Source of the DNA: a bacterium
Lineage (GTDB): Bacteria; UBA8248
Direction of reading: 5' to 3'
DNA: 64,000 nucleotides
Assembly: GCA_965261085.1 (NCBI GenBank)
Contig: OZ253442.1
Location: 1,280,001-1,344,000, forward strand
Positions 1 through 64,000 of the stretch are shown here, one piece after another. The notes under the pieces were generated by a model that was not told where the DNA came from, made no database searches, and worked only from the letters and a program-made list of their open reading frames with translations. Position 1 is the first letter of the stretch. Each line of letters starts with the position of its first letter. The position numbers were made by a program, and so were the translations under genes.

Positions 1-574
1 CCCCGGCAGCAAGTAAGAATTTTACGATAGATGGATTTTTGCTGTTAGATGCTGCCTTATGTAGGGGGGTCTGTCCGTGTTTATCCCTTGCGCTTACTTT
101 GGCTCCGGCAACAAGCAACACATTTAGAGAGGCTGAGGTTTCCCGATTTAAGGCCGCAGCATGTAAAGGAGTCCATCCATTCTTCCCCTTTGAATTCACT
201 TTAACCCCGGAGGCTAAAAATACTTTTACAATATCTGGTGTTTTGCTGAGTCTCGCCGCTGTGTGCATTGGTGTCCAACTTTGTCTTCCAGCCTGCATAT
301 TGGGATCAGCCCCGGCATCGAGTAGGGTTTTCACGAAGGTCGGGGATTCGCTCCATCCCGCAGCCAAGTACAGGGGCGTCCATCCGCGTTTGTTACGCGC
401 GTTGGGGCTTTTGGTTTTAAGGCAGCGGGAGAGGTCTGCTAAAGTCGCGCGCTTGAAAAAATACTTAGTGTTCCACCTCTCACAAGAAATAGCTGCTGTG
501 GCGGGCGTGGCGCAGTTCCACATCATAAGCCACAAAGATAATCCCACTACGAGTGGTTTGATGGGTAAACGCAT
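1..574 (-). CDS. Secreted ankyrin-repeat protein (3' end runs off window)
   Basis: Not in the ORF track. Manual reverse-strand translation from ATG at 574: MRLPIKPLVVGLSLWLMMWNCATPATAAISCERWNTKYFF...NARNKRGWTPLYLAAG...DAGADPN...SWTPMHTAA...GWTPLHAAA...GQTPLHKAA. Signal peptide plus at least 4 ankyrin TPLHxAA motifs. Confidence 0.9.
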   Translation of the reverse strand, partial: MRLPIKPLVVGLSLWLMMWNCATPATAAISCERWNTKYFFKRATLADLSRCLKTKSPNARNKRGWTPLYLAAGWSESPTFVKTLLDAGADPNMQAGRQSWTPMHTAARLSKTPDIVKVFLASGVKVNSKGKNGWTPLHAAALNRETSASLNVLLVAGAKVSARDKHGQTPLHKAASNSKNPSIVKFLLAAG

Positions 575-647
575 CCCCTTCACTATCCTTTTCGACTAAA
601 CACTATGCGTCATTTGAACCACACTTCGTTTCGTCTCGCCCCGAAAA

Positions 648-790
648 CTACACCGGTTGCGCGCCCCGGATCATCAGGGCGGACACATAGGTCCGCCCCT
701 ACGGCAAATACGATGATTTTGTAGGGTCAGACATATATGTCTGACCTGTGTGTTCTCCCTATTCCCTACACCGGTTGCGCGCCCTGGATC
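648..790. repeat. 25-bp direct repeat of the tauD 3' end bracketing a pair of GTAG-type REP palindromes
   Basis: ctacaccggttgcgcgccc(c/t)ggatc at 648-672 and 766-790. REPs: agggcggacacataggtccgcccctac (676-702, minus) and gtagggtcagacatatatgtctgacct (721-747). Confidence 0.85.
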
Positions 791-1674
791 TGGGTGCGGT
801 GCATCAGGCGCGGGTGCGTGCCCGCATGGGGCTCGCGGTAGTGCATGGCGCAGCGATTATCCCAGAGAAGCACGTCGCCGAGCCGCCAGACGTGCGCCCA
901 GACGAGTTCATCGCGGCTGGCTTGCTCCCAGAGAAAATCGAGAAGCTCCTCGCTCTCCTGTTCTTCCATGTCGTCGATGTACTGGGAGGGATAGACCCGC
1001 CTGCGGCCGAGATAGAGCGCTTTTCTGCCCGAGAGCGGATGCGTGCACACGAGGGGATGGTGCGGCCCCGGCACCTCGGATGGTTTGGTGGGCAGCTTGA
1101 CGCCGGGCCTGAGCGTGCCCGCGGAGTTTCGGCTCGCATCGTGCACGGCGGTTTTGCCCTCGATTTTCTGTTTCACATCCTCGGGCAGGGTTTCATAGGC
1201 CATGTATTGGTTGCTGAAGCAGGTGTTCCCGCCCGATGGAGGCAGCTTCCGCCCGTAGAGCATGCTGCCCGCGGGCGGTTTTTCGGTGTAGGAATTATCG
1301 TTGTGCCAGACGACCTCGCCGCTCCCGAGGCTTTCGTTCTGCTGCACGGGATTTCCGTTTTCATCCAGGTTGTGGACGACGGTGATTTCGGGATACTTGG
1401 CCGCCCAGGTCTGTTCTTTCCCCGCCTTGTCGTAGAAGGCCTTGGCGGCGGGCGCCACGGCCTCGCCGAAGATGCGCGTGGCGTCCAGGTGCTGCTCCTC
1501 GCTCATCTCCTGATCGCGGAACAACAAGACCAGATGCTCCGTCCATGCGTCGCGCAGGGCTTCTTTCACCTCCTCGGGCATGGGTTGGGCCAGGTCGACG
1601 CCTCTGATCTCAGCACCCAAGGCGCTTCCCGTCGGCGCCACTTCCAGACTATCGAGTGAATTCTTCGTGCTCAT
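766..1674 (-). CDS. TauD/TfdA family Fe(II)/2-oxoglutarate dioxygenase
   Basis: GAEIRGVDL, WHNDNSY (HxD), GGNT.F, WDNRCAMHYR, RLMHR motifs. Confidence 0.92.
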   Translation of the reverse strand: MSTKNSLDSLEVAPTGSALGAEIRGVDLAQPMPEEVKEALRDAWTEHLVLLFRDQEMSEEQHLDATRIFGEAVAPAAKAFYDKAGKEQTWAAKYPEITVVHNLDENGNPVQQNESLGSGEVVWHNDNSYTEKPPAGSMLYGRKLPPSGGNTCFSNQYMAYETLPEDVKQKIEGKTAVHDASRNSAGTLRPGVKLPTKPSEVPGPHHPLVCTHPLSGRKALYLGRRRVYPSQYIDDMEEQESEELLDFLWEQASRDELVWAHVWRLGDVLLWDNRCAMHYREPHAGTHPRLMHRTQIQGAQPV

Positions 1675-1852
1675 TTTTGTGAACTCCTATTGCTGGGGTT
1701 TCTCTTATCCGGGAGCAGATTCCCCGGATGTAGTGATTGGATGTTTGAGTCAGTGTATAAAAACAGCGCCTATATGTAAATAATTCCAGCCCTTTGATGA
1801 TGGAAGCCCATATTCCGGAACAGATGGAACAGATCTCCACGCTTGAGGAATT

Positions 1853-3040
1853 CTAGGTGGCGGCGCTCGCCCGCGCGCGCCTTTTCTGCTCCGCGTGAAT
1901 GAGCCAGGCGATGCTCGTGGCGAGGAGGCAGAGCAGGGAGTAGAAGAGAAACGATTCCCGGAGTCCCACCGCCTGGGCGATGAGTCCCCCCAGGAAGGGC
2001 GACGCGACAGACGCCGCCTCGTTCGCCGTATACATGAGGCCGATGGCGCTCGTGCGGTTTTTCTCGCGAACCACGCCGGTGGTGAGGGTGAGCATGAGGC
2101 TCTGGGAGGGATTGAGGCACGCGCCCAGTAGCGCGAGCAGGCCCAGAGAGATGATCATCGATTCGGCGCGTGACAAAAAAGCGAGGGCGAGGGCGCTCGT
2201 CGCCATCATGATGATGATGATGCGCGTCTCGTTCTTCCCGTCGGTGTATTTCCCCCATATCACGGCGAAGACCGTGCCGACCAGGAAATAGCCCGTGAGC
2301 ACCCAGCCCACCTCGATGGTGCCGAGCCCCAGTCCCTCGGCCAGCAGAAGCGGCAGGAACGTCATGATGCCGCGCAGGCCCATCACCCGGCAGGAGGAGA
2401 GCAGGGTCATCAGGATCATGAATTTATCGCCAAACAACTCTGCGAAGGTGGATTTGGCCTCTTTCGCCATCGATTTTCGCTCGCTGGGCACGTCCTGAAA
2501 CCGCAGCCAGATGACGAGGGCGCAGGCGATGCCCGGCAGCACGAAATACTGAGCCGCGGCCTGCCAACTCGCGAGATAGACCGCGAGCCAGCCCATGGCC
2601 ACCGGCGTCAGGATGCTGCCGAAGTCACCGCCCGCCTTGAAAAGGCCCATGGCGAGGCCCCGGTTCCTGGGGCTTTCGCGGGCGATCATCGAAACCGCAG
2701 CGGGGTGATAGGCCGAACACCCCAATCCGCTCAGGAAGACGAAGATGAGCAGGGTCGCATAGGTGGTCGAATAGCCGTAGAACCAGGCGGGCAGGGCGTT
2801 GAACAGCAGAGAGAGGCCCAGAATCAGGCGGGTTTTTCCCGTAAAATCCCCGAGAAAGGAGATCGGCAACTGAAAGAGGCTGCTCGATAGGGCGTAGACG
2901 GAAGCGATGAGGCCCGTCTGGGCGTAGTTCAGGCCGAAATCCGCCATGATGAGCGGGAGGATGGGCGTCAGCATCCGGTTGTAGACCGAGTTCACCGAGT
3001 GGCTCGACGCGATGATGAGGATGTTGGCGTTGAAGTTCAT
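1853..3040 (-). CDS. MFS transporter (Fsr-like)
   Basis: About 12 hydrophobic helices and GLGCSAYHPAA motif. Start trimmed to ATG 3040 (MNFNAN). Confidence 0.85.
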   Translation of the reverse strand: MNFNANILIIASSHSVNSVYNRMLTPILPLIMADFGLNYAQTGLIASVYALSSSLFQLPISFLGDFTGKTRLILGLSLLFNALPAWFYGYSTTYATLLIFVFLSGLGCSAYHPAAVSMIARESPRNRGLAMGLFKAGGDFGSILTPVAMGWLAVYLASWQAAAQYFVLPGIACALVIWLRFQDVPSERKSMAKEAKSTFAELFGDKFMILMTLLSSCRVMGLRGIMTFLPLLLAEGLGLGTIEVGWVLTGYFLVGTVFAVIWGKYTDGKNETRIIIIMMATSALALAFLSRAESMIISLGLLALLGACLNPSQSLMLTLTTGVVREKNRTSAIGLMYTANEAASVASPFLGGLIAQAVGLRESFLFYSLLCLLATSIAWLIHAEQKRRARASAAT

Positions 3041-3307
3041 GCCACCAAAATTCCCGGGTGGGGAGAAAGGGTCGATTATGAAGCCGGGGCCATTCATACC
3101 ATCAAACGGCGAGTGCGGGGAAGCAATGGCGGGGTCGGGGAGAAGGGGAAACAAGCGCTTTCCCCCATGCGGGGCGTTCGGTGGTAGAGCCCGATGATGG
3201 CTATCGATGCCCATGCGCGATACATGAGGATTTGATATTGTGTGATTGAAACGACTATGCGGTCACCATGATAGAGCCTACAAGAGGGCGCGAAGGGACA
3301 TTATCGC

Positions 3308-4930
3308 GTGAAATTGAAATACGATTTCGATACGCTCCGCGGAGATGTTTTCGGCGGCGTCACCGCCATGGTGGTGGCCTTGCCGCTCTCGCTGGCCTAC
3401 GGCGTGGCGTCGGGCATGGGGGCTGCGGCGGGTCTGTACGGCGCGATAGCGGTGGGTTTTTTCGCGGCGGTCTTCGGCGGCACGGCGACCCAGATATCCG
3501 GCCCCACGGCGCCGATGGCCATCGTCATGGCGGTCATCATCACCAACTACGCGGAGAATCTCACCGAAGCCCTGACGGTGGTCGTCCTCGGCGGGCTCTT
3601 CCAGGCGCTTCTGGGCGTTTTGAAGCTCGGCCGCTTCGTGGCCTACACGCCCTACGTGGTCGTCTCGGGTTTCATGTCCGGCATCGGCGTGCTCGTGATG
3701 GCGATTCAGGTCCTGCCCTTTTTCGGTTCGGCGCCCGCGCCCGGCGGCGCCGTGGGCATGATTTCTGCGCTGCCGGCTACGCTCACCAACATCAATTCGA
3801 GCGCCCTAGGCGTAGGCGCCGTCACGCTCGGCGTTGCGATTGTCTGGCCTCAGCGGTTCCGGAAAATCCTGCCGACTCCCCTCGTGGGGCTCGTCGTCGG
3901 CACGCTGGTGGGCGTCTTGTGGCTGAACGACGCGCCCATCATCGGGAAGGTGCCGACCGGCCTGCCGGGGCTGCAACTGGGGCTGCCCTCGCTGAGCTTT
4001 CTGGCGCGCGCGGTGGAGCCCGCGCTCATTCTCGCCCTGATCGGTTCGGTGGTCAGTCTGCTCACCTGCCTCGTGGCCGACTCGCTCACCCGCACGAGCC
4101 ACGACCCGGACCGCGAACTCATAGGCCAGGGCGTCGGCAACGCGTTCGCGGGCCTCATCGGGGGACTGCCCGGCGCCGGGACTCCCGTGTATACGGTGCC
4201 CAATATCCGCTCCGGCGGGCGGACCCGGGCGGCGGGCGCGATATTCGCGCTGCTCCTGCTGGCGCTCCTGCTGGGTCTCGGGCCCTACGTCGAGTCGATT
4301 CCTCTCGCCGCTCTCGCGGGCGTTCTGATCAAGGTCGGCTGGGACATCATCGACTGGCGCCTCCTCACCCGTTTGCACCGCATCCGGCGCGAACATCTTT
4401 TCGTCCTGCTGACGACGCTGTGCCTCACGGTGTTCGTCGATCTGATAAGCGCCGTGGCGATGGGGATGATCGTCGCGGGTCTCGCCCACGCGGGACAGCT
4501 CGAGAACATGGAACTCGACAGCGTGGTCTCCGTGCCCCTGCTGGACCAGATGTTCCTCTACGAGGGGGAGGAAGTCGAAGGGGCGGACCCGTTCGAGGCG
4601 CGGGTCGGCATGGTGGCGCTCCGGGGGAGCTTCACCGTCGCGTCGTCCAAAAAACTGGTCCGGACGATAAGCCTGGACATCAAGGATCACGAGGTCGTCA
4701 TCTTCGATTTTTCGGGCGCCACCTACATCGACGACAGCGCCGCCATGGTCATCAAGCAACTCATCGACGTCGCCACCGATGAGGAGACCGAAACCATCGC
4801 CATAGGACTTTCGGGCGACGTCGCGGAGACCCTCGATGCGCTCGACGTCCTGAGGGAGGTGCCGCCGGAGCGCATCGTCGAAAACCTGGATGAGGCGCGA
4901 GAGATCGCGAAGCCTCTACTGGGCGTTTGA
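3308..4930 (+). CDS. SulP/SLC26 anion permease with STAS domain (copy 1)
   Basis: GDVFGGVTA..VALPL, GLYGAI, ISGPT, GFMSGIG, ELIGQGVGN; C-terminal STAS motif IFDFSGATYIDDSA. Confidence 0.95.
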   Translation: MKLKYDFDTLRGDVFGGVTAMVVALPLSLAYGVASGMGAAAGLYGAIAVGFFAAVFGGTATQISGPTAPMAIVMAVIITNYAENLTEALTVVVLGGLFQALLGVLKLGRFVAYTPYVVVSGFMSGIGVLVMAIQVLPFFGSAPAPGGAVGMISALPATLTNINSSALGVGAVTLGVAIVWPQRFRKILPTPLVGLVVGTLVGVLWLNDAPIIGKVPTGLPGLQLGLPSLSFLARAVEPALILALIGSVVSLLTCLVADSLTRTSHDPDRELIGQGVGNAFAGLIGGLPGAGTPVYTVPNIRSGGRTRAAGAIFALLLLALLLGLGPYVESIPLAALAGVLIKVGWDIIDWRLLTRLHRIRREHLFVLLTTLCLTVFVDLISAVAMGMIVAGLAHAGQLENMELDSVVSVPLLDQMFLYEGEEVEGADPFEARVGMVALRGSFTVASSKKLVRTISLDIKDHEVVIFDFSGATYIDDSAAMVIKQLIDVATDEETETIAIGLSGDVAETLDALDVLREVPPERIVENLDEAREIAKPLLGV

Positions 4931-4970
4931 GGCGAAGGGTGCGCATCGAGATGGATAAGGGTTTCCTCAC

Positions 4971-6587
4971 TTGAACTACAATCTTAAGACGCTTCGCGGA
5001 GATATTTTCGGCGGCGTAACCTCGACGGTGGTGGCGCTGCCCTTTGCGCTCTCCTTCGGCGTGGCGTCGGGCATGGGCGCGGCGGCGGGCCTCTACGGCG
5101 CAATAGCGGTGGGTTTTTTCACGGCGCTGTTCGGCGGTACGCGAACCGTCATTTCAGGTCCCGCGTCTTCCATGACCGTCGCCATGGCGGTCATCGTCAC
5201 CACCCACGCGACGAACCTCAACGAAGCCCTGGTCATCGTCGTTCTGGGCGGTCTGCTGCAAGTGCTTCTGGGTGCCCTGGGGGCCGGGCGCTTCGTGGTC
5301 TACACGCCCTACGTGGTCGTCTCGGGCTTCATGTCCGGCATCGGCGTCATCATCATGATGATAGAGGTCCTGCCCTTTCTCGGCGCACCGCCTGCGCCCG
5401 GCGGATTCACGGGCGCGGTTCTCGCACTGCCTGAGGCGTTGGCCGGGTTCAACGCAGACGCCTTTGGCGTCGCCGCCGCCACGCTCGCCGCCTTCGTGTT
5501 CTGGCCTCGCCGCTTCGCGAGATTTCTGCCCGCTCCCCTGGTGGGGCTCGCCGTCGGCGCGCTTCTGGGCGTGATGTGGCTGAACGGTGCGCCCACCATC
5601 GGGCGGATGCCGGCCGGTCTGCCGGGATTGGAGCTGGGTCTGCCCTCCGCCGGCTTCCTGGCGGGGGCCGTACAGCCGGCGATCGTTCTCGCCCTACCGG
5701 GCTCCATAGACAGCCTCCTGGCCGCTCTGGTGGCCGACTCGCTGACCGGCTCGCGCCACAATCCGAACCGTGAACTGGTGGGACAGGGGATTGGCAACGT
5801 GGCCGCAGGCCTCATCGGCGGCCTGCCCGGCGCAGGCGCCACCGTGAGCACGGTGACGAACATCCGCGCGGGGGGGCAGACCCCGGTATCGGGCATGTTG
5901 CGCGCCGTGCTCCTGCTGGCGCTCCTGCTGGGTTTCGGGCCGTACGTCGAGTCGATTCCTCTCGCCGCTCTCGTGGGCGTTCTGATGAAAGTGGGCTGGG
6001 ACATCATCGACTGGCGGCTTCTGCGCCGCATCCGCCACATCCGGCGCGAACACCTCTTCGTCATGCTGACGACGCTGTGCCTCACGGTGTTCGTCGATCT
6101 GATAAGCGCCGTGGCGATGGGGCTGATCATCGCGGGTCTGGCCAACGCGGGACAACTCGAGAACCTCGAACTCGACAGCGTGGTCTCCGTGCCGCTGCTG
6201 GACCAGATGTTCCTCTACGAGGGGGAGGAAGTCGAAGGGTCGGACCCGTTCGAGGCGCGGGTCGGCATGGTGGCGCTCCGGAGGAGCTTCACCGTCGCGT
6301 CGTCCAAGAAACTGGTCTGGACGATAAGCCTGGACATCAAGGATCACGAGGTCGTCATCTTCGATTTCTCGGGCGCCACCTATCTCGACGACAGCGCCGC
6401 CATGGTCATCAAGAAACTCATCGACGTCGCCGCGCAGGAGCGCACCGAGTTCATCGTGACGGGCATCTCGGGCGACGTCGCGCACACCCTCCACGCGTTC
6501 GACGTTCTGCGGGACGTGCCGCAAGAGCGCATCGTCGAGACCCTCGAAGAAGCGCGGGAGACCGCGAAGAACATCCTGGGCGTGTAG
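4971..6587 (+). CDS. SulP/SLC26 anion permease with STAS domain (copy 2)
   Basis: Same motifs as copy 1; tandem paralog with TTG start. Confidence 0.95.
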   Translation: MNYNLKTLRGDIFGGVTSTVVALPFALSFGVASGMGAAAGLYGAIAVGFFTALFGGTRTVISGPASSMTVAMAVIVTTHATNLNEALVIVVLGGLLQVLLGALGAGRFVVYTPYVVVSGFMSGIGVIIMMIEVLPFLGAPPAPGGFTGAVLALPEALAGFNADAFGVAAATLAAFVFWPRRFARFLPAPLVGLAVGALLGVMWLNGAPTIGRMPAGLPGLELGLPSAGFLAGAVQPAIVLALPGSIDSLLAALVADSLTGSRHNPNRELVGQGIGNVAAGLIGGLPGAGATVSTVTNIRAGGQTPVSGMLRAVLLLALLLGFGPYVESIPLAALVGVLMKVGWDIIDWRLLRRIRHIRREHLFVMLTTLCLTVFVDLISAVAMGLIIAGLANAGQLENLELDSVVSVPLLDQMFLYEGEEVEGSDPFEARVGMVALRRSFTVASSKKLVWTISLDIKDHEVVIFDFSGATYLDDSAAMVIKKLIDVAAQERTEFIVTGISGDVAHTLHAFDVLRDVPQERIVETLEEARETAKNILGV

Positions 6588-6618
6588 GGGGGGGGCGCGG
6601 AGCGCGCTCCTGGATTTT

Positions 6619-6972
6619 TCAGGCGGAGACGGCGTCTGTCGGCGGACTCGCCGGCTCGATCCCGGGCAGGATGTCGGCGAGTTCGTGTTTTGCCGCTTCC
6701 AGGTCATAGGTCATCTGCATGCGCAGCCATAACTTCGCCGCCTCGTCGTCCTTGCCGCATAGCCGGGTGAAACGAAGCGCCAGATTCGGCGTGACACGTT
6801 CCGGGTTGTTCTCACGGATGACGGCATGGAGCCGCTGACGAGAGATGCCCATGCGTTTTGCCGTTTCGGTGACGCTCAGCCGGAGACCTTCCTTGAGGAT
6901 GACGCTCCAGGCTTCACCCGGGTGGGAGGCCCGCATACCGCGCGCACCGGCGGGGAGTTCTTTCTTGCTCAT
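6619..6972 (-). CDS. higA: HigA-family antitoxin (HTH)
   Basis: HPGE..LKE..LSVTETAKRMGISRQRL...TPNLALR...WLRMQMTYDL. ATG at 6972 overlaps the higB stop (TAATG). Confidence 0.88.
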   Translation of the reverse strand: MSKKELPAGARGMRASHPGEAWSVILKEGLRLSVTETAKRMGISRQRLHAVIRENNPERVTPNLALRFTRLCGKDDEAAKLWLRMQMTYDLEAAKHELADILPGIEPASPPTDAVSA

Positions 6973-7252
6973 TAGTGATAATCCTCCAGGTCGACGCAGA
7001 GAGCCGCGTCGTCGTCTTCGCTCCACTCGAACGTGAGCCGCCAATTGCCTGTTACGCGCACGGCGTATCGCTTCGGTTCGCCCTGGAGTGGGTGATAACC
7101 GAAGCCAGGTTGGTTCATGTCCTCGGGCCGCGCCGAAGCGTCAAGAGCATTCAAAAGTAACGTACACGCTTTCTCATGTTGGCGTTGATGCGGGAGTCGT
7201 CGTCCCGATTCCAAAGACGCTTCAACGCCCGCTCCTTGAAGCTCTTGATCAT
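6972..7252 (-). pseudogene. higB: HigB/RelE-family toxin, frameshifted (apparent 1-nt deletion near 7160)
   Basis: ATG 7252 gives MIKSFKERALKRLWNRDDDSRINANMRKRVRYF*. The HigB C-terminus LLLNALDAS..DMNQPGFGYHPLQG..YAVRVTGNWRLTF..VDLEDYH continues in the -1 frame. Confidence 0.82.
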
Positions 7253-7259
7253 AGGTGCA

Positions 7260-7288
7260 ATTTTAATGCGTCAAGTTTGTTGTGTCAA
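7260..7288 (-). promoter_or_regulatory. sigma70 promoter of higBA (probably leaderless mRNA)
   Basis: Minus-strand TTGACA-N17-TAAAAT ending 7 nt before the higB ATG. Confidence 0.7.
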
Positions 7289-7514
7289 CTAATGCATTAC
7301 ATTTCGGCAAGATTCGGATGAGAAAGGCATCATGCTGGTGGTGATAGTTTCCTGAGCGGTCTTGTTTTAGTTATTCCTATACACAATCGGCAATAATTTC
7401 TGAAAAAGTTATAAAAACAAATAAGAAAGTTGCAAATAAAACAATAATTAGTTTATAGTTCGCCGCATTAAGTTGTAAATATTAAATGAGAAAGTTTTAA
7501 ATAGGTCGTTTCAT

Positions 7515-8543
7515 ATGGTCAAAATCAGACAAACCGAGGAAATAAGAGAGTACATCCTCAACAGCGTAGAAGCGCATCCCCAGCATATCGCCAGGATGAC
7601 GTCCGAGAGATTCGGGATCTCCAGGCCCGCCGTGAGCAAACACTTAAGGTCGCTTATAGAGGGTGGTTTTCTGGAGGCGAGCGGCTCAACGAGCGCGCGT
7701 AGGTATTCGCTGCGAGAAATCCTGGATGAGAGTTGGAGGTTCAAGGTCGATGAAATCGAGGAAGACCGCGTTTGGCGTGAAAATGTACGACCCCACCTTA
7801 AGGAGCTTCCCGAAAATATTTTTGACATTTGTTATTACGGTTTTACGGAAATGCTCAACAATGTGATTGATCATTCAGAGTCGGAAGAAGCCCTGGTTCA
7901 CCTGTCTCGAACTGCAACGAACCTTACGATTAATGTGATAGACGCAGGCGTTGGAATTTTCAAGAAGATTCAGGCGGAGTTTGACTTGCATGATCCCCGC
8001 CACGCTCTCCTGGAACTATCGAAAGGGAAACTCACGACGGATGAGGCGAGGCACACTGGCGAAGGGATATTTTATACTTCGCGAATGTTCGACAAGTTTA
8101 CTATCGTCTCGGACACTCTTTGTTTTATTCGTGAAAACGATGAAGATGACTGGCTGATTGAAACATCGGAGGGAGAGAGCCTTCAAGGAACCATAATCAG
8201 GCTGGAAATAAAAACAAAGACCCAAAGAACGTCGCTGGAAGTTTTCGAGAAATTCGCCGCCGGGGAGGAGGATCTGGATTTTTCCCGAACCCACGTTCCT
8301 CTTCAGCTTCTATTATATGAAGGAGAAGAGCTTATTTCCCGCTCCCAGGCGAAGAGATTGTTGATACGCCTCGATGGCTTCAGGGAAGTCCTCCTCGATT
8401 TCAAGGGGATCAAAAGAATCGGACAGGCTTTCGCGGATGAAATTTTCAGGGTCTACAAGAACACGCATCCCCATGTAGAAATTGTTGACGTCGGGGCGAC
8501 CGAGCATGTGCAGCAAATGATCAACCGGGCAAGACGCCGTTGA
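7515..8543 (+). CDS. HTH + HATPase-like + STAS-like (DUF4325-type) protein
   Basis: N-terminal HTH (FGISRPAVSKHL); GHKL motifs TEMLNNVIDHS, DAGVGI, HTGEGIF; C-terminal SRSQAKRL..LDFKGIKRIGQAFADEIFR. Confidence 0.85.
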   Translation: MVKIRQTEEIREYILNSVEAHPQHIARMTSERFGISRPAVSKHLRSLIEGGFLEASGSTSARRYSLREILDESWRFKVDEIEEDRVWRENVRPHLKELPENIFDICYYGFTEMLNNVIDHSESEEALVHLSRTATNLTINVIDAGVGIFKKIQAEFDLHDPRHALLELSKGKLTTDEARHTGEGIFYTSRMFDKFTIVSDTLCFIRENDEDDWLIETSEGESLQGTIIRLEIKTKTQRTSLEVFEKFAAGEEDLDFSRTHVPLQLLLYEGEELISRSQAKRLLIRLDGFREVLLDFKGIKRIGQAFADEIFRVYKNTHPHVEIVDVGATEHVQQMINRARRR

Positions 8544-8800
8544 TGCGTGTGTGAATGAAGAGGCGGCTTTCTGGCCGATTCCTCATCGGCGCAGAGGCTT
8601 CACGCCGAAGAGCAGCGTGGCGTCGCCGCTCCCTTGTAATCAGTGTAATCAGTCGCTCCCCCGCTACAGCCGATGAGAGCGAAAAAGGCGATGAGGGGCG
8701 TGGGGCGTTTTCGCATGAGGGGTGGCCCTTGTGGCGTCGGGTCCATCAGTGGAGCCATGCGTGATGTTAGCCCACATGGGGATTTGGGGCTATGGGGGTA

Positions 8801-9334
8801 TTAGCTCACCAGTGCTTTGTAATATATGGACTGGCCACATTTGATTGTCTTAAAGGGACGATTTGGTTGCTTGTTTTTTACTGGAGTAGATCTACGTTTT
8901 TTGATGCTGCCAGTGATATGAAGCAAAATGAGATGCTGATTTTTAATCGCAGGATTTAGATAATTTGGGTCATTAAAAAAACGATAGCCTATAGAAGCGC
9001 AATAATCCATCACGCACTGTGCTCCATGAAGTTGCCGCTCGACTTCCGTTCTTTGAAATTTGCCGGATTTAAGCTCGATAAATACGATTTCATCATTATT
9101 GACTACCGCATAATCGGCGCGTTTTGCTATGCCGTGCCTGCCGTTTAAGAAATCGGTTTTCTCCTTGAACCTGTCTATTTTTACGAGGAGGCTATCCGGC
9201 GGCAAACCTTTCAATTCGATTTGATAAGGATTCGATGGGTCGGTTTCTTTCAGAATCGCCACGCCTTGGCTAGAGACTTTTGTGATGGATGATTGATGGA
9301 GAATGCCGCGTAAATTATCGGTGCAGGGCGCCAC
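8801..9334 (-). CDS. Hypothetical protein with PD-(D/E)xK-like nuclease motif
   Basis: KRADYAVV...IVFIELKSG...QL. GTG start immediately after the ATPase stop. Confidence 0.7.
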   Translation of the reverse strand: MAPCTDNLRGILHQSSITKVSSQGVAILKETDPSNPYQIELKGLPPDSLLVKIDRFKEKTDFLNGRHGIAKRADYAVVNNDEIVFIELKSGKFQRTEVERQLHGAQCVMDYCASIGYRFFNDPNYLNPAIKNQHLILLHITGSIKKRRSTPVKNKQPNRPFKTIKCGQSIYYKALVS

Positions 9335-10741
9335 TTAGTCTTCCTCCCACATGATGGCATCCTGTATGCGGTTCATGTCATCAATCGTGGTATCGAAACT
9401 TCGCGCCTCGATACCTAACTCCGGGTCTATTTTCGCTTCCACCAAGGTTTGGCATCTGGTCCTGCGTTGGTTGCCGTCGAGTTTAACGAGCGCTTCTTCC
9501 GCGATATAAACTTTGATTTTTTCGGAGCCTAGAAGTTCGGAACTGTCATACCCTTCTCGCTTGGCGATTTTTTTCAAGTGGGGTTTATTCTGGCTTAGCA
9601 TGATCAGGGTGTTGAGTTCCTTGACGATGTAATCGCTATGCGTGGTGATGAAGACCTTGATACCGAGATTCACCAGCCGCGCAAAAAGCCGCGCGATGCG
9701 GCGTTGGTTTTCGGGATGCAGGTTCAATTCCGGCTCATCCACAATTAACAAGTCGCCGCGTTTGGCGACATGTCGCAAATAGAAACCGATATCGAGCATG
9801 GAGCGCACCCCGCTGGAGCTCTCGTCCATGTTCAGCCTGATGCGCTTGCCCCTGGGTATGAAATACAGTTCGTCGTTGCGCATCACCCTATATGTCCCAC
9901 CAATGATGTCGGCGAACCGCTTCAACACTTCGGGATGCTTGGCGGCGAGAAAACTTTTTTGTTTGGCAACGTCCTCAAGCTGACGTGTGAAATCAACATT
10001 TTTTTCAACAGGCAATGGGTAGTCCTGGTAAGACTTGTACAGTAGTTCACGAGGGTCAATCTTATCATCCGCCTGGCTCATTTCTTTCAACAAACGATTG
10101 CGGGCGAAGTTCAGTTCCTTTCGGAAAATTGCGGCGCCCGTCCGTTCAGCGCTGGCGATGAAAGGAGTGGGAAAAAACGGGCCGAAAATGATTTCATTGA
10201 TAGCCCCGGCAACCCTTCGCTTAAACAAACTAGGCGGCCTGTACACGGCTTGCATGTCCATTAGCAATGAGACTTCCAGTTCCTCACTTCCTTTGCTCTT
10301 AGAAAGGAAGATGATTTCACGATTCAAAGCGCGTATGTTGCGCTCAAAAGACATTGGTTTTATTGAACGGAACAAAGCCTTCTCTTCCAGCGATACCTGA
10401 AACCGACTACCCTGAAATTTCTCTCGTGATGCTGCAAAAACATTATGTAAATCCAAATAGTAACCACGACAGATCCGATTAAGGATTTTTTGCGCGTTTT
10501 GGGCGTATTCCGGGAGGTTGATCCGCGTGACACCATTTTCCCTTAACTCATCGAATGCCTTGTCGGGTAAATAACGGTAGTCATCGGTACGAAAACGCTT
10601 CCGCAACAAATCCAAGAAACCATACAGAGCATAAGTCGCGTAGGTTTTACCGGTATTGTTTTCACCACAGATGATGGTGAAATCGCCCAGGCTGAACTCC
10701 GCCTGTTTTAGAACACCGAGATTTTTGACTATTATTTTCAT
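9335..10741 (-). CDS. ABC-type ATPase (AAA_15/AAA_21, AbiEii/OLD-like)
   Basis: Walker A GENNTGKT, signature SSSGVRS, Walker B LIVDEPELNLHP, H-loop ITTHSD. Confidence 0.9.
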   Translation of the reverse strand: MKIIVKNLGVLKQAEFSLGDFTIICGENNTGKTYATYALYGFLDLLRKRFRTDDYRYLPDKAFDELRENGVTRINLPEYAQNAQKILNRICRGYYLDLHNVFAASREKFQGSRFQVSLEEKALFRSIKPMSFERNIRALNREIIFLSKSKGSEELEVSLLMDMQAVYRPPSLFKRRVAGAINEIIFGPFFPTPFIASAERTGAAIFRKELNFARNRLLKEMSQADDKIDPRELLYKSYQDYPLPVEKNVDFTRQLEDVAKQKSFLAAKHPEVLKRFADIIGGTYRVMRNDELYFIPRGKRIRLNMDESSSGVRSMLDIGFYLRHVAKRGDLLIVDEPELNLHPENQRRIARLFARLVNLGIKVFITTHSDYIVKELNTLIMLSQNKPHLKKIAKREGYDSSELLGSEKIKVYIAEEALVKLDGNQRRTRCQTLVEAKIDPELGIEARSFDTTIDDMNRIQDAIMWEED

Positions 10742-10997
10742 AACCTCACCTCCACGACGCTCACCGTATCGTTGTTGAAGGTGTCTCCAAGTTTCTTCGC
10801 ACGAAGCTCGTCAACCTCACGTTTGCTCCATTTAATTGCATGAACTACTCCGCCGCACTATAGGTGCGTATGCGTCCGAAAGGCAAGATTGCCTTGTGAT
10901 GTCTAAACCATGTGCGGCGTGCGCAGGTGAGTGAAAAGTCGGCGCATAATCAAAGTGAACGAGTCATAGCCGAGCGATGCCCCCCGCGATGCGCGAC

Positions 10998-11543
10998 TCA
11001 GGAAGGTGCGGTTTCGTCGCCCTCGCCCAAGGCGCGCTGCATGATCACGCAGTCGAGCCATCGGCCGTGCTTGAACCCGATGGACTCAAGAGCGCCGACG
11101 AGTCGGAAACCGGCGCGCTCGTGCAGCTTGATCGAGGCCGCATTCGCGCTGTCGCCGATGACCGCGACCATCTGGCGCAAGCCCTTTTCGGCGCATGAAT
11201 CGATCAACGAGTCGAGAAGCGCGCCGCCGAGGCCCCGGCGCACGGCGCCCTGCTCGACGTAGACAGAATTTTCGACGGCGTGGCGGAATGCCGGCCGGTG
11301 GTGATAGGGCGCGGCATAGGCGTAGCCGCAGACGGCGCCTTCGATCTCCGCCACGAGATAGGGGAGGCCTTTGGCTCTGACGGCGCGGAAGCGGCGGCGA
11401 ATTTCATGGACATCTGGCGGCTTCTCCTCGAACGAGGCCAGCCCATGCAGCACGTGGTGGGCGTATTTCTTCTGGATTACGGGCAAATCTTCTTCGCGGG
11501 CGTCTCGAACGAGCGGCCCCGCTTTCGAAGCGGCCTTATTCAA
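10998..11543 (-). CDS. GNAT N-acetyltransferase (phosphinothricin/methionine-sulfoximine type)
   Basis: ASFEE.PP, GYAYA, ENSVYV, RGLGG.LL, NAASI.LH, GFKHGRWLD. Confidence 0.9.
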   Translation of the reverse strand: MNKAASKAGPLVRDAREEDLPVIQKKYAHHVLHGLASFEEKPPDVHEIRRRFRAVRAKGLPYLVAEIEGAVCGYAYAAPYHHRPAFRHAVENSVYVEQGAVRRGLGGALLDSLIDSCAEKGLRQMVAVIGDSANAASIKLHERAGFRLVGALESIGFKHGRWLDCVIMQRALGEGDETAPS

Positions 11544-11754
11544 TGGTCCTGACTCCCGGCTTTCGTGGATTCGTGGATTCGGCGCACCGGGTGCGCCAGT
11601 GAAACGAGTTGTCGAACTATATACACGGAATCATTTCCATTGGCGATGAAAACCATGCTGGATGAGTCGCGCATGCCGCGATGCTCCCATCACATCACCT
11701 GACATCTAAACAAAATTCTTTTCTTCCCGGTCGAGGCCGGCGTGTGCACAATCC

Positions 11755-11824
11755 CTCCTTCAGCAGTCGGCAAATCCTCCTTCAGCAGTCGAATTTGACC
11801 TTCCTTCAGCAGTCGGATTTGACC
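11755..11824. repeat. Three tandem 22-24 bp repeats (core ccttcagcagtcg)
   Basis: ctccttcagcagtcgg / ctccttcagcagtcgaatttgacc / ttccttcagcagtcggatttgacc, in intergenic DNA. Confidence 0.8.
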
Positions 11825-11938
11825 ACATCGGTCAAGACTGACACAGGCATTTACCCGCATTTGCCGTCATCGGACTCAAGACGCGCGCGTGTATGATTGC
11901 GAAGCGCATCGCCGCGTTCGAGAATAAGGAATTTCTGA

Positions 11939-11973
11939 AAATATCGATAAATTCACGGGGTTTTTCGATAAAT
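11939..11973. repeat. 35-bp inverted repeat, left copy (partner at 24729-24763)
   Basis: aaatatcgataaattcacggggtttttcgataaat is the exact reverse complement of 24729-24763. Confidence 0.85.
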
Positions 11974-12186
11974 AAATGAATACTTTTGGGAGGGTCGAAA
12001 AGACGCCGCCGCATCGCAGCGCAGGGGAATTCTGACATGGTCCGCGACTCCCGCGATGACGGATGATGCGCGGATTTGCGGGGAGTTGCGGGGGTGAAAT
12101 TCCCCCGGGCGCGCTTTGCATGGACGCGCGCGTTTTGCCAGAATGCGCGCGGTTGGTTTCGTGTGGTTTTCCTGGGAGAGGCGAGT

Positions 12187-12882
12187 ATGGCGCGGCGCAT
12201 GATTCTGGTGTTGACCCTGGGCGTTCTCATCGGACTGGCGGGTGCGCCCGCCTGGCGCTGGCTCGAAAGAAGCCTTTTCGAGAGCCTGCCCGTCTACTCG
12301 CAACTACCTGATTTTGAATTGGTTGACGCATCGGGCCGCAAGTTCACGAGAGAGCGCCTCAGCGGGAAAGTCTGGGTGGCGGACTTCATATACACGCGCT
12401 GTGAGGATACCTGTCCGCTTCAAACCGCCGAGATGAGGCGGCTTCAGCAGGTGTTCGGTACGCATGAAGACTTCCGGCAGATATCCATCACCACGGACCC
12501 TGCGCATGATAAGGAGGCGCTGTTGTCGGACTATGCGCGGAAATTCGGCGCAGATACGAAACGGTGGTTTTTCCTCACGGGTAAGGAAAAAGAAATCAAA
12601 GACTTGGCGCTCAAGGGCTTTCGCCTGAGCTATGCGACCAAACGAGCCATGCGCTCTCCGAATGGCATCGGTGATTGGGCTTTACGGCTTCTTCCGCCCA
12701 GTGCGCACGCCCATCATCCCGGGCATCAAGAAGAGGGAAAGACGCCGGGAATCCTGATCTCCCACAGTTCGCGCTTCGTGCTCATCGACAGGAATTTCAC
12801 CATCCGGGGCTATTACCACAGCGACGACGCCGATTCCCTCAAAAAGTTGAGGCGGGAATTGAGGATGTTGCTAGATAATTGA
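12187..12882 (+). CDS. SCO1/SenC copper chaperone
   Basis: N-terminal TM, FIYTRCEDTCP (CxxxC), DPAHD, ISHSSRFVLID. His-rich insert AHAHHPGH. Confidence 0.92.
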   Translation: MARRMILVLTLGVLIGLAGAPAWRWLERSLFESLPVYSQLPDFELVDASGRKFTRERLSGKVWVADFIYTRCEDTCPLQTAEMRRLQQVFGTHEDFRQISITTDPAHDKEALLSDYARKFGADTKRWFFLTGKEKEIKDLALKGFRLSYATKRAMRSPNGIGDWALRLLPPSAHAHHPGHQEEGKTPGILISHSSRFVLIDRNFTIRGYYHSDDADSLKKLRRELRMLLDN

Positions 12883-12889
12883 ATTTATT

Positions 12890-13753
12890 CTATTTACGTT
12901 GTTTTCCATCTGCAATCATCTCGGCATAGCCCTCCCGGTAAGACGGGTAGAGAAAGCGATAGCCGGCGGCCTTGAGCCTGGCGTTCGAGCATCTCTTGTT
13001 TGTCGCCGCGCGCGTGGAGACGGCTTTACCGGCACTGGTTTCGCGCGGATGCGGGACGCCCAGCCGATCCGCCAGCCAGTTCAGCACCTCGCGCCGGTCG
13101 GCAGGCGCATCGTCGACGCCGATGTATATCTCATCCGGTGCGTCCATCTGCATGAGGTGGAAGAGGGCGCCCGCGCAATCGTCGCGGTGAATGCGGTTCG
13201 TGAAGCGATGGGGTCCCGTATGGCTCTCGGCCCGGCCCGCCCGGACGGAGTCTATCAGGCGGGTGCGGCCGGGGCCGTATATGCCCGCGAGACGCAAGAT
13301 GGTGGCGGAATGGTTGCTCTCCAGTAAAGTACGCTCGCCTTCCAGCAGGATGCGGCCCGAATAATGGGTTGGCTGCGTAGGTGATTCCTCATCCACCCAG
13401 CAGCCATCGGTTTGCGCATAGACGGCCGTGCTCGAGGTGAAGAAAATTCGCTTGGGTCTTTCTCCTTTTTTATCAATCGCTTCGATGAGATTTCGGGGTC
13501 CATCGGCATACGCCGCCCGGTAGCCGGCCTCGCCGCCGCCACCCGAGGAGAGGGTGTAGAAGATGAAATCGAGGCCCTTGGGGAGGAAATCGCTCAGGTC
13601 TTTATCGTGGACGTCGGCCCCGAGCGGTTTGATGGATTCGGGCAGATTTTCGGGATTTCTACGCATTCCCCAGACGAGATGGCCTTCACCTGCGAGCGCC
13701 GCCCCGAGTGCTGAGCCGACGTAGCCGCATCCTATGATGAGAACGTTCGCCAT
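12890..13753 (-). CDS. Atypical SDR / NAD-dependent epimerase (YeeZ-like)
   Basis: IIGCGYVG, FTSSTAVY, LRLAGIYGPGR, TNRIHRDD. Confidence 0.9.
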   Translation of the reverse strand: MANVLIIGCGYVGSALGAALAGEGHLVWGMRRNPENLPESIKPLGADVHDKDLSDFLPKGLDFIFYTLSSGGGGEAGYRAAYADGPRNLIEAIDKKGERPKRIFFTSSTAVYAQTDGCWVDEESPTQPTHYSGRILLEGERTLLESNHSATILRLAGIYGPGRTRLIDSVRAGRAESHTGPHRFTNRIHRDDCAGALFHLMQMDAPDEIYIGVDDAPADRREVLNWLADRLGVPHPRETSAGKAVSTRAATNKRCSNARLKAAGYRFLYPSYREGYAEMIADGKQRK

Positions 13754-13782
13754 GAAGAGCCTGTGATTGAGAAATGTTTATC

Positions 13783-14631
13783 TTATGGCGTTTCGAGCGA
13801 GGGCACCTTGCCGCGAAATATGCTTTTCAGGTGATGCGGCATAACACGCAGACCGGCGTAGAAGGGCCCGAACTCGCCATACCAGACGCTGGCCTCATCG
13901 AAGCGCATTTCATATACGAGGCGCTTGAATACGAGCGGGTCTTGCGAGAACAGGTATACCCCCCACTCCCAGTCGTCAAAGCCTATGCTGCCCGTGATGA
14001 TTTGCTGAACGCGGCCGGCGTATCTTCTGCCGACGAAACCGTGTTCGCGCATCATTTGCTGGCGCTCCTCTATGGGCAGGCCGTACCAGTTCTTCTCCTC
14101 GCCCCTGCGCTTGTTCATTGGGTAAAAACACAAATATCTCGTTTGGGGGATATCCATGTAGAGGCGCTCTTTCATGCGTTCGCGCTGGTTGTCCATTTCT
14201 TCGGACCATTTCGATTTCCAGTCATCGCTTCCCGGCTCAAGACCCTCATCCACGAACTGGGCGTGGAGTTTCACGGTCATTTCGTAGAGGCCGAGTTCCA
14301 GGAACGAGAGGTAGGATGTCGTTTCATCCATATATTCCGCCAGCGCTAGCCGCCGTAGACCGAGTTCGACTTCATTGAGCGCATCGAGCGTGGGTCTGAA
14401 ATGAAGAAACAGTAAATCTCCTTTGTGGCCCAACAGGCTGAAAAGGGCGCTTTCTCCGGATTCGGGCCGGGCGATGGAGGCGAAGAATTCCGTCGCTTCA
14501 TCCAGTATGCTGTGTTGCCGGGCGCTCTCCAAGCGGTTCCAGGTGGGCCAATTCACCTTGAAAATGTGGTGCAGAATCGCCCATCCATCGAGCGTTTCTG
14601 GCATTTTGGCGTCTTTGAGGTTCGGATTCAA
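13783..14631 (-). CDS. hemQ: Coproheme decarboxylase / chlorite-dismutase family (HemQ/ChdC)
   Basis: PETLDGW, GHKGDL, CFYPMNKRR..NWY.L..ER..MM.EHG..GR, GSIGFDDWEWGV, YEMRFDEAS..YGEFGPF. Start may be ATG 14604. Confidence 0.88.
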   Translation of the reverse strand: MNPNLKDAKMPETLDGWAILHHIFKVNWPTWNRLESARQHSILDEATEFFASIARPESGESALFSLLGHKGDLLFLHFRPTLDALNEVELGLRRLALAEYMDETTSYLSFLELGLYEMTVKLHAQFVDEGLEPGSDDWKSKWSEEMDNQRERMKERLYMDIPQTRYLCFYPMNKRRGEEKNWYGLPIEERQQMMREHGFVGRRYAGRVQQIITGSIGFDDWEWGVYLFSQDPLVFKRLVYEMRFDEASVWYGEFGPFYAGLRVMPHHLKSIFRGKVPSLETP

Positions 14632-14737
14632 TTTCTACTCCCGGAAAATCGAGCGTATCGGCGATGCGTCGTCTTGGGAAAAGAGATACCCCAGAGTCGG
14701 CCATGTTGCAAACATCACGGCTTTAGAGCCCTTCCGG

Positions 14738-15619
14738 CTACCGGGTAGATGGTGAAGCGGGCAACTGGATGGGTTTGCCGGTGGAGTCCGCTTCCTGGAA
14801 GATTTGGTGGCATTTTGAGCAAAGTGTTCTTGCGGCGGCGAGGTTCTCGGCGAGCCGGTCGAAGTCCGGCTTTTTGGTGTTTTTCTCCATGATTTCGGCG
14901 AGGTCGAGTAGTTTCCGGGTCAAGCCATCATATAACTCCTGTGCTTCTCCCTCCCTGAGATTCGATATCCAGGGAACGAGGTACCGGAACTTTTCGGCTA
15001 ATTGCCCGATTTGGTGTTCTTTTCGCCGTGGGATGGACTTGCCGTCAAGACCCAAGGTGAGCGTTTCACGACCGAGGTTCGCCAGGGTTTTTTCTAGGTC
15101 CCTCATCACGTCCTTGACCGATTCGGGGTCGAAATCGAAAGAAAATTGCGCTCGTATGAGATGAGGCGCCAGACCGGATATGACAGCCGTGATGGTATAT
15201 GGACCTATTTCGCCTAGCTTGACGTTTGCGCCATAGATTATTTGTTTGCCTTTCTGGAATCTTTTGAGCGTGAAGGTCTTTTCCCATTCGTTTTGGGCGA
15301 ATTTCAATTTCACATCAATTTTTCTCGTTGAGTAATTACTGTCTTTGGCGTTGCTAATCCGCATCTCAAAACGATGGGTGAATCGAGATAAGAGCTTATG
15401 GGTGTGTCCAAGATATTTCGGAGCGTTTCTGTGTTTTATCAACCTTGGGGGCATGATGTTCAGTTCTATCTCAGTAGATCCTATATTCTTCTTGCCGACT
15501 TCTTGGAGGATATAGGCTATGGAACTGGTGTGGTGCGCAGGGCTGTTACGAGGGAAGAAAGCAATGCAGAATAGAAACAAGAGGAAGAGACTGATTGCCA
15601 AGTAGTGGAAATTTCTCAT
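14738..15619 (-). CDS. Secreted protein: P19/Tp34-like metal-binding domain fused to C-terminal CxxCH cytochrome c'-like domain
   Basis: Signal peptide; HRFEMRIS and YGANVKLGEIGPY resemble P19/Tp34; helical C-terminus ending CSKCHQIF. Confidence 0.6.
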   Translation of the reverse strand: MRNFHYLAISLFLLFLFCIAFFPRNSPAHHTSSIAYILQEVGKKNIGSTEIELNIMPPRLIKHRNAPKYLGHTHKLLSRFTHRFEMRISNAKDSNYSTRKIDVKLKFAQNEWEKTFTLKRFQKGKQIIYGANVKLGEIGPYTITAVISGLAPHLIRAQFSFDFDPESVKDVMRDLEKTLANLGRETLTLGLDGKSIPRRKEHQIGQLAEKFRYLVPWISNLREGEAQELYDGLTRKLLDLAEIMEKNTKKPDFDRLAENLAAARTLCSKCHQIFQEADSTGKPIQLPASPSTR

Positions 15620-15951
15620 AGCCCTTATCTCACTGAAAATATTCTTAAAATCTGCACTGATCGGCCTCTTTTCGCGGCGGAATTCATGCGCTCTTTCATA
15701 ACAGCATTCGGCCCAATGAGGCAATGAATCAAGGTGAATTTCAAGGCCAACTACGAAGAGGGTTGACTTAGAGTGAAAGGTGCATTACTTGAATGGAGAA
15801 GGTGTGAGTTCCTGGCGGTTCCGATTTGATTAGAAGTCAATTTTATAGGTCCTGTGCCTGAAATCACCGATATTTCGTGTGCGAATGACTGCGTTGCACA
15901 TTTTTGAAAACAGTAGCTGCCAATCTGAAAAATTCTTTGAGAGGAGTAGGT

Positions 15952-16692
15952 ATGATTCCCAAACGCTTTCAATTGTGCTTGATGTTTGCGATGTGCCTGA
16001 GCATCGCCTTTGCTGGCTCCGCGGATGCTTATAAGGAAGGAAAAGTAAGCGGTGGGGGGTCGATTAGCGGAGCAATCAAGTTCGAAGGCACCGCCCCGAA
16101 ACCCAAAACGTTTTCCGTGAACAAAGACAAGAAAGTTTGCGGCAAAAAACCGATTACCGATGATAGTCTGGTTGTGAAAGACGGCGGCGTGGTATGGGCC
16201 GTCGTGTCTTTGAAAGGCGTGAAATCCGGCAAGAAGTGGTCGAAGAGCCAGAAAAAAGCGGTCGTTGACCAAAAAGGATGTGTGTACCTGCCTCGAGTCG
16301 CCGTGATGAAGCAAAAAACGAAACTTTTGATGAAAAACAGCGATAAAGTTCTCCACAATGTCCACACCTACCCTGGTAAAACCGGGAACTCGATAGCCAA
16401 TATCGCGCAGCCGAAATTTAAGAAAAAACTGAGAATGTCGACCCGCTATTTCAAGAAGCCCGGTATTATTTCAGTGAAGTGTGACGTACATGACTGGATG
16501 AGAGGGTATATCGTTGTGGCGGATAATCCCTATGTCGGCGTCACGGGGGCCGGGGGCAAATTCGAGATAAAAGATGTTCCCGCAGGCTCCTATACCCTCG
16601 AGATTTGGCATGAGGTTTTGGGCAAGAAATCCATGAAGGTGTCGGTGAAGGGTGGCGCTGCTACGGCGGTGAACGTAACACTGAAAAAATAA
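15952..16692 (+). CDS. Secreted cupredoxin-like / carboxypeptidase-regulatory-like domain protein
   Basis: Signal peptide, DQKGCVYLPRV, NSDKVLHNVH, KCDVHDWMRGY, VPAGSYTLEIWHE. RBS GAGGAG upstream. Confidence 0.82.
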   Translation: MIPKRFQLCLMFAMCLSIAFAGSADAYKEGKVSGGGSISGAIKFEGTAPKPKTFSVNKDKKVCGKKPITDDSLVVKDGGVVWAVVSLKGVKSGKKWSKSQKKAVVDQKGCVYLPRVAVMKQKTKLLMKNSDKVLHNVHTYPGKTGNSIANIAQPKFKKKLRMSTRYFKKPGIISVKCDVHDWMRGYIVVADNPYVGVTGAGGKFEIKDVPAGSYTLEIWHEVLGKKSMKVSVKGGAATAVNVTLKK

Positions 16693-16708
16693 CCCTGAGC
16701 CAAACAAC

Positions 16709-16746
16709 AAAAAAAGGCGGCGGTGAAATAACCGTCGCCTTTTTTT
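16709..16746. terminator. Bidirectional intrinsic terminator
   Basis: A7-ggcggcggt-loop-accgtcgcc-T7 between convergent genes. Confidence 0.85.
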
Positions 16747-16767
16747 GTGTGGTTTTGGGTTTTTCTT

Positions 16768-17955
16768 TTATCGTTTTCTTCTGCCAGCAGCTATTGTGGC
16801 TATCGCATTTGCAATCGAGTCCATTTCTTCTTCCGTGTTCAAATAATGAATGGAAACTCTCACGGCGGGAGGCTCTGTTACCACTGCCCTAAGGATGATT
16901 TGGTGTCTCCTGTAGAGTCTTTCCACAACATTTTGAGATTCCACGTTCTCAATTCGAAAAGAAATCAGACCAGACTGAGCCTCTCCTTCGGGTGTAATGA
17001 CATCAACGTTCTTGATTGCACGTATTTGGGACAGCAGGCGATTCGCCAGCGCCAGAATTCTTTTTTCGATGGATACGGGCCCTGTTCTCTTAAAGTGTTC
17101 GACCGCAGTACGGAATCCCAAGAAACCGGATGTATGAAGAGTGCCGACTTCGTAACGCATGGCGCTCGGCTCCGGCGTAAAAGATAGGGTTTTTAATCTC
17201 TTTTTTTGAGCTGATCGAAAACTTGCAGATGAAAGATGAATCTTTTTGCCTGCTCCGCGTCTAATATACACGGCCCCCGTACCATCCGGACCCATCAGCC
17301 ATTTTTGGCCTGATATGGTGTAGACGTCTACGCCGGTGTCTTTGACTTTGACTGGTATATGCCCGACGGATTGGGCGCCGTCTACGATGAAGAGCGCGTC
17401 TGCTGAGACGCAGATTTGGCCGATTGCCTCCAAAGGGAATCTCCTCCCATTTAGCCATGAGATGTGACTCACACAAACCACTTTTGTTTTTGGGGTGATA
17501 GCCTTTTCTAAATTTCGGAGAAGTTCCTGATCATTTTTACCGGTTTTGAATAATTTCACTTTGATGGAATTTCTCTTGCGCCATATCAACCAGGGCAGGT
17601 AGCCGCTTGGATGCTCTAAATCCGAGACAAGTACTTCATCCCCTGCATTCCATGCCAATCCGGCCGCCGCAATGTTGATCCCGACCGTTGTATTATTCGT
17701 TAGGGCGATTTCTGAAACTTCTACGCCGATGAGTTTTGCGCAGCTCTCTCTAGTCCGTTTCTGAGCTGCGGTGGTTTCATTCCTGATTTTTGGGTGAAAT
17801 GAGCCGAGTTCTAAATCGCGTTTCGTGAACTTATCCATTTCACGAAGAATCGATTTGGAAGATGGTCCCCCTCCACCCCAATTTACATAAATCTGATTTG
17901 CCAGTGCCGGGACATCGGAACGCAAGCGTTGGATTTTATTATTGTCGAGAGGCAT
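16768..17955 (-). CDS. Class V PLP-dependent enzyme (C-S/C-Se lyase or epimerase-like)
   Basis: NTTVGIN, DLEHPS, VDGAQSVG, SGQKWLMGPDG (PLP Lys), YEVGT, VRVSIHYLN. No obvious SufS/IscS catalytic Cys loop. Confidence 0.85.
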   Translation of the reverse strand: MPLDNNKIQRLRSDVPALANQIYVNWGGGGPSSKSILREMDKFTKRDLELGSFHPKIRNETTAAQKRTRESCAKLIGVEVSEIALTNNTTVGINIAAAGLAWNAGDEVLVSDLEHPSGYLPWLIWRKRNSIKVKLFKTGKNDQELLRNLEKAITPKTKVVCVSHISWLNGRRFPLEAIGQICVSADALFIVDGAQSVGHIPVKVKDTGVDVYTISGQKWLMGPDGTGAVYIRRGAGKKIHLSSASFRSAQKKRLKTLSFTPEPSAMRYEVGTLHTSGFLGFRTAVEHFKRTGPVSIEKRILALANRLLSQIRAIKNVDVITPEGEAQSGLISFRIENVESQNVVERLYRRHQIILRAVVTEPPAVRVSIHYLNTEEEMDSIANAIATIAAGRRKR

Positions 17956-17982
17956 TTTTTATTCCTTATGCATACAGGGATT

Positions 17983-19893
17983 TTATCTCGCGTCTGGCCG
18001 AAGCACTCTTTTGTCTCCCACCCGTAGCGTAACGCGTGCGGTATCGAAATATTCAAGCAAAGGTATGGCGTGTTTTCTTGTGATGCCCAACAGGTCCCGA
18101 AATTCCGCCGCCGAAATTTCGTTGTTGAGTGATAGATGTTCTTTAAGGAGGTTTTCTGCTTCGTTTAAAGCATTTTTATGATAGATAATGTTATCCTTCA
18201 GTCGCAGTAAGGCGCCTTGGTCGATGAGGATTTGCAAGGCATTTCGATTTGAGTTGTCTTTGTCGTCGCTGTGTGAGAATGCGTCTTCGACGGATGGCGG
18301 TTGAAAGTGGGCAATCTCGAAAATCTTCTCTAGTTTTGTTTTCACTTCTCCGAGTGTTTCATCAATTTCTACTGAATGGGAAGCGAGCCTTAGGATGGCG
18401 CCATTTTCAACTATTTCGTTTGATTCGCTTAAGTGTTTAAGTGCGGCGGCAAAGATTTTTTCATTGATGTCGCCTGCCTTACCGCGAACTTCTTCCTTAG
18501 GTGCTCCTGTGCGAAGAGGGTTCTCAGTATGATATTTCTTCAAAAAAGTGAGAATATTTTTTTGGGCTGTGTTGAAGTGGGCTGTAGTCATCGAGAAAAA
18601 ATTGACTTGGTCGATAATTTGCACTTCTCCTTGAGCAGCTAATTCTTGAATGGTTTTTTCGATGTCACTTCGCTTGAGTGTGAGACGGCCTGTGAGGACA
18701 GTGAGATCAACCCCATTCAACCGTGAGTCCTGGAGTAAAATGAGCAATCTTTCCGTCTCATCACCTTGATAAAGTGATTTCAAGTGATCTATAGACGAAC
18801 TCCGCAATCGTCTATGCTTGCGAGGCATAATATCCAAGATTTCCCCGCCACCTATCGTGATGATTGGCGAATAACTTCTGATGACAAATCGATCTCTGGG
18901 CAGTACGACGATAGGTTCCTCCAGCCGTATTTGGGCAAATGAATTATCTCCCGGTTCGAGCACATCTCGTCCGATGAGAGATATCCTGCCCATGATTTCA
19001 GCGGTACCTGCATGGAAGCGAATACGATTCCGGGTTTTCAAAGGACGAGGTGCGTCGGCCAGATGCTCAAGATGAACATCGAGCATATACGTTGTTTTCA
19101 GTTCACCACGATGACCGATGATGTCTCCCCTGAACACCTCCGCTCGCTCGAGGCCCTGAAGATTCACGGCGGTTCTGAGGCCGGCAGTCGATTTTTCCAC
19201 GGACTCCCCATGTACTTGTAAGCCACGAACGCGCGCCTGAAGAGCCTTTGGGTAAACTTCAATTTGTTCACCTACAGCCACACTTCCACTGAGCAAGGTT
19301 CCCGTTATCACGACACCGAAGCCCCGCATCGTGAATACACGGTCAATCGGTATTCGAAAGATACCCGTTTCGCTTTTTGCAGGCGTCTGATTTGCGATTT
19401 CGACCAAAGCTTTTTTGAGATTTTCCAGACCATCTCCAGTGTGAGCCGAAACCGGCACAATGGGTTTTTCTTCCAAAAAGGTATCTTTGACGAAGTTTTG
19501 TATATCGTCCATCACAAGTTCAACCCATTCTGGTTCGACCAGATCTGTTTTGGTGAGCACGATGAGGCCGGTTTTTACCCCGAGAAGTCGGCAAATCGAC
19601 AAATGCTCCCTCGTTTGCGGCATGACGCCTTCATCGGCAGCAATGATCAGCATCACCAAATCGATCCCTCCGACTCCTGCCAACATGTTTTTTACGAATC
19701 GTTCATGGCCCGGAACATCCACGATACCTGCGTGGATGTTACCGAGAATCAACTCCGCAAACCCGAGCTCGATGGTGATGCCGCGTTCTTTTTCTTCTTT
19801 TAGGCGATCAGTGTCTGTGCCGGTTAACGCTTTGACGAGAGAGGTTTTGCCATGATCAATGTGGCCAGCGGTTCCGATGACAACATGTTTCAT
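17983..19893 (-). CDS. selB: Selenocysteine-specific elongation factor SelB
   Basis: [32 protein letters not shown]; C-terminal winged helix [20 protein letters not shown]. Confidence 0.97.
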
Positions 19894-19941
19894 AAGATGG
19901 CTTCGCCTTCGTGGTTGATAGGCGAGATATAAAAATATCGA

Positions 19942-20745
19942 TTAGTCATGGCGATGGATGAATTCAAGGATCGATTCATTGAATTCAACCGGTTTTTCAA
20001 GATATACGAAATGGCCGCCTTCATCAAAAATTTTCAATTCAGCTCCAGGGATGGCATCGCTCAATTGGTGAGAATAATAGAGGGGAGTGACGACATCGTC
20101 TCTTGCCACTGCCACCAGCACTGGACTTGTGATTTGACCCAAGCGGTCCAACTGGTCATGCGCAATAATGCACTCGATTCTCTCGGCCATAATCTCAGCC
20201 GGAGGCGCGTTTGCAATCGATTGGTTTTCCTGCAATTGGATTGTCTGAAAGTTGTCGGTGAAAAACTTTGGGCTATGCAAGGTGAAGGTAGAAAACCTCG
20301 TGTAAGTCTCCCATCCCATCCCGAGCAAGACTTCTTTGCGTACACGAAACTGGCGGGTGAAATATTCGTCGCTCTTGGGCCAGGAACTTACTATGGAGCC
20401 GCTTTTGACACGGCCGGGATAGTCAATGCACATTACTTGGATGATGGCTCCGCCGGTTGAACTGCCGACGAGATGCGCTTTTTCTATTCCTAGGTCATCC
20501 ATGATAGCGGTGATATCTTTCGCCATGTTGGGAACGCTGTATACCCCGCTCGGTTTTGCGCTATTTCCTGTTCCCCTATGGTCATGAAGGATGAGTGGCC
20601 TGGTCGCAGAAAAAGCATCGATTTGCTTCGTCCATGATGCACGAATGCCTCCCAGCCCGCTGATCAGGAAAACAGGCGTATCGTTATGCTGGGGGTTGAT
20701 GACTTCATAATCTATTGCAACACCTTCGGAATTAACGGTTGGCAT
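19942..20745 (-). CDS. Alpha/beta hydrolase (RutD/PcaD-like)
   Basis: ISGLGG, DHRGTGNS, VGSSTGG nucleophile elbow, DVVTP, GGHF. Confidence 0.88.
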   Translation of the reverse strand: MPTVNSEGVAIDYEVINPQHNDTPVFLISGLGGIRASWTKQIDAFSATRPLILHDHRGTGNSAKPSGVYSVPNMAKDITAIMDDLGIEKAHLVGSSTGGAIIQVMCIDYPGRVKSGSIVSSWPKSDEYFTRQFRVRKEVLLGMGWETYTRFSTFTLHSPKFFTDNFQTIQLQENQSIANAPPAEIMAERIECIIAHDQLDRLGQITSPVLVAVARDDVVTPLYYSHQLSDAIPGAELKIFDEGGHFVYLEKPVEFNESILEFIHRHD

Positions 20746-20806
20746 CGGAAAATTGTCCCCTGTTTTCGTGTTAGCGAGAGAAATGAAATCCAGACAAGGT
20801 CGAAGA

Positions 20807-22249
20807 TTACTTTGCGAATTCGTTGAGAATCACGCCAAGTTGATTTATTTCCCCTACTCTAATGCATCGCAGGTCTAATATTACTTTATCCTCATGAATG
20901 CGTGCCACAACAGGTGGAGTAGCATTGCGCAGCTTGGTTTCCAACGATTTGGCGGAAAAATTTTTGGGAGATAATGTCACAGCGTAACTATCGAGTTTCG
21001 CCAGGGGCATTGCCCCGCCGCCTACCATCCCCGAAGTTTCTTCCACCTTGGCGCCGAGCACGGAACAAGTATGTTCCCCCATCAGATTCATCAAAGATTC
21101 CGCCTGTTTTTTCAGTTTTTCCCGGTTGGTGGACAACATTTGAAGAATCGGGATCTGGGTGTGGGCAGCATCAGGATCTAGATACACCCTGAGTGTTGCT
21201 TCTAATGCGGCGAGCGTTAGCTTATCCAGCCTGAGAATGCGCATGAGAGGATGTTTTTTCATTTTCTCTATCCATGTCGCCTTGCCTACAACAATCCCAG
21301 CCTGCGGGCCGCCGAGTAGTTTGTCTCCGGAAAAAGTAACGACATCGATTCCCGCTCGGATTGACTCTAGGACGGTGGGTTCATGAGGCAAACCATCAAT
21401 ATCAATCAGCGAACCGCTCCCCAGATCTTCTAGCGTGGGTATATTTGTTTCCCTGCTGAGTTTTGAGAGTTCATCGCGAGATACTTCTTCCGTAAAGCCG
21501 ACAATCCTGTAATTACTTGTATGTGCTTTCAGCAGCAATGCCGTATGTTGGGTGATGGCGTTGCGGTAGTCGTTTATTCTCGTTTTGTTGGTTGTCCCTA
21601 CTTCTATTAATTTTGCGCCGCTTTGGCGCATGATATCCGGAATTCGGAAAGAATCACCGATTTCGACCAGCTCTCCTCGTGAAACGATTACTTCAGCGGA
21701 ATTGGCCATCGTATGAATCGCGAACATCACGGCTGCAGCGTTGTTGTTGACGACCAATGCCGCCTCCGCCCCTGTAAGTTGGCAAAGAAGAGATTCCACA
21801 TCTACTCCTCTTTTTCCTCTCCGTCCGAGGTTCAAATCGAATTCCAGGTTTGAATATCCCTGGGTCACATCATTGAGGGCGGACCTTGCTGCCTCACTTA
21901 ATGGCGCTCGACCCAGATTTGTGTGCAGCACGATTCCTGTGGCATTAATGACTTTTTTCAAGCCAAGTTGTTTATTCGAAGAAAGGATTTGTTTTGCTTC
22001 ATTTAGAACGATATCCCGAAGCGTTTGCTCGGACAGCGATGCGTTTTCCGTAGGATTCGGGAATTCCTGGTTCGTTTGTTCAAGTAGAAGCTGTCTTTTC
22101 GTTCCGATTGCTTTTCTGACGGCATCGGATAGGGCGGTGTCTGATGAGCTATTTACACCGTCATTTTTGAGGCGGGTAACGATTTCATCCACCGAAGGTA
22201 ATAGCCGAAGCAGTTTGGATTGAAAATTTCGAGCGTCTGGAGAAGTCAT
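20807..22249 (-). CDS. selA: L-seryl-tRNA(Sec) selenium transferase SelA
   Basis: LRLLPSVD, INATGIVLHTNLGRAPL, VSRGELVEIG, FSGDKLLGGPQAG. Start trimmed to ATG 22249. Confidence 0.96.
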   Translation of the reverse strand: MTSPDARNFQSKLLRLLPSVDEIVTRLKNDGVNSSSDTALSDAVRKAIGTKRQLLLEQTNQEFPNPTENASLSEQTLRDIVLNEAKQILSSNKQLGLKKVINATGIVLHTNLGRAPLSEAARSALNDVTQGYSNLEFDLNLGRRGKRGVDVESLLCQLTGAEAALVVNNNAAAVMFAIHTMANSAEVIVSRGELVEIGDSFRIPDIMRQSGAKLIEVGTTNKTRINDYRNAITQHTALLLKAHTSNYRIVGFTEEVSRDELSKLSRETNIPTLEDLGSGSLIDIDGLPHEPTVLESIRAGIDVVTFSGDKLLGGPQAGIVVGKATWIEKMKKHPLMRILRLDKLTLAALEATLRVYLDPDAAHTQIPILQMLSTNREKLKKQAESLMNLMGEHTCSVLGAKVEETSGMVGGGAMPLAKLDSYAVTLSPKNFSAKSLETKLRNATPPVVARIHEDKVILDLRCIRVGEINQLGVILNEFAK

Positions 22250-22555
22250 GCCGCATCCCTTATATGAATACGAAGGATGACTATAAGATTGCAGGTTTTG
22301 AATGGTCAAGTCGTCAGGATCAAGGTCGGCTGAAGACTCATGGTGGCCATGGAGGGAGGTCATTTTCAAACAGCGGATAAAGGACGCGAAGAATTTGCTG
22401 TGTCGGGATTTCCCGAACCTTGATTCATCTTGACACTTACCTGACCCCCTGATAGTGTTCGCGCCTAATCCATGTTTGCCTATGAGTTTTAACTAGCTGT
22501 TTACATTTCGTTTATTTAGATTTGGTTTTTCGGAACTTCGAAGGCAGGGTAGTAG

Positions 22556-23470
22556 ATGAACTCCCCCCAGAATAACCCTCCGATTTTTGTTCCTGACAAA
22601 AGTAAAGTTGTCGTTCCGTTTATGCGCGATGTTTTTACGATTCCCAGGAATTCTCGCCATAAGCCCAATCTCATTGGGTCTGTTTGTAGGGAATGCGAGG
22701 AGTATTTTTTCCCGAAAACCGGGTCGAAAACCACTTGCGACAACCCGGTTTGTCCGCGTAGCACGAGCGAAGTGCTTCTGAGCGGGAAGGGCAAACTTCT
22801 TTCGGCCACGATCACGCGTTCTTCCGTAGACGGGAATGTAGAACATGTCTCCGCGGTCATACTCCTGGATGAGGGGATAAAGATAAATTCCCACTTGATT
22901 GACTGGGAAGGTTACCGGGACATGTTGGTTCCCGGTTCTCCGGTGGAACTCGTGTTGCAGGATCTCGGAGAGAATGAATGGCGTGAAACGCAGGTGGGCT
23001 ATGCTTTTCGCTTGATGACAGGACGTAGAAAACCCGTATTCCCGCCTACGGAAGAAGAAAAACGGGCGGCCGAGGCGGCGCGCGCAGAAGATGAGAAAAA
23101 AGCGAAAAAACAACGGGCGCGGCAGAAAAAAGCTGCAGCGCAGAAAAAGCGAACGGCAGCCAGGAAAAAAGCCCCCGTTGTGAAGAAAAAAACGACTGCC
23201 GCTCCCAAGAAAACCACTACGGCGAATAGCAAAACGGCCAGCTCTCAAGGGAAAGCGGCTGCCGCAAAGAAAAAAGCGGCAACGACGCGGAAAACGGCGG
23301 CTAAAAAGAAAACGCTCGCCGGCAAAGCCGTGAATACTGCCAAGAAGAGGACTCCCGCTAGAAAAATCGCTGCAAACAAGGCGGCCAAGGCGAAGGCTCC
23401 GAAGAAAACAGCGGTGAAAAAGACCACTCAGAAGAAAACTGCCTCCAAAACCACCAGGAAGCGCCGCTAG
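22556..23470 (+). CDS. Zn-ribbon + OB-fold (DUF35/ChsH2-like) protein with histone-H1-like Lys/Ala tail
   Basis: LIGSVCRECEEYFFP..CDNPVC, GKGKLLS.T, GSPVELV, GYAFR; then about 130 aa of K/A/T-rich low-complexity sequence. Confidence 0.8.
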   Translation: MNSPQNNPPIFVPDKSKVVVPFMRDVFTIPRNSRHKPNLIGSVCRECEEYFFPKTGSKTTCDNPVCPRSTSEVLLSGKGKLLSATITRSSVDGNVEHVSAVILLDEGIKINSHLIDWEGYRDMLVPGSPVELVLQDLGENEWRETQVGYAFRLMTGRRKPVFPPTEEEKRAAEAARAEDEKKAKKQRARQKKAAAQKKRTAARKKAPVVKKKTTAAPKKTTTANSKTASSQGKAAAAKKKAATTRKTAAKKKTLAGKAVNTAKKRTPARKIAANKAAKAKAPKKTAVKKTTQKKTASKTTRKRR

Positions 23471-23488
23471 AGAGAATTTACTCATCCG

Positions 23489-24655
23489 ATGCCACTCCTC
23501 CAGGGTTTGAAAGTCGTTGACGCCAGCCAGTTCAATGCCGGCCCCATCGTATCGCTCTATCTCGCGGGCTATGGGGCGGAAGTCATCAAGGTGGAGCGCC
23601 CCGGCGGAGAGGACAGCCGCGCCATCGGTCCTTTCAAAAACGGCGAGAGCAGCTATTTTATGAGCCTGAATCGCGGCAAGCGCTCCATCACGCTTGATCT
23701 CAAAAACCCGGAAGGTGTGGAGGTGTTCAGGAAGCTTTGCCGCGGGGCGGATGTTCTGGTGGAAAACCTCCTCCCCGGCGTGATGGATCGTCTGGGCGTC
23801 GGCTGGGAGGTACTGAAAGCCGAAAATCCCAGGCTCATATACGGCGCGGTCTCAGGCTTCGGCCAGAGCGGGAAAAACGCGAGGCGCCCCGCCTTCGACA
23901 GCCTCTTGCAAGCCGCGGGCGGCCTCATCAGCGTGACGGGGCCTGTGGACGGAGAGCCCGTGCGCGTGGGCGTCTCTATTGTCGACGTGGCGAGCGGCCT
24001 CTACCTCCTCTCGGGCGTTCTCACCGCCCTGTTCCGCCGAGAACGCACCGGAGAAGGCATGCGCGTGGATGCCTCGATGATGGGCGCGACCGTCAACATC
24101 ATGGAAAACCCGGTGGCGCGCCACACCTTTACAGGCCAAGTACCTGAACCAGAAGGGCTTTCCCATCCGGTGGTCTCTCCCTTTTCGGGCTATAAGACGA
24201 AGGACGGCCTCATATTCGTGGCAATCTCGAACACGAACCGCTACCGCGTATTCCTCGAAGCCATTGAAAAGCCTGCGCTCGCTGACGATCCCCGCTTCGC
24301 CGAGAACAAAGACCGCGTGGCGAACGACGCCGCCCTGCGCGCGATTCTCGAGGATATCCTCACTGAAAAGACGACCGCCGAGTGGGAGGAACTCCTTATT
24401 CCCCAAGGGGTTACGGTGAGCGCCATCAACGACGTGGCGCAGGTGAAAGAGCGCTTCCCGGAGGCCTTCGTCGAGGTCGACCACCCCGCGGCGGGGCCTG
24501 GGCTTCTGCCCGCCTCACCCTTGACGTTCGCAGGCGTTACCCCTGATTTTTCAAGGCCTTCGCCGGTGGTGGGCGAGCACACGCAAGCGATTCTCGCTGA
24601 ATTGGGCTACTCGGCGGAGGAAATCGCCCGCCTGCGCGCCGAAAGCGTCGTGTAA
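23489..24655 (+). CDS. CaiB/BaiF family III CoA-transferase
   Basis: LQGLKVVD, GAEVIKVERP, NRGKRSITLDLK, ADVLVEN, AFDSLLQA, GEHT..IL.ELGYS. Confidence 0.95.
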   Translation: MPLLQGLKVVDASQFNAGPIVSLYLAGYGAEVIKVERPGGEDSRAIGPFKNGESSYFMSLNRGKRSITLDLKNPEGVEVFRKLCRGADVLVENLLPGVMDRLGVGWEVLKAENPRLIYGAVSGFGQSGKNARRPAFDSLLQAAGGLISVTGPVDGEPVRVGVSIVDVASGLYLLSGVLTALFRRERTGEGMRVDASMMGATVNIMENPVARHTFTGQVPEPEGLSHPVVSPFSGYKTKDGLIFVAISNTNRYRVFLEAIEKPALADDPRFAENKDRVANDAALRAILEDILTEKTTAEWEELLIPQGVTVSAINDVAQVKERFPEAFVEVDHPAAGPGLLPASPLTFAGVTPDFSRPSPVVGEHTQAILAELGYSAEEIARLRAESVV

Positions 24656-24713
24656 TCTCTAACTATCTAATAAACAATCGCTTACAGAGATGTTTTCCCG
24701 TTCCAGGCATTCC

Positions 24714-24763
24714 CGAAAAACCCCGTTAATTTATCGAAAAACCCCGTGAATTTATCGATATTT
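24714..24763. repeat. 35-bp inverted repeat, right copy, within 2x21-bp tandem cgaaaaaccccgt(t/g)aatttat
   Basis: 24729-24763 is the reverse complement of 11939-11973. Confidence 0.85.
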
Positions 24764-25045
24764 ATCGTATTGTTTACTTGTTTTTTAGCTATGGAAGGGA
24801 TGTTCGGGATGGTGCGGCCGGGTGCCGGTGAAACAGCGTCGCGGGGTCGGCTCTTCCCGGCTCGGAAGCGATGGGCCGAGGCGCCACTTGGGCCGATGGG
24901 TCTGCCCGCTTCCGGTGGGGATGAGCGCCGCCTTTCTCGAGGCGCGGCCCGTGGTGTAATCTACACACGCGCGCAGGTTTAGCGCGATGCGCAAGTGCGG
25001 GCAAATGCTGGCTCAAAGCCGAACGGGGTCAATCGCGACCGAGTA

Positions 25046-25237
25046 GGGGCTGTTGAAAAAGCCTTTGTCAAGGGAGCAACCCCCCTGTCCCCCCTTGTCA
25101 GGGGGGTAAAGGCGATGCCCCCCGACGAGGGGGTGGAAGAAAAGCCCCCCTGACAAGGGGGGACAGGGGGGTTGCTTTTACCAGTCGAAAGGGGTGTCCC
25201 CTCTACTCTCTAAAAAGGGGTCTTTTTCAACAACCCC
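25046..25237. mobile_element. 192-bp MITE, copy A (TIR gggg(c/t)tgttgaaaaag, 5-bp TSD gagta, internal 32-bp inverted repeat)
   Basis: Ends ggggctgttgaaaaag...ctttttcaacaacccc, flanked by gagta on both sides. Second copy at 41275-41466. Confidence 0.88.
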
Positions 25238-25374
25238 GAGTAGGGAGTGATTGCAGTTTGCCGCCCGCGCACGGATGCGGGGCGGACTCGAATTCAGAGC
25301 GCGCTTGCTGTCTCTACCGGGTCGATTCCGCAGGCGCCATGCGCCGTCCCCCAAATGCCTCGGGAGTATGAAAA

Positions 25375-25794
25375 ATGCTCATTGTGAACGAGAGGCTCCG
25401 AATCCCTTTGCGGGAAATCCACTTTCAGTTCGCGCGAAGCTCCGGCCCCGGCGGGCAGAACGTGAACAAGGTGTCGAGCAAGGCGGTGCTGCGCTGGAAC
25501 ATGGCCGCCTCGCCGAGCGCGCCCGATGACGTGAAGGAAAGGCTCCGCGCGCTCCACCCGCGCCGCGTGACGCGCGAGGGCGAGGTCGTCATCACGAGTA
25601 GCCGCTTTCGCGATCAGGGCCGAAACGTCGCCGATTGCCTCGAAAAGCTGCGCGCCGCCCTCGCCGAAGTCTCTACGCCTCCCAAACCCAGACGCCCCAC
25701 GCGCCCCACCCGCTCATCGGCCGAAAAACGCCTCCAGGAAAAACGCGAACGCGCCGAGAAGAAGAGGAAGAGGGGGAAGGTCAATCCCGACTGA
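25375..25794 (+). CDS. arfB: Alternative ribosome rescue factor ArfB (YaeJ), intact copy
   Basis: FARSSGPGGQNVNKVSSK, RDQGRN..DCLEKL, basic tail PKPRRPTRPTRSS..KRL..K. Confidence 0.95.
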   Translation: MLIVNERLRIPLREIHFQFARSSGPGGQNVNKVSSKAVLRWNMAASPSAPDDVKERLRALHPRRVTREGEVVITSSRFRDQGRNVADCLEKLRAALAEVSTPPKPRRPTRPTRSSAEKRLQEKRERAEKKRKRGKVNPD

Positions 25795-25904
25795 GGAGGG
25801 AGGGATTGCGAGGCGAGGGGGTGTTCCGCTTGACCGGTTCGATTTTCGAAAGATAGACTCGCGTTCCGCCCGATTGGTGTTTCTTTACATTTGTTTTGTC
25901 ATTT

Positions 25905-25930
25905 GTAGGGGCCGTTCGCGAACGGCCCTA
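25905..25930 (+). repeat. GTAG-type REP palindrome
   Basis: gtaggggccgttcgcgaacggcccta, directly upstream of the SIR2 gene. Confidence 0.75.
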
Positions 25931-25955
25931 TTCCATCAGGTATGCGAGCGATAAA

Positions 25956-28900
25956 ATGTCTTTGCGATTCTCGGACGACGGCCCGGAATTTCCCGATGAA
26001 CTTGTAGACGACCTGCTTAAAGGCGAGGTTGTGTTCCTATGCGGGGCTGGGGTAAGTGCGCCTCAACTGCCCGGGTTTAAGCAACTGGTTTGCCAGTGTT
26101 TTAAGCCTCTCAACGTTTCAATGAACGATACCGAAAAAATAGCCTTTAAAGCAGAACGGTACGAAGAAGTCTTGGGATCGCTTAGTCGACGTATAGTCGA
26201 CCCTAGCGAATTGACGAAAGTTGTCTCTAAGGAAGTACAAGCACCAAGTAGGGTCAACCTTTCCAACCATCGCACAATCCTTCGCCTATCACGCGACCTC
26301 GAAAATAGGCCTACTATCGTCACTACCAACTTCGACACTTTATTCGAGAGGGCAGTAAACGAAGCAGGATTCACAGACAAGGTTGCCAACCTCAGCTTTG
26401 CGGGACAAGAAATCCCCGCGCCCGGAAGCGTAGGCTTCGGTGGCATCATCCATATTCATGGCCGGATAGCCGATGAACAGATTCAACTCGGTCAGACACC
26501 ACTGGTTTTCACTAGCGCTGACTATGGCGATGCCTATCTGCGATCTGGTTGGGCATCCCGCTTCTTTTTCGATCTGGTGCGCTGCAAGACGCTCGTGCTC
26601 GTAGGATATAGCGCTGGTGATGCTCCGGTGCGTTATCTTCTGAATGTTCTTGAGAACGATCGAGAACGCTTCCCGGATTTGCGGTTGGTCTACGCGTTTG
26701 ATGGGATTGATACGGATGCTGCAGAAGCTGTGGCGCGCTGGGCATCATTGGCAGTTCCTCCGCTTTTCTATCAGAAGAAAAAGGATTCTAAAAAACGTCA
26801 CGAAGCTTTATGGAATGATCTTTCCTTATTGGCTGACCTGATTGAATGTCCTAAAGCGACTAGGCGTTCAATGGTTCAAGAAATTCTTGAGAAGTCCTTC
26901 GAAGAAACTGACGACAAAGAACGAGATAACGTTAGCTGGTTGTTTAACGAACGAAGCGATCTATGGGGCGTTGCTATCCGAGCGATTCATGATCCCGACT
27001 GGTTCGATTTTCTGGCAGATAAAAATCTATGGTCTAACGATGATGCTGCGTGGGTACTCGCCGCATGGATAGCCCGCGATTTTACAGATGCCCAGCGTTT
27101 TCAGACTGCAATCAAATGGCACAATCAGAAGCTCAGTGAAGAAATTGCCAGACGCCTATTGTATAGAGAATCAAAGCAGGAAGTTTCTGATATTTGGCTT
27201 CGAACTTGGCGTTTGTTGACAAGAAATGTACCTCTCCAAAATGCAGACGATGGAATCCCATTTTATGAAATCAAACAGATACTGGCGGGGCCAGTCGTCT
27301 TGCGTGCAGATATTGAGAAAGCTGTGGATTTACTTTCCCCAAGGGTTAAGCTCTCGACTCGGACTCTTTACGGTACACCTATACCGGAAAATCCCAATAG
27401 GCTTGCTGATCTGGCCTATGTGGAGATAACAGGCCCCAATCACAATGATTCATCCGATCTCATTGAGGCCTTGCTCAAGATTCCGTGTCACGAAGAACTA
27501 GTGGGAATTGCAACAACTGCTCTGCGTTCAGCTATTGGCTATATGGTCGATGCCGAGTTAATTGGCGATGCCTATGATGAGAATGACTTTAGCGTACCAT
27601 CAATCGAAAAGCATCCACAAAACAATCATCGTGACGGGGTTAGATTTTTGGTTCGGCTTTTGGTGGGACTACTACCACTGGTGGCGAAAACAGATCCCGA
27701 AGTCGTCAGGCGATATGTAGAAGAGTGGAAAAACATTCCAGGGCGCATAGGCAAGAGATTGTCGTTGCATGCGTTTAGGGATGAAGCGCTTTTCACGGCT
27801 AACGAAGCATTAAACTATGTTTTGAGTTTGTCCGAGGTGGACTTTTGGATAATTCGCCGTGAACTTGCTCTTGTGCTTCGGGACCGTGCTGGTACCGCCG
27901 ATGAAGCACTTGTTCGAGAGGTTGAAGAGCGCATCATCTCTGAAGGAGATCGGTTTTTTCAGCGTTATAGTGTCGAAGAAGGACAACCCGATTGGCGACC
28001 ATACGCTCGGGATAGAGATGTTTGGTTGTTACTCAACATGATGGCCGAAGCAATAGTCATTTCTGAAATTGGTCAAACAGAACTTGAAGAAATCAAGGCC
28101 AGACGTGCGCACCTTAAGCGCAAGGTCGAGTGCCGAGACTTTTTCAGTTCCTACACTTCTGGTGTTCGTACCGTAACCGGGGACGCAAAGCCGATTTTAG
28201 AAGCGGATGAGGATGATAAACTACGTGTCGCTCATGAGTTAATGCAGAGTCCAGATATCGAGAAACAAGAAGGGTGGAACACCTACTGCCGATCTGATCC
28301 GAAAGGTGCCCTCAACGTTCTAAAGGAAGCGCCTCTTGAACTCGCAAATACTCGCCTCTGGCAAGACTTAATTTCTGCGCTTTATATTGCCAACGAGGAG
28401 GAAAGAACAAAACGCGAACATATTGTTATTGATGTTTTCCAGATACTTGAGTCTGCAAAAAATGATTTCATCCTTAATCTCCTCATGGAACTCACCCAGT
28501 TGTACCGCTCTACGCCACGCAAAAAGATAACAAACAGTAATGATTGGTGGACTCGACTTTTTGAACTTACGAGCAAATCTGAAATTAGACTTCTTGACGC
28601 AAAGCAAAATTTTTATGGTCGCTCGATCAATTCACCCTCTGGTCATCTTACCGAGGCGCTATTGCTAGATGTAGAGGAATGTCACAAAGCGGCTCGGACA
28701 ATTCCAGAGGTATATCTAAACAATCTCATTACTGCCGCAACGTCCGACGGGTCTTCCGGCACTCTTGCCCGTGCGCCTCTTGTCCACAATGCAGCATTTC
28801 TTTTGTCAGTTATTCCTGAGTTTGATGCCACCCCCTTGGTTGATGCTTTATCAGGTGACGATACTGAAAGCGCTGGTTTGAGAGCAGTGCTTGTTACCAA

Positions 28901-29561
28901 CAGTTCAACCACATTGAAGTTTTTCCAAGTTTTTTCTTCTCAAATCCTGAGAGGAGCGAGAGAATTTGATGGTTCTGGTCATGAGACGCAAACCGCTGCC
29001 TCGAAAATATTACTGCCGCTCGTTTACGTTTTATTGGGAAACGAAGAAGCAAAGGATTGTGGGATTACAAAGCGAGAAGTCATTAGAACACTGCGTGAAG
29101 GCTCCAACGAACTTAGGGTCGGCGCTGTCCAATGTTTGTCGTATTGGGTAAGAAAACTCAGAGACCGGCCAGCCGAAAAAAACTGGAGAGACATAATAGG
29201 CCTACTTCACGACGCGGTTTGGCCGCGTGAACGTCGCTTCCGCGACTGTTCAATTAGCCAACACTTCGGATCACTCGCTGTTGGTGCAGGTGATGCCTTC
29301 CCGGAAGCACTGGAGCAGTTGCTGCCTTATCTTGTCCCGCTTACTCGTTATGGAAGTATCCATGATATTGAGCAGTCTAAGGCTCCAGACAAACATCCGC
29401 ACGAGACGTTGAAATTACTTTGGATTCTTTGTGGCCCCAAAAGCAATCGAGAGTTCCATGAAATGCCAAAGGTACTCAACCGCCTAATCGAAGCCGATCC
29501 TTCGATTGAAACTGATCGCAGATTCCAATGGCTGGAGCAAAACACGACACGCTTTGAGTAA
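25956..29561 (+). CDS. SIR2-domain anti-phage NADase, DSR1-like (SIR2_2 + long helical C-terminus)
   Basis: VVFLCGAGVS..LPGF, IVTTNFDTLFE, IHIHG, DYGDAYL..GWA, LVGYSAGD. About 1200 aa, lower GC than flanks. Start trimmed to ATG 25956. Confidence 0.85.
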   Translation: MSLRFSDDGPEFPDELVDDLLKGEVVFLCGAGVSAPQLPGFKQLVCQCFKPLNVSMNDTEKIAFKAERYEEVLGSLSRRIVDPSELTKVVSKEVQAPSRVNLSNHRTILRLSRDLENRPTIVTTNFDTLFERAVNEAGFTDKVANLSFAGQEIPAPGSVGFGGIIHIHGRIADEQIQLGQTPLVFTSADYGDAYLRSGWASRFFFDLVRCKTLVLVGYSAGDAPVRYLLNVLENDRERFPDLRLVYAFDGIDTDAAEAVARWASLAVPPLFYQKKKDSKKRHEALWNDLSLLADLIECPKATRRSMVQEILEKSFEETDDKERDNVSWLFNERSDLWGVAIRAIHDPDWFDFLADKNLWSNDDAAWVLAAWIARDFTDAQRFQTAIKWHNQKLSEEIARRLLYRESKQEVSDIWLRTWRLLTRNVPLQNADDGIPFYEIKQILAGPVVLRADIEKAVDLLSPRVKLSTRTLYGTPIPENPNRLADLAYVEITGPNHNDSSDLIEALLKIPCHEELVGIATTALRSAIGYMVDAELIGDAYDENDFSVPSIEKHPQNNHRDGVRFLVRLLVGLLPLVAKTDPEVVRRYVEEWKNIPGRIGKRLSLHAFRDEALFTANEALNYVLSLSEVDFWIIRRELALVLRDRAGTADEALVREVEERIISEGDRFFQRYSVEEGQPDWRPYARDRDVWLLLNMMAEAIVISEIGQTELEEIKARRAHLKRKVECRDFFSSYTSGVRTVTGDAKPILEADEDDKLRVAHELMQSPDIEKQEGWNTYCRSDPKGALNVLKEAPLELANTRLWQDLISALYIANEEERTKREHIVIDVFQILESAKNDFILNLLMELTQLYRSTPRKKITNSNDWWTRLFELTSKSEIRLLDAKQNFYGRSINSPSGHLTEALLLDVEECHKAARTIPEVYLNNLITAATSDGSSGTLARAPLVHNAAFLLSVIPEFDATPLVDALSGDDTESAGLRAVLVTNSSTTLKFFQVFSSQILRGAREFDGSGHETQTAASKILLPLVYVLLGNEEAKDCGITKREVIRTLREGSNELRVGAVQCLSYWVRKLRDRPAEKNWRDIIGLLHDAVWPRERRFRDCSISQHFGSLAVGAGDAFPEALEQLLPYLVPLTRYGSIHDIEQSKAPDKHPHETLKLLWILCGPKSNREFHEMPKVLNRLIEADPSIETDRRFQWLEQNTTRFE

Positions 29562-29745
29562 GAGGCATGAGAGTATATTAACATTTTCGGAAACTGGCCC
29601 CTCCACGCCGCTCCGGGAGTATTCACCCATGCTCATTGTGAACGAGAGGCTCCGAATGGGAATTATATACGAAATTACCCAAAAACACTTTACAAATGAG
29701 TCGGGTTAGGGTAAACTGTTGCCATAAGTAAATGGAGGTTACAAG

Positions 29746-30726
29746 ATGGCGCAGAGAGCACCCGGCAAGGCATACCGGAAGGGGATTTCACTCGTAGAGT
29801 TAATTCGCATGTTTCCCGACGATGCGGCCGCGGAGGCATGGTTCATCAAGACGCGCTGGCCCGTGGGCGTATGTTGCCCCGAATGCGGGAGCCTGAACGT
29901 TCAGGAGCGCAAAACACGTAAGCCCCAGCCTTTCCGTTGCCGTGATTGCCGCAAGGATTTCTCGGTAAAGACCGGAACGCTCATGGAGGGGTCGAAGCTG
30001 GGCCTTCAAAAATGGGCCATCGCCTTCTACCTTTCCTCCACGAACCTCAAGGGCGTCTCCTCCATGAAACTACACCGCGATCTGGGCGTTACACAGAAAA
30101 CCGCATGGTTCATGATGCACCGTATCAGGGAGACGTGGCGCGATAATGGCGGGCTATTCGATGGCCCTGTCGAGGTAGACGAAACCTACGTGGGCGGGAA
30201 GCGAAAGAACATGCCGAAGGCCAAGCGGGAGAAATTAGAGGGTCGGGGAATCGCCGGGAAGGCCGTGGTAGCCGGCGTAAAGGATCGGGAAACGAACCTC
30301 ATTAAGGCCAGCGTGGTGGAATCGACCGATAAGGAAACATTGCAGGGCTTCGTTCATGAACGGGTAAAGAGCGGGGCCAAGGTATATACCGATGACCATA
30401 CCTCCTATCAGAACATGCGCGGATTCGACCATGAGGCCGTAAAGCATAGCGTCGGCGAATACGTGCGGAAGCAAGCCCATACGAACGGCGTGGAGAGTTT
30501 CTGGGCGATGCTCAAGCGGGCGCACAACGGCGTTTTTCACAAGATGAGCCGTAAGCATCTGGGCAGGTATGTAAACGAGTTCGCGGGCCGCCACAATATG
30601 CGCCCCATGGATACCATCGACCAGATGGAATCCATGGTTTCAGGAATGAACGGCAAGCGACTCCGCTATAAGGAATTGGTAGCACCAACACCTAAGCGTT
30701 CTCCGCAGGGCTTGTATCTGTTTTAG
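29746..30726 (+). CDS. IS1595-family transposase
   Basis: Zn ribbon CPEC..CRDC, FSVKTGT, HTH (SSMKLHRDLGVTQKTAW), VEVDETY, VYTDD, HTNGVESFW, YVNEF. Confidence 0.95.
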   Translation: MAQRAPGKAYRKGISLVELIRMFPDDAAAEAWFIKTRWPVGVCCPECGSLNVQERKTRKPQPFRCRDCRKDFSVKTGTLMEGSKLGLQKWAIAFYLSSTNLKGVSSMKLHRDLGVTQKTAWFMMHRIRETWRDNGGLFDGPVEVDETYVGGKRKNMPKAKREKLEGRGIAGKAVVAGVKDRETNLIKASVVESTDKETLQGFVHERVKSGAKVYTDDHTSYQNMRGFDHEAVKHSVGEYVRKQAHTNGVESFWAMLKRAHNGVFHKMSRKHLGRYVNEFAGRHNMRPMDTIDQMESMVSGMNGKRLRYKELVAPTPKRSPQGLYLF

Positions 30727-30735
30727 GACAACACC

Positions 30736-30996
30736 TTATCCCGACAGAGAATGCCGCCGATTTTTTCTGTTTAGCGGGTCGGCCAAAATTGTTTTACGCA
30801 TGGCTTCTTTGTCAAAAGAAGGGGCCGTTTTTCGATCTGGCATTCTGGCGGCAATTTTCTTTAACAGTTCGTCCGTGCTTCGCATGATTCCGAGAACAGC
30901 GGTTTTGAATTGCTTAATTTGTCGGTCTTTTTCTTCTGGCGGAGCCATCATGAATTCAATCATGACATTGAGGCCAGTTCGTTGATTCGCGTGCAT
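30736..30996 (-). CDS. Hypothetical 86-aa IS passenger protein
   Basis: ORF with GGAAGGG RBS 7 nt upstream, next to the palindromic promoter region. Confidence 0.55.
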   Translation of the reverse strand: MHANQRTGLNVMIEFMMAPPEEKDRQIKQFKTAVLGIMRSTDELLKKIAARMPDRKTAPSFDKEAMRKTILADPLNRKNRRHSLSG

Positions 30997-31031
30997 GTCT
31001 AAACCCTTCCGATAGGCACACCTATCCTAAG

Positions 31032-31164
31032 AGGTTGACATGAGCACTTTGTGGGGATATATTCAGGTTGCTTATGACTGAACATATCCCGTAAGCGGTC
31101 ATGTCAACCTGGCGAACGGGCGGAACGGAATTGAGGGCGTCGCGAGCGCCCTCTTTTCATTTTT
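31032..31164 (+). ncRNA. Candidate small RNA: sigma70 promoter inside a 79-bp palindrome, then about 95 nt ending in an intrinsic terminator
   Basis: TTGACA(31035)-N17-TATATT(31058); arms 31032-31066 and 31078-31110; terminator gagggcg-tcgcgag-cgccctc-tttt at 31133-31164; no ORF of 60 aa or more in the track. Confidence 0.5.
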
Positions 31165-31426
31165 AGGATCAATGATCTGGCCCCGCTCGTCAAGCTCCGG
31201 CGAAAATCTCCTGTTGTATTTTCTGCTCTATTTCCATTACAATCCCCTCACGCCAAACGATTCAAACATAGACCCAGCACCACCGGGTCGCCCGCCGAAT
31301 AAAAGATCGCGCCACTCGGCGCGAGAATAGGCGGGGAATCCACCTTATGTTTGATTCGTTTGGCGACCGACCCGGCCCCAGAGGGGCTGGGCGGGCGGCC
31401 TGTTTTTACACACGGAGGGATGAACC

Positions 31427-32182
31427 ATGCGTTACGTTCTGGCGGTTGTGTTGTTGGTTTGTTCTGTATCATTCGCCTTTGGCGCAGACTACACGGTCAT
31501 CGAAAAGATCAACCGACCCTACAGTGGCCGCCATCGCTTGCTCATGAAGATACGGGCGACCGATGCGAATACGGGTGAGGCAATACTTGAGACCATGATG
31601 GACGCGGCCATGGATGCGCAGAAGGCAGAGGGAGCGCACGCCGTCAACGTGAAACTGTATCGAGACGTAAAGGGATCGGCGGATGGCATTATCACGTATT
31701 CCGTGGACGGATGCGGCTGGGCAAACCGGGAATGCAACGCCGGGAACAACTGGAGCCAAGTAATGGTCTGGGATCCTTATCGGCCCGGACATTTGGTGTT
31801 TAACAAGATTCCCGACCGCCTCAAGGATTATGGCCGCCCCACCGGCAAACAGATGAAAGCGGCCAAGGCGGGAACATGCAAAGCAGACTTGAATTGTTGG
31901 GATAAGAAACACCGGGTAGATGCCATCACCAGTTGCCAGATTATGATTGAGGTCATATCGGATCGGGCAAGATATAAATACAAGTGGACGACCGGATGGC
32001 TTGAGCATAAGTTTTCTCGCGTCTCCTGGCCCTCGGGCGAGAAGGGAGGGGAATCCCTTGCTTATTGGGGCAATAAACTGGAAATGCAAAACAAATATGG
32101 AGCATGGGTTCCGTTCACGTATTGGTGCAGATATAACCCGACGACAAAGAGAAGCAAAGTTACACATCTGGCTCCCAGATAA
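31427..32182 (+). CDS. Secreted hypothetical protein (IS passenger), Cys/Trp-containing
   Basis: Signal peptide MRYVLAVVLLVCSVSFAFGA, GGAGG RBS, 251 aa. Confidence 0.75.
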   Translation: MRYVLAVVLLVCSVSFAFGADYTVIEKINRPYSGRHRLLMKIRATDANTGEAILETMMDAAMDAQKAEGAHAVNVKLYRDVKGSADGIITYSVDGCGWANRECNAGNNWSQVMVWDPYRPGHLVFNKIPDRLKDYGRPTGKQMKAAKAGTCKADLNCWDKKHRVDAITSCQIMIEVISDRARYKYKWTTGWLEHKFSRVSWPSGEKGGESLAYWGNKLEMQNKYGAWVPFTYWCRYNPTTKRSKVTHLAPR

Positions 32183-32251
32183 TAAGTTTACTTTTCATTA
32201 CAAGTTCTGCTACCATCCCCATGGTAAAGTTGCCCGTGGGAGGGAGGTTAC

Positions 32252-32431
32252 ATGGACGAGGAAACCAGAGAAGAGTTCAGAAAAATACATGAGCGATTCG
32301 ATGGGGTCGACGAAAAACTCGACGACATAGATAACAAGATGGATCATGGATTTAGAATTTTGCTCCCGGATGAACAATGGCCTCCAGACGCACATGATCT
32401 CCAAAAAGCCGAAATCCGAAGAAAACTGTAA
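32252..32431 (+). CDS. 59-aa coiled-coil-like passenger ORF
   Basis: Below the ORF-track cutoff. GGAGGttacATG; MDEETREEFRKIHERFDGVDEKLDDIDNKMDHGFRILLPDEQWPPDAHDLQKAEIRRKL. Confidence 0.6.
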   Translation: MDEETREEFRKIHERFDGVDEKLDDIDNKMDHGFRILLPDEQWPPDAHDLQKAEIRRKL

Positions 32432-32634
32432 GGATTAGCCGATATGTTGCGCAGGCAATTTTTCCAATACGTTCTGTCGATATGCCTTCCTCGAATTATA
32501 CGTTTTTTTCGAACCCGCAAAAGGCCGCGCCCAAGTATGCAGAAAATCCATCTGGAAATTCGAGGCATACAACTGTCCGGTAGCGGAGGGATCCTGAACT
32601 GTCAATTAGTTGTCGCAAACAAAGGAGTGGTTAC

Positions 32635-32781
32635 ATGACCGAAGAGAAGAAGCCCCGGGGCCGCCCCGTAGAAAAAACCATGCCACCCCCCATCCCCGAC
32701 ACCCCGGAAAACATCGCCCGCGCATGTATGCAAGGCCCGCCGAAAAAAGAATGGGCTTTTTTGAAAAAATCCGCTAAATAA
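32635..32781 (+). CDS. 48-aa basic/proline-rich ORF abutting the IS right TIR
   Basis: AAGGAGtggttacATG; MTEEKKPRGRPVEKTMPPPIPDTPENIARACMQGPPKKEWAFLKKSAK, with an AT-hook-like PRGRP. Confidence 0.6.
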   Translation: MTEEKKPRGRPVEKTMPPPIPDTPENIARACMQGPPKKEWAFLKKSAK

Positions 32782-33242
32782 GGTCGTTTGGGTAATTTCG
32801 TATATAATTCCCCTCCGAATCCCTTTGCGGGAAATCCACTTTCAGTTCGCGCGAAGCTCCGGCCCCGGCGGGCAGAACGTGAACAAGGTGTCGAGCAAGG
32901 CGGTGCTGCGCTGGAACATGGCCGCCTCGCCGAGCGCGCCCGATGACGTGAAGGAGAGGCTCCGCGCGCTCCACCCGCGCCGCGTGACGCGCGAGGGCGA
33001 GGTCGTCATCACGAGCAGCCGCTTTCGCGATCAGGGCCGAAACGTCGCCGATTGCCTGGAAAAACTGCGCGCCGCCCTCGCCGAAGTCTCTACGCCTCCC
33101 AAACCCAGACGCCCCACGCGCCCCACCCGCTCATCGGCCGAAAAACGCCTCCAGGAGAAACGCGAACGCGCCGATAAGAAGAGGAAGAGGGGGAAGGTGG
33201 AGGGGTGACGCTTTTTGAAAGAAGGGTATGGAAATTTAAGTG

Positions 33243-34469
33243 TTACTCATTTTGGATTGATTCCCCTGCAAAGAGACGAACTATGAATCTTTCGCCTTCT
33301 TCTACAAGATAGGGATCGGTTCCGTTATGTTCTTTCATTCCACGAACGATTATACGGGGTACGCCCATCCCCATATGTTCCAGATACCCGTAGTCGCGCA
33401 TTATGTCTTTAAGGAGTTGATTTCTGGCAGCTCGGGTTCCGATTCGCATACGATCCGGTGTGATTCCATTTGGGAGTTTGCCAGGGGAGATTACCTCCAA
33501 TCGATCCTCATAAATTGCCAGTTCAATATCGGTGTCTGCCAGAAGGTAGTCCCTATGAATTAGGGCATTTACTACTGCCTCTCGAATGACCTTGGCTGGA
33601 TATGTTCTCTTTTCCACGCGACGCGTACCGTCTTCAAGGACGGCAGTCACAGGAGTGTTGCGTCTGACAAAATCTAGTGCCTGCTCGACTAACCCGGCTT
33701 CCAGAGTAGCACCGGTCTGATCTAAGAGTGGTGTCATCGGCCCGCGCAATGCCGCCCGTTCTTTAGTCGCATATTCTTTTTCCGTTCCCGGAAACACCGC
33801 CGCGTCGATGCCCGCTTGTGGCAGAAACCGGTTCGGTATTTTTCCGAAGAGCAGTATCCCTGAAAGGGTTACACCCTCTTCGACCATAATCTCCGTATTT
33901 ATCAGCAAGGACTCCCATCCCGCGCCTTCGTCATCTCCCGGAATATCCTGTTGGCGTATCCGGTTGAAGTAATCTTTCAGCCGACGGCGATCTAGATCAT
34001 CGACCGTTGCACCGGAAATCGGTCGCAGATCGGCGCGAAACGTGCCGCGTTGCTGAAATAGACGGCTTAATTCCTGTGGTGTCGGCTCCCGACTTTGCGA
34101 ACCTACCCGGATGTAATAAGTGTTCCTGTTGTTGTGCCACTGACTGTGCACGTCACCGCCGCGCGGCACTCGCACGATCGCCACGTCCTTACCCGGCTCC
34201 ACATCCTTGATCGTTTGAAAAAACGGAATGATGGCTGGTCTGATCTTGTCACGACATGCGTTCATAACCCACTCTTCCAGACGATCTCTCGTTAGCCCGG
34301 CAACGTTTCCATCATCATCCACGCCAAGCAGCACCATTCCGCCTTCTAAGTTCGAGAACGCGACAAGTTCTTTTGCCAAGTCATGGTTTTGCAAAACATC
34401 TAGTTTGAATTCGACGCCGGAATTTTCGCCGTTTGCGATTATTTCCAATAGTTCCGTCCGCGTTGTCAT
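33243..34469 (-). CDS. Schlafen/AlbA_2 domain + HATPase_c_4 ('RecG-like') protein
   Basis: GENSGVEFK..LAKELVAFSNLEGG.VLLGVDDDG; REAVVNALIHRDY..YEDRLEVISPG..GYLEHMGMG. Confidence 0.88.
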   Translation of the reverse strand: MTTRTELLEIIANGENSGVEFKLDVLQNHDLAKELVAFSNLEGGMVLLGVDDDGNVAGLTRDRLEEWVMNACRDKIRPAIIPFFQTIKDVEPGKDVAIVRVPRGGDVHSQWHNNRNTYYIRVGSQSREPTPQELSRLFQQRGTFRADLRPISGATVDDLDRRRLKDYFNRIRQQDIPGDDEGAGWESLLINTEIMVEEGVTLSGILLFGKIPNRFLPQAGIDAAVFPGTEKEYATKERAALRGPMTPLLDQTGATLEAGLVEQALDFVRRNTPVTAVLEDGTRRVEKRTYPAKVIREAVVNALIHRDYLLADTDIELAIYEDRLEVISPGKLPNGITPDRMRIGTRAARNQLLKDIMRDYGYLEHMGMGVPRIIVRGMKEHNGTDPYLVEEGERFIVRLFAGESIQNE

Positions 34470-34472
34470 AGC

Positions 34473-37169
34473 TTAGAAACCATACTTGGAGCGACGCATC
34501 TCGAAGGCGTCTTTTCCACCTTCGAGTATTTCCTCGACCAACTCTCGTACTGGTTTAGAATCAATGGAACCCATATGTTCTGGAGCAATCCTGGCCTGTC
34601 CTACTTCCGCTTCGCCAGAAGCGGTAAGACCCAAGATGAGTTCCGCATCACCCAGTACGGGAATGTTCGCGTTATGTGTAGAGAAAACGAATTGTCGCCG
34701 TCGTTTTTCCTCCCTAATAATTGGCACGATGCCTTCGGTGATGAAGCGGTTGTCCAAGTCATCTTCGGGCTGATCTACTACAAGTGGGGCCTCGGCCTCA
34801 GATTCGAGCAGAAGGAGCAGAAGGATAGCTGTTGCTTTCTGCCCAGTAGAAAGCGCTTCTAGCGTTCGCCAATTAGCTTGCTCATTTTCCGCTGCCGTGT
34901 TGAGTTCGATTTTTGTTGTGGCTGGAAGTTCTAGCTCTTCGATTCTCATGAATAGGTCAAGACCACCTTGTGTAATCCGATCCGCCGCTCCTGAGGGGAA
35001 GCCATAATTCTCGATCAAGGATTCTTTACCTTCTCGGCATAGCTGCGTGAACTCCGGAAGGGATAGTTGATTCATCCTGCGAAGTCGTTCAAGAGCTGCA
35101 GCGAGATTGCCGCCAACTTCCTCCCGCAAAAGTTGTTCAAGTGGCTCGCGGTTTCCCGACATCGTGACTTCTACGCGCACTCGATTACATAGCTTTTTCG
35201 AAACTTTCCTAGCAGCCGCTTCAGTTTCACGGTATTCAGTAGCTTTAATGTCTTCCCACTCTGAGAGAAGCATGCGTCGATTCGACTCGTGAGTGGACAG
35301 ATCGCGCTTAAGTTTCTCTGTCCTATCATTTAGAGGGCGTAACTCCTCAATATCTTGACGTAGACGGATGAATTCTGAACCATCGATGTTTGATTTTTGA
35401 AGTTCTCGCAATAGCTTTTCGTAAGTTTCCTCAATAGTTCTACGCTGCTCGTTCCAACGCGATTTAGTATCCGCGATTGCTGAGTCGGTTTCGGACAACG
35501 CTTGCCCGAGTTGATCTGCAACTTCTTTGAGGCGTGTACTAAGTGTTTCGAGAATTTCCTCTATATTGTTTAAAATTCTCGCGTTTGGTAATCCTTCAAG
35601 CGCCTTTTGCGAGACGAAAGCCGTATCAATCGGAAGTTCATCGGCTAGTTCCCTATGAAGCACTCTCATCGGGGCTAACCGTTCTTCAACATTTGAGAAT
35701 AACCGATCTTCCCGAATTAGAAGACTTTTCTCCTTTAACTTCTCTTCCAATCCTGCTTCTTGGAATCGCTTTTGCATCTCTTCGAGACCGGGTAACGCCG
35801 CCAGCCGCTCCTCAAACCTTTTCATCTCTCGTTTTACGTCCACGATTCGGCTACGGGACTTCTCAAGCTCTAGTTGGACACTTGCCTTGCGCTCCAACAG
35901 AGACGAATCGCGATCTACGAATCGCTCCAGCAACAAAGTGAGTTTATCGGGACTTTTAGTAAGTTCGGAAATCTCATGCTGGCCGAATACTTCCACACCG
36001 GGCATCACGTCACGGGGCGAGAGCATCAGAATTTCACCACTCTCGTCTTTTACAGTGGGCGGATTCGGTACTGAACGTTCGACGGTATAGTGCCGTTCAG
36101 ACGGCTTGTGTGAACGTACTAATAGCGAAACTTTCGTCCCGGATTTCAGTACATGCTGTATTACTCCTTCATGAGTCTTGCGTGCATCTTCTCCTATTGG
36201 GTCAAGACCCAGCACATAGCGGATGCTTTCAACTATTGTTGATTTTCCCGTACCACGTCCGCCGATTAAGGTATTAAGATTACCATTGAAATGGACAGAG
36301 GTATCACGCAAAAATCCCTCTGTCTCCCATGTCATCGCCAGAAATTCGGCATGAAACTCCGGTTGCGAATCACTGTGCAGCCGCATACGGGACCCTGGGT
36401 CAAGGAACGCTTGGCGAAGTGCTTCGACGGAGACTTCTGACATCTTGATGAAGCAAGACGAACGTTCTTCTTGTAGGTCTTTGGGGTCATTCACATCCGA
36501 GGCATTTAAGATAGCTGGGGGATACGTTCGCTTGTGCTCGGCATTCTTGTTTTGAAGGATTGGCTTGATGTCCTCTGGGGCATCGCCAACTGGTCCGGGG
36601 AGCGCACAGGCAAGTAAATCTGGTGATGTCCAAACATTAACTCGTGTTTGTCCTGAGAGTTTTCTGAGCAGGCCACCGTCTGATGCTACATGTGCTGCGA
36701 TGCAAGCGGCTCCCCAACTCCTTGAATGTTCCAAAAGCTCAGTACAGTCCAACGTGCCTATTGGTGAGAGTTGGCTCGAATCATGAATGCCGCAATCCCC
36801 GATGAGCCTTTCTAGCTGATCATCTTTGTCGGGGTCGAAGAGGCAAAGAAAGTGAACACCGTCTTTCGTTACGGCTTCAAATCCGCTAAAAGCCCACAAA
36901 CTGGCTTCGCGAGCGGTGGCGATTAGGTTCCGAGAATCCGCTATGCGGTAATGGTCCGTGACGCCAATCACCTCGGTTTCTGTTTTAAGACAGGCCTCAA
37001 TGATTGCTTCGTTGTATTCGTCTTCGGACTGAAAAGGTGTCGATATATTATGCCTGATGAGATAAGCGAATGGGTTGACCTGCAAAGCGCAACGATAAAA
37101 CCGCGCACCATTCGGGAGAGCTAGTGCGGCTCGCATGGTTTCGGACTGGAATTGCTTGACTCCCTCCAT
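34473..37169 (-). CDS. PHP-domain + SMC/ABC ATPase (Ppl/TrlF-like)
   Basis: PHP motifs GVTDHY, GFE..VHFLCLF, AAHV, ASD; Walker A GGRGTGKS; coiled coil; LSTGQK, VVDQPEDDLDN, STHNAN, ILEGG..AF..R..KY. Confidence 0.88.
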   Translation of the reverse strand: MEGVKQFQSETMRAALALPNGARFYRCALQVNPFAYLIRHNISTPFQSEDEYNEAIIEACLKTETEVIGVTDHYRIADSRNLIATAREASLWAFSGFEAVTKDGVHFLCLFDPDKDDQLERLIGDCGIHDSSQLSPIGTLDCTELLEHSRSWGAACIAAHVASDGGLLRKLSGQTRVNVWTSPDLLACALPGPVGDAPEDIKPILQNKNAEHKRTYPPAILNASDVNDPKDLQEERSSCFIKMSEVSVEALRQAFLDPGSRMRLHSDSQPEFHAEFLAMTWETEGFLRDTSVHFNGNLNTLIGGRGTGKSTIVESIRYVLGLDPIGEDARKTHEGVIQHVLKSGTKVSLLVRSHKPSERHYTVERSVPNPPTVKDESGEILMLSPRDVMPGVEVFGQHEISELTKSPDKLTLLLERFVDRDSSLLERKASVQLELEKSRSRIVDVKREMKRFEERLAALPGLEEMQKRFQEAGLEEKLKEKSLLIREDRLFSNVEERLAPMRVLHRELADELPIDTAFVSQKALEGLPNARILNNIEEILETLSTRLKEVADQLGQALSETDSAIADTKSRWNEQRRTIEETYEKLLRELQKSNIDGSEFIRLRQDIEELRPLNDRTEKLKRDLSTHESNRRMLLSEWEDIKATEYRETEAAARKVSKKLCNRVRVEVTMSGNREPLEQLLREEVGGNLAAALERLRRMNQLSLPEFTQLCREGKESLIENYGFPSGAADRITQGGLDLFMRIEELELPATTKIELNTAAENEQANWRTLEALSTGQKATAILLLLLLESEAEAPLVVDQPEDDLDNRFITEGIVPIIREEKRRRQFVFSTHNANIPVLGDAELILGLTASGEAEVGQARIAPEHMGSIDSKPVRELVEEILEGGKDAFEMRRSKYGF

Positions 37170-37532
37170 AAACACTTCACCTTTAGGTTTTATCTTGTTT
37201 CAATGGTTTAATGATATGCTTCTCGACGATATCCCTTCCCTCTCGTGTTTGATGATTCGTTTAACACACATCCGCGTTTTTTTCACTATAATGCACTATC
37301 CTAGGAACTCAACAGGCTCTTGGGTTTATTGTTGACTCTGGCAGAATTGATTTCCCTTCAGTGCAATCTCCACTCTTCCCTTATTATCTCCCCTTTCCTA
37401 ACGCTTAATAACGGGATTTGTTATTGAACTTTATGCGCTAAATGTTAACAGCGGGATTCGTTATTTTACTTTCGATGCTAAAAGCAAATAACGGTATTCG
37501 TTATTGTACTTTGGTGAAGAAGGACATACCCC

Positions 37533-38414
37533 TCAATACCGCTCGGGCACGAAGGTCTGCTCGCCGATGGGGGGCCGCACGTAGGCTTGATCGGGCCGGC
37601 GCGGGGGGAGTTCGATGGGCGAGGGCGTCAAATCGTCATAGGGGATGAGGGAGAGCAGGTGGCTGATGCAGTTCAGCCGCGCGCGGCGCTTCGAATCCGC
37701 GTCCACCACGTACCAGGGGGCCTGCTTGATGTCGGTGTGGGCGAACATCTCGTCTTTCGCCTTTGAGTACTCCACCCAGCGGGTGCGCGATTCGAGGTCC
37801 ATCGGCGAGAGCTTCCAGCGCCGCGTGGGGTCTTCGATGCGCGCGTGAAAGCGGCGCTCCTGCTCCTCGTCGCTCACCGAGAACCAGTATTTGATCAGGA
37901 CTATCCCTGAGCGCGCGAGCATCCTCTCGAACGTGGGGCATGAGTGCAGGAACTCGCGGTAATCCTCATCCGTGCAAAAGCCCATCACCCGCTCCACGCC
38001 CGCGCGGTTGTACCAGGAGCGATCGAAGAGCGCCATCTCGCCCGCTGCGGGCAGGTGCGGTGCGTAGCGCTGGAAATACCACTGCGTCTGTTCGCGCTCG
38101 GTGGGCGCGGCCAGCGCCACCACGCGGCAGATGCGCGGGCTCAAGCTCTGCGTGATGCGCTTGATGACGCCGCCCTTGCCGGCCGCGTCTCGTCCCTCGA
38201 AGATGACGACGACTTTAAGGCCCTCCTTCCGTATCCACTCCTGGAGCTTTACGAGTTCTATCTGGAGCCTCGCGAGTTCGGCCTCATAGACCCTTTTGGT
38301 CAGCTTCTGGCGCGGGGCTTTTCTGGCGTCTCCCCCCCGGGTGTAGGCGGCGGCGCTCCCCTCTGCGCGCTCCGCTCCCCGGTGGTCTGTGCGGGGTTCG
38401 TTTGCTTTGCTCAT
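37533..38414 (-). CDS. ppk2: Polyphosphate kinase 2
   Basis: FEGRDAAGKGGVIKRI, WYFQRY, FDRSWYNRAGVERVMGF, WKLSPMD, KRRARLNCI. Confidence 0.95.
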   Translation of the reverse strand: MSKANEPRTDHRGAERAEGSAAAYTRGGDARKAPRQKLTKRVYEAELARLQIELVKLQEWIRKEGLKVVVIFEGRDAAGKGGVIKRITQSLSPRICRVVALAAPTEREQTQWYFQRYAPHLPAAGEMALFDRSWYNRAGVERVMGFCTDEDYREFLHSCPTFERMLARSGIVLIKYWFSVSDEEQERRFHARIEDPTRRWKLSPMDLESRTRWVEYSKAKDEMFAHTDIKQAPWYVVDADSKRRARLNCISHLLSLIPYDDLTPSPIELPPRRPDQAYVRPPIGEQTFVPERY

Positions 38415-39137
38415 GCCGGGTCGGTCCTCTTTTGTGTTGTTGGTCGTCTCGATTATGAACGCCTCGCGGGAGGCCGCGCAAGCAATAAAATAGGGGAGGC
38501 GTTGCGGCGGAGGTCTTTTCAGATGCCGCGCGGGGGGGGAGGTTGGCGAGGGCGAGGTGGACGGCGCGGGCAAGTACGTGCCGGCCATGATCGTCCTCTA
38601 CGTGGCCATCGCCCTCATCTTCACCCACGCATACTTCGCCGAGGTGAAGGCGGTGCGGAAAATAAAAGGAGCAGGTAAGCCAAAAGTGCTCGCCACGGTG
38701 AAGATCGAATTGGGCTCCTATTGACCCCTGGTCGAATATATTCTCGGTGCGTCGCTCCTTACGGAGCGGGGAGGTCCATCAACCCGGGAATTTTTCAGGC
38801 GCACAAAAATTGTGGTTTTTCGTCAAAATTTTTGTTATTATGACGTTGCGACACAGACGATGACCACAAGGCATAGGGAAGCGTAAAACTTCCCCTTGGA
38901 ACATCGACCGCAAGTGGATGGCGGGACACCTGCTTTTCAGGGCAATCCCGTACCACCATCCAGGAATATTGGACGTGAAATTGCCCGGAATGGGGAATGG
39001 TTCACCGGCTTTTCGAATCATTCCTGCTCCGGGTGTGGAACGAACGCAGGCGAGGATTGTGAAAGCGCCTGCGAAACATCACGAACGGCAACTGATTCTT
39101 TGGATTCAGTTCCCGATAACCAGAATGGGGACCAATC

Positions 39138-40301
39138 ATGACGGACGACACGAGGACGGGCGGTGCGAGAACCGACATATTCGACGGCGCCGATGGCGAC
39201 GACAATCTGGATGGCGGCGAAGGCGTCGACTTCCTCTTCGGCGGAAGCGGTGACGACACCCTCACCGGCGGCGGCGGGAGAGACTTCCTCCTGGGCGGGG
39301 GCGAAGTAGACACCATCTACGGCGGAACCGGAGATGACTGGATACGGGGCGGCAGCGGCGACGACACCATCGAGGGCGGCGAGGGCGACGACATCATCCT
39401 GGGCGACGCCGGGAACGACACCATCGACGCCGGCGCGGACGACGACACCATCATAGACGGAGGAGGCGACGACACCCTCACCGGCGGAACCGGCGAGGAC
39501 ACCTTCGCGTTCCTTCCGGGGCACGGTAGCGACACGATCACGGATTTCGACACCTCCGACGACCAGATAGACCTCTCCCAGTTCACCATGGCCATCACGT
39601 TCACACAGTTGCAAGCGAAGATGTCGACGGTCACGGATCCGAATGACGGCAACGTGGTAACGGGGGTGCAAATCGACCTCTCGGATTTCGGTGGGGGGAC
39701 GATCACGCTGGAGGGCATCACTGCCACCAGCGACCTGACCGCTGATATGTTCTGCCTGCCGGATTGCGACAGCCCGGTCGACGATCTTCTCGTGGAGAGT
39801 CCCGTCACGGGTGATGAGAACAGGAACTTTTATCTCGGCGGCACGGGCGATGGCACATTCACCACCCTGGGAGGCCATGACATCGTCTTCTCCGAAGAGG
39901 GTGATGACACCATCTACGGCGGTGAAGGCGAGGACTGGCTGGTCGGCGGCGAGGGGGCCGACACCATCGAGGGCGGCGCGGACGACGACCGGATCTATGG
40001 CGGCGAAGGCGCCGACACGATCACCGGCGGGACCGGGGACGACACGCTCACTGGCGGGGCCGGGGAGGACACATTCGTATTCAGCTCGGGTGATGGGAAC
40101 GACACGGTCACTGATTTCGAGAACGGGACGGACACTATCGATCTCTCCGCGATTACCGCCATCACCGGGTTTTCCGACCTGACGATCACACAAGAAGGCG
40201 ACGACACGAAGATCGACCTCGGCGAGAACGTGGGCGAGATCATACTCGAGGACTTCACTTCGACCAATCTGGATGCGACGGATTTCGACTTTTCGATGTG
40301 A
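39138..40301 (+). CDS. RTX/hemolysin-type Ca2+-binding repeat protein (T1SS substrate-like)
   Basis: Many GGxGxDxL/I nonapeptides in two blocks, each ending DTI/VTDF..DxIDLS; acidic; no Sec signal peptide. Confidence 0.9.
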   Translation: MTDDTRTGGARTDIFDGADGDDNLDGGEGVDFLFGGSGDDTLTGGGGRDFLLGGGEVDTIYGGTGDDWIRGGSGDDTIEGGEGDDIILGDAGNDTIDAGADDDTIIDGGGDDTLTGGTGEDTFAFLPGHGSDTITDFDTSDDQIDLSQFTMAITFTQLQAKMSTVTDPNDGNVVTGVQIDLSDFGGGTITLEGITATSDLTADMFCLPDCDSPVDDLLVESPVTGDENRNFYLGGTGDGTFTTLGGHDIVFSEEGDDTIYGGEGEDWLVGGEGADTIEGGADDDRIYGGEGADTITGGTGDDTLTGGAGEDTFVFSSGDGNDTVTDFENGTDTIDLSAITAITGFSDLTITQEGDDTKIDLGENVGEIILEDFTSTNLDATDFDFSM

Positions 40302-40421
40302 CGCGCATCGTCGCTGTGGCCAACTGCGGCGGAGGCGTGAATCGGGTGCCTTCGGAATAGACAAAACCACCCATTACAGCACCCAAGAGGGAACTCGCAG
40401 ACGCTTCGCGCCTAATCCGCC

Positions 40422-41108
40422 TCAATCGTTTCCGAGTTGGCCGACCGCCTCCTTGACCGCCGCCTCCCGCTCGGACTGACGCGCAGCGGCGCCCTCCCGC
40501 ACGGCGGCCACCATCGCCGGGTCCGCTCGCTCCGGGCTGCCGGAATCGAACGGAGGGCGCGGGTCGTACTCCATGCCGAGTTGTATCTTGCGGGCGGCTT
40601 CGGCCCCCAAATGCTCTCCAGCCACCGTCAAGGCGAAATCGATGCCGGCCGTGACGCCGCCGCCGGTGATCACGTTGCCGTCGACGACCACGCGCTCGGC
40701 CACGGGCACGCAACCGAAGGCGGCCAGCATCGGCAGCGACATCCAGTGCGACGTCGCGCGCTTGCCATGCAGCAGTCCCGCGGCGCCCAGCACCAGCGAC
40801 CCCGTGCATACGGAGGTGACGTAGCGCGCCCCCGCAGCTTGGCGGCGCACGAAGTCCAGCGTCTCTTCATCGTTCAGCAGCGGGTTCATGCCCGCGCCGC
40901 CCGGTATGCAGATGAGGTCGAGTTGCGGGCTTTCGGCAAAAGTCGTGGTCGGCAATATCTGCATGCCGCCGCCGGCCTTGACGGGCTCCAGCGTCTTCCA
41001 GATGAGATGGACGTCGGTGTCCGGGAACTTGGTGAAGACCTCGTACGGACCTGTCATATCGAGTTGGGTGAGATTGGGGAAGAGAAGAAGGCCAATCTGG
41101 AATCGCAT
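40422..41108 (-). CDS. DJ-1/PfpI family (isonitrile hydratase InhA-like)
   Basis: TQLDMTGPYEV, VTSVCTGSLVLG, ATSHW, GGVTAGIDF, IQLGMEYDP.PPF.SGSP. Confidence 0.9.
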   Translation of the reverse strand: MRFQIGLLLFPNLTQLDMTGPYEVFTKFPDTDVHLIWKTLEPVKAGGGMQILPTTTFAESPQLDLICIPGGAGMNPLLNDEETLDFVRRQAAGARYVTSVCTGSLVLGAAGLLHGKRATSHWMSLPMLAAFGCVPVAERVVVDGNVITGGGVTAGIDFALTVAGEHLGAEAARKIQLGMEYDPRPPFDSGSPERADPAMVAAVREGAAARQSEREAAVKEAVGQLGND

Positions 41109-41274
41109 GGCGAATCGGGCCCCTTTGTTATTGGATATGCAGGTAGGTTATGGGCGGCCTGCGTTTGTGTCAAGTTGTGGATCAGCCCCGACCGAGGAGG
41201 GAGGGGCTGCCAGACCGAGGAGGGAGGGGCTGCTGCGGATGAGCAACACCCCGGCTCGCAATTCCTCGCTCTCC

Positions 41275-41466
41275 GGGGTTGTTGAAAAAGACCCCTTTTT
41301 AGAGAGTAGAGGGGACACCCCTTTCGACTGGTAAAAGCATCCCCCCTGTCCCCCCTTGTCAGGGGGGTAAAGGCGATGCCCCCCGACGAGGGGGTGGAAG
41401 AAAAGCCCCCCTGACAAGGGGGGACAGGGGGGTTGCTCCCTTGACAAAGGCTTTTTCAACAACCCC
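41275..41466. mobile_element. 192-bp MITE, copy B (inverted relative to copy A)
   Basis: ggggttgttgaaaaag...ctttttcaacaacccc; flanks tctcc/tcttc (TSD with 1 mismatch). Confidence 0.88.
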
Positions 41467-41544
41467 TCTTCGCCCGGAATTGACCCCCCATGCTATAATA
41501 TCTCTCGAACCGACATCCCCCGCTCTCCTGCATGAAGGCGTCCA

Positions 41545-42759
41545 TTGGCATACCTCTCCTTCGCGTGGAAAAACCGCCGGTTTCTCGCATTCGGCCTTTT
41601 GCTCACGTTTTTTTCGTTCTTCGGGCAGTCGTATTTCATCGCCGTGTTCAACAAGGACATCAGGAGCGCCTTCGCGCTCTCACACGGCGATTTCGGCCTC
41701 GCCTACGCCGTCGCCACCGTATCGAGCGCCATGTGCCTGATATGGATTGGCCGGATGATCGACAAGACGAGGCTCAAGATTTTCGCCATCTGCGTTTGCC
41801 TCGGGCTCATCGGCGCCTGCGCGGCGATGGCGGCGGCGCCCACCTTCTGGGCTCTGTTGTTCGCCTTGTTCGCCCTGCGCTTGACGGGCCAGGGATTGAT
41901 GGTCCACACCTCGGTGACGAGCATCGGCCGGCATTTCGCCGCTGAGCGCGGACGCGCCATCAGCATCATCTCGATGGGCGGACCCTCCGGGCAGGCGGTG
42001 ATGGCGCTCGTGGCGGTAGGCTTGAGCGCGTGGTTCTCCTGGCGGCACATCTGGCTGGTGATGGCGGCCTTCTCCGCCCTCGTGCTGATTCCCTCCGTCG
42101 TCTGGCTGCTTGCGGATCATCAAGACGAACATTTAGGGCGTAAGACGCGCGCGCAGGAGGCGTCCGCCTCCGGACCCAAAGGGGTGTGGGGAAGAAGGGA
42201 GGTGCTCAAGGACTTGCGCTTCTACTTCATCATGCCCGTTTCTCTCGCTCCCTCGTTCATCGCCACAGGATTTTTCTTTCACATGGGGCACCTGGTGGAG
42301 GCCAAGGGGTGGAGCCTCGCCTTTTTCACGGGCGCGTATACGCTCTACACGGTCGCCTCCATCGGCTTGACGCTGCTCACCGGCCCCGTCGTGGACCGCA
42401 TCGGCGCGGTTAGAATTCTCCCCTGGCATCTCGCGCCCATGTGCGTCGGGCTCCTGGCGCTCGGGAGTTCTGATCACTGGATCGTCGCCGTCATCTACAT
42501 GATCATGACGGGGGTCACCGTCGGCGTGCGCATCACCATAGGCGGGGCCATCTGGGCGGAAATCTACGGGGTGGAGAATTTAGGGGCCATCCGCTCGCTC
42601 GCCACCTCGTTCATAGTGCTGTCCACGGCGCTCTCGCCCGTCGTCATGGGCTGGCTGATCGACTACGGAGTGAGCGTGGAGGCTCTCGCGCTCATGTGCC
42701 TGGCCTACGCGGTGGCGGCGTCGGTATTGAGCGGGGTGTCTCTCAAGATGCGGCGTTAG
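41545..42759 (+). CDS. MFS transporter
   Basis: FSFFGQSYFI, GRMID, RLTGQGL, RGRAISI; 12 TM pattern; extended -10 TGcTATAAT at 41491. Confidence 0.9.
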   Translation: MAYLSFAWKNRRFLAFGLLLTFFSFFGQSYFIAVFNKDIRSAFALSHGDFGLAYAVATVSSAMCLIWIGRMIDKTRLKIFAICVCLGLIGACAAMAAAPTFWALLFALFALRLTGQGLMVHTSVTSIGRHFAAERGRAISIISMGGPSGQAVMALVAVGLSAWFSWRHIWLVMAAFSALVLIPSVVWLLADHQDEHLGRKTRAQEASASGPKGVWGRREVLKDLRFYFIMPVSLAPSFIATGFFFHMGHLVEAKGWSLAFFTGAYTLYTVASIGLTLLTGPVVDRIGAVRILPWHLAPMCVGLLALGSSDHWIVAVIYMIMTGVTVGVRITIGGAIWAEIYGVENLGAIRSLATSFIVLSTALSPVVMGWLIDYGVSVEALALMCLAYAVAASVLSGVSLKMRR

Positions 42760-42829
42760 GGGGAAAGGTTTTGTTCTGCAAGGCAAAGGGAGGTTTCTTA
42801 TCGGGCGGACCCATCTCTTTTATCACGGA

Positions 42830-43099
42830 TCACTCGAACAGGTCCGAATGCGTGCCCGTTCGGATGAGAGTAACCGAGTCCTCGGCCTCATCCCAGATGA
42901 GGAGCCAGTCGGGTTCTATATGACATTCCCGGCAGGGTGACCATTCACCGGACAGGCGATGGAGTCTGTTTTGTTGATCGATCGGTTCGCCGGCGAGCAA
43001 TTTATCGACGATGCGCATGAGCTTTTCGATGTCTTTGCCGCGTTTTCTGGTTCTTCTGAGGTCTCTTTTGAACTGCGTGGTTGCGCGAAGTTCACGCAT
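42830..43099 (-). CDS. yafQ: YafQ-family toxin
   Basis: FKRDL..KRGK, H.LSGEW..CRECHIEPDWLLIW, RTGTHSDLF. Confidence 0.92.
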   Translation of the reverse strand: MRELRATTQFKRDLRRTRKRGKDIEKLMRIVDKLLAGEPIDQQNRLHRLSGEWSPCRECHIEPDWLLIWDEAEDSVTLIRTGTHSDLFE

Positions 43100-43373
43100 C
43101 GTCGAGTTCGGCGATCAACTCCTCGACGCCGCCATACGTGCTTAATCCTTCCTCGGCGCGCGCCTGCCGAATAGCTTCGCGGGTCTCCTCGTTGGGGGTC
43201 GGTTGCGGTGGCAGACCATGATGCGAGACGAGCAACTCGTAGAACAAGGGAATCGCCTTATAGAACAGCGTGATCGCTTCGGTCGGCGACAGACCGAGCG
43301 CGGAGAAAATTTTTTCGGCCTCTTGCTTCAATTCGGGATCCATCGGCGTGCGGATCATTTCCGTGTTGTCCAT
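43092..43373 (-). CDS. dinJ: DinJ/RelB antitoxin
   Basis: D.ELKQEAEKIF..LGLS..EAI.LFY..GLP..PNEET.EAI; overlaps the yafQ start. Confidence 0.88.
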   Translation of the reverse strand: MDNTEMIRTPMDPELKQEAEKIFSALGLSPTEAITLFYKAIPLFYELLVSHHGLPPQPTPNEETREAIRQARAEEGLSTYGGVEELIAELDDA

Positions 43374-43488
43374 GGCGCGCCTCCTTTCCTTAAAAATAAT
43401 CGCAATATTGGGGAAGGTCAACATACCATCAACCCGCTCATGCGTCGTTAGGAGTCAATTCCGACCGAGAAGAGGGGGCGTGCCTTTT

Positions 43489-43515
43489 GTAGGGGCGACT
43501 CTCCGTGGTCGTCCG
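43489..43515 (+). repeat. GTAG-type REP palindrome
   Basis: gtaggggcgactctccgtggtcgtcc. Confidence 0.6.
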
Positions 43516-43527
43516 TCCCCCTTCCCC

Positions 43528-43836
43528 TCAACGCCCCCGTCGTTTGGGAGGAGCGAAGCGTCGCCGCCAGCTCGCCGTCTGCGAGCGGGTGATGCGGTAG
43601 AGCATGTAGCCGCCCCCGGTCACCGAAACCAGGATGAGCGCGAAGCCTATCGTCATGGCTTTCTGAAACGGCGTGGCGCGCCTGTTTTTTTTATCCGTCA
43701 TGCCTGCTGTTTTCTGCGCAGCGGAGGTTTTCTCCGGCTGCGGCGTGACATCTGGCAGCCAGATGAAGGGAATCGCCACCATCCCCGCCACGAAGAGGAT
43801 GGGCAGTATAAGGCGCGTGAGATAAAGACGAAACAA
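43528..43836 (-). CDS. Hypothetical 2-TM membrane protein
   Basis: Two hydrophobic helices and a basic tail; GGAGG RBS before TTG. Confidence 0.6.
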   Translation of the reverse strand: MFRLYLTRLILPILFVAGMVAIPFIWLPDVTPQPEKTSAAQKTAGMTDKKNRRATPFQKAMTIGFALILVSVTGGGYMLYRITRSQTASWRRRFAPPKRRGR

Positions 43837-44135
43837 GTTGAATAAACCTCCCTGCCGGAGAACATCTATCTACGAGGCCCTCGCGAAATCATCGACCACG
43901 TCGAAGAACTCCGGTAAATCTCTCATTCGGAATATAAAGGGTGCTGTCGCGGGAATCCACCCTTCCGCCGCCGGCGCGCGGCCGCGTGGCGCGTTTCGGG
44001 CCTTGTGGGTTCGGGTGGTTTCCGTTTCGCCTGAAATGTGATGATATTCGTGTTGCGCCTGCGGTGCGCGGGCGAGCGCAATTCTTATGAATTTTCCTCT
44101 GTTTTTCATGATCCTGGCGAGGGAGGCGGCAACGG

Positions 44136-44891
44136 ATGAAACGGCCGAGAATCGGAATCACTTGTGACGTGGGCAAGAGAAATTTCCCCGAAGAACCGAA
44201 GGTGCGCCCGCGACACGTGCTCATGGACGCCTACGTGGAGTCCGTCCTCAAGGCGGGCGGAGCACCACTGCTTCTGCCCGCGGTGGAGGACGAGCAGGCG
44301 AGCGTCTCTTTGATCCTCGGCATCGACGGCCTCATCATCTCGGGCGGCGGACACGACCTCGACCCCATGCTCTACGGCGAGGCGCGCCTTCCAGAGTGCA
44401 GCCCCACGAACCCCAAGCGCGAGACGGCGGAGATGGCCGCCTGCCGGGGGGCGGTGTCGCGAGACATGCCCGTGCTCGGCATCTGCGGCGGCATGCAGGT
44501 CATCAACATCGTGGCGGGCGGCACGCTGTATCAGGACATCCCCTCCCAGGTGGAGGGCGCGCTCACGCACCGGCCCCGGAACACGGATGAGAACACCTAC
44601 ACGTTTCACGAGATAGAGATCGGCGAGTCCATCTTGGGAGAAATTCTGGGAGACGCCTCGGTGGTGAACAGCCACCACCACCAGAGCGCGCGCGAGGTGG
44701 GACCGGGCGTGCGGGTTTCGGCCAGAACGAAAGACGGCGTCATCGAGGCCATCGAATGCCCCTCGCATAATTTCGTCGTGGGCGTGCAGTGGCATCCCGA
44801 ATCGATGTCGGCCTACGGCTACGCCGACATGGACGGAGCGGCGCAGCTTTTCGCGCGCTTCGTCGATGAGGCCCGCGCCTACGGGGAATAA
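44136..44891 (+). CDS. Peptidase C26 gamma-glutamyl hydrolase (PuuD-like)
   Basis: PRIGIT, DGLIISGG.D, LGICGGMQ, VNSHHHQ, GVQWHPE. Confidence 0.92.
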   Translation: MKRPRIGITCDVGKRNFPEEPKVRPRHVLMDAYVESVLKAGGAPLLLPAVEDEQASVSLILGIDGLIISGGGHDLDPMLYGEARLPECSPTNPKRETAEMAACRGAVSRDMPVLGICGGMQVINIVAGGTLYQDIPSQVEGALTHRPRNTDENTYTFHEIEIGESILGEILGDASVVNSHHHQSAREVGPGVRVSARTKDGVIEAIECPSHNFVVGVQWHPESMSAYGYADMDGAAQLFARFVDEARAYGE

Positions 44892-44980
44892 GAAGCACCA
44901 GGCGAGGGTGATTCTCGTCGGGATTCCACTTTTCATCCGCCCATCATTCATCTTGCGTATGTGATAAGCCAAAGAGAAGT

Positions 44981-46513
44981 ATGAGAATGCGTATTCAGCC
45001 ACTGGAAATCGACGTACCCGAAGACGATCCGTTCAAAAACGATCTGCTCGGACGAGAAGAGACAGTCAAGGTTCTCACCCATATCGTCCGTTCCATCGAG
45101 GGGCCGTGCGTTCTGTCGGTCGATGCGGCATGGGGAGCCGGGAAAACCACGTTTCTCAATATCTGGGCGCAGCACCTCCGCAACGAGGGGTTTCCCGTCG
45201 TCGGGTTCAACGCTTGGGAGACGGACTTCTCCGAGGAGCCTTTCATCGCTCTTTCGACCGAATTGACGGTGGGTCTTAATCAAGAATGTGAAAAATGTGC
45301 GGATGACTCGCTAAAGGAGTCGCTAAAAAAGAAGGTTAATGATGTAAAGGGCAAAGCGAAGGAGGTCGCCCGATCACTCATTCCGGGAATCATTAAGGCT
45401 GCCGCCGCTGGCATTCCGTTAGTTGGAGGCGAATTGGGCCAAGCACTTGCTTCCTTGGCTGAAGAAAAGCTGAACGCATACGAGAAAGCGCGTATGTCGG
45501 TCAAGGATTTCAACCGCACCTTAGGGGAAATGGCGAAATCCTTATCAAAATCGAGAAAAGACCGTCCGCTGGTCATGGTGATTGACGAGTTGGACAGGTG
45601 CCGCCCTTCCTACGCCGTCGAGCTTCTTGAAGTCGCCAAACACATCTTCGCCGTGGAGCATGTCGTCTTCGTGCTGGGGGTCAATCGCTCCCAACTCGCG
45701 CATTCGGTCAAAGCGCTTTACGGGGTTGAGTTTGATGCCTTGGACTACCTAGGCCGTTTCTTTGATTTGGACTTCCGCCTCCCTGAGCCCGACCGATCTG
45801 CGTTTGTAGACTCGATGATGAAAGAAACAAGAATAAACCATTACCTGATAGAACGATGCAAAGGAATCGCTGCTTCGGAAAGAGACGAGATAGGTGGATC
45901 TCAAGAGCTGTTGCATGATTTCTTGGGAAAGATTGATCTCAGCCTTCGCGAGATTGGACAGGCTATCCACCGGCTGGGGCTAGTGTTCACATCTTTACCA
46001 AGAGACCAGTTGTTGTTTTCTGGAATGATGACAGTGATGTTCCTGCTTCGGACGAGCGACACCGATCTTTATTATCGGTTCATCGACGGCGAAGTTTCCG
46101 ATCTTGAAGTTGTGGATGCGGTGTTCAATCGCCCCGGAATCAAGACTCTTCGACACACGCCTGGAGGTCAGTTTTTTGAGCTTATGATCATCGTAGCTGC
46201 GGAGGAGAGACAGAGCGAATTGAATCAGAGTGAGCAGATATTTGAAAATTCGCGTTTGTTGGAACGATATCGTGCAGATTCTATTGGAGTGGAATCTTCT
46301 GATCAACAACACGCTAAGATAATGATTGCAAAAATTAATGCTTTCAGCCCAGGCCATACTGGCTATAGAGGGTTCAAACAGGCAGTTGAGCGGATTGAAT
46401 TGCTCTCAACCGTTCTTATAGAGCCGGAGCCGTCGCCTCTTAAATACAATGCAAGTCTGAGCAAAGCGACTGGATCGGTCAATACTCAAGCCTACCCCAA
46501 GGAACCCTCCTGA
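44981..46513 (+). CDS. KAP-family P-loop NTPase
   Basis: DLLGRE, DAAWGAGKT, FNAWETD, VIDELDRCRP..A..LLE..KH.F, YLGRFFD. Confidence 0.9.
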   Translation: MRMRIQPLEIDVPEDDPFKNDLLGREETVKVLTHIVRSIEGPCVLSVDAAWGAGKTTFLNIWAQHLRNEGFPVVGFNAWETDFSEEPFIALSTELTVGLNQECEKCADDSLKESLKKKVNDVKGKAKEVARSLIPGIIKAAAAGIPLVGGELGQALASLAEEKLNAYEKARMSVKDFNRTLGEMAKSLSKSRKDRPLVMVIDELDRCRPSYAVELLEVAKHIFAVEHVVFVLGVNRSQLAHSVKALYGVEFDALDYLGRFFDLDFRLPEPDRSAFVDSMMKETRINHYLIERCKGIAASERDEIGGSQELLHDFLGKIDLSLREIGQAIHRLGLVFTSLPRDQLLFSGMMTVMFLLRTSDTDLYYRFIDGEVSDLEVVDAVFNRPGIKTLRHTPGGQFFELMIIVAAEERQSELNQSEQIFENSRLLERYRADSIGVESSDQQHAKIMIAKINAFSPGHTGYRGFKQAVERIELLSTVLIEPEPSPLKYNASLSKATGSVNTQAYPKEPS

Positions 46514-48741
46514 TGGACAAGCGACTCGACCCCTACCGCTTCGACGTGGGCCGCGCCCGCGTGGAGCCTGAAACCCCCATCGTGGCGGGGGCGTTCTTTA
46601 CCAGGAAGATCATCTTCACCGCCGGAACCTACGGGGTGGACGAGGGCGCGCAGATACTCGTGTGCAAGCGTCTCTCGAGCGACATGGAGATCCCCCAGTT
46701 CGCGGACCCTGCGGCGTCGGGCTACGTGAGCGTCTCCTGCTCGAACTTAAGCGTCGGCCTCACGCTTTCTTATCAGGAACAAGGCTATCTCGATGATTGG
46801 CGCTCCGGCGTCGCCATCAAGGTGGCCAAGGGTTTTTTATGCCAAGGCGATGAGGTAACGCTCGTTCTGGGCGATACCTGCGGCGGCGGACCGGGCATCC
46901 GCGCGCAGACGTTCCCCGAATCCCGCCACACGTACAAGATCGTCGTGGACACCTTCAACCGCAAGCATTTCTACGAGTTGGAGCATGACCCCGAAATCCG
47001 CGTGGTGGGCGGCGCGCCCGAAACCTGGCATCTGGCCTGTTCGCAAACGCCAAAGCTCGGGGAGGAGTTCTCCGCCATCGTGCGCGGCGTGGATAGCTGG
47101 GGGAACCCGGCGGAGGAATTTACCGGCGAGGTGTCCGTCCGCAAGAGTCGCTCCAACTGGCGCGAGGAGGATGAGGCGCCCGGACGGGTGACGTTTTCCT
47201 TTGGTGACGGCGGTGTAAAGCGCGTCGGCGGCGCGCGGTTGACGGGCGAGGGGCCCTATCGCCTGCGTTTAGAGGACCCGGCGGGGCTGATATCTTTGAG
47301 TCCGCCGATTCTGCCCAAGGCTTCTGATGATCCCTATTCGCTCTTCTGGGGGGACATCCACGGCCAGACGCGCTCGACAGTCGGCACGGGCACGGTGGAA
47401 GAGTATTTCCGCTTCGCGCGCGATAAGGCGGGGGTGGACGTCGCCGCGTGGCAGGGCAACGATTTCCGCGTCCGCAAGGAAGACTGGGCGGAGGTCGTGC
47501 GCGAGTGTAAGGCGTTCAACGAGCCGGGCCGCTTCGTCACGCTTTTGGGCTATGAGTGGTCGGGCACGCGCGCAGGCGGCGGCGATTACAACATCTACTA
47601 CGCGGGCGATGAGGGGACCATCCACAGAAGCTCCCATGCGGGCGTGGACGATTTATCCGACGCTCATGAGGACAGGTTCCCCATCTCGGCCCTCTGGGAG
47701 ACCTTCCGGGGAAGAAAGGACGTGATGAGCGTCGCCCACGTGGGCGGACGGGCGTGCAATCTTGATTTTTTTGACCCCGAATTCGTTCACTTGACGGAAA
47801 TCCACTCCCATCACGGCACCTTCGAGTGGTTCGCCGAGGAAGTGCTCGCGCGCGGTTTCACGGTCGGCTTCATCGGCGGGAGCGACGATCACACGGGCCG
47901 CCAGGGGCTGGTCTACCCGAACCGCCGCTCGAACAACGTCGTCACCTTCGACGTCAAAGGCGGCTTGATGGGCCTTTATGCGCGCGAACTCACGCGCGAG
48001 GCCGTCTGGGAGGCGATGCGCGCGCGGAGAACCTACGCCACGAACGGGGAGCGGATTTATCTCAAAACCTCGTGCGGGGAAGCCTTGATGGGCGAGGCGG
48101 TGGAAGCCGAAGGCTCGCCCACGATTAAGGTCGAGGTCCACGGCACAGCGCCCTTGCTGGACGTGGAGCTAAAGCGCGGTATTAAAACCATCCACCGCCA
48201 TCCGGTGAACGCAGGCTCAGAGGCTGCGGGCCGCTCGCGCCGAATCCGCGTGCAGTGGAGCGGGGTGACGCAAAAAAGCGGGCGCGACAAGAAGGTCGAA
48301 TGGCGCGGCGGAATCGCGCTCGATAAGGGCGCCATGCTCGCCCACACGCCCTATGCGCTCAATCAGTACGACGACGCGATCACCCGTGTATCGAACAAGC
48401 TGCTCCGCTTCACGACCGCCACTTCGGGGGATCCCGACGGCGTGCTCATCTACGTGGATGCCCCCGCCGACGCTGTTCTCTCTTTTTTCAGCAATGTGAA
48501 GAGTTTCACGCTGCCACTCGGTGAGATTTCAACCGAGCCGACCATCATCGAAGCCGGCGGCGTGAACATCCAGATTCTCGTCGCAGAAGTCGCGCCGACG
48601 CTTAAACACTGGAGCGCGCGCTTTCAGTTCACCGACGAGGCCGCCTCCCCCGACGCCGTCAACCCCTACTGGGTGCGCGTCCTGCAAGTCGACGGCGGCC
48701 AGGCCTGGTCGAGTCCGATATATGTGAGGTGTAAGAGGTGA
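46513..48741 (+). CDS. DUF3604-like PHP metallohydrolase
   Basis: FWGDIHGQT, GYEWSG, AHVGGR, GGSDDH.G.G, RRTYATNG, YWVRV.Q.DG..AWSSPIY. Confidence 0.8.
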   Translation: MDKRLDPYRFDVGRARVEPETPIVAGAFFTRKIIFTAGTYGVDEGAQILVCKRLSSDMEIPQFADPAASGYVSVSCSNLSVGLTLSYQEQGYLDDWRSGVAIKVAKGFLCQGDEVTLVLGDTCGGGPGIRAQTFPESRHTYKIVVDTFNRKHFYELEHDPEIRVVGGAPETWHLACSQTPKLGEEFSAIVRGVDSWGNPAEEFTGEVSVRKSRSNWREEDEAPGRVTFSFGDGGVKRVGGARLTGEGPYRLRLEDPAGLISLSPPILPKASDDPYSLFWGDIHGQTRSTVGTGTVEEYFRFARDKAGVDVAAWQGNDFRVRKEDWAEVVRECKAFNEPGRFVTLLGYEWSGTRAGGGDYNIYYAGDEGTIHRSSHAGVDDLSDAHEDRFPISALWETFRGRKDVMSVAHVGGRACNLDFFDPEFVHLTEIHSHHGTFEWFAEEVLARGFTVGFIGGSDDHTGRQGLVYPNRRSNNVVTFDVKGGLMGLYARELTREAVWEAMRARRTYATNGERIYLKTSCGEALMGEAVEAEGSPTIKVEVHGTAPLLDVELKRGIKTIHRHPVNAGSEAAGRSRRIRVQWSGVTQKSGRDKKVEWRGGIALDKGAMLAHTPYALNQYDDAITRVSNKLLRFTTATSGDPDGVLIYVDAPADAVLSFFSNVKSFTLPLGEISTEPTIIEAGGVNIQILVAEVAPTLKHWSARFQFTDEAASPDAVNPYWVRVLQVDGGQAWSSPIYVRCKR

Positions 48742-48751
48742 GGAGAACGAG

Positions 48752-50230
48752 GTGAGAGGATTTTTCGGCAAGCGGATTCTGGCGGTTCTCGTCGCGGCGT
48801 TGGCGTTGGGTTTTTTGGCGCAAACGGGGGTGTCCTTCGCTCAAGCGGTGGCGGAGAAGGGGGTGGTGAAGGAGGCTGTCCCGGCGAAGGTGGGGAAGGG
48901 GGCGGGTCAGGAAGCCAAGTCTGCTGCTGCACCTCCTAAACCAGCGATTCCTCCCGCCACGGAAGTCGAAATTCAGCGCCGCTTCAATGAGTTGAAAGGT
49001 GAACTGCTGGATAAGAGCGAAAAGGATGCGGCCACTCTTATCGAACTCAGGCGTGAAGTGTTGGATGACTGGGCGAGCACTGTCACGTGGTGGCTGACCG
49101 GTATCGCCGTATTTCTTGTCATTGGTGGTTTTATCGGAATTAAGATTTTCCGTGACATCGTAAACGATGCGCGCGAAAGTGCGAAGGAGGCCTCTCGAAT
49201 CGTAACCGATGCGCGAGAGAGTGCGAAGGCGGCCAAGCAAATTGTCGAAGCAATGGAGAAGAATCGGGAAAGAGCTGAAGATATACTTGGGCAACTAGCG
49301 ATCATTCTTTCTTCACCAGAGAATGACCTTTCCTCTCAGGAGGATGACAGCAGAGAGCAAACGGTTGAAGTCCAAGAACAGGGCAGTAAAAATGAAATCA
49401 TTGAAGCGTGGCGGAACATCGCGAAGGTCGCTGAAGGAAGCGATAATGATCTTGCTGCTAGAGCTTGGTTTTCGATTGGTTATTTGCTTGGACAACAGGA
49501 AAAGTACCAAGAAGCGATTGTCGCCTGTAACGAAGCTATCCGTCTGAAACCGGACTTAGCTAGAGCCTATAACAACCGAGGCATTGCGAAGCGGCGCATG
49601 GGCCAATATGAAGATGCCATTGCCGATTTTGACGAGGCGATTCGCCTGGACTCAAATTATGCTAGAGCCTATAACAACCGAGGCAGTGCGAAGCGGCAAC
49701 TGAACCAATATGAAGATGCCATTGAGGATTTCAATGAGGCTATCCGTCTGAAGCCGGACTATGCCTTTGCCTATAACAACCGAGGTAATGCGAAGCGGCA
49801 ACTGAACCAATATGAAGATGCCATTGAGGATTTCAATGAGGCTATCCGTCTGAAACCGGACTTGGCTAGAGCCTATAACAACCGAGGCAGTGCGAAGCGG
49901 CGATTGAACCAATATGAAGATGCCATTGCCGATTTTGACGAGGCTATCCGTCTGAAACCGGACTTGGCTAGAGCCTATAACAACCGAGGCAGTGCGAAGC
50001 GGCAACTGAACCAATATGAAGATGCCATTGCCGATTTTGACGAGGCGATTCGCCTTGATTCAGATTACGCTAGAGCCTACTACAACCGGGGCCTTGCGCA
50101 TCTGGCACTAGGTGACCAAGAAGCGGCGCGGTCGGACTTCGAAAAAGCGCGAGATTTAGCGCACGCGGCAAGTAATGAAACCCTCGTAACGCGGACGGAG
50201 CAAAAGTTACAAGAACTAGACGAACAATAA
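48752..50230 (+). CDS. Membrane-anchored TPR-repeat protein
   Basis: Signal peptide, one TM, coiled coil, about 7 TPRs (AYNNRG..K....YEDAI.DF.EAIRL) encoded by near-identical 102-bp units. Confidence 0.9.
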   Translation: MRGFFGKRILAVLVAALALGFLAQTGVSFAQAVAEKGVVKEAVPAKVGKGAGQEAKSAAAPPKPAIPPATEVEIQRRFNELKGELLDKSEKDAATLIELRREVLDDWASTVTWWLTGIAVFLVIGGFIGIKIFRDIVNDARESAKEASRIVTDARESAKAAKQIVEAMEKNRERAEDILGQLAIILSSPENDLSSQEDDSREQTVEVQEQGSKNEIIEAWRNIAKVAEGSDNDLAARAWFSIGYLLGQQEKYQEAIVACNEAIRLKPDLARAYNNRGIAKRRMGQYEDAIADFDEAIRLDSNYARAYNNRGSAKRQLNQYEDAIEDFNEAIRLKPDYAFAYNNRGNAKRQLNQYEDAIEDFNEAIRLKPDLARAYNNRGSAKRRLNQYEDAIADFDEAIRLKPDLARAYNNRGSAKRQLNQYEDAIADFDEAIRLDSDYARAYYNRGLAHLALGDQEAARSDFEKARDLAHAASNETLVTRTEQKLQELDEQ

Positions 50231-50339
50231 GACACATAAAACCACATAACAGAATACGCCCCATCAATCCCCCTTTCTCTGCAAGGGTAAATTCCCCTTT
50301 CTTCGGGAAGCCCGACGGCAAGACGAGTCAAGGCGAGAA

Positions 50340-50560
50340 TCACTCCCCCCTTAAGGGTCAATCCCGATTGAAGAATGAGGGATTGTCGCAGAAGCCGAGC
50401 GTTGTGTGCGAGAGTTGATGCGGTGGGGGGTATGATTCTAAAATAAAATCTCCCCCCACCGGTTCACTTGCGGGCTATGCCCTTAGTTCACCGACTCCCC
50501 CTCAAGGGGGGAATGAATCCCTCTCTCATCGGTCAGAATTGGCCCTCAAGGGGGGAGTGA
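50340..50560. repeat. MITE-like palindromic element (tcactcccccc...ggggggagtga)
   Basis: tcactccccccttaagggtcaat / attggccctcaaggggggagtga (21 of 23 complementary), plus internal ccccctcaaggggg. Confidence 0.65.
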
Positions 50561-50745
50561 ATACGTACCCCCTCACCTTTATCGTCTTGCTGCAAAAAAC
50601 CCCCAACCAAAATTCACGCTCCTCAACATGAAACCCCTTCCGGGGGTGAGCCGGAAGGGACCGGAGCGGTGCGGCGGGATGTTCAGGCGGAAGAAACCCT
50701 CTTCCTAGGAGGGATGCGCGGGTTCGATTTCCGCTCCTGTACCCA

Positions 50746-50991
50746 CTATTTGTTTTTCACGGGTTTTGCCGTTTTTTCCAAGTGCTTGTGCGGGTCGCAG
50801 TTCGCGGGGCCGCACGAGGTGGGGTAGCAAACCAGGCGGTCCCCTAGTTTGCCGCAGGTGATGTTTTCGAGACAAACCTTCGCTTTTTCGCACCCTTTGT
50901 GCTCGTTCTTGATGTCGTGCGCGAACCCGGGGTTTGCGACCCCGAACGCCATTCCCGTTGCAACCAATGCGGCGAACAGAATCTTTCTCAT
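50746..50991 (-). CDS. Small secreted six-cysteine protein
   Basis: AAGGA RBS, signal peptide ending GFA, mature part about 57 aa with 6 Cys. Confidence 0.7.
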   Translation of the reverse strand: MRKILFAALVATGMAFGVANPGFAHDIKNEHKGCEKAKVCLENITCGKLGDRLVCYPTSCGPANCDPHKHLEKTAKPVKNK

Positions 50992-51341
50992 CGTTGATTC
51001 CTTTTTTCGGCGGCGATGCTGTCCGATTGTAGAATTGCGTTGCTGAACGTCCCGCTCGGTTGGTTTTCCGCTCCCTCCTTATGACTAAATATAGGCCTTG
51101 CGCAGCGAAAGCGCCAAGTTTTTTTTCGGGGAAAAGAAGGCGCAAGGCTCCCGGCGGCATTCGCTGCGTATGAACACGATTTCCAATTCACTCCCCCCCT
51201 TTCCAGTCAACCCCCTCCCTCCTCACTCGGCAGCCCTTCCTTCTTCAGTCAGGGCTGACCTCCCGTCCCTTTTGACCTCACGCACCCCTCTCTGTACACT
51301 CGCGCGTTTGTTCGTTCATGGTTCATCAAGGAGCTTAAGAC

Positions 51342-52391
51342 GTGAAAATCGGGATCATCGGCTTGGCCGCCGCAGGCAAGACGACGCTGTTCAATGCGTT
51401 GACGGGCGGTGCGGCATCGACGGGGGGATACGGCGCGGTGCGGGTGAACATAGGTGCTGCGCACGTGGCGGACGCGCGGGTGGACGCGCTGAGCGCGGTT
51501 TTTAGCCCGAAGAAGACGACCTACGCGGCGGTAAACTTCGTGGATGCGGGCGTGGGCGACGGGGGCGCGGCGAAGAACGCGGAGGCGATTCCGCAGGCGC
51601 TGGAAGGGGCGGATGCGCTCCTGGTGGTGGTGCGCGCCTTCGAAGACGCAGGGGTTCCGCATCCCAAGGAGAGCATCGACCCCGCGCGCGATCTGGCCGA
51701 CGTGCGCATCGATTTGCTCCTGCGCGACTTGTCAGTGGTCGAACGCCGCCGGGAGCGTCTGGAAAAACTGGTGCGCGTCAAGAAAGACCCCGCCGAGGCG
51801 GCGGAGTTCGCGCTGCTTACGAAGATTCAGGAGACGCTGGAAGAGGGCCGCCCGGTCCGCGCGCTCAAGCTGGGTGAAGAAGAAATGCGCATTATTAAAG
51901 GGTTCGGCTTTTTATCCGCCAAGCCGCTGCTCGTGGTGGTGAACGTGGGCGAGGAGCAGTTGGGGGACGCTTTCGGTGAACTGGACGGCGAAACCCCCGT
52001 CGCCCTCGCCGCGCGGTTGGAGGAAGAACTCGCGCAATTGCCCGGTGAAGAGCAAGCGGAGTTTCTCGCGGATTACGACCTTAAATCCTCAGCCCTGGAT
52101 AGAGTCGTTCAGGCGTCATTCGCGCTACTCAATCTCAGGTGTTTCTTCACCGTGAGCGGGGATGAGGTTCGCGCCTGGCCGGTTCGCGCGGGCGCCATCG
52201 CCCTCCACGCGGCGGGGACGATTCATACTGACTTGGAGCGCGGCTTCATTCGCGCCGAGGTGGTCTCCTACACCGACTTCATGGCCGCGGGTTCGCTCTC
52301 TGCGGCGCGGGATAGGGGAACGCTCAGGTTGGAAGGCAAGGACTACGTCGTGAAGGACGGCGACATCTTCCACGTGCGCTTTAACGTGTGA
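51342..52391 (+). CDS. ychF: YchF/Obg-like ATPase (DUF933)
   Basis: GIIGL...GKTTLFNALT, FFTV..EVRAW, AGTIHTDLERGFIRAEV, LEGKDYVVKDGD..RFNV. Confidence 0.92.
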   Translation: MKIGIIGLAAAGKTTLFNALTGGAASTGGYGAVRVNIGAAHVADARVDALSAVFSPKKTTYAAVNFVDAGVGDGGAAKNAEAIPQALEGADALLVVVRAFEDAGVPHPKESIDPARDLADVRIDLLLRDLSVVERRRERLEKLVRVKKDPAEAAEFALLTKIQETLEEGRPVRALKLGEEEMRIIKGFGFLSAKPLLVVVNVGEEQLGDAFGELDGETPVALAARLEEELAQLPGEEQAEFLADYDLKSSALDRVVQASFALLNLRCFFTVSGDEVRAWPVRAGAIALHAAGTIHTDLERGFIRAEVVSYTDFMAAGSLSAARDRGTLRLEGKDYVVKDGDIFHVRFNV

Positions 52392-52394
52392 TTT

Positions 52395-53486
52395 TCAGGC
52401 TCCCCCGACCGCCGCGAGGATTCTTTCTCTGGCCTCCCGGTGCGCCGCGCAGCCGATAACTTCGAGCATTTCCGCTCGCCAGTTCGGGCGGCAGTAGCTT
52501 TCCTTTAGTCTGCGTATCCGATCCGATGAGGCCTCCTCCTGTTCCGGGGGGAGGTCGCCATCTCCGATTGCCCGCGCGATGGCGTCGACCGCGCGTTCCT
52601 GTGCGTCTTCTGCATGACAGATGAGGGCGACGTCCGCCCCTGCGAGGATGCTCTGAAGAGCGGCCTCTGCGGGGTTGTCTATTGCCCCCATGTCCAGATC
52701 GTCGGTGATCGCGACGCCTCTGAATCCGAGTTCCCCGCGCAGAATGTTTTGAAGAAAAACGGGGGAGAGGCTCGCGGGCGCAGCCTCGTCTATTTTCTCG
52801 AAAACGGCGTGGGCCACCATGACGCAGGCGGGAGGTGCGCGGCGGATGAGGTGCTGAAAGGGCGTAAGCTCGCGCGCTCTCAGGTCTTCTAGCGTGAGGC
52901 GGGAGGTCGGTAGCTCTTTGTGGGGGTCGGGGGCCATCTCCCCGATGCCGGGGAAATGCTTGGCGCACGCGGCCACGCCCGCCTTCTGAAGTCCGGCGGT
53001 TGCGGCCTCGCCCATGCTTGTGACGACCTCTGGAGTTGTTCCATATGCGCGGTCGCCGATGACGGCGCACTCGGGGTTCGTCAAGATGTCCACGGCGGGT
53101 GCGAAGTTCACGTTCACGCCGACGGCCTCTAGCTCCGCTCCGGTGATTTGGGCGGCTTCCCTGGCGAGGGCGGGATCCCCAAAGTCGCCAAAATCCCGCG
53201 CCGCCGGGAATATCGTGAAGTCAGGGGACAGCCTGCTCACGCGCCCGCCCTCCTGGTCGATGCCCACAAGCAGGGGAGCTTCGAGCGGAGAGGCGAGGGC
53301 GGCAGCTTGTAAGGAAGCGATGAGGGCCGCCGTCTGCGCGGCCGACTCGATGTTTCGCTTGAACAGGATGACGCCGCCGATTCTGCCCGCGCGGACGCGC
53401 TCTATGAGCGAGGCCGGGGCCGCTACACCCTCGAAGCTTGCCATCAGGTGCTGACCCGCCCTGGCCTCGGGGGTCGCAGCGTCCAT
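52395..53486 (-). CDS. nagZ: Beta-N-acetylhexosaminidase (GH3)
   Basis: GGVILFKRN, DQEGGRVSRL, KHFPGIG..DPH, ITDDLDMGA. Confidence 0.9.
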   Translation of the reverse strand: MDAATPEARAGQHLMASFEGVAAPASLIERVRAGRIGGVILFKRNIESAAQTAALIASLQAAALASPLEAPLLVGIDQEGGRVSRLSPDFTIFPAARDFGDFGDPALAREAAQITGAELEAVGVNVNFAPAVDILTNPECAVIGDRAYGTTPEVVTSMGEAATAGLQKAGVAACAKHFPGIGEMAPDPHKELPTSRLTLEDLRARELTPFQHLIRRAPPACVMVAHAVFEKIDEAAPASLSPVFLQNILRGELGFRGVAITDDLDMGAIDNPAEAALQSILAGADVALICHAEDAQERAVDAIARAIGDGDLPPEQEEASSDRIRRLKESYCRPNWRAEMLEVIGCAAHREARERILAAVGGA

Positions 53487-53495
53487 GCGCGCGCC

Positions 53496-54188
53496 TTAGC
53501 CTTCCCGCATCCGCGCGATGACGAAAGACTCCGCCATCGGGAGGCCGGCTTGGCGGCCCGCGTTTTCGAGGCGTTGGCGCGTGCGTTTTTCGAACGCTAC
53601 TGGGTTTTTGATCTGACACTTGTGCGCGCACACTGCGCGGACTTTCGTATCGAAGGTTTTTGAGATGTCCACGAAGAAATTCGGTTCGCGCGTGTTGAGG
53701 TAGAGGAGGTTGTTCGTGTGGTGCGCCTTGATGCCTGCGTAGGTGAGTTCGGGCAGAAAATGGTGATCCCGCGCATAGACCACCGCCTTGAACGTGGCGT
53801 GGCCGATGGCCTGGTGGTCGGGGTGCTGGTAGTGGGTGCGCCACGGGTCGTGGGTGAGGATGGTGTCGGGCTTGAAATGCCGGATCAGGAAGGCTATCTG
53901 GTTCCTGAACGCGCGCGTGTCCTCGAGCTCCCCGTCGCGGTGGCGCAGGAAGATGGTCTCCTTGACGCCGAGTATGCGGGAGGCTTCGAGTTGTTCCGCC
54001 TCGCGTATCTTGGCCAAGTCGAAGGGGCTGATGTCGTCTTTCGTGCCCTTGTCCCCGTTCGTGCAGACGACCGTGCGCACGGTGGCGCCCTCGGACGTCC
54101 AGCGGGAGATGCTTCCCCCCGAGGATAGTTCCGCATCGTCGGGGTGGGCGACGATGACCAGTATTTCCCGAAATTCGTTACGATCCAA
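53496..54188 (-). CDS. PIG-L/LmbE deacetylase (MshB/BshB-like)
   Basis: AHPDDAE, TNGDKG, HPDH, AHKCQ; TTG start with AGGA RBS. Confidence 0.88.
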   Translation of the reverse strand: MDRNEFREILVIVAHPDDAELSSGGSISRWTSEGATVRTVVCTNGDKGTKDDISPFDLAKIREAEQLEASRILGVKETIFLRHRDGELEDTRAFRNQIAFLIRHFKPDTILTHDPWRTHYQHPDHQAIGHATFKAVVYARDHHFLPELTYAGIKAHHTNNLLYLNTREPNFFVDISKTFDTKVRAVCAHKCQIKNPVAFEKRTRQRLENAGRQAGLPMAESFVIARMREG

Positions 54189-54214
54189 AGCTGATTTCCT
54201 TCTGGTTGATGGGA

Positions 54215-55513
54215 TTATGGAGTGTGGGATGATGAGAGCGCGGCCGTATCCCGCAGGCGCGCCCATATATCGAGTTCCGCCTCCGCTATGCGCCTCCAGG
54301 CGAAAGATTCCGCCCATGCGAGGGCTTGGCAGTCCGGGTTTTCATGGCCGCTCTCAAGCATTTCGAGCATCTTCTCCGCATAGGCGTTGATGTCGCCGTC
54401 CGCGATAAGACAACCGCTCACGTCCTCGCCTACCGCCTGTGAGACGCCGCCCACGTCGAAGGCGAGCGTGGGCAGTCCACACGCGGCCGCCTCGACGGTG
54501 GTGAGACCGAAGCTCTCGTAGCGAGAGGGCAGCGCGTAAAGATCGGCTGCGGAATAATAAAGAGGGAGCGCCTCCTGCGGCTTGGCTCCCAAAAAGATGA
54601 TGGCGTCCGCCACGCCGAGCCTCCGTGCGAGGGATTCCAGCCGCGCGACCTCGGCTCCCTGCGCGGGGGAGGCGAAATCCTCTGGATGATAGCTTTCACC
54701 GATTCTCACCGCGCCCTCTCTTATCTCGCCCCCGACGTGTAAGAGACGGGCATCCAGCCCCGGTCGTTCGCGGCGCATGACGGCGAAAGCCTCGATCAGG
54801 CGGTCGAGTCCCTTGACGCGCTCGATGCGGCCCACGCTCAGGACGTATGCGCCATAAGGCTCGAAGCCCAGGCGCGCGCGCGCCTCGGGCCTGGGATACG
54901 GACGGAAGGTGTCCAGGTCCACCCCGCAGGGGACCACATGAACTTCGCCTGCACCCAGTTTTTCACGCAGAGCGCGCGCCTCGGCGGGCGATGAGGCTAG
55001 AGCTGCATCCGCCGTCTGCGCGAGCCTCGGTTCGACGTTGAGCCGTACTTCCGACTCGCGCCTTGTGTCTGCGGGTAAGGCGTCGTTTTTGAGCGCGGCC
55101 AGGGTGTGGAAGCGAAGGGCGAGGGGAACGCCCCACGCTTCGGCCAACTTCTCGCCTGCGAGGCCGGAGAGCCAGTAATGCGCGGAAACGCCGTCGTAGC
55201 GGGTCTGGTCTTTTTCCGCGAACGCGAGAATCCCGCGAGCGAAGGCATCCACATGGGCGTATTGCGCATCCTTATCGAGTCTTTCCTTGGGGCCCGCCTC
55301 GATGCGGATGAAGCGGCAGCCCTCGGCCAGGGAAACTAGCTCTTCAAGAGCTTCCGATTCCAGGCGGGTGAATACGTCTACCCGGACGCCCAGGCTCGCG
55401 AGCGCTTTAGCGATTTCGCGCACATAGACGTTCATGCCGCCCGTGAGGTCGCCTCCCAGCGGGGCGAGCGGGTCGGTGTGCATCGCGATGATCGCCAAGC
55501 GGGCCGCCGTCAT
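54215..55513 (-). CDS. GT4 glycosyltransferase (MshA-like)
   Basis: MHTDPL..GG..GGMNVYV, AHYWLSG, FHTL..K, GRIERVKG, PSRYESFGL..EA.ACG. Confidence 0.88.
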   Translation of the reverse strand: MTAARLAIIAMHTDPLAPLGGDLTGGMNVYVREIAKALASLGVRVDVFTRLESEALEELVSLAEGCRFIRIEAGPKERLDKDAQYAHVDAFARGILAFAEKDQTRYDGVSAHYWLSGLAGEKLAEAWGVPLALRFHTLAALKNDALPADTRRESEVRLNVEPRLAQTADAALASSPAEARALREKLGAGEVHVVPCGVDLDTFRPYPRPEARARLGFEPYGAYVLSVGRIERVKGLDRLIEAFAVMRRERPGLDARLLHVGGEIREGAVRIGESYHPEDFASPAQGAEVARLESLARRLGVADAIIFLGAKPQEALPLYYSAADLYALPSRYESFGLTTVEAAACGLPTLAFDVGGVSQAVGEDVSGCLIADGDINAYAEKMLEMLESGHENPDCQALAWAESFAWRRIAEAELDIWARLRDTAALSSSHTP

Positions 55514-56529
55514 CGGGCATTCCTCTTGATCTGCACGCGCATCACGCGTTCATCCTGCGCGCCGAAGCGGTATTTGTAGGCCTCATCGCCCCTTAGGAGA
55601 TCGAAGGAGGAACGCCCCGCCTGAATCGCTTCTTCCACGTTGTGGGCGAGCAGCACCAGCCCGCCGCTCAGTTCGTGCTCGACCGGGTCGAAGCCCGAGT
55701 TGTAGAGATAAATCCTGTCCGCATAATCGAAAGAGAGGTTGGCGGCGACGGGATGGCCGTCCACGCGCATGAAGCTCAGATCCAGATAGCCCAGCGCCAA
55801 CATCGCCCGGGTCACGTCTTGGAAAAAGGATCTTCTGTCGGCGTTCCAGAAATCCGCCTTTTCCTGTTGGCTCAGCGCGTGAAGGGTGATGAAATCTTCC
55901 AGATCGGCGGGGAGCGTCTCCGCCGATTCGGTTCGCTCATAGGCCAGTCCCGCCTCCATGTTGGCTTTTCGTATCTTTCGCCTCAGATCACGCTCGTCTC
56001 GGGGCGCGAGCATCCCGGTGTATTCATCCCACGAATCGGGCAGCGCGATGACGGGGCAGACCTCCTCTTCTGAAACCTCAGCGCCTCCTCCCGTCAACTC
56101 TTGGGTGGCCGCGATGGTGGGGGAGGTTTCGGGGATTCCCCGCAGGGAGAGTTCGCGCCAATCGGGCGCGTCCGCCTCATCAAGAGTGGCGAGAATCGCC
56201 CGCCAGCACCCGAGATGCGCCCCGTCTGCGGCGATGATGTCGAGGTAGTCTGAGAGATCATCCCCTCCCGTGAGCCGCAGCCGCCCGCCCCCGCTCAAGA
56301 CGAACGGCGCAACTCCTACGAGCGCGCCGTTCTCATCGCGCAGGGCGTAGAGATACAACTCGCCTGCACCGAAATTCCGCCACCACGCGGCATGCCAGGC
56401 GGGGTCGTAAAAGGGATGCGCGTGGGAGGAGCGGGCCATCAACGCGCGCCACTCGCTCTCTAAGTCTGAGAACGCCTCGGGCGACGTGAAGGCTTCTAAC
56501 TGCAACGAGGAGCATGAGCTTTGCGACAT
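55510..56529 (-). CDS. GNAT, CelD/BcsL-like acyltransferase
   Basis: SDYLDII, YNSGFDP...SGG.VLL, FDLLRGDEAYKYRFGA. Confidence 0.85.
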   Translation of the reverse strand: MSQSSCSSLQLEAFTSPEAFSDLESEWRALMARSSHAHPFYDPAWHAAWWRNFGAGELYLYALRDENGALVGVAPFVLSGGGRLRLTGGDDLSDYLDIIAADGAHLGCWRAILATLDEADAPDWRELSLRGIPETSPTIAATQELTGGGAEVSEEEVCPVIALPDSWDEYTGMLAPRDERDLRRKIRKANMEAGLAYERTESAETLPADLEDFITLHALSQQEKADFWNADRRSFFQDVTRAMLALGYLDLSFMRVDGHPVAANLSFDYADRIYLYNSGFDPVEHELSGGLVLLAHNVEEAIQAGRSSFDLLRGDEAYKYRFGAQDERVMRVQIKRNAR

Positions 56530-56580
56530 CGGGATTCCTTCGCATCCATCGCGTCCACGGACGCGAGTTGATTTTCTCCG

Positions 56581-57177
56581 CTACACGTATTGATCCAGCC
56601 CGACGAACGTGGCCGGGGAGTGGCCTGCCAGAGGTTCTGAGAGGCGCGAGCGGGTGAAGACGAGCAACCGGCTGAAGTAGAGCGTCTGAAACTGGATGAA
56701 GCCTGCCTTGTCCACGCCGCGCCTCGAGGGGGTATTCTTCGCCTCCACGAAGATGAGAGAACGCGTAAGGCCCAGCTTCTCTCCGTATTCGAGCGCGCGC
56801 TTCAGCACGGCGGGGTAGAGGTTCCTCCCCCGCCAGGGCTCCAGGGTGAAGGCGTCGTAGAGATAGATTTCCTTGGCCTCGGGCTTCACCGCCTGGTTGA
56901 TCTCCTCTACGCCCACCACGCCGCGCGTTCCCCAGATGTAGCTCACCGCCTTGCCGTTTTCGAGGGCGACGAAACACTTCTCGCCCCGCTCGAAACGCCT
57001 CGTCGTCAGGCTCTCGCCCTGAACCTCGGATATGAGGTGGCGATTCTCCGACGCGCCGTCGAGGATGATGTGCTCAACCTCGATTCTCGCCTCGCTCGGC
57101 GGTATTTCACTGGGATGCGGAAAATCGTAGAGACAAAGCTCCACCGACGTCAGGAATGTCGTTTTCAAGAAATCCAA
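56581..57177 (-). CDS. GNAT N-acetyltransferase
   Basis: IYLYDAFT..WRGRNLY, NTPSRR..KAGF. Confidence 0.8.
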   Translation of the reverse strand: MDFLKTTFLTSVELCLYDFPHPSEIPPSEARIEVEHIILDGASENRHLISEVQGESLTTRRFERGEKCFVALENGKAVSYIWGTRGVVGVEEINQAVKPEAKEIYLYDAFTLEPWRGRNLYPAVLKRALEYGEKLGLTRSLIFVEAKNTPSRRGVDKAGFIQFQTLYFSRLLVFTRSRLSEPLAGHSPATFVGLDQYV

Positions 57178-57192
57178 AAGGGGATGACTCCT

Positions 57193-58215
57193 TTATTTGA
57201 GAAGCGCGTCGAGGAAGGGCTCGAGCGAAGCATGGAGACGGGCCAGATCCCTCCTATTTTCCAAATGCCCCTGAACCATTCTTGCGGTATGCGGAATGCT
57301 CACCAGGTAGCGATCCGCCCCGCGCACCGCCTTTTGATAGGCGAAAGTGCCGATGGCCTTCAAGTTTCGCTGTATGGCGGTCGCGCGCAGGGCGCATTCG
57401 TATTCTTCTTTATCCGAGAAATGCAGGTGGCCGCAAGTCTCCCAGTAGCTGTGGATGAGGTAGGCCCGCTCTTCGTCCTCGAACTCGACGTAGCTGTCGA
57501 ACGCCAAAGACGCCAGATCATACAGAGCCGGCCCCATGCGCGCGTCCTGAAAATCGATTGCGAATACTTCGTCATTCGAGACCATCAGGTTCCTGCTGTG
57601 GTAGTCGCGGTGCGTGAGGCGAAAGGGAATCCGGCAGATTTCCTTGCACAATTCGCGGAAGGCCGCATCCAGCGCGCGCTCATCGGTTTCCATCCCCAGG
57701 AGGCGCTCGAATGCGTATTTGCGCGTGTGGTGAAGCTCGTTCGTAAAAAATTCAGCGTCGAAGCGCCGCGTGAGCGCGAGCCTGCCGCTTTCGGGTGCGT
57801 TCGGAGCATTCTGCATGACGGCCATCGCCTCGATAGCGTCGGCATAAAACGGCTCCGCCCGTTTCCATCCGCCTCCGCGCCATACGTCTTCGATCGATTC
57901 ATCACCGCAGTCCTCTAAAAGGATGACGCCGGCTTCTTCATCCACCCCGAAAATTTCAGGCACTCTGACGTCGATTTCGGTGAAATGCCTTTGCACGTCG
58001 ATGAAGGGGAGCGTTTCTTTGGTGAAAGGCTCCGGCATGATCATGCCGATTGAACTTAGGCTAGCGCCGCCTGAGTGGGTGAGCCGCACGTAATCGCGCG
58101 TCGAGGCGTCGCCGGCAAGCGGGGTCAAGGACGTGACGCCGACGCCAAAATGCTCGCGCGCCAGGGTTTCCAGGCGCTCGTGCGCTTGCGTCCGCTCGGT
58201 GAGGCTCGCCTTCAT
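57193..58215 (-). CDS. amgK: MurNAc/GlcNAc kinase AmgK-like (APH fold)
   Basis: LAGDASTRDY.R, LEDCGD, HRDYHSRNLM, IDFQDA.MGP..YDLASL, QRNLKAIGTF. Confidence 0.8.
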   Translation of the reverse strand: MKASLTERTQAHERLETLAREHFGVGVTSLTPLAGDASTRDYVRLTHSGGASLSSIGMIMPEPFTKETLPFIDVQRHFTEIDVRVPEIFGVDEEAGVILLEDCGDESIEDVWRGGGWKRAEPFYADAIEAMAVMQNAPNAPESGRLALTRRFDAEFFTNELHHTRKYAFERLLGMETDERALDAAFRELCKEICRIPFRLTHRDYHSRNLMVSNDEVFAIDFQDARMGPALYDLASLAFDSYVEFEDEERAYLIHSYWETCGHLHFSDKEEYECALRATAIQRNLKAIGTFAYQKAVRGADRYLVSIPHTARMVQGHLENRRDLARLHASLEPFLDALLK

Positions 58216-59063
58216 GCGGGACTCGGCTTGTTCTGTGAGGCGAGCGCCCCAATGGCGCGCGCCGATGCGGCGAGCGTCTTGGCGTAAGGTTCGTCTTTTC
58301 TCCTGAGCTCAAGAGTCAGCGTCCCCCGGTAGCCTTGGGTGTCGAGTGTCGTGAAAAAAGATGCCCACTCGAACGCGCCCTCGCCCGGTATCAGGTGCGC
58401 GTCGTTTCGCCCGTCGTTATCGTGTAAGTGCGTTGCGACACAAAGGGGCGCCAGCCGCTCGATAGCGCCCGGGGCGTTTTTCCCTTCGGTGATGAGGGCG
58501 TGGCCTGTGTCGATGCAGATTTTTACTCTCGGATGGTCGATGCGCTCGACGAACCCGGCCAAAGGCTCGGCGAGGCCCAAAGTTGAAGGTATGTTTTCGA
58601 CTGCGATGACGGAGTCGGTTTCCTCGGCCACGGGCAGGAGCAGCGCGATGCTCTCTTCTAACGCCTCGTAGGTGTCCCCATCCCCGGCTTTTCCCGGCGC
58701 GCTCGGATGGAGAATGGCGATCCGCGCGCCCAGAGGACGAAAAGCACGCAGGGCGTTCATCGCTTTCTCCAAGGCCGCCGCGCGCGCATCCGGCTCTTTG
58801 TCGGCGAGAGAGAGCCAGCGCCCTTTTCTCGCCTCGCTTAAATCCGCATAAAAAGGCGCATGAAAAGAGGGTGTTGTGAGGGAGAGGTCCTCCAGCCAGC
58901 CTTTGAGGGTTTTGAGCCTCGCGAAGTCGCCCACGTCGAAGTTGGGCGTCATCGCCCACAGTTCGATTTTCCGGAAACCGGTTTCGGCCGCCTCATTTAG
59001 ATGATCGAAGGAAAGCGGTTCATAGGCGAACAGATGCGCCGAGAGGGCTAGGTCGGGTGCCAA
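58212..59063 (-). CDS. Sugar phosphate isomerase/epimerase (xylose-isomerase-like TIM barrel)
   Basis: SFHAPF, AVEN, CIDTGHA, HLHDNDG..D.HL.PG.G, TLE. Confidence 0.88.
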   Translation of the reverse strand: MAPDLALSAHLFAYEPLSFDHLNEAAETGFRKIELWAMTPNFDVGDFARLKTLKGWLEDLSLTTPSFHAPFYADLSEARKGRWLSLADKEPDARAAALEKAMNALRAFRPLGARIAILHPSAPGKAGDGDTYEALEESIALLLPVAEETDSVIAVENIPSTLGLAEPLAGFVERIDHPRVKICIDTGHALITEGKNAPGAIERLAPLCVATHLHDNDGRNDAHLIPGEGAFEWASFFTTLDTQGYRGTLTLELRRKDEPYAKTLAASARAIGALASQNKPSPA

Positions 59064-59196
59064 GAGGTTTCCTTTTATGAGCGGGGGCGGTGAAACGCGC
59101 TTGATGGGGCGCGATTATACGCCTTGGGATGCGGGAGCGGCAATGAGAGGCCCGATTCGTGCGCCATTCGCCGGACGAAAAATCGTCTCGCACCTG

Positions 59197-59241
59197 TTGA
59201 CAAGGGGGCCGCTGGGCTAGTATTGGTCATACCATCTGACC
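59197..59241 (+). promoter_or_regulatory. Promoter with FadR/GntR-type operator
   Basis: TTGACA at 59197, TAGTAT at 59218; TGGTcatACCA and ggtcataccatctgacc palindromes upstream of the GntR gene. Confidence 0.6.
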
Positions 59242-59332
59242 AGAACTTCCGGTCTCGTAAAAAAAAAATAACAATCCCTGCGTGGTTTTCCCTCATCGCT
59301 CGGGATGGCTTGCGTCATCAGGAGGCGGTTCA

Positions 59333-60067
59333 TTGCTCAGGCCGGTGAGAAAAACGAGGCTCTACGAAGACGTGGTGGAGCAGATACAGCAACTCATCCG
59401 CAAGCGAAAACTCACGCCTGGCGACAGGCTGCCCTCGGAGCGCGAACTCGCGGCGACTCTCGCCATCGGGAGGCCTTCGGTGCGAGAGGCCCTGCGCGCG
59501 CTCGACACCACTGGCCTCATCGAGGTGAGGAGCGGCCAGGGCGCTTTTCTGCGCAACCTCTCGGTGGATCCCTATCTCGCCACGGTGCGCGAGAGCCTGG
59601 CGTTTTTGCTCGACGTGAAAGAAGACACCCTGCTCGAACTCTGGGAGGTGCGGCAGGGGCTGGAAGAGCAAATCGCGCGCCTGACGGCCGAGCGCAGAAC
59701 GGGAGAACAACTCGAACGGCTGAGGTCTCACACCGAGGAGATGCGTAAGCGCATCGAGAGGCCCGAAGCCTTCGTACGCGCGGGCGTCGCCTGGCACCGC
59801 GCCTTGTGCGAGGCGGCGGAGAACGCCGTTTTGAGAACGGTGTGGGAGGCCATTGCGGGTCTCATCGAAAAAAGCCAGCGCCGGATCATCGGCACGCCCG
59901 GCCAGCCGGACGAGGCCTTGCGCCAACACGAGAAGCTGCTTGCGGCCGTTGAGGCGGGCGAGCCGGAAGAAGCCGCGCTCGCCATGCGCGAGCACATGGC
60001 GGCCGAGGGCGCGCGCCTGAAAGAAGCGCTGGCCGTATCGCGAAACGGAGGGGCGCTGCGCGTTTGA
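59333..60067 (+). CDS. FadR/GntR family regulator
   Basis: PGDRLPSERELA..L..GRPSVREAL, G.G.F, FCD domain; AGGAGG RBS before TTG 59333. Confidence 0.92.
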   Translation: MLRPVRKTRLYEDVVEQIQQLIRKRKLTPGDRLPSERELAATLAIGRPSVREALRALDTTGLIEVRSGQGAFLRNLSVDPYLATVRESLAFLLDVKEDTLLELWEVRQGLEEQIARLTAERRTGEQLERLRSHTEEMRKRIERPEAFVRAGVAWHRALCEAAENAVLRTVWEAIAGLIEKSQRRIIGTPGQPDEALRQHEKLLAAVEAGEPEEAALAMREHMAAEGARLKEALAVSRNGGALRV

Positions 60068-60152
60068 CGCGCTTTTTTGTTGTGATTGCGGGACGATTTT
60101 TGATGTCGTTTTATGAACGATTCACCCCCATTTTCGTATAGGAGGAATTTTC

Positions 60153-61502
60153 ATGGTGGAAGTGAGTAAACAAGGCATGCCGATGGACTTTTTGCAGAAA
60201 GAGCATTACCAGTCCCCCCGGCGTGTCTTCAGCCAGACGGGCAGTGATTGGCAGCGCCGCGTCGATTTCAACCAGATGAGAATCGACAGGCTCGACCGCG
60301 CCAAGGCGATGATGGAAAAGCACGACATGGACGCCATCATCATGTACAAGGGCGAGAACATCCGCTACACCGCGTCGGTCTTCCAGGGCAACTGGAAGAA
60401 CAACATCTTCATCCGCTACGCCGTGCTTTGCCGGGGCGCGGAAACGCCGGTGCTCTTCGAGACGGCCGGATCGGACTTTGAGTGCGCGCGCATCGACGCG
60501 CCCTGGCTCGAGGGCAACATCCGGCCCGCCATCACCTGGAAGTGGTCCGAAACCGCCGAGCAGATGATGGTGAACCGCATGGCGGATTCGGTGATCGACG
60601 TTCTCAAAGAGAACAACGTTCCGCTGAACGGGCGGATCGGCATCGACATCATGGACATGCAGGCCTACAGCGCCTTCACCGAGAAGGGCGTGAACCTGGT
60701 GAACGCATGGCCGGTGATGAGCGAGGCGCGCGTCATCAAGACGCCCGAGGAAATCGAGTGCCTGAAGATCAGCTCCGCCATCGGCGACACCTGCATGTGG
60801 AAGATCAGAAACGAGTGGCTCAAACCCGGCATCCGCGAGTGCGACCTCACCGCGTGGGTGAACAACCTGCTCTATGAAGAGGGCTTCGATTTCGTCTACG
60901 ACATCATCGTCGCCTCGGGCGGCAACACGAGCCCCTACCGCCGCTGGCACACCGACAAGATGATCCGCGACGGAGACCTGGTCGTCGTCGACATCAACGC
61001 CATCGGCCCGGGCGGTTATTTCGTGGACTACGTGCGCTGCTTCAAGTGCGGCGGCGGCTGGACGAAGAAGGAAAAAGAGCTTTACCGGGAGGTCTACGAC
61101 ACCATGTATGCGGGCATGAGCCAGCTCGTGCCGGGCAAGACTTCGAAAGACGTGGCCTCGGAGTTCCCCGTCTACGCCGATGACAAGTACGGCACGGTGA
61201 CGCTCCAGCAGTTCGCCCACTCCATCGGCCTGGACCTCTATGAGGGCATGTGGATCAGCCGCGCCTACAGCCTCGATTATCCGGTGGAGATCAAGGAGAA
61301 CATGTACTTCGCCATCGAGACGTTCGCAGGCCACCCGGGGCTTCCTCAGACGGTGCGTCTGGAAGAGAACGTGCTCGTCGGCCCCGACGGCCCCATCGTC
61401 TTCACGGGCTCCTCGCATTATGACGAGTGCATCGAGGATTCGCCCTACTTCGACTTCTCGGCGAAGTCGCGCGGCGAGCCTCGCTTCGAGCTGCCCGCGT
61501 AG
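60153..61502 (+). CDS. M24 (pita-bread) metallo-hydrolase/lyase, DddP/creatinase-like
   Basis: ENIRY, R.IKTPEEI, D-x-D (VDINA..FVD), HSIGL, IET, RLEE metal ligands. Confidence 0.85.
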   Translation: MVEVSKQGMPMDFLQKEHYQSPRRVFSQTGSDWQRRVDFNQMRIDRLDRAKAMMEKHDMDAIIMYKGENIRYTASVFQGNWKNNIFIRYAVLCRGAETPVLFETAGSDFECARIDAPWLEGNIRPAITWKWSETAEQMMVNRMADSVIDVLKENNVPLNGRIGIDIMDMQAYSAFTEKGVNLVNAWPVMSEARVIKTPEEIECLKISSAIGDTCMWKIRNEWLKPGIRECDLTAWVNNLLYEEGFDFVYDIIVASGGNTSPYRRWHTDKMIRDGDLVVVDINAIGPGGYFVDYVRCFKCGGGWTKKEKELYREVYDTMYAGMSQLVPGKTSKDVASEFPVYADDKYGTVTLQQFAHSIGLDLYEGMWISRAYSLDYPVEIKENMYFAIETFAGHPGLPQTVRLEENVLVGPDGPIVFTGSSHYDECIEDSPYFDFSAKSRGEPRFELPA

Positions 61503-61615
61503 CGGTTGTTGCTTCCCGTCCGTGTCCCCGCAGCCTGGGGCGCGGGCGGGAGCGTTTTCATATTCGTAATGCAGGGGAAATCGCCTCCCGAAAAGGCGAA
61601 TAGGAGAATCATGAG

Positions 61616-62836
61616 ATGAGCGAACCCTGGAATACCGATATGTGGTTCACCAGCCCGTGGAATTTCGAGGGCGAGGTGACCTCCAATATCAAGTTCGACC
61701 CCAATCCCAAGATCCACGACGTGACGCTCCGGGACGGAGAGCAGCAAGCGGGCGTCATGTTCAACAAGGACGAGAAGATCCGGATCGCCGAAGCCCTGGC
61801 CGAGACGGGCGTGCACCGCATCGAGGCCGGTATGCCTGTGGTTTCGCCGTCTGATGAGGCGGCTATCCGCGAGATCGTCAAGCGCCTGGAAGGCACGGAC
61901 ACCGAGGTGTTCAGCTTCGCGCGCTGCATGGCGGACGACGTGAAGCGCTCCGCCGACACGGGCGTGAAGGGCGTGGTCATGGAAGTGCCGAGTTCCACGC
62001 ACATGATCGAGCGCGCCTATAAGTGGGAGCTCGACAAAGCCATCGAGACCTCCGTCAAGGCAACGCAGGTGGCGAAGGAATGCGGCCTCTACACCGTGTT
62101 CTTCCCCATCGACTTCTCACGCGCCCCGCTGGACTGGGTGCTGGGCCTCCTCAAGAAGGTGGCGACCGAAGGCCACATGGACGCGCTGGCGATCGTCGAC
62201 ACGTTCGGCGTGCTGAGCCCGCACACCGTGCCCTACGTCATCAAGAAGATGCGCGAGGTCTTCCCGGACGAGCCTTTCGAGCCTCATTTTCACGACGACT
62301 ACGGAATGGGCGTGGCCAACACGCTGATGGCGATGGCCGAGGGCTGCCAGGTGGCGCAGACGTCGGTGAGCGGCATCGGCGAGCGCGCGGGCAACGCGGC
62401 GTATGAGGAACTGGCTCTGGCCATGCTGACCATGTACGACGTGGACATGGGTCTGAAGACCGAGAAATTCACCGAGGTCTCGAGGCTCGTGCAGGAGTGC
62501 GGGCGCATCAGCCTGGCGCCCAATCGCTGCGTCGTGGGCGATAACCTCTACGACATCGAGAGCGGCATCATCGTGAGCTGGCTCAAGAACTGCGAGAAGG
62601 ATTTCCCGACCGAGCTCGTGCCCTTCCGCGCCGGCCTCGTCGGCCAGAAAGAGCCCGAGCCCGTCATCGGCAAGGGCAGCGGCATCGATTCCATCAACCT
62701 CTTCCTGGAGCAGTTGGGCATCACGGCCTCAGAAGAAGAGAAGATGGCGCTCCTGATGGACGTGAAGGAAAAATCCCTGAGCCTCCATCGCCTCCTCACG
62801 ATGGACGAGTTCAAGGAGTTGGCGGGAGTAAAATAG
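61616..62836 (+). CDS. DRE-TIM metallolyase (LeuA/homocitrate synthase-like pyruvate carboxyltransferase)
   Basis: HDVTLRDGEQQAG, IVDTFG, HFHDDYG, GIGERAGNA, GKGSG. Confidence 0.9.
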   Translation: MSEPWNTDMWFTSPWNFEGEVTSNIKFDPNPKIHDVTLRDGEQQAGVMFNKDEKIRIAEALAETGVHRIEAGMPVVSPSDEAAIREIVKRLEGTDTEVFSFARCMADDVKRSADTGVKGVVMEVPSSTHMIERAYKWELDKAIETSVKATQVAKECGLYTVFFPIDFSRAPLDWVLGLLKKVATEGHMDALAIVDTFGVLSPHTVPYVIKKMREVFPDEPFEPHFHDDYGMGVANTLMAMAEGCQVAQTSVSGIGERAGNAAYEELALAMLTMYDVDMGLKTEKFTEVSRLVQECGRISLAPNRCVVGDNLYDIESGIIVSWLKNCEKDFPTELVPFRAGLVGQKEPEPVIGKGSGIDSINLFLEQLGITASEEEKMALLMDVKEKSLSLHRLLTMDEFKELAGVK

Positions 62837-62945
62837 TTTTCAGCCCGTTCCCGCGTAGGGGCGGATGAGCCAGGCGGCGCCGGTTCGCCGGCCGGACCCA
62901 GCGGCCTTGGTTCTCCGTCGCGACGAGCGGGTTGAAAATGAAATG

Positions 62946-62979
62946 AAAAGGGCGGCTCATTAGGGGCCGCCCTTTTTTT
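62946..62979 (+). terminator. Intrinsic terminator
   Basis: aaaa-gggcggc-loop-gccgccc-T7. Confidence 0.8.
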
Positions 62980-63109
62980 GCAAGTAAACCCGGCGGGACG
63001 AAGGAAGTTTCCTGGCCGGGCGGTGTTCTGCGCGATGGACTTGGAAGCTCTCCTTCTTTATTATCTCGGTATCACACAGATTTCGACTCCCCGCACCGGA
63101 GGACATCCC

Positions 63110-63832
63110 ATGACGGACTGGAAGAAGAAGATCGGCTTCATCGTTCCATCCTGGAACACGGTGATGGAGTACGAATGCCAACGCATGGCGCCTGAGGGCG
63201 TATCGGTTCATTTCACGCGCATCGCCCACACGGACGATGAGGAGGAAACCCTCCTGCACATGATAGAGGTGGTGCCGGAGCTGGCCGATCTGCTCGGCCA
63301 CGCGAGTCTGGACGCCATTTGCTTCGGCTGCACGGGCGGCAGCTTCGTGCGTCCGGGCATGGATGAGGACATCATCGGGGTCATCGAGGAGCGCACGGGC
63401 ATCCCGGCCACGACGACCTCCACCGCCCTGGTCGAGGCCATGCGTGAGATGGGCGTCGCCAAAGTGGCGCTCGCCTCGCCCTATCCCCAATGGCTGAACG
63501 ACAAGCTGGGTGTGTTTCTCGCGGATAAGGGAATCGAGGTGGTCGCCGAGAAGGGCCAGAACGTCGAGTGCCCCGCCTTCCTGCCGCCCGAAAACTCGGA
63601 AGCCCTGGCGCGCGAGGTGGATTGCGCGGAGGCGGACGGCATCTTCATCAGTTGCACGAACTTCCGCTCGCTCGAATCGGTCGATAAGCTCGAAGCCGCA
63701 CTCGGAAAACCCGTACTCACGAGCAACACCACGGCCATGTGGCACACGCTCAGGGTGGCGGGTTTCGAGGGCGATGCCGCAGGGGGCGGCGCGTTGATGC
63801 GCGAACACCTCGCATCCGCACGCCGCGTTTGA
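63110..63832 (+). CDS. Asp/Glu racemase-fold protein (maleate isomerase/AMDase family)
   Basis: IGFIVPS.NT.ME, FGCTGGS, ASPY, FISCTNF, GKPVLTSN. Confidence 0.9.
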   Translation: MTDWKKKIGFIVPSWNTVMEYECQRMAPEGVSVHFTRIAHTDDEEETLLHMIEVVPELADLLGHASLDAICFGCTGGSFVRPGMDEDIIGVIEERTGIPATTTSTALVEAMREMGVAKVALASPYPQWLNDKLGVFLADKGIEVVAEKGQNVECPAFLPPENSEALAREVDCAEADGIFISCTNFRSLESVDKLEAALGKPVLTSNTTAMWHTLRVAGFEGDAAGGGALMREHLASARRV

Positions 63833-63839
63833 GCTTCAT

Positions 63840-64000
63840 ATGGGCGAGAGGAGCCGCCGCGGCCAGCAGTGGGTGACGGAGGAGTTCTACAAGGTTCACG
63901 ACGTCTACGCCTTCCGCTCGGTGATGTACGTGGAGTGGGGCTTCCGGCCCGCCGACGTGAGGAGGACCACCGAGCGCATCAAGACGCCCGGCTCCGTGCC
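63840..64000 (+). CDS. Partial ORF, possibly the N-terminus of an alpha/beta-hydrolase
   Basis: MGERSRRGQQWVTEEFYKVHDVYAF...; open to the window end, host-like codon usage. Confidence 0.45.
   Translation, partial: MGERSRRGQQWVTEEFYKVHDVYAFRSVMYVEWGFRPADVRRTTERIKTPGSV

What the first reader, a model, noticed from the sequence alone, without database searches (positions are those of the whole stretch)
25375..37169. arfB-anchored defence cassette chain: arfB - DSR1-like - arfB'(IS) - PHP-ATPase/Schlafen
Seen: two full-length direct copies of arfB (25375-25794; 29629-33208, IS-split) differ by only about 6 substitutions, mostly synonymous, and by their last codons (VNPD vs VEG). They also share cgggagtat just upstream of the ATG. 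Each copy is followed by different, lower-GC defence-type cargo, and no integrase is visible. Known: ArfB is a GGQ ribosome-rescue factor, and SIR2/DSR and PHP-ATPase proteins are anti-phage. Inference: arfB alleles from sister strains act as homology handles, so arfB+cargo circles integrate additively and the 4.25-kb arfB-DSR unit can excise or amplify. A speculative alternative is that extra ArfB buffers translation-targeting effectors.
Basis: partly seen in the sequence, partly recalled or inferred. Interest (0 to 1): 0.78.

Follow-up and report, generated by a model that had tools for sequence, protein, structure and literature searches.

The report
Defence-gene hotspot marked by arfB remnants
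The duplicated ribosome-rescue gene arfB is real and marks a site, between arfB and a polyphosphate kinase gene, where this group of uncultured bacteria stacks different anti-phage systems, each addition leaving an arfB copy or stump.

Summary
arfB copy 1 (25375-25794) is intact. Copy 2 (29629-29657 plus 32813-33208) is split by a 3,155-bp IS1595-family element with an 8-bp target duplication. The copies differ by 6 substitutions, 5 of them synonymous, before their last codons diverge. A DSR1-like gene follows copy 1; a Schlafen-type gene and a TrlF-family (Ppl-like) ATPase follow copy 2.

In 17 related genomes the order CoA-transferase, arfB, variable low-GC cargo, PPK2 recurs. At least nine defence-system types occupy the gap. 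Both of the window's cargoes occur alone at this site in other species. Extra arfB copies or stumps occur in 4 of 17 arfB-positive relatives and in one metagenome contig carrying three modules in a row. Junction positions vary, and none of the 49 proteins scanned is an integrase.

Best reading: cargo is added by one homologous crossover in or beside arfB plus one illegitimate joint. This resembles the displacement arrays of Rhs and T6SS loci. A circular intermediate, excision and amplification remain untested. Extra copies are always broken, so an ArfB dosage role is rejected.

It is a new variant of integrase-free defence hotspots. Its unusual features are the arfB remnants and a conserved promoter-like leader.

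The parts
23489..24655 (+). CoA-transferase family III gene; conserved left flank of the hotspot
   Evidence: Pfam CoA_transf_3, 3.5e-116. Found upstream of arfB in 12 of 17 related genomes fetched.
25375..25794 (+). arfB copy 1, intact (139 aa, GGQ motif, ends VNPD)
   Evidence: Pfam RF-1 at 67 bits. NCBIfam ArfB equivalog 155 bits against a cut-off of 100. Its 3' end and downstream leader match G008, L089 and L090.
25795..25928 (+). Conserved leader with a promoter-like site (TTGACC, 18 nt, TAGACT at 25830-25859), ending in a REP-like hairpin (25905-25928)
   Evidence: One promoter-like site found against 0.1 expected. The leader is conserved in 8 modules ahead of 5 cargo types, 6 if the 25%-identical DSR1 of L090 is counted apart. 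The motif is unique in the genome. REP pattern.
25896..29561 (+). DSR1-like SIR2 defence gene (1221 aa by the longest ORF; the likely start is the ATG at 25956)
   Evidence: Pfam SIR2_2; PADLOC Dsr1 6.3e-84. NCBIfam Dsr1 349.6 bits, below the 1400 cut-off. Window 25358-29574 is colinear with arfB-DSR1 of G012 at 79.5% nucleotide identity.
29575..29612 (.). Junction of unknown origin between the end of DSR1 homology and the start of arfB upstream homology
   Evidence: No match elsewhere in the genome or in the other loci then held (255 held, 9 copies of this locus itself left out).
29613..29657 (+). arfB copy 2, 5' part: ribosome-binding region plus the first 29 nt of coding sequence
   Evidence: 29 nt identical to copy 1 (family D6). 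The upstream 16-20 nt match the arfB upstream of G004.
29658..32812 (+). IS1595-family insertion sequence with a DUF4875 passenger gene; 26-bp inverted ends and 8-bp target duplication CTCCGAAT
   Evidence: Inverted repeat I4; sequence. DDE_Tnp_IS1595 1.9e-40; NCBIfam transpos_IS1595. Single copy in the genome.
32813..33208 (+). arfB copy 2, 3' part (ends VEG)
   Evidence: 386 nt at 98.4% identity to copy 1. Its 3' end and downstream sequence match G006 and G014, which carry Schlafen plus TrlF.
33243..34469 (-). Schlafen AlbA_2 / HATPase_c_4 protein (408 aa)
   Evidence: Pfam SLFN_AlbA_2 1.7e-19 and HATPase_c_4 2.9e-20. Orthologues at 85% identity beside arfB in G006 and G014.
34473..37175 (-). 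TrlF-family AAA-like ATPase (900 aa), Ppl-like
   Evidence: NCBIfam TrlF_fam_ATP 508.7 bits against a cut-off of 350, matched end to end. Ppl 160 bits against 1000. PADLOC Ppl 5.6e-34.
37397..37532 (.). Conserved right border with three 19-bp near-palindromes at 37407, 37447 and 37487, spaced 40 bp apart
   Evidence: 89% identical to G008 and G006 despite different cargo. The three sites are unique in the genome. The empty-site joint in co-occurring relatives resumes at 37430.
37533..38588 (-). PPK2 polyphosphate kinase 2; conserved right flank
   Evidence: Pfam PPK2 2.2e-109. Found downstream of arfB in 13 of 17 related genomes fetched.

Best explanation
The gap between arfB and PPK2 is an integrase-free defence hotspot shared by this genus of uncultured bacteria. 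Some relatives are labelled Nitrospinota.

New defence cargo arrives on DNA from related strains that still carries arfB, and often the leader behind it. The DNA is fixed by one homologous crossover in arfB or its conserved flank, plus one illegitimate joint at the other end. The old cargo is therefore kept rather than replaced, and a second arfB copy is left between the two cargoes. The redundant copy then decays.

In the window this produced arfB, leader, DSR1-like gene, a 38-bp joint, arfB (now IS-split), Schlafen plus TrlF, and PPK2.

Shown: the anatomy, its recurrence in relatives, the variable junctions, the allele-like divergence of the copies, and the absence of integrases among the proteins scanned.

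Inferred: the recombination route itself. Whether the intermediate is linear (homology-facilitated illegitimate recombination) or circular (Campbell-type) cannot be told, because both give the same product. Which cargo arrived second is also open.
For: 1. Hotspot. PPK2 lies downstream of arfB in 13 of 17 related genomes fetched, and the CoA-transferase lies upstream in 12 of 17. The cargo differs between genomes:
- Type ISP restriction-modification in G008.
- Type II restriction-modification, with Vsr found in G002 and G011 (the G017 ORF at that position was not scanned).
- PDC-S37-like helicase-nuclease in G021.
- HEC-02 in G015 and L089.
- PDC-M48B-like in G015.
- QatC-like in G004 and G018.
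- SIR2-APAZ plus short pAgo in G003.
- DSR1 in G012 and L090.
- Schlafen plus TrlF in G006 and G014.

2. Both window cargoes occur singly at the same site with the same left boundaries.

3. Extra arfB copies or stumps occur in 4 of 17 arfB-positive genus relatives.
- L089 reads: full arfB, HEC-02, arfB codons 46-139, a 971-aa gene, arfB codons 111-139 plus leader, then a 408/154/456-aa cassette.
- Junction points differ: -16 to -54 in the window; codons 46 and 111 in L089; about codon 57, with an internal deletion, in G015; and codon 108, truncated at the 3' end, in G004.

4. The copies diverged under purifying selection. In the window 5 synonymous changes stand against 1 non-synonymous (pN/pS 0.07). 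In L089, full copy against stump 2, the count is 7 against 3 (pN/pS 0.15), although stump 2 cannot be functional. The divergence therefore predates the joining.

5. An arfB pseudogene, leader and cassette also sit in a second defence island of G013. They are 80% identical to the hotspot copy in the same genome, which shows that arfB travels with cargo.

6. None of the 49 proteins scanned with Pfam is an integrase or recombinase.

7. Short-read contigs confirm the stretch from DSR1 through the arfB 5' part and the IS into arfB. They also show a co-occurring relative with an empty site.
Against: - No donor or recipient haplotype of the same species was recovered. The joint at 29575-29612 therefore has no identified source.
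- Every stump is most similar to the full copy in its own genome. This also fits duplication in place or gene conversion.
- The left cargo boundary falls exactly at the 3' edge of a REP-like hairpin for several cargo types. In G008, G013 and G012 the cargo lies between inverted REPs. That precision hints at a site-directed step which the model does not explain.
- Contigs cannot bridge 32843-33176. The mean depths of the DSR1 contig and the Schlafen-TrlF contig are not in a constant ratio (9.13 and 7.1 in one run, 6.86 and 8.8 in the other). Linkage of both cargoes in every cell therefore rests on the single-contig assembly alone.
- Natural competence, or any other DNA uptake route, is unknown for these organisms.
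Confidence: 0.6

Rival explanations
1. The landing platform (arfB 3' part, leader, REP) is duplicated in place, and each copy then captures cargo independently at the REP hairpin, for instance at breaks in the palindrome. No arfB-bearing DNA is imported.
For: Stumps are always closest to the co-resident full copy. Cargo starts exactly after the REP in several cargo types. Inverted REPs bracket the cargo in G008, G013 and G012, and the empty G004 site has the two REPs 7 bp apart.
Against: Copy 2 of the window and the G006/G014 type lack the leader and the REP. Synonymous-biased divergence of a non-functional stump argues that it diverged before joining. The G013 ectopic module is only 80% identical to the hotspot copy, so it was imported with its arfB. 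No Y1/RAYT transposase was found in the genome.
Confidence: 0.15
2. A site-specific recombinase encoded elsewhere integrates cassettes at an attachment site in arfB, as islands pile up at tRNA genes.
For: A full gene followed by 3' stumps after each cargo (L089, G015) resembles tandem islands at tRNA genes. Three unique palindromes sit at the right border.
Against: Stump lengths differ in every case and one stump is truncated at its 3' end. None of the 49 scanned proteins is an integrase. No repeated attachment core lies at the cargo ends.
Confidence: 0.1
3. The tandem arrangement is an assembly merge of two strains, one carrying DSR1 and the other carrying Schlafen plus TrlF.
For: The genome is a metagenome-assembled single contig (titles of relatives' records). 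Related strains co-occur in the sample, and the depth ratio of the two cargo contigs differs between two runs.
Against: A short-read contig with no differences runs from the arfB 3' end through DSR1 into a second, IS-split arfB. The arfB duplication around DSR1 therefore exists whatever follows it. Similar arrays occur in four other genomes and one metagenome contig.
Confidence: 0.05
4. Extra ArfB is kept because it buffers translation damage caused by the neighbouring effectors.
For: Only the physical linkage of arfB with defence genes.
Against: Every extra copy is IS-split, truncated or riddled with stops. arfB is a conserved syntenic gene, found in 17 of 22 genus genomes.
Confidence: 0.03

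Closest known systems
Core defence hotspots cDHS1/cDHS2 of Pseudomonas aeruginosa (Johnson et al. 2023, PMC10250203; passages read)
   Same: Conserved core genes flank a slot that holds many different defence systems. Many of those sites have no detectable mobile gene. Exchange by homologous recombination in the flanks is proposed.
   Different: Here the flanking core gene is itself duplicated at each addition and leaves datable remnants. A conserved promoter-like leader precedes the cargo. The site lies beside a protein-coding gene, not a tRNA or tmRNA gene. The paper leaves open how such hotspots are built.
Orphan immunity-gene arrays of Vibrio cholerae T6SS clusters, and Rhs C-terminal displacement (Kirchberger et al. 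2017, PMC5361080; passages read)
   Same: New modules are added one after another next to a conserved anchor. Older modules are pushed downstream and keep a 3' remnant of the previous anchor gene. The authors propose homology-facilitated illegitimate recombination, and no integrase is involved.
   Different: The anchor there is the toxin or structural gene of the same system. Here it is an unrelated housekeeping gene, and the cargoes are unrelated anti-phage systems.
Integrons (recalled, not from a call)
   Same: A resident promoter reads into an array of captured cassettes. In L089 the outermost remnant is the most diverged and most truncated, which would fit addition at the arfB end; this order is inferred, not shown.
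   Different: There is no intI integrase, no attI and no attC. Junctions are variable, and cassettes can lie in either orientation.
Genomic islands stacked in tandem at tRNA or tmRNA genes (recalled, not from a call)
   Same: A full target gene is followed by 3' stumps after each island.
   Different: Those stumps have a fixed length set by an integrase. Here the lengths vary and no integrase was found.
Minimal mobile elements of Neisseria (search listing only: PMC3787668, PMC1797815)
   Same: Whole-gene cassettes are exchanged between conserved flanking genes by homologous recombination.
   Different: That process replaces cassettes. It does not add them with duplication of a flank.

Membership tests
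ArfB (alternative ribosome-rescue peptidyl-tRNA hydrolase) | RF-1 type GGQ domain, about 140 aa, basic C-terminal tail, score above the curated family cut-off | tested here: met
   Pfam RF-1 67.3 bits against 35. NCBIfam ArfB equivalog 155 against 100. The GGQ motif and the Lys/Arg-rich tail are visible in the translation.
DSR1 (defence-associated sirtuin 1) | N-terminal SIR2 domain | tested here: met
   Pfam SIR2_2 5.5e-16 at residues 140-269. PADLOC Dsr1 6.3e-84, best stretch 23-350.
DSR1 (defence-associated sirtuin 1) | Full-length match above the curated equivalog cut-off | tested here: not met
   NCBIfam Dsr1 349.6 bits against a cut-off of 1400; the best stretch covers only the N-terminal 24-336. 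The length of 1221 aa is close to the 1248-1275 positions of the profiles. It is best called DSR1-like.
Ppl (PHP-ATPase anti-phage protein) | Score above the curated Ppl cut-off | tested here: not met
   NCBIfam Ppl_antiphage 160.1 bits against 1000. The TrlF family is met instead, at 508.7 against 350, matched over 22-899. PADLOC Ppl 5.6e-34 covers mainly the C-terminus. No PHP domain was reported by Pfam.
Integrase-free core defence hotspot | The same conserved flanking genes across genomes | tested here: met
   PPK2 in 13 of 17 and the CoA-transferase in 12 of 17 fetched neighbourhoods.
Integrase-free core defence hotspot | Variable content dominated by defence systems | tested here: met
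   At least nine known or candidate system types across 14 genomes or contigs.
Integrase-free core defence hotspot | No dedicated mobility gene | tested here: met
   None of the 49 proteins scanned with Pfam is an integrase or recombinase. One IS transposase was found, in the window. Not every small ORF was scanned.
Integron | intI integrase with attI, and attC sites at cassette ends | tested here: not met
   No integrase at the locus. Rfam found nothing above a gathering score. Cassette ends share no repeat other than REP-like hairpins in some genomes.
Displacement array made by homology-facilitated illegitimate recombination | Constant anchor, remnants of the anchor before older modules, non-uniform junctions | tested here: met
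   This covers the anatomy only.
Displacement array made by homology-facilitated illegitimate recombination | Demonstrated one-sided homologous integration, with microhomology at the illegitimate joint | not testable with these tools
   It needs the donor and recipient sequences or an experiment. The junction 29575-29612 has no identified source.

The most novel reading that the evidence does not exclude
The arfB 3' end, leader and REP hairpin form an integrase-free capture-and-expression platform that works like an integron. A resident promoter (25830-25859) reads through a hairpin into promoterless defence cassettes. The cassettes enter at one precise point, the centre of an inverted REP pair. 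The array grows by copying the platform, so each older cassette keeps its own promoter.

Points in favour:
- The leader is conserved ahead of 5 cargo types, 6 if the distant DSR1 of L090 is counted apart.
- Cargo start codons lie 17-55 nt after the hairpin in 5 of 6 modules (coordinates).
- Older stumps retain the leader.
Probability: 0.2. Interest if true: 0.8.

Novelty: new variant of a known kind. Interest (0 to 1): 0.55.

Why it matters
How defence hotspots without mobility genes are built is stated as an open question (PMC10250203, discussion passage read). At this locus each addition leaves a remnant of a housekeeping gene. The remnant's length and divergence record the event, so the order and the route of additions can be read from sequence and tested with population data.

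The site is also a practical lead for new defence systems. Two cassettes here have no PADLOC match, and both sit among known systems:
- A 407-aa protein with an AdoMet-decarboxylase-like protein and a DUF3326 protein, seen three times.
- A 971-aa protein in L089.

Tried and rejected
- The 230-bp palindromic repeats at 25020-25260 and 41258-41487 looked like island borders. They are a genome-wide dispersed repeat with 108 matches, so I rejected them as borders.
- The scan of genome contigs with the DSR1-like protein found no relative.
- Rfam gave only microRNA-like hairpin hits far below their gathering scores.
- A RAYT/Y1 transposase could have explained the REP-bracketed cargo. None was found in the genome, which is 96% complete.
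- The junction 29575-29612 matched nothing in the genome or in the other loci then held (255 held, 9 copies of this locus itself left out).
- Of the 80 metagenome loci, the 77 with distant arfB (54-67% identity) showed no second arfB hit. Many of them are short, so this says little.
- L093 ends inside arfB, at residue 89. This is only a weak hint that a repeat broke that assembly.
- Depths of the two cargo contigs differ in ratio between runs X2 and X3. Contig depths are whole-contig means, so I draw no conclusion from them.
- Runs X1 and X6 hold only low-depth pieces.
- The clustering of all 6 substitutions in the last 243 of 407 shared positions has a chance probability of about 0.045 (my own arithmetic). 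That is too weak to place a crossover.
- Supplementary tables of the two hotspot papers were not seen. They may list hotspots flanked by arfB/yaeJ. The main text of PMC10121019 has no occurrence of arfB or yaeJ.
Full report
**What is in the window**

The window is part of a single 4.27-Mb contig. Reading left to right, the locus holds the following parts.
- A CoA-transferase gene at 23489-24655.
- A dispersed 230-bp palindromic repeat.
- arfB copy 1 at 25375-25794. It has the RF-1 domain and reaches the NCBIfam ArfB equivalog cut-off, 155 bits against 100.
- A 134-bp leader.
- A 1221-aa DSR1-like SIR2 gene at 25896-29561. PADLOC Dsr1 scores 6e-84, but the NCBIfam score of 349.6 is below the 1400 cut-off.
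- 67 bp of spacer.
- arfB copy 2, which starts at 29629 and is cut after 29 nt by a 3,155-bp IS1595-family element (29658-32812). The element has 26-bp inverted ends and an 8-bp duplication, CTCCGAAT. It carries a transposase and a DUF4875 passenger gene and is single-copy in the genome.
- The rest of copy 2, at 32813-33208.
- On the opposite strand, a Schlafen AlbA_2/HATPase_c_4 gene (33243-34469) and a 900-aa ATPase (34473-37175). The ATPase passes the TrlF-family cut-off (508.7 against 350) and fails the Ppl cut-off (160 against 1000).
- PPK2 at 37533-38588.

The two arfB copies are identical for the first 164 coding bases. They then differ at six positions, five synonymous and one E128D, and diverge completely from 25782. 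The genome has no other arfB.

**What relatives show**

arfB is present in 17 of 22 other genomes of the genus. I fetched the neighbourhood in 17 of them. PPK2 lies downstream in 13 of 17 and the CoA-transferase upstream in 12 of 17. The misses include short contigs.

Between arfB and PPK2 each species has different, mostly low-GC cargo. The systems found were:
- Type ISP restriction-modification in G008.
- Schlafen plus TrlF in G006 and G014.
- DSR1 at 73% amino-acid identity in G012.
- A 1735-aa helicase-nuclease (PDC-S37, Mokosh-like) in G021.
- Type II restriction enzyme, with Vsr found in G002 and G011 (the G017 ORF at that position was not scanned) and a cytosine methylase in G011 and G017.
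- HEC-02 and a PDC-M48B-like gene in G015.
- QatC-like genes in G004 and G018.
- SIR2-APAZ with a short Argonaute in G003.
- An unassigned 407-aa, AdoMet_dc and DUF3326 trio in G013.

None of the 49 proteins I scanned with Pfam is an integrase or recombinase.

Window 25358-29574 is colinear with arfB-DSR1 of G012 at 79.5% nucleotide identity. The 3' end of copy 2 and the sequence after it match G006 and G014. The window therefore holds two alternative occupants of one slot, in tandem, with an arfB between them.

**arfB remnants recur**

Four of the 17 arfB-positive relatives have extra arfB matches (G004, G013, G015, G018).
- G015 has a 5' stump (-17 to codon 25), then a full copy, then the last 83 bp after the HEC-02 cargo. 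That last stump shows an internal deletion between short repeats.
- G004 has a copy cut at codon 108, then 15 kb of metabolic genes, then a full copy next to PPK2.
- Metagenome contig L089 reads: full arfB, leader, HEC-02 (86% identical to that of G015), arfB codons 46-139, a Vsr remnant and a 971-aa gene, arfB codons 111-139 with leader, then the 408/154/456-aa cassette. The first stump is 96.8% identical to the full copy and the outer stump 91.6%.
- G013 carries, in a second defence island beside a Type I restriction system, a decayed arfB with leader and the same cassette. It is only 80% identical to the copy at its own hotspot.

arfB therefore travels with cargo, and redundant copies decay.

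**How it most likely works**

The junction between a cargo's tail and the next arfB falls at a different place in every case. That argues against a site-specific recombinase.

The copies differ mainly at synonymous sites: 5 against 1 in the window, and 7 against 3 for a stump that cannot be functional. They therefore diverged as working alleles in separate genomes before being joined. That argues for import from related strains.

One homologous crossover in arfB or its conserved flank, plus one illegitimate joint, yields exactly these products. A circle integrating Campbell-fashion and a linear fragment integrating by homology-facilitated illegitimate recombination give the same structure, so sequence alone cannot separate them.

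The same logic was proposed for orphan immunity arrays of Vibrio T6SS clusters and for Rhs loci (PMC5361080, passages read). I put 0.6 on this reading. In the window the joint at 29575-29612 has no identifiable source, and which cargo came second is open.

**What does not fit neatly**

A 134-bp leader follows arfB in eight modules ahead of five cargo types, six if the 25%-identical DSR1 of L090 is counted apart. It contains a conserved promoter-like site (TTGACC, 18 nt, TAGACT at 25830-25859). One such site was found against 0.1 expected, and the motif is unique in the genome.

The leader ends in a REP-like hairpin (25905-25928), and sequences diverge by cargo right after it. In G008, G013 and G012 the cargo lies between inverted copies of this hairpin. 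In the empty G004 site the two copies are 7 bp apart. This precision suggests a preferred entry point. No Y1/RAYT transposase is present in the genome, so the cause is unexplained.

Each stump is also closest to the full copy in its own genome. This would fit duplication in place or gene conversion.

**Assembly check**

Short-read contigs of runs X2 and X3, which come from one sample, match the window without any difference over two stretches.
- One contig covers 25752-32842 in X2 (25789-32842 in X3). It runs from the arfB 3' end through the leader, DSR1, the joint, the arfB 5' part and the IS into arfB.
- The other covers 33177-37558, the end of arfB with the Schlafen and TrlF genes.

The arfB duplication around DSR1 is therefore real. 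Contigs break inside the shared arfB stretch, so linkage to Schlafen-TrlF rests on the single-contig assembly.

A more abundant relative in the same sample joins 33206 to 37430 with 35 other letters. That is an empty site. The depth ratio of the two cargo contigs differs between the runs, and I do not interpret it.

**Verdict**

The circle, excision and amplification parts are untested, and the ArfB-buffer idea is rejected.

The kind is known: integrase-free defence hotspots (PMC10250203, passages read) and displacement arrays. The variant is new in two ways. A housekeeping gene serves as the repeated anchor, and the anchor comes with a conserved leader. No paper holding 'arfB' together with 'defense island' or 'hotspot' appeared among the 15 shown of the 235 papers found. 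The main text of PMC10121019 has no occurrence of arfB or yaeJ. Supplements could not be seen.

Noticed in passing
window 25020-25260 and 41258-41487: A 230-bp palindromic dispersed repeat (MITE- or REP-like) with 108 matches in the genome. Co-occurring relatives lack the copy at 25044-25243 (joint 25043 to 25244), so its presence is polymorphic.
   Followed up: partly
window 37407-37505: Three 19-bp near-palindromes (AATAACGGGATTyGTTATT type) exactly 40 bp apart at the PPK2-side border. They are unique in the genome and conserved in G008 and G006 despite different cargo. They could be an operator or a recombination site.
   Followed up: partly
window 25905-25928; G008, G013, G012 and G004 loci (L046/L047, L053, L075, L062): A REP-like hairpin (GTAG followed by a GC-rich palindrome) marks the exact left edge of the cargo. 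An inverted copy marks the right edge in three genomes, and the empty site has the pair 7 bp apart. The genome has 17 hits to the pattern but no Y1/RAYT transposase.
   Followed up: partly
L053:652-3733, L088:7105-10165, L089:16534-19618: A three-gene cassette (a protein of about 407 aa with no Pfam family, an AdoMet-decarboxylase-like protein of 154 aa, and a DUF3326 protein of 456 aa) occurs three times behind an arfB leader among defence genes. The 407-aa and 456-aa proteins have no PADLOC match; the 154-aa protein was not scanned there. It is a candidate new defence system.
   Followed up: partly
L088 (G013 contig C1, about 877-897 kb): A second defence island with Type I restriction-modification genes (HsdR, HsdS, HsdM), a GmrSD-like gene and an AAA_15/AAA_21 ATPase. 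It holds a decayed arfB pseudogene with the leader, away from the canonical site.
   Followed up: partly
L089:13292-16207: A 971-aa ORF lies between two arfB stumps. It has no PADLOC match and was not scanned with Pfam.
   Followed up: no
window 39138-40301: An acidic Gly/Asp-rich repeat protein built on 27-nt tandem repeats (16 copies, RTX-like). It is present twice in tandem in G008.
   Followed up: no
window 22556-23470: A 304-aa protein with a long Lys/Ala-rich, histone-H1-like C-terminal tail, conserved next to the CoA-transferase in relatives. I labelled it DUF35-like from its look only; it was not scanned.
   Followed up: no
G000:C1:3776166-3779768: A second DSR1-like paralogue (44% identity) elsewhere in the same genome. 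The leader motif does not occur there.
   Followed up: no
window 31427-32182: The IS1595-family element carries a DUF4875 passenger gene with a signal-peptide-like N-terminus, and about 1.3 kb with no ORF of 125 aa or more that I scanned.
   Followed up: no
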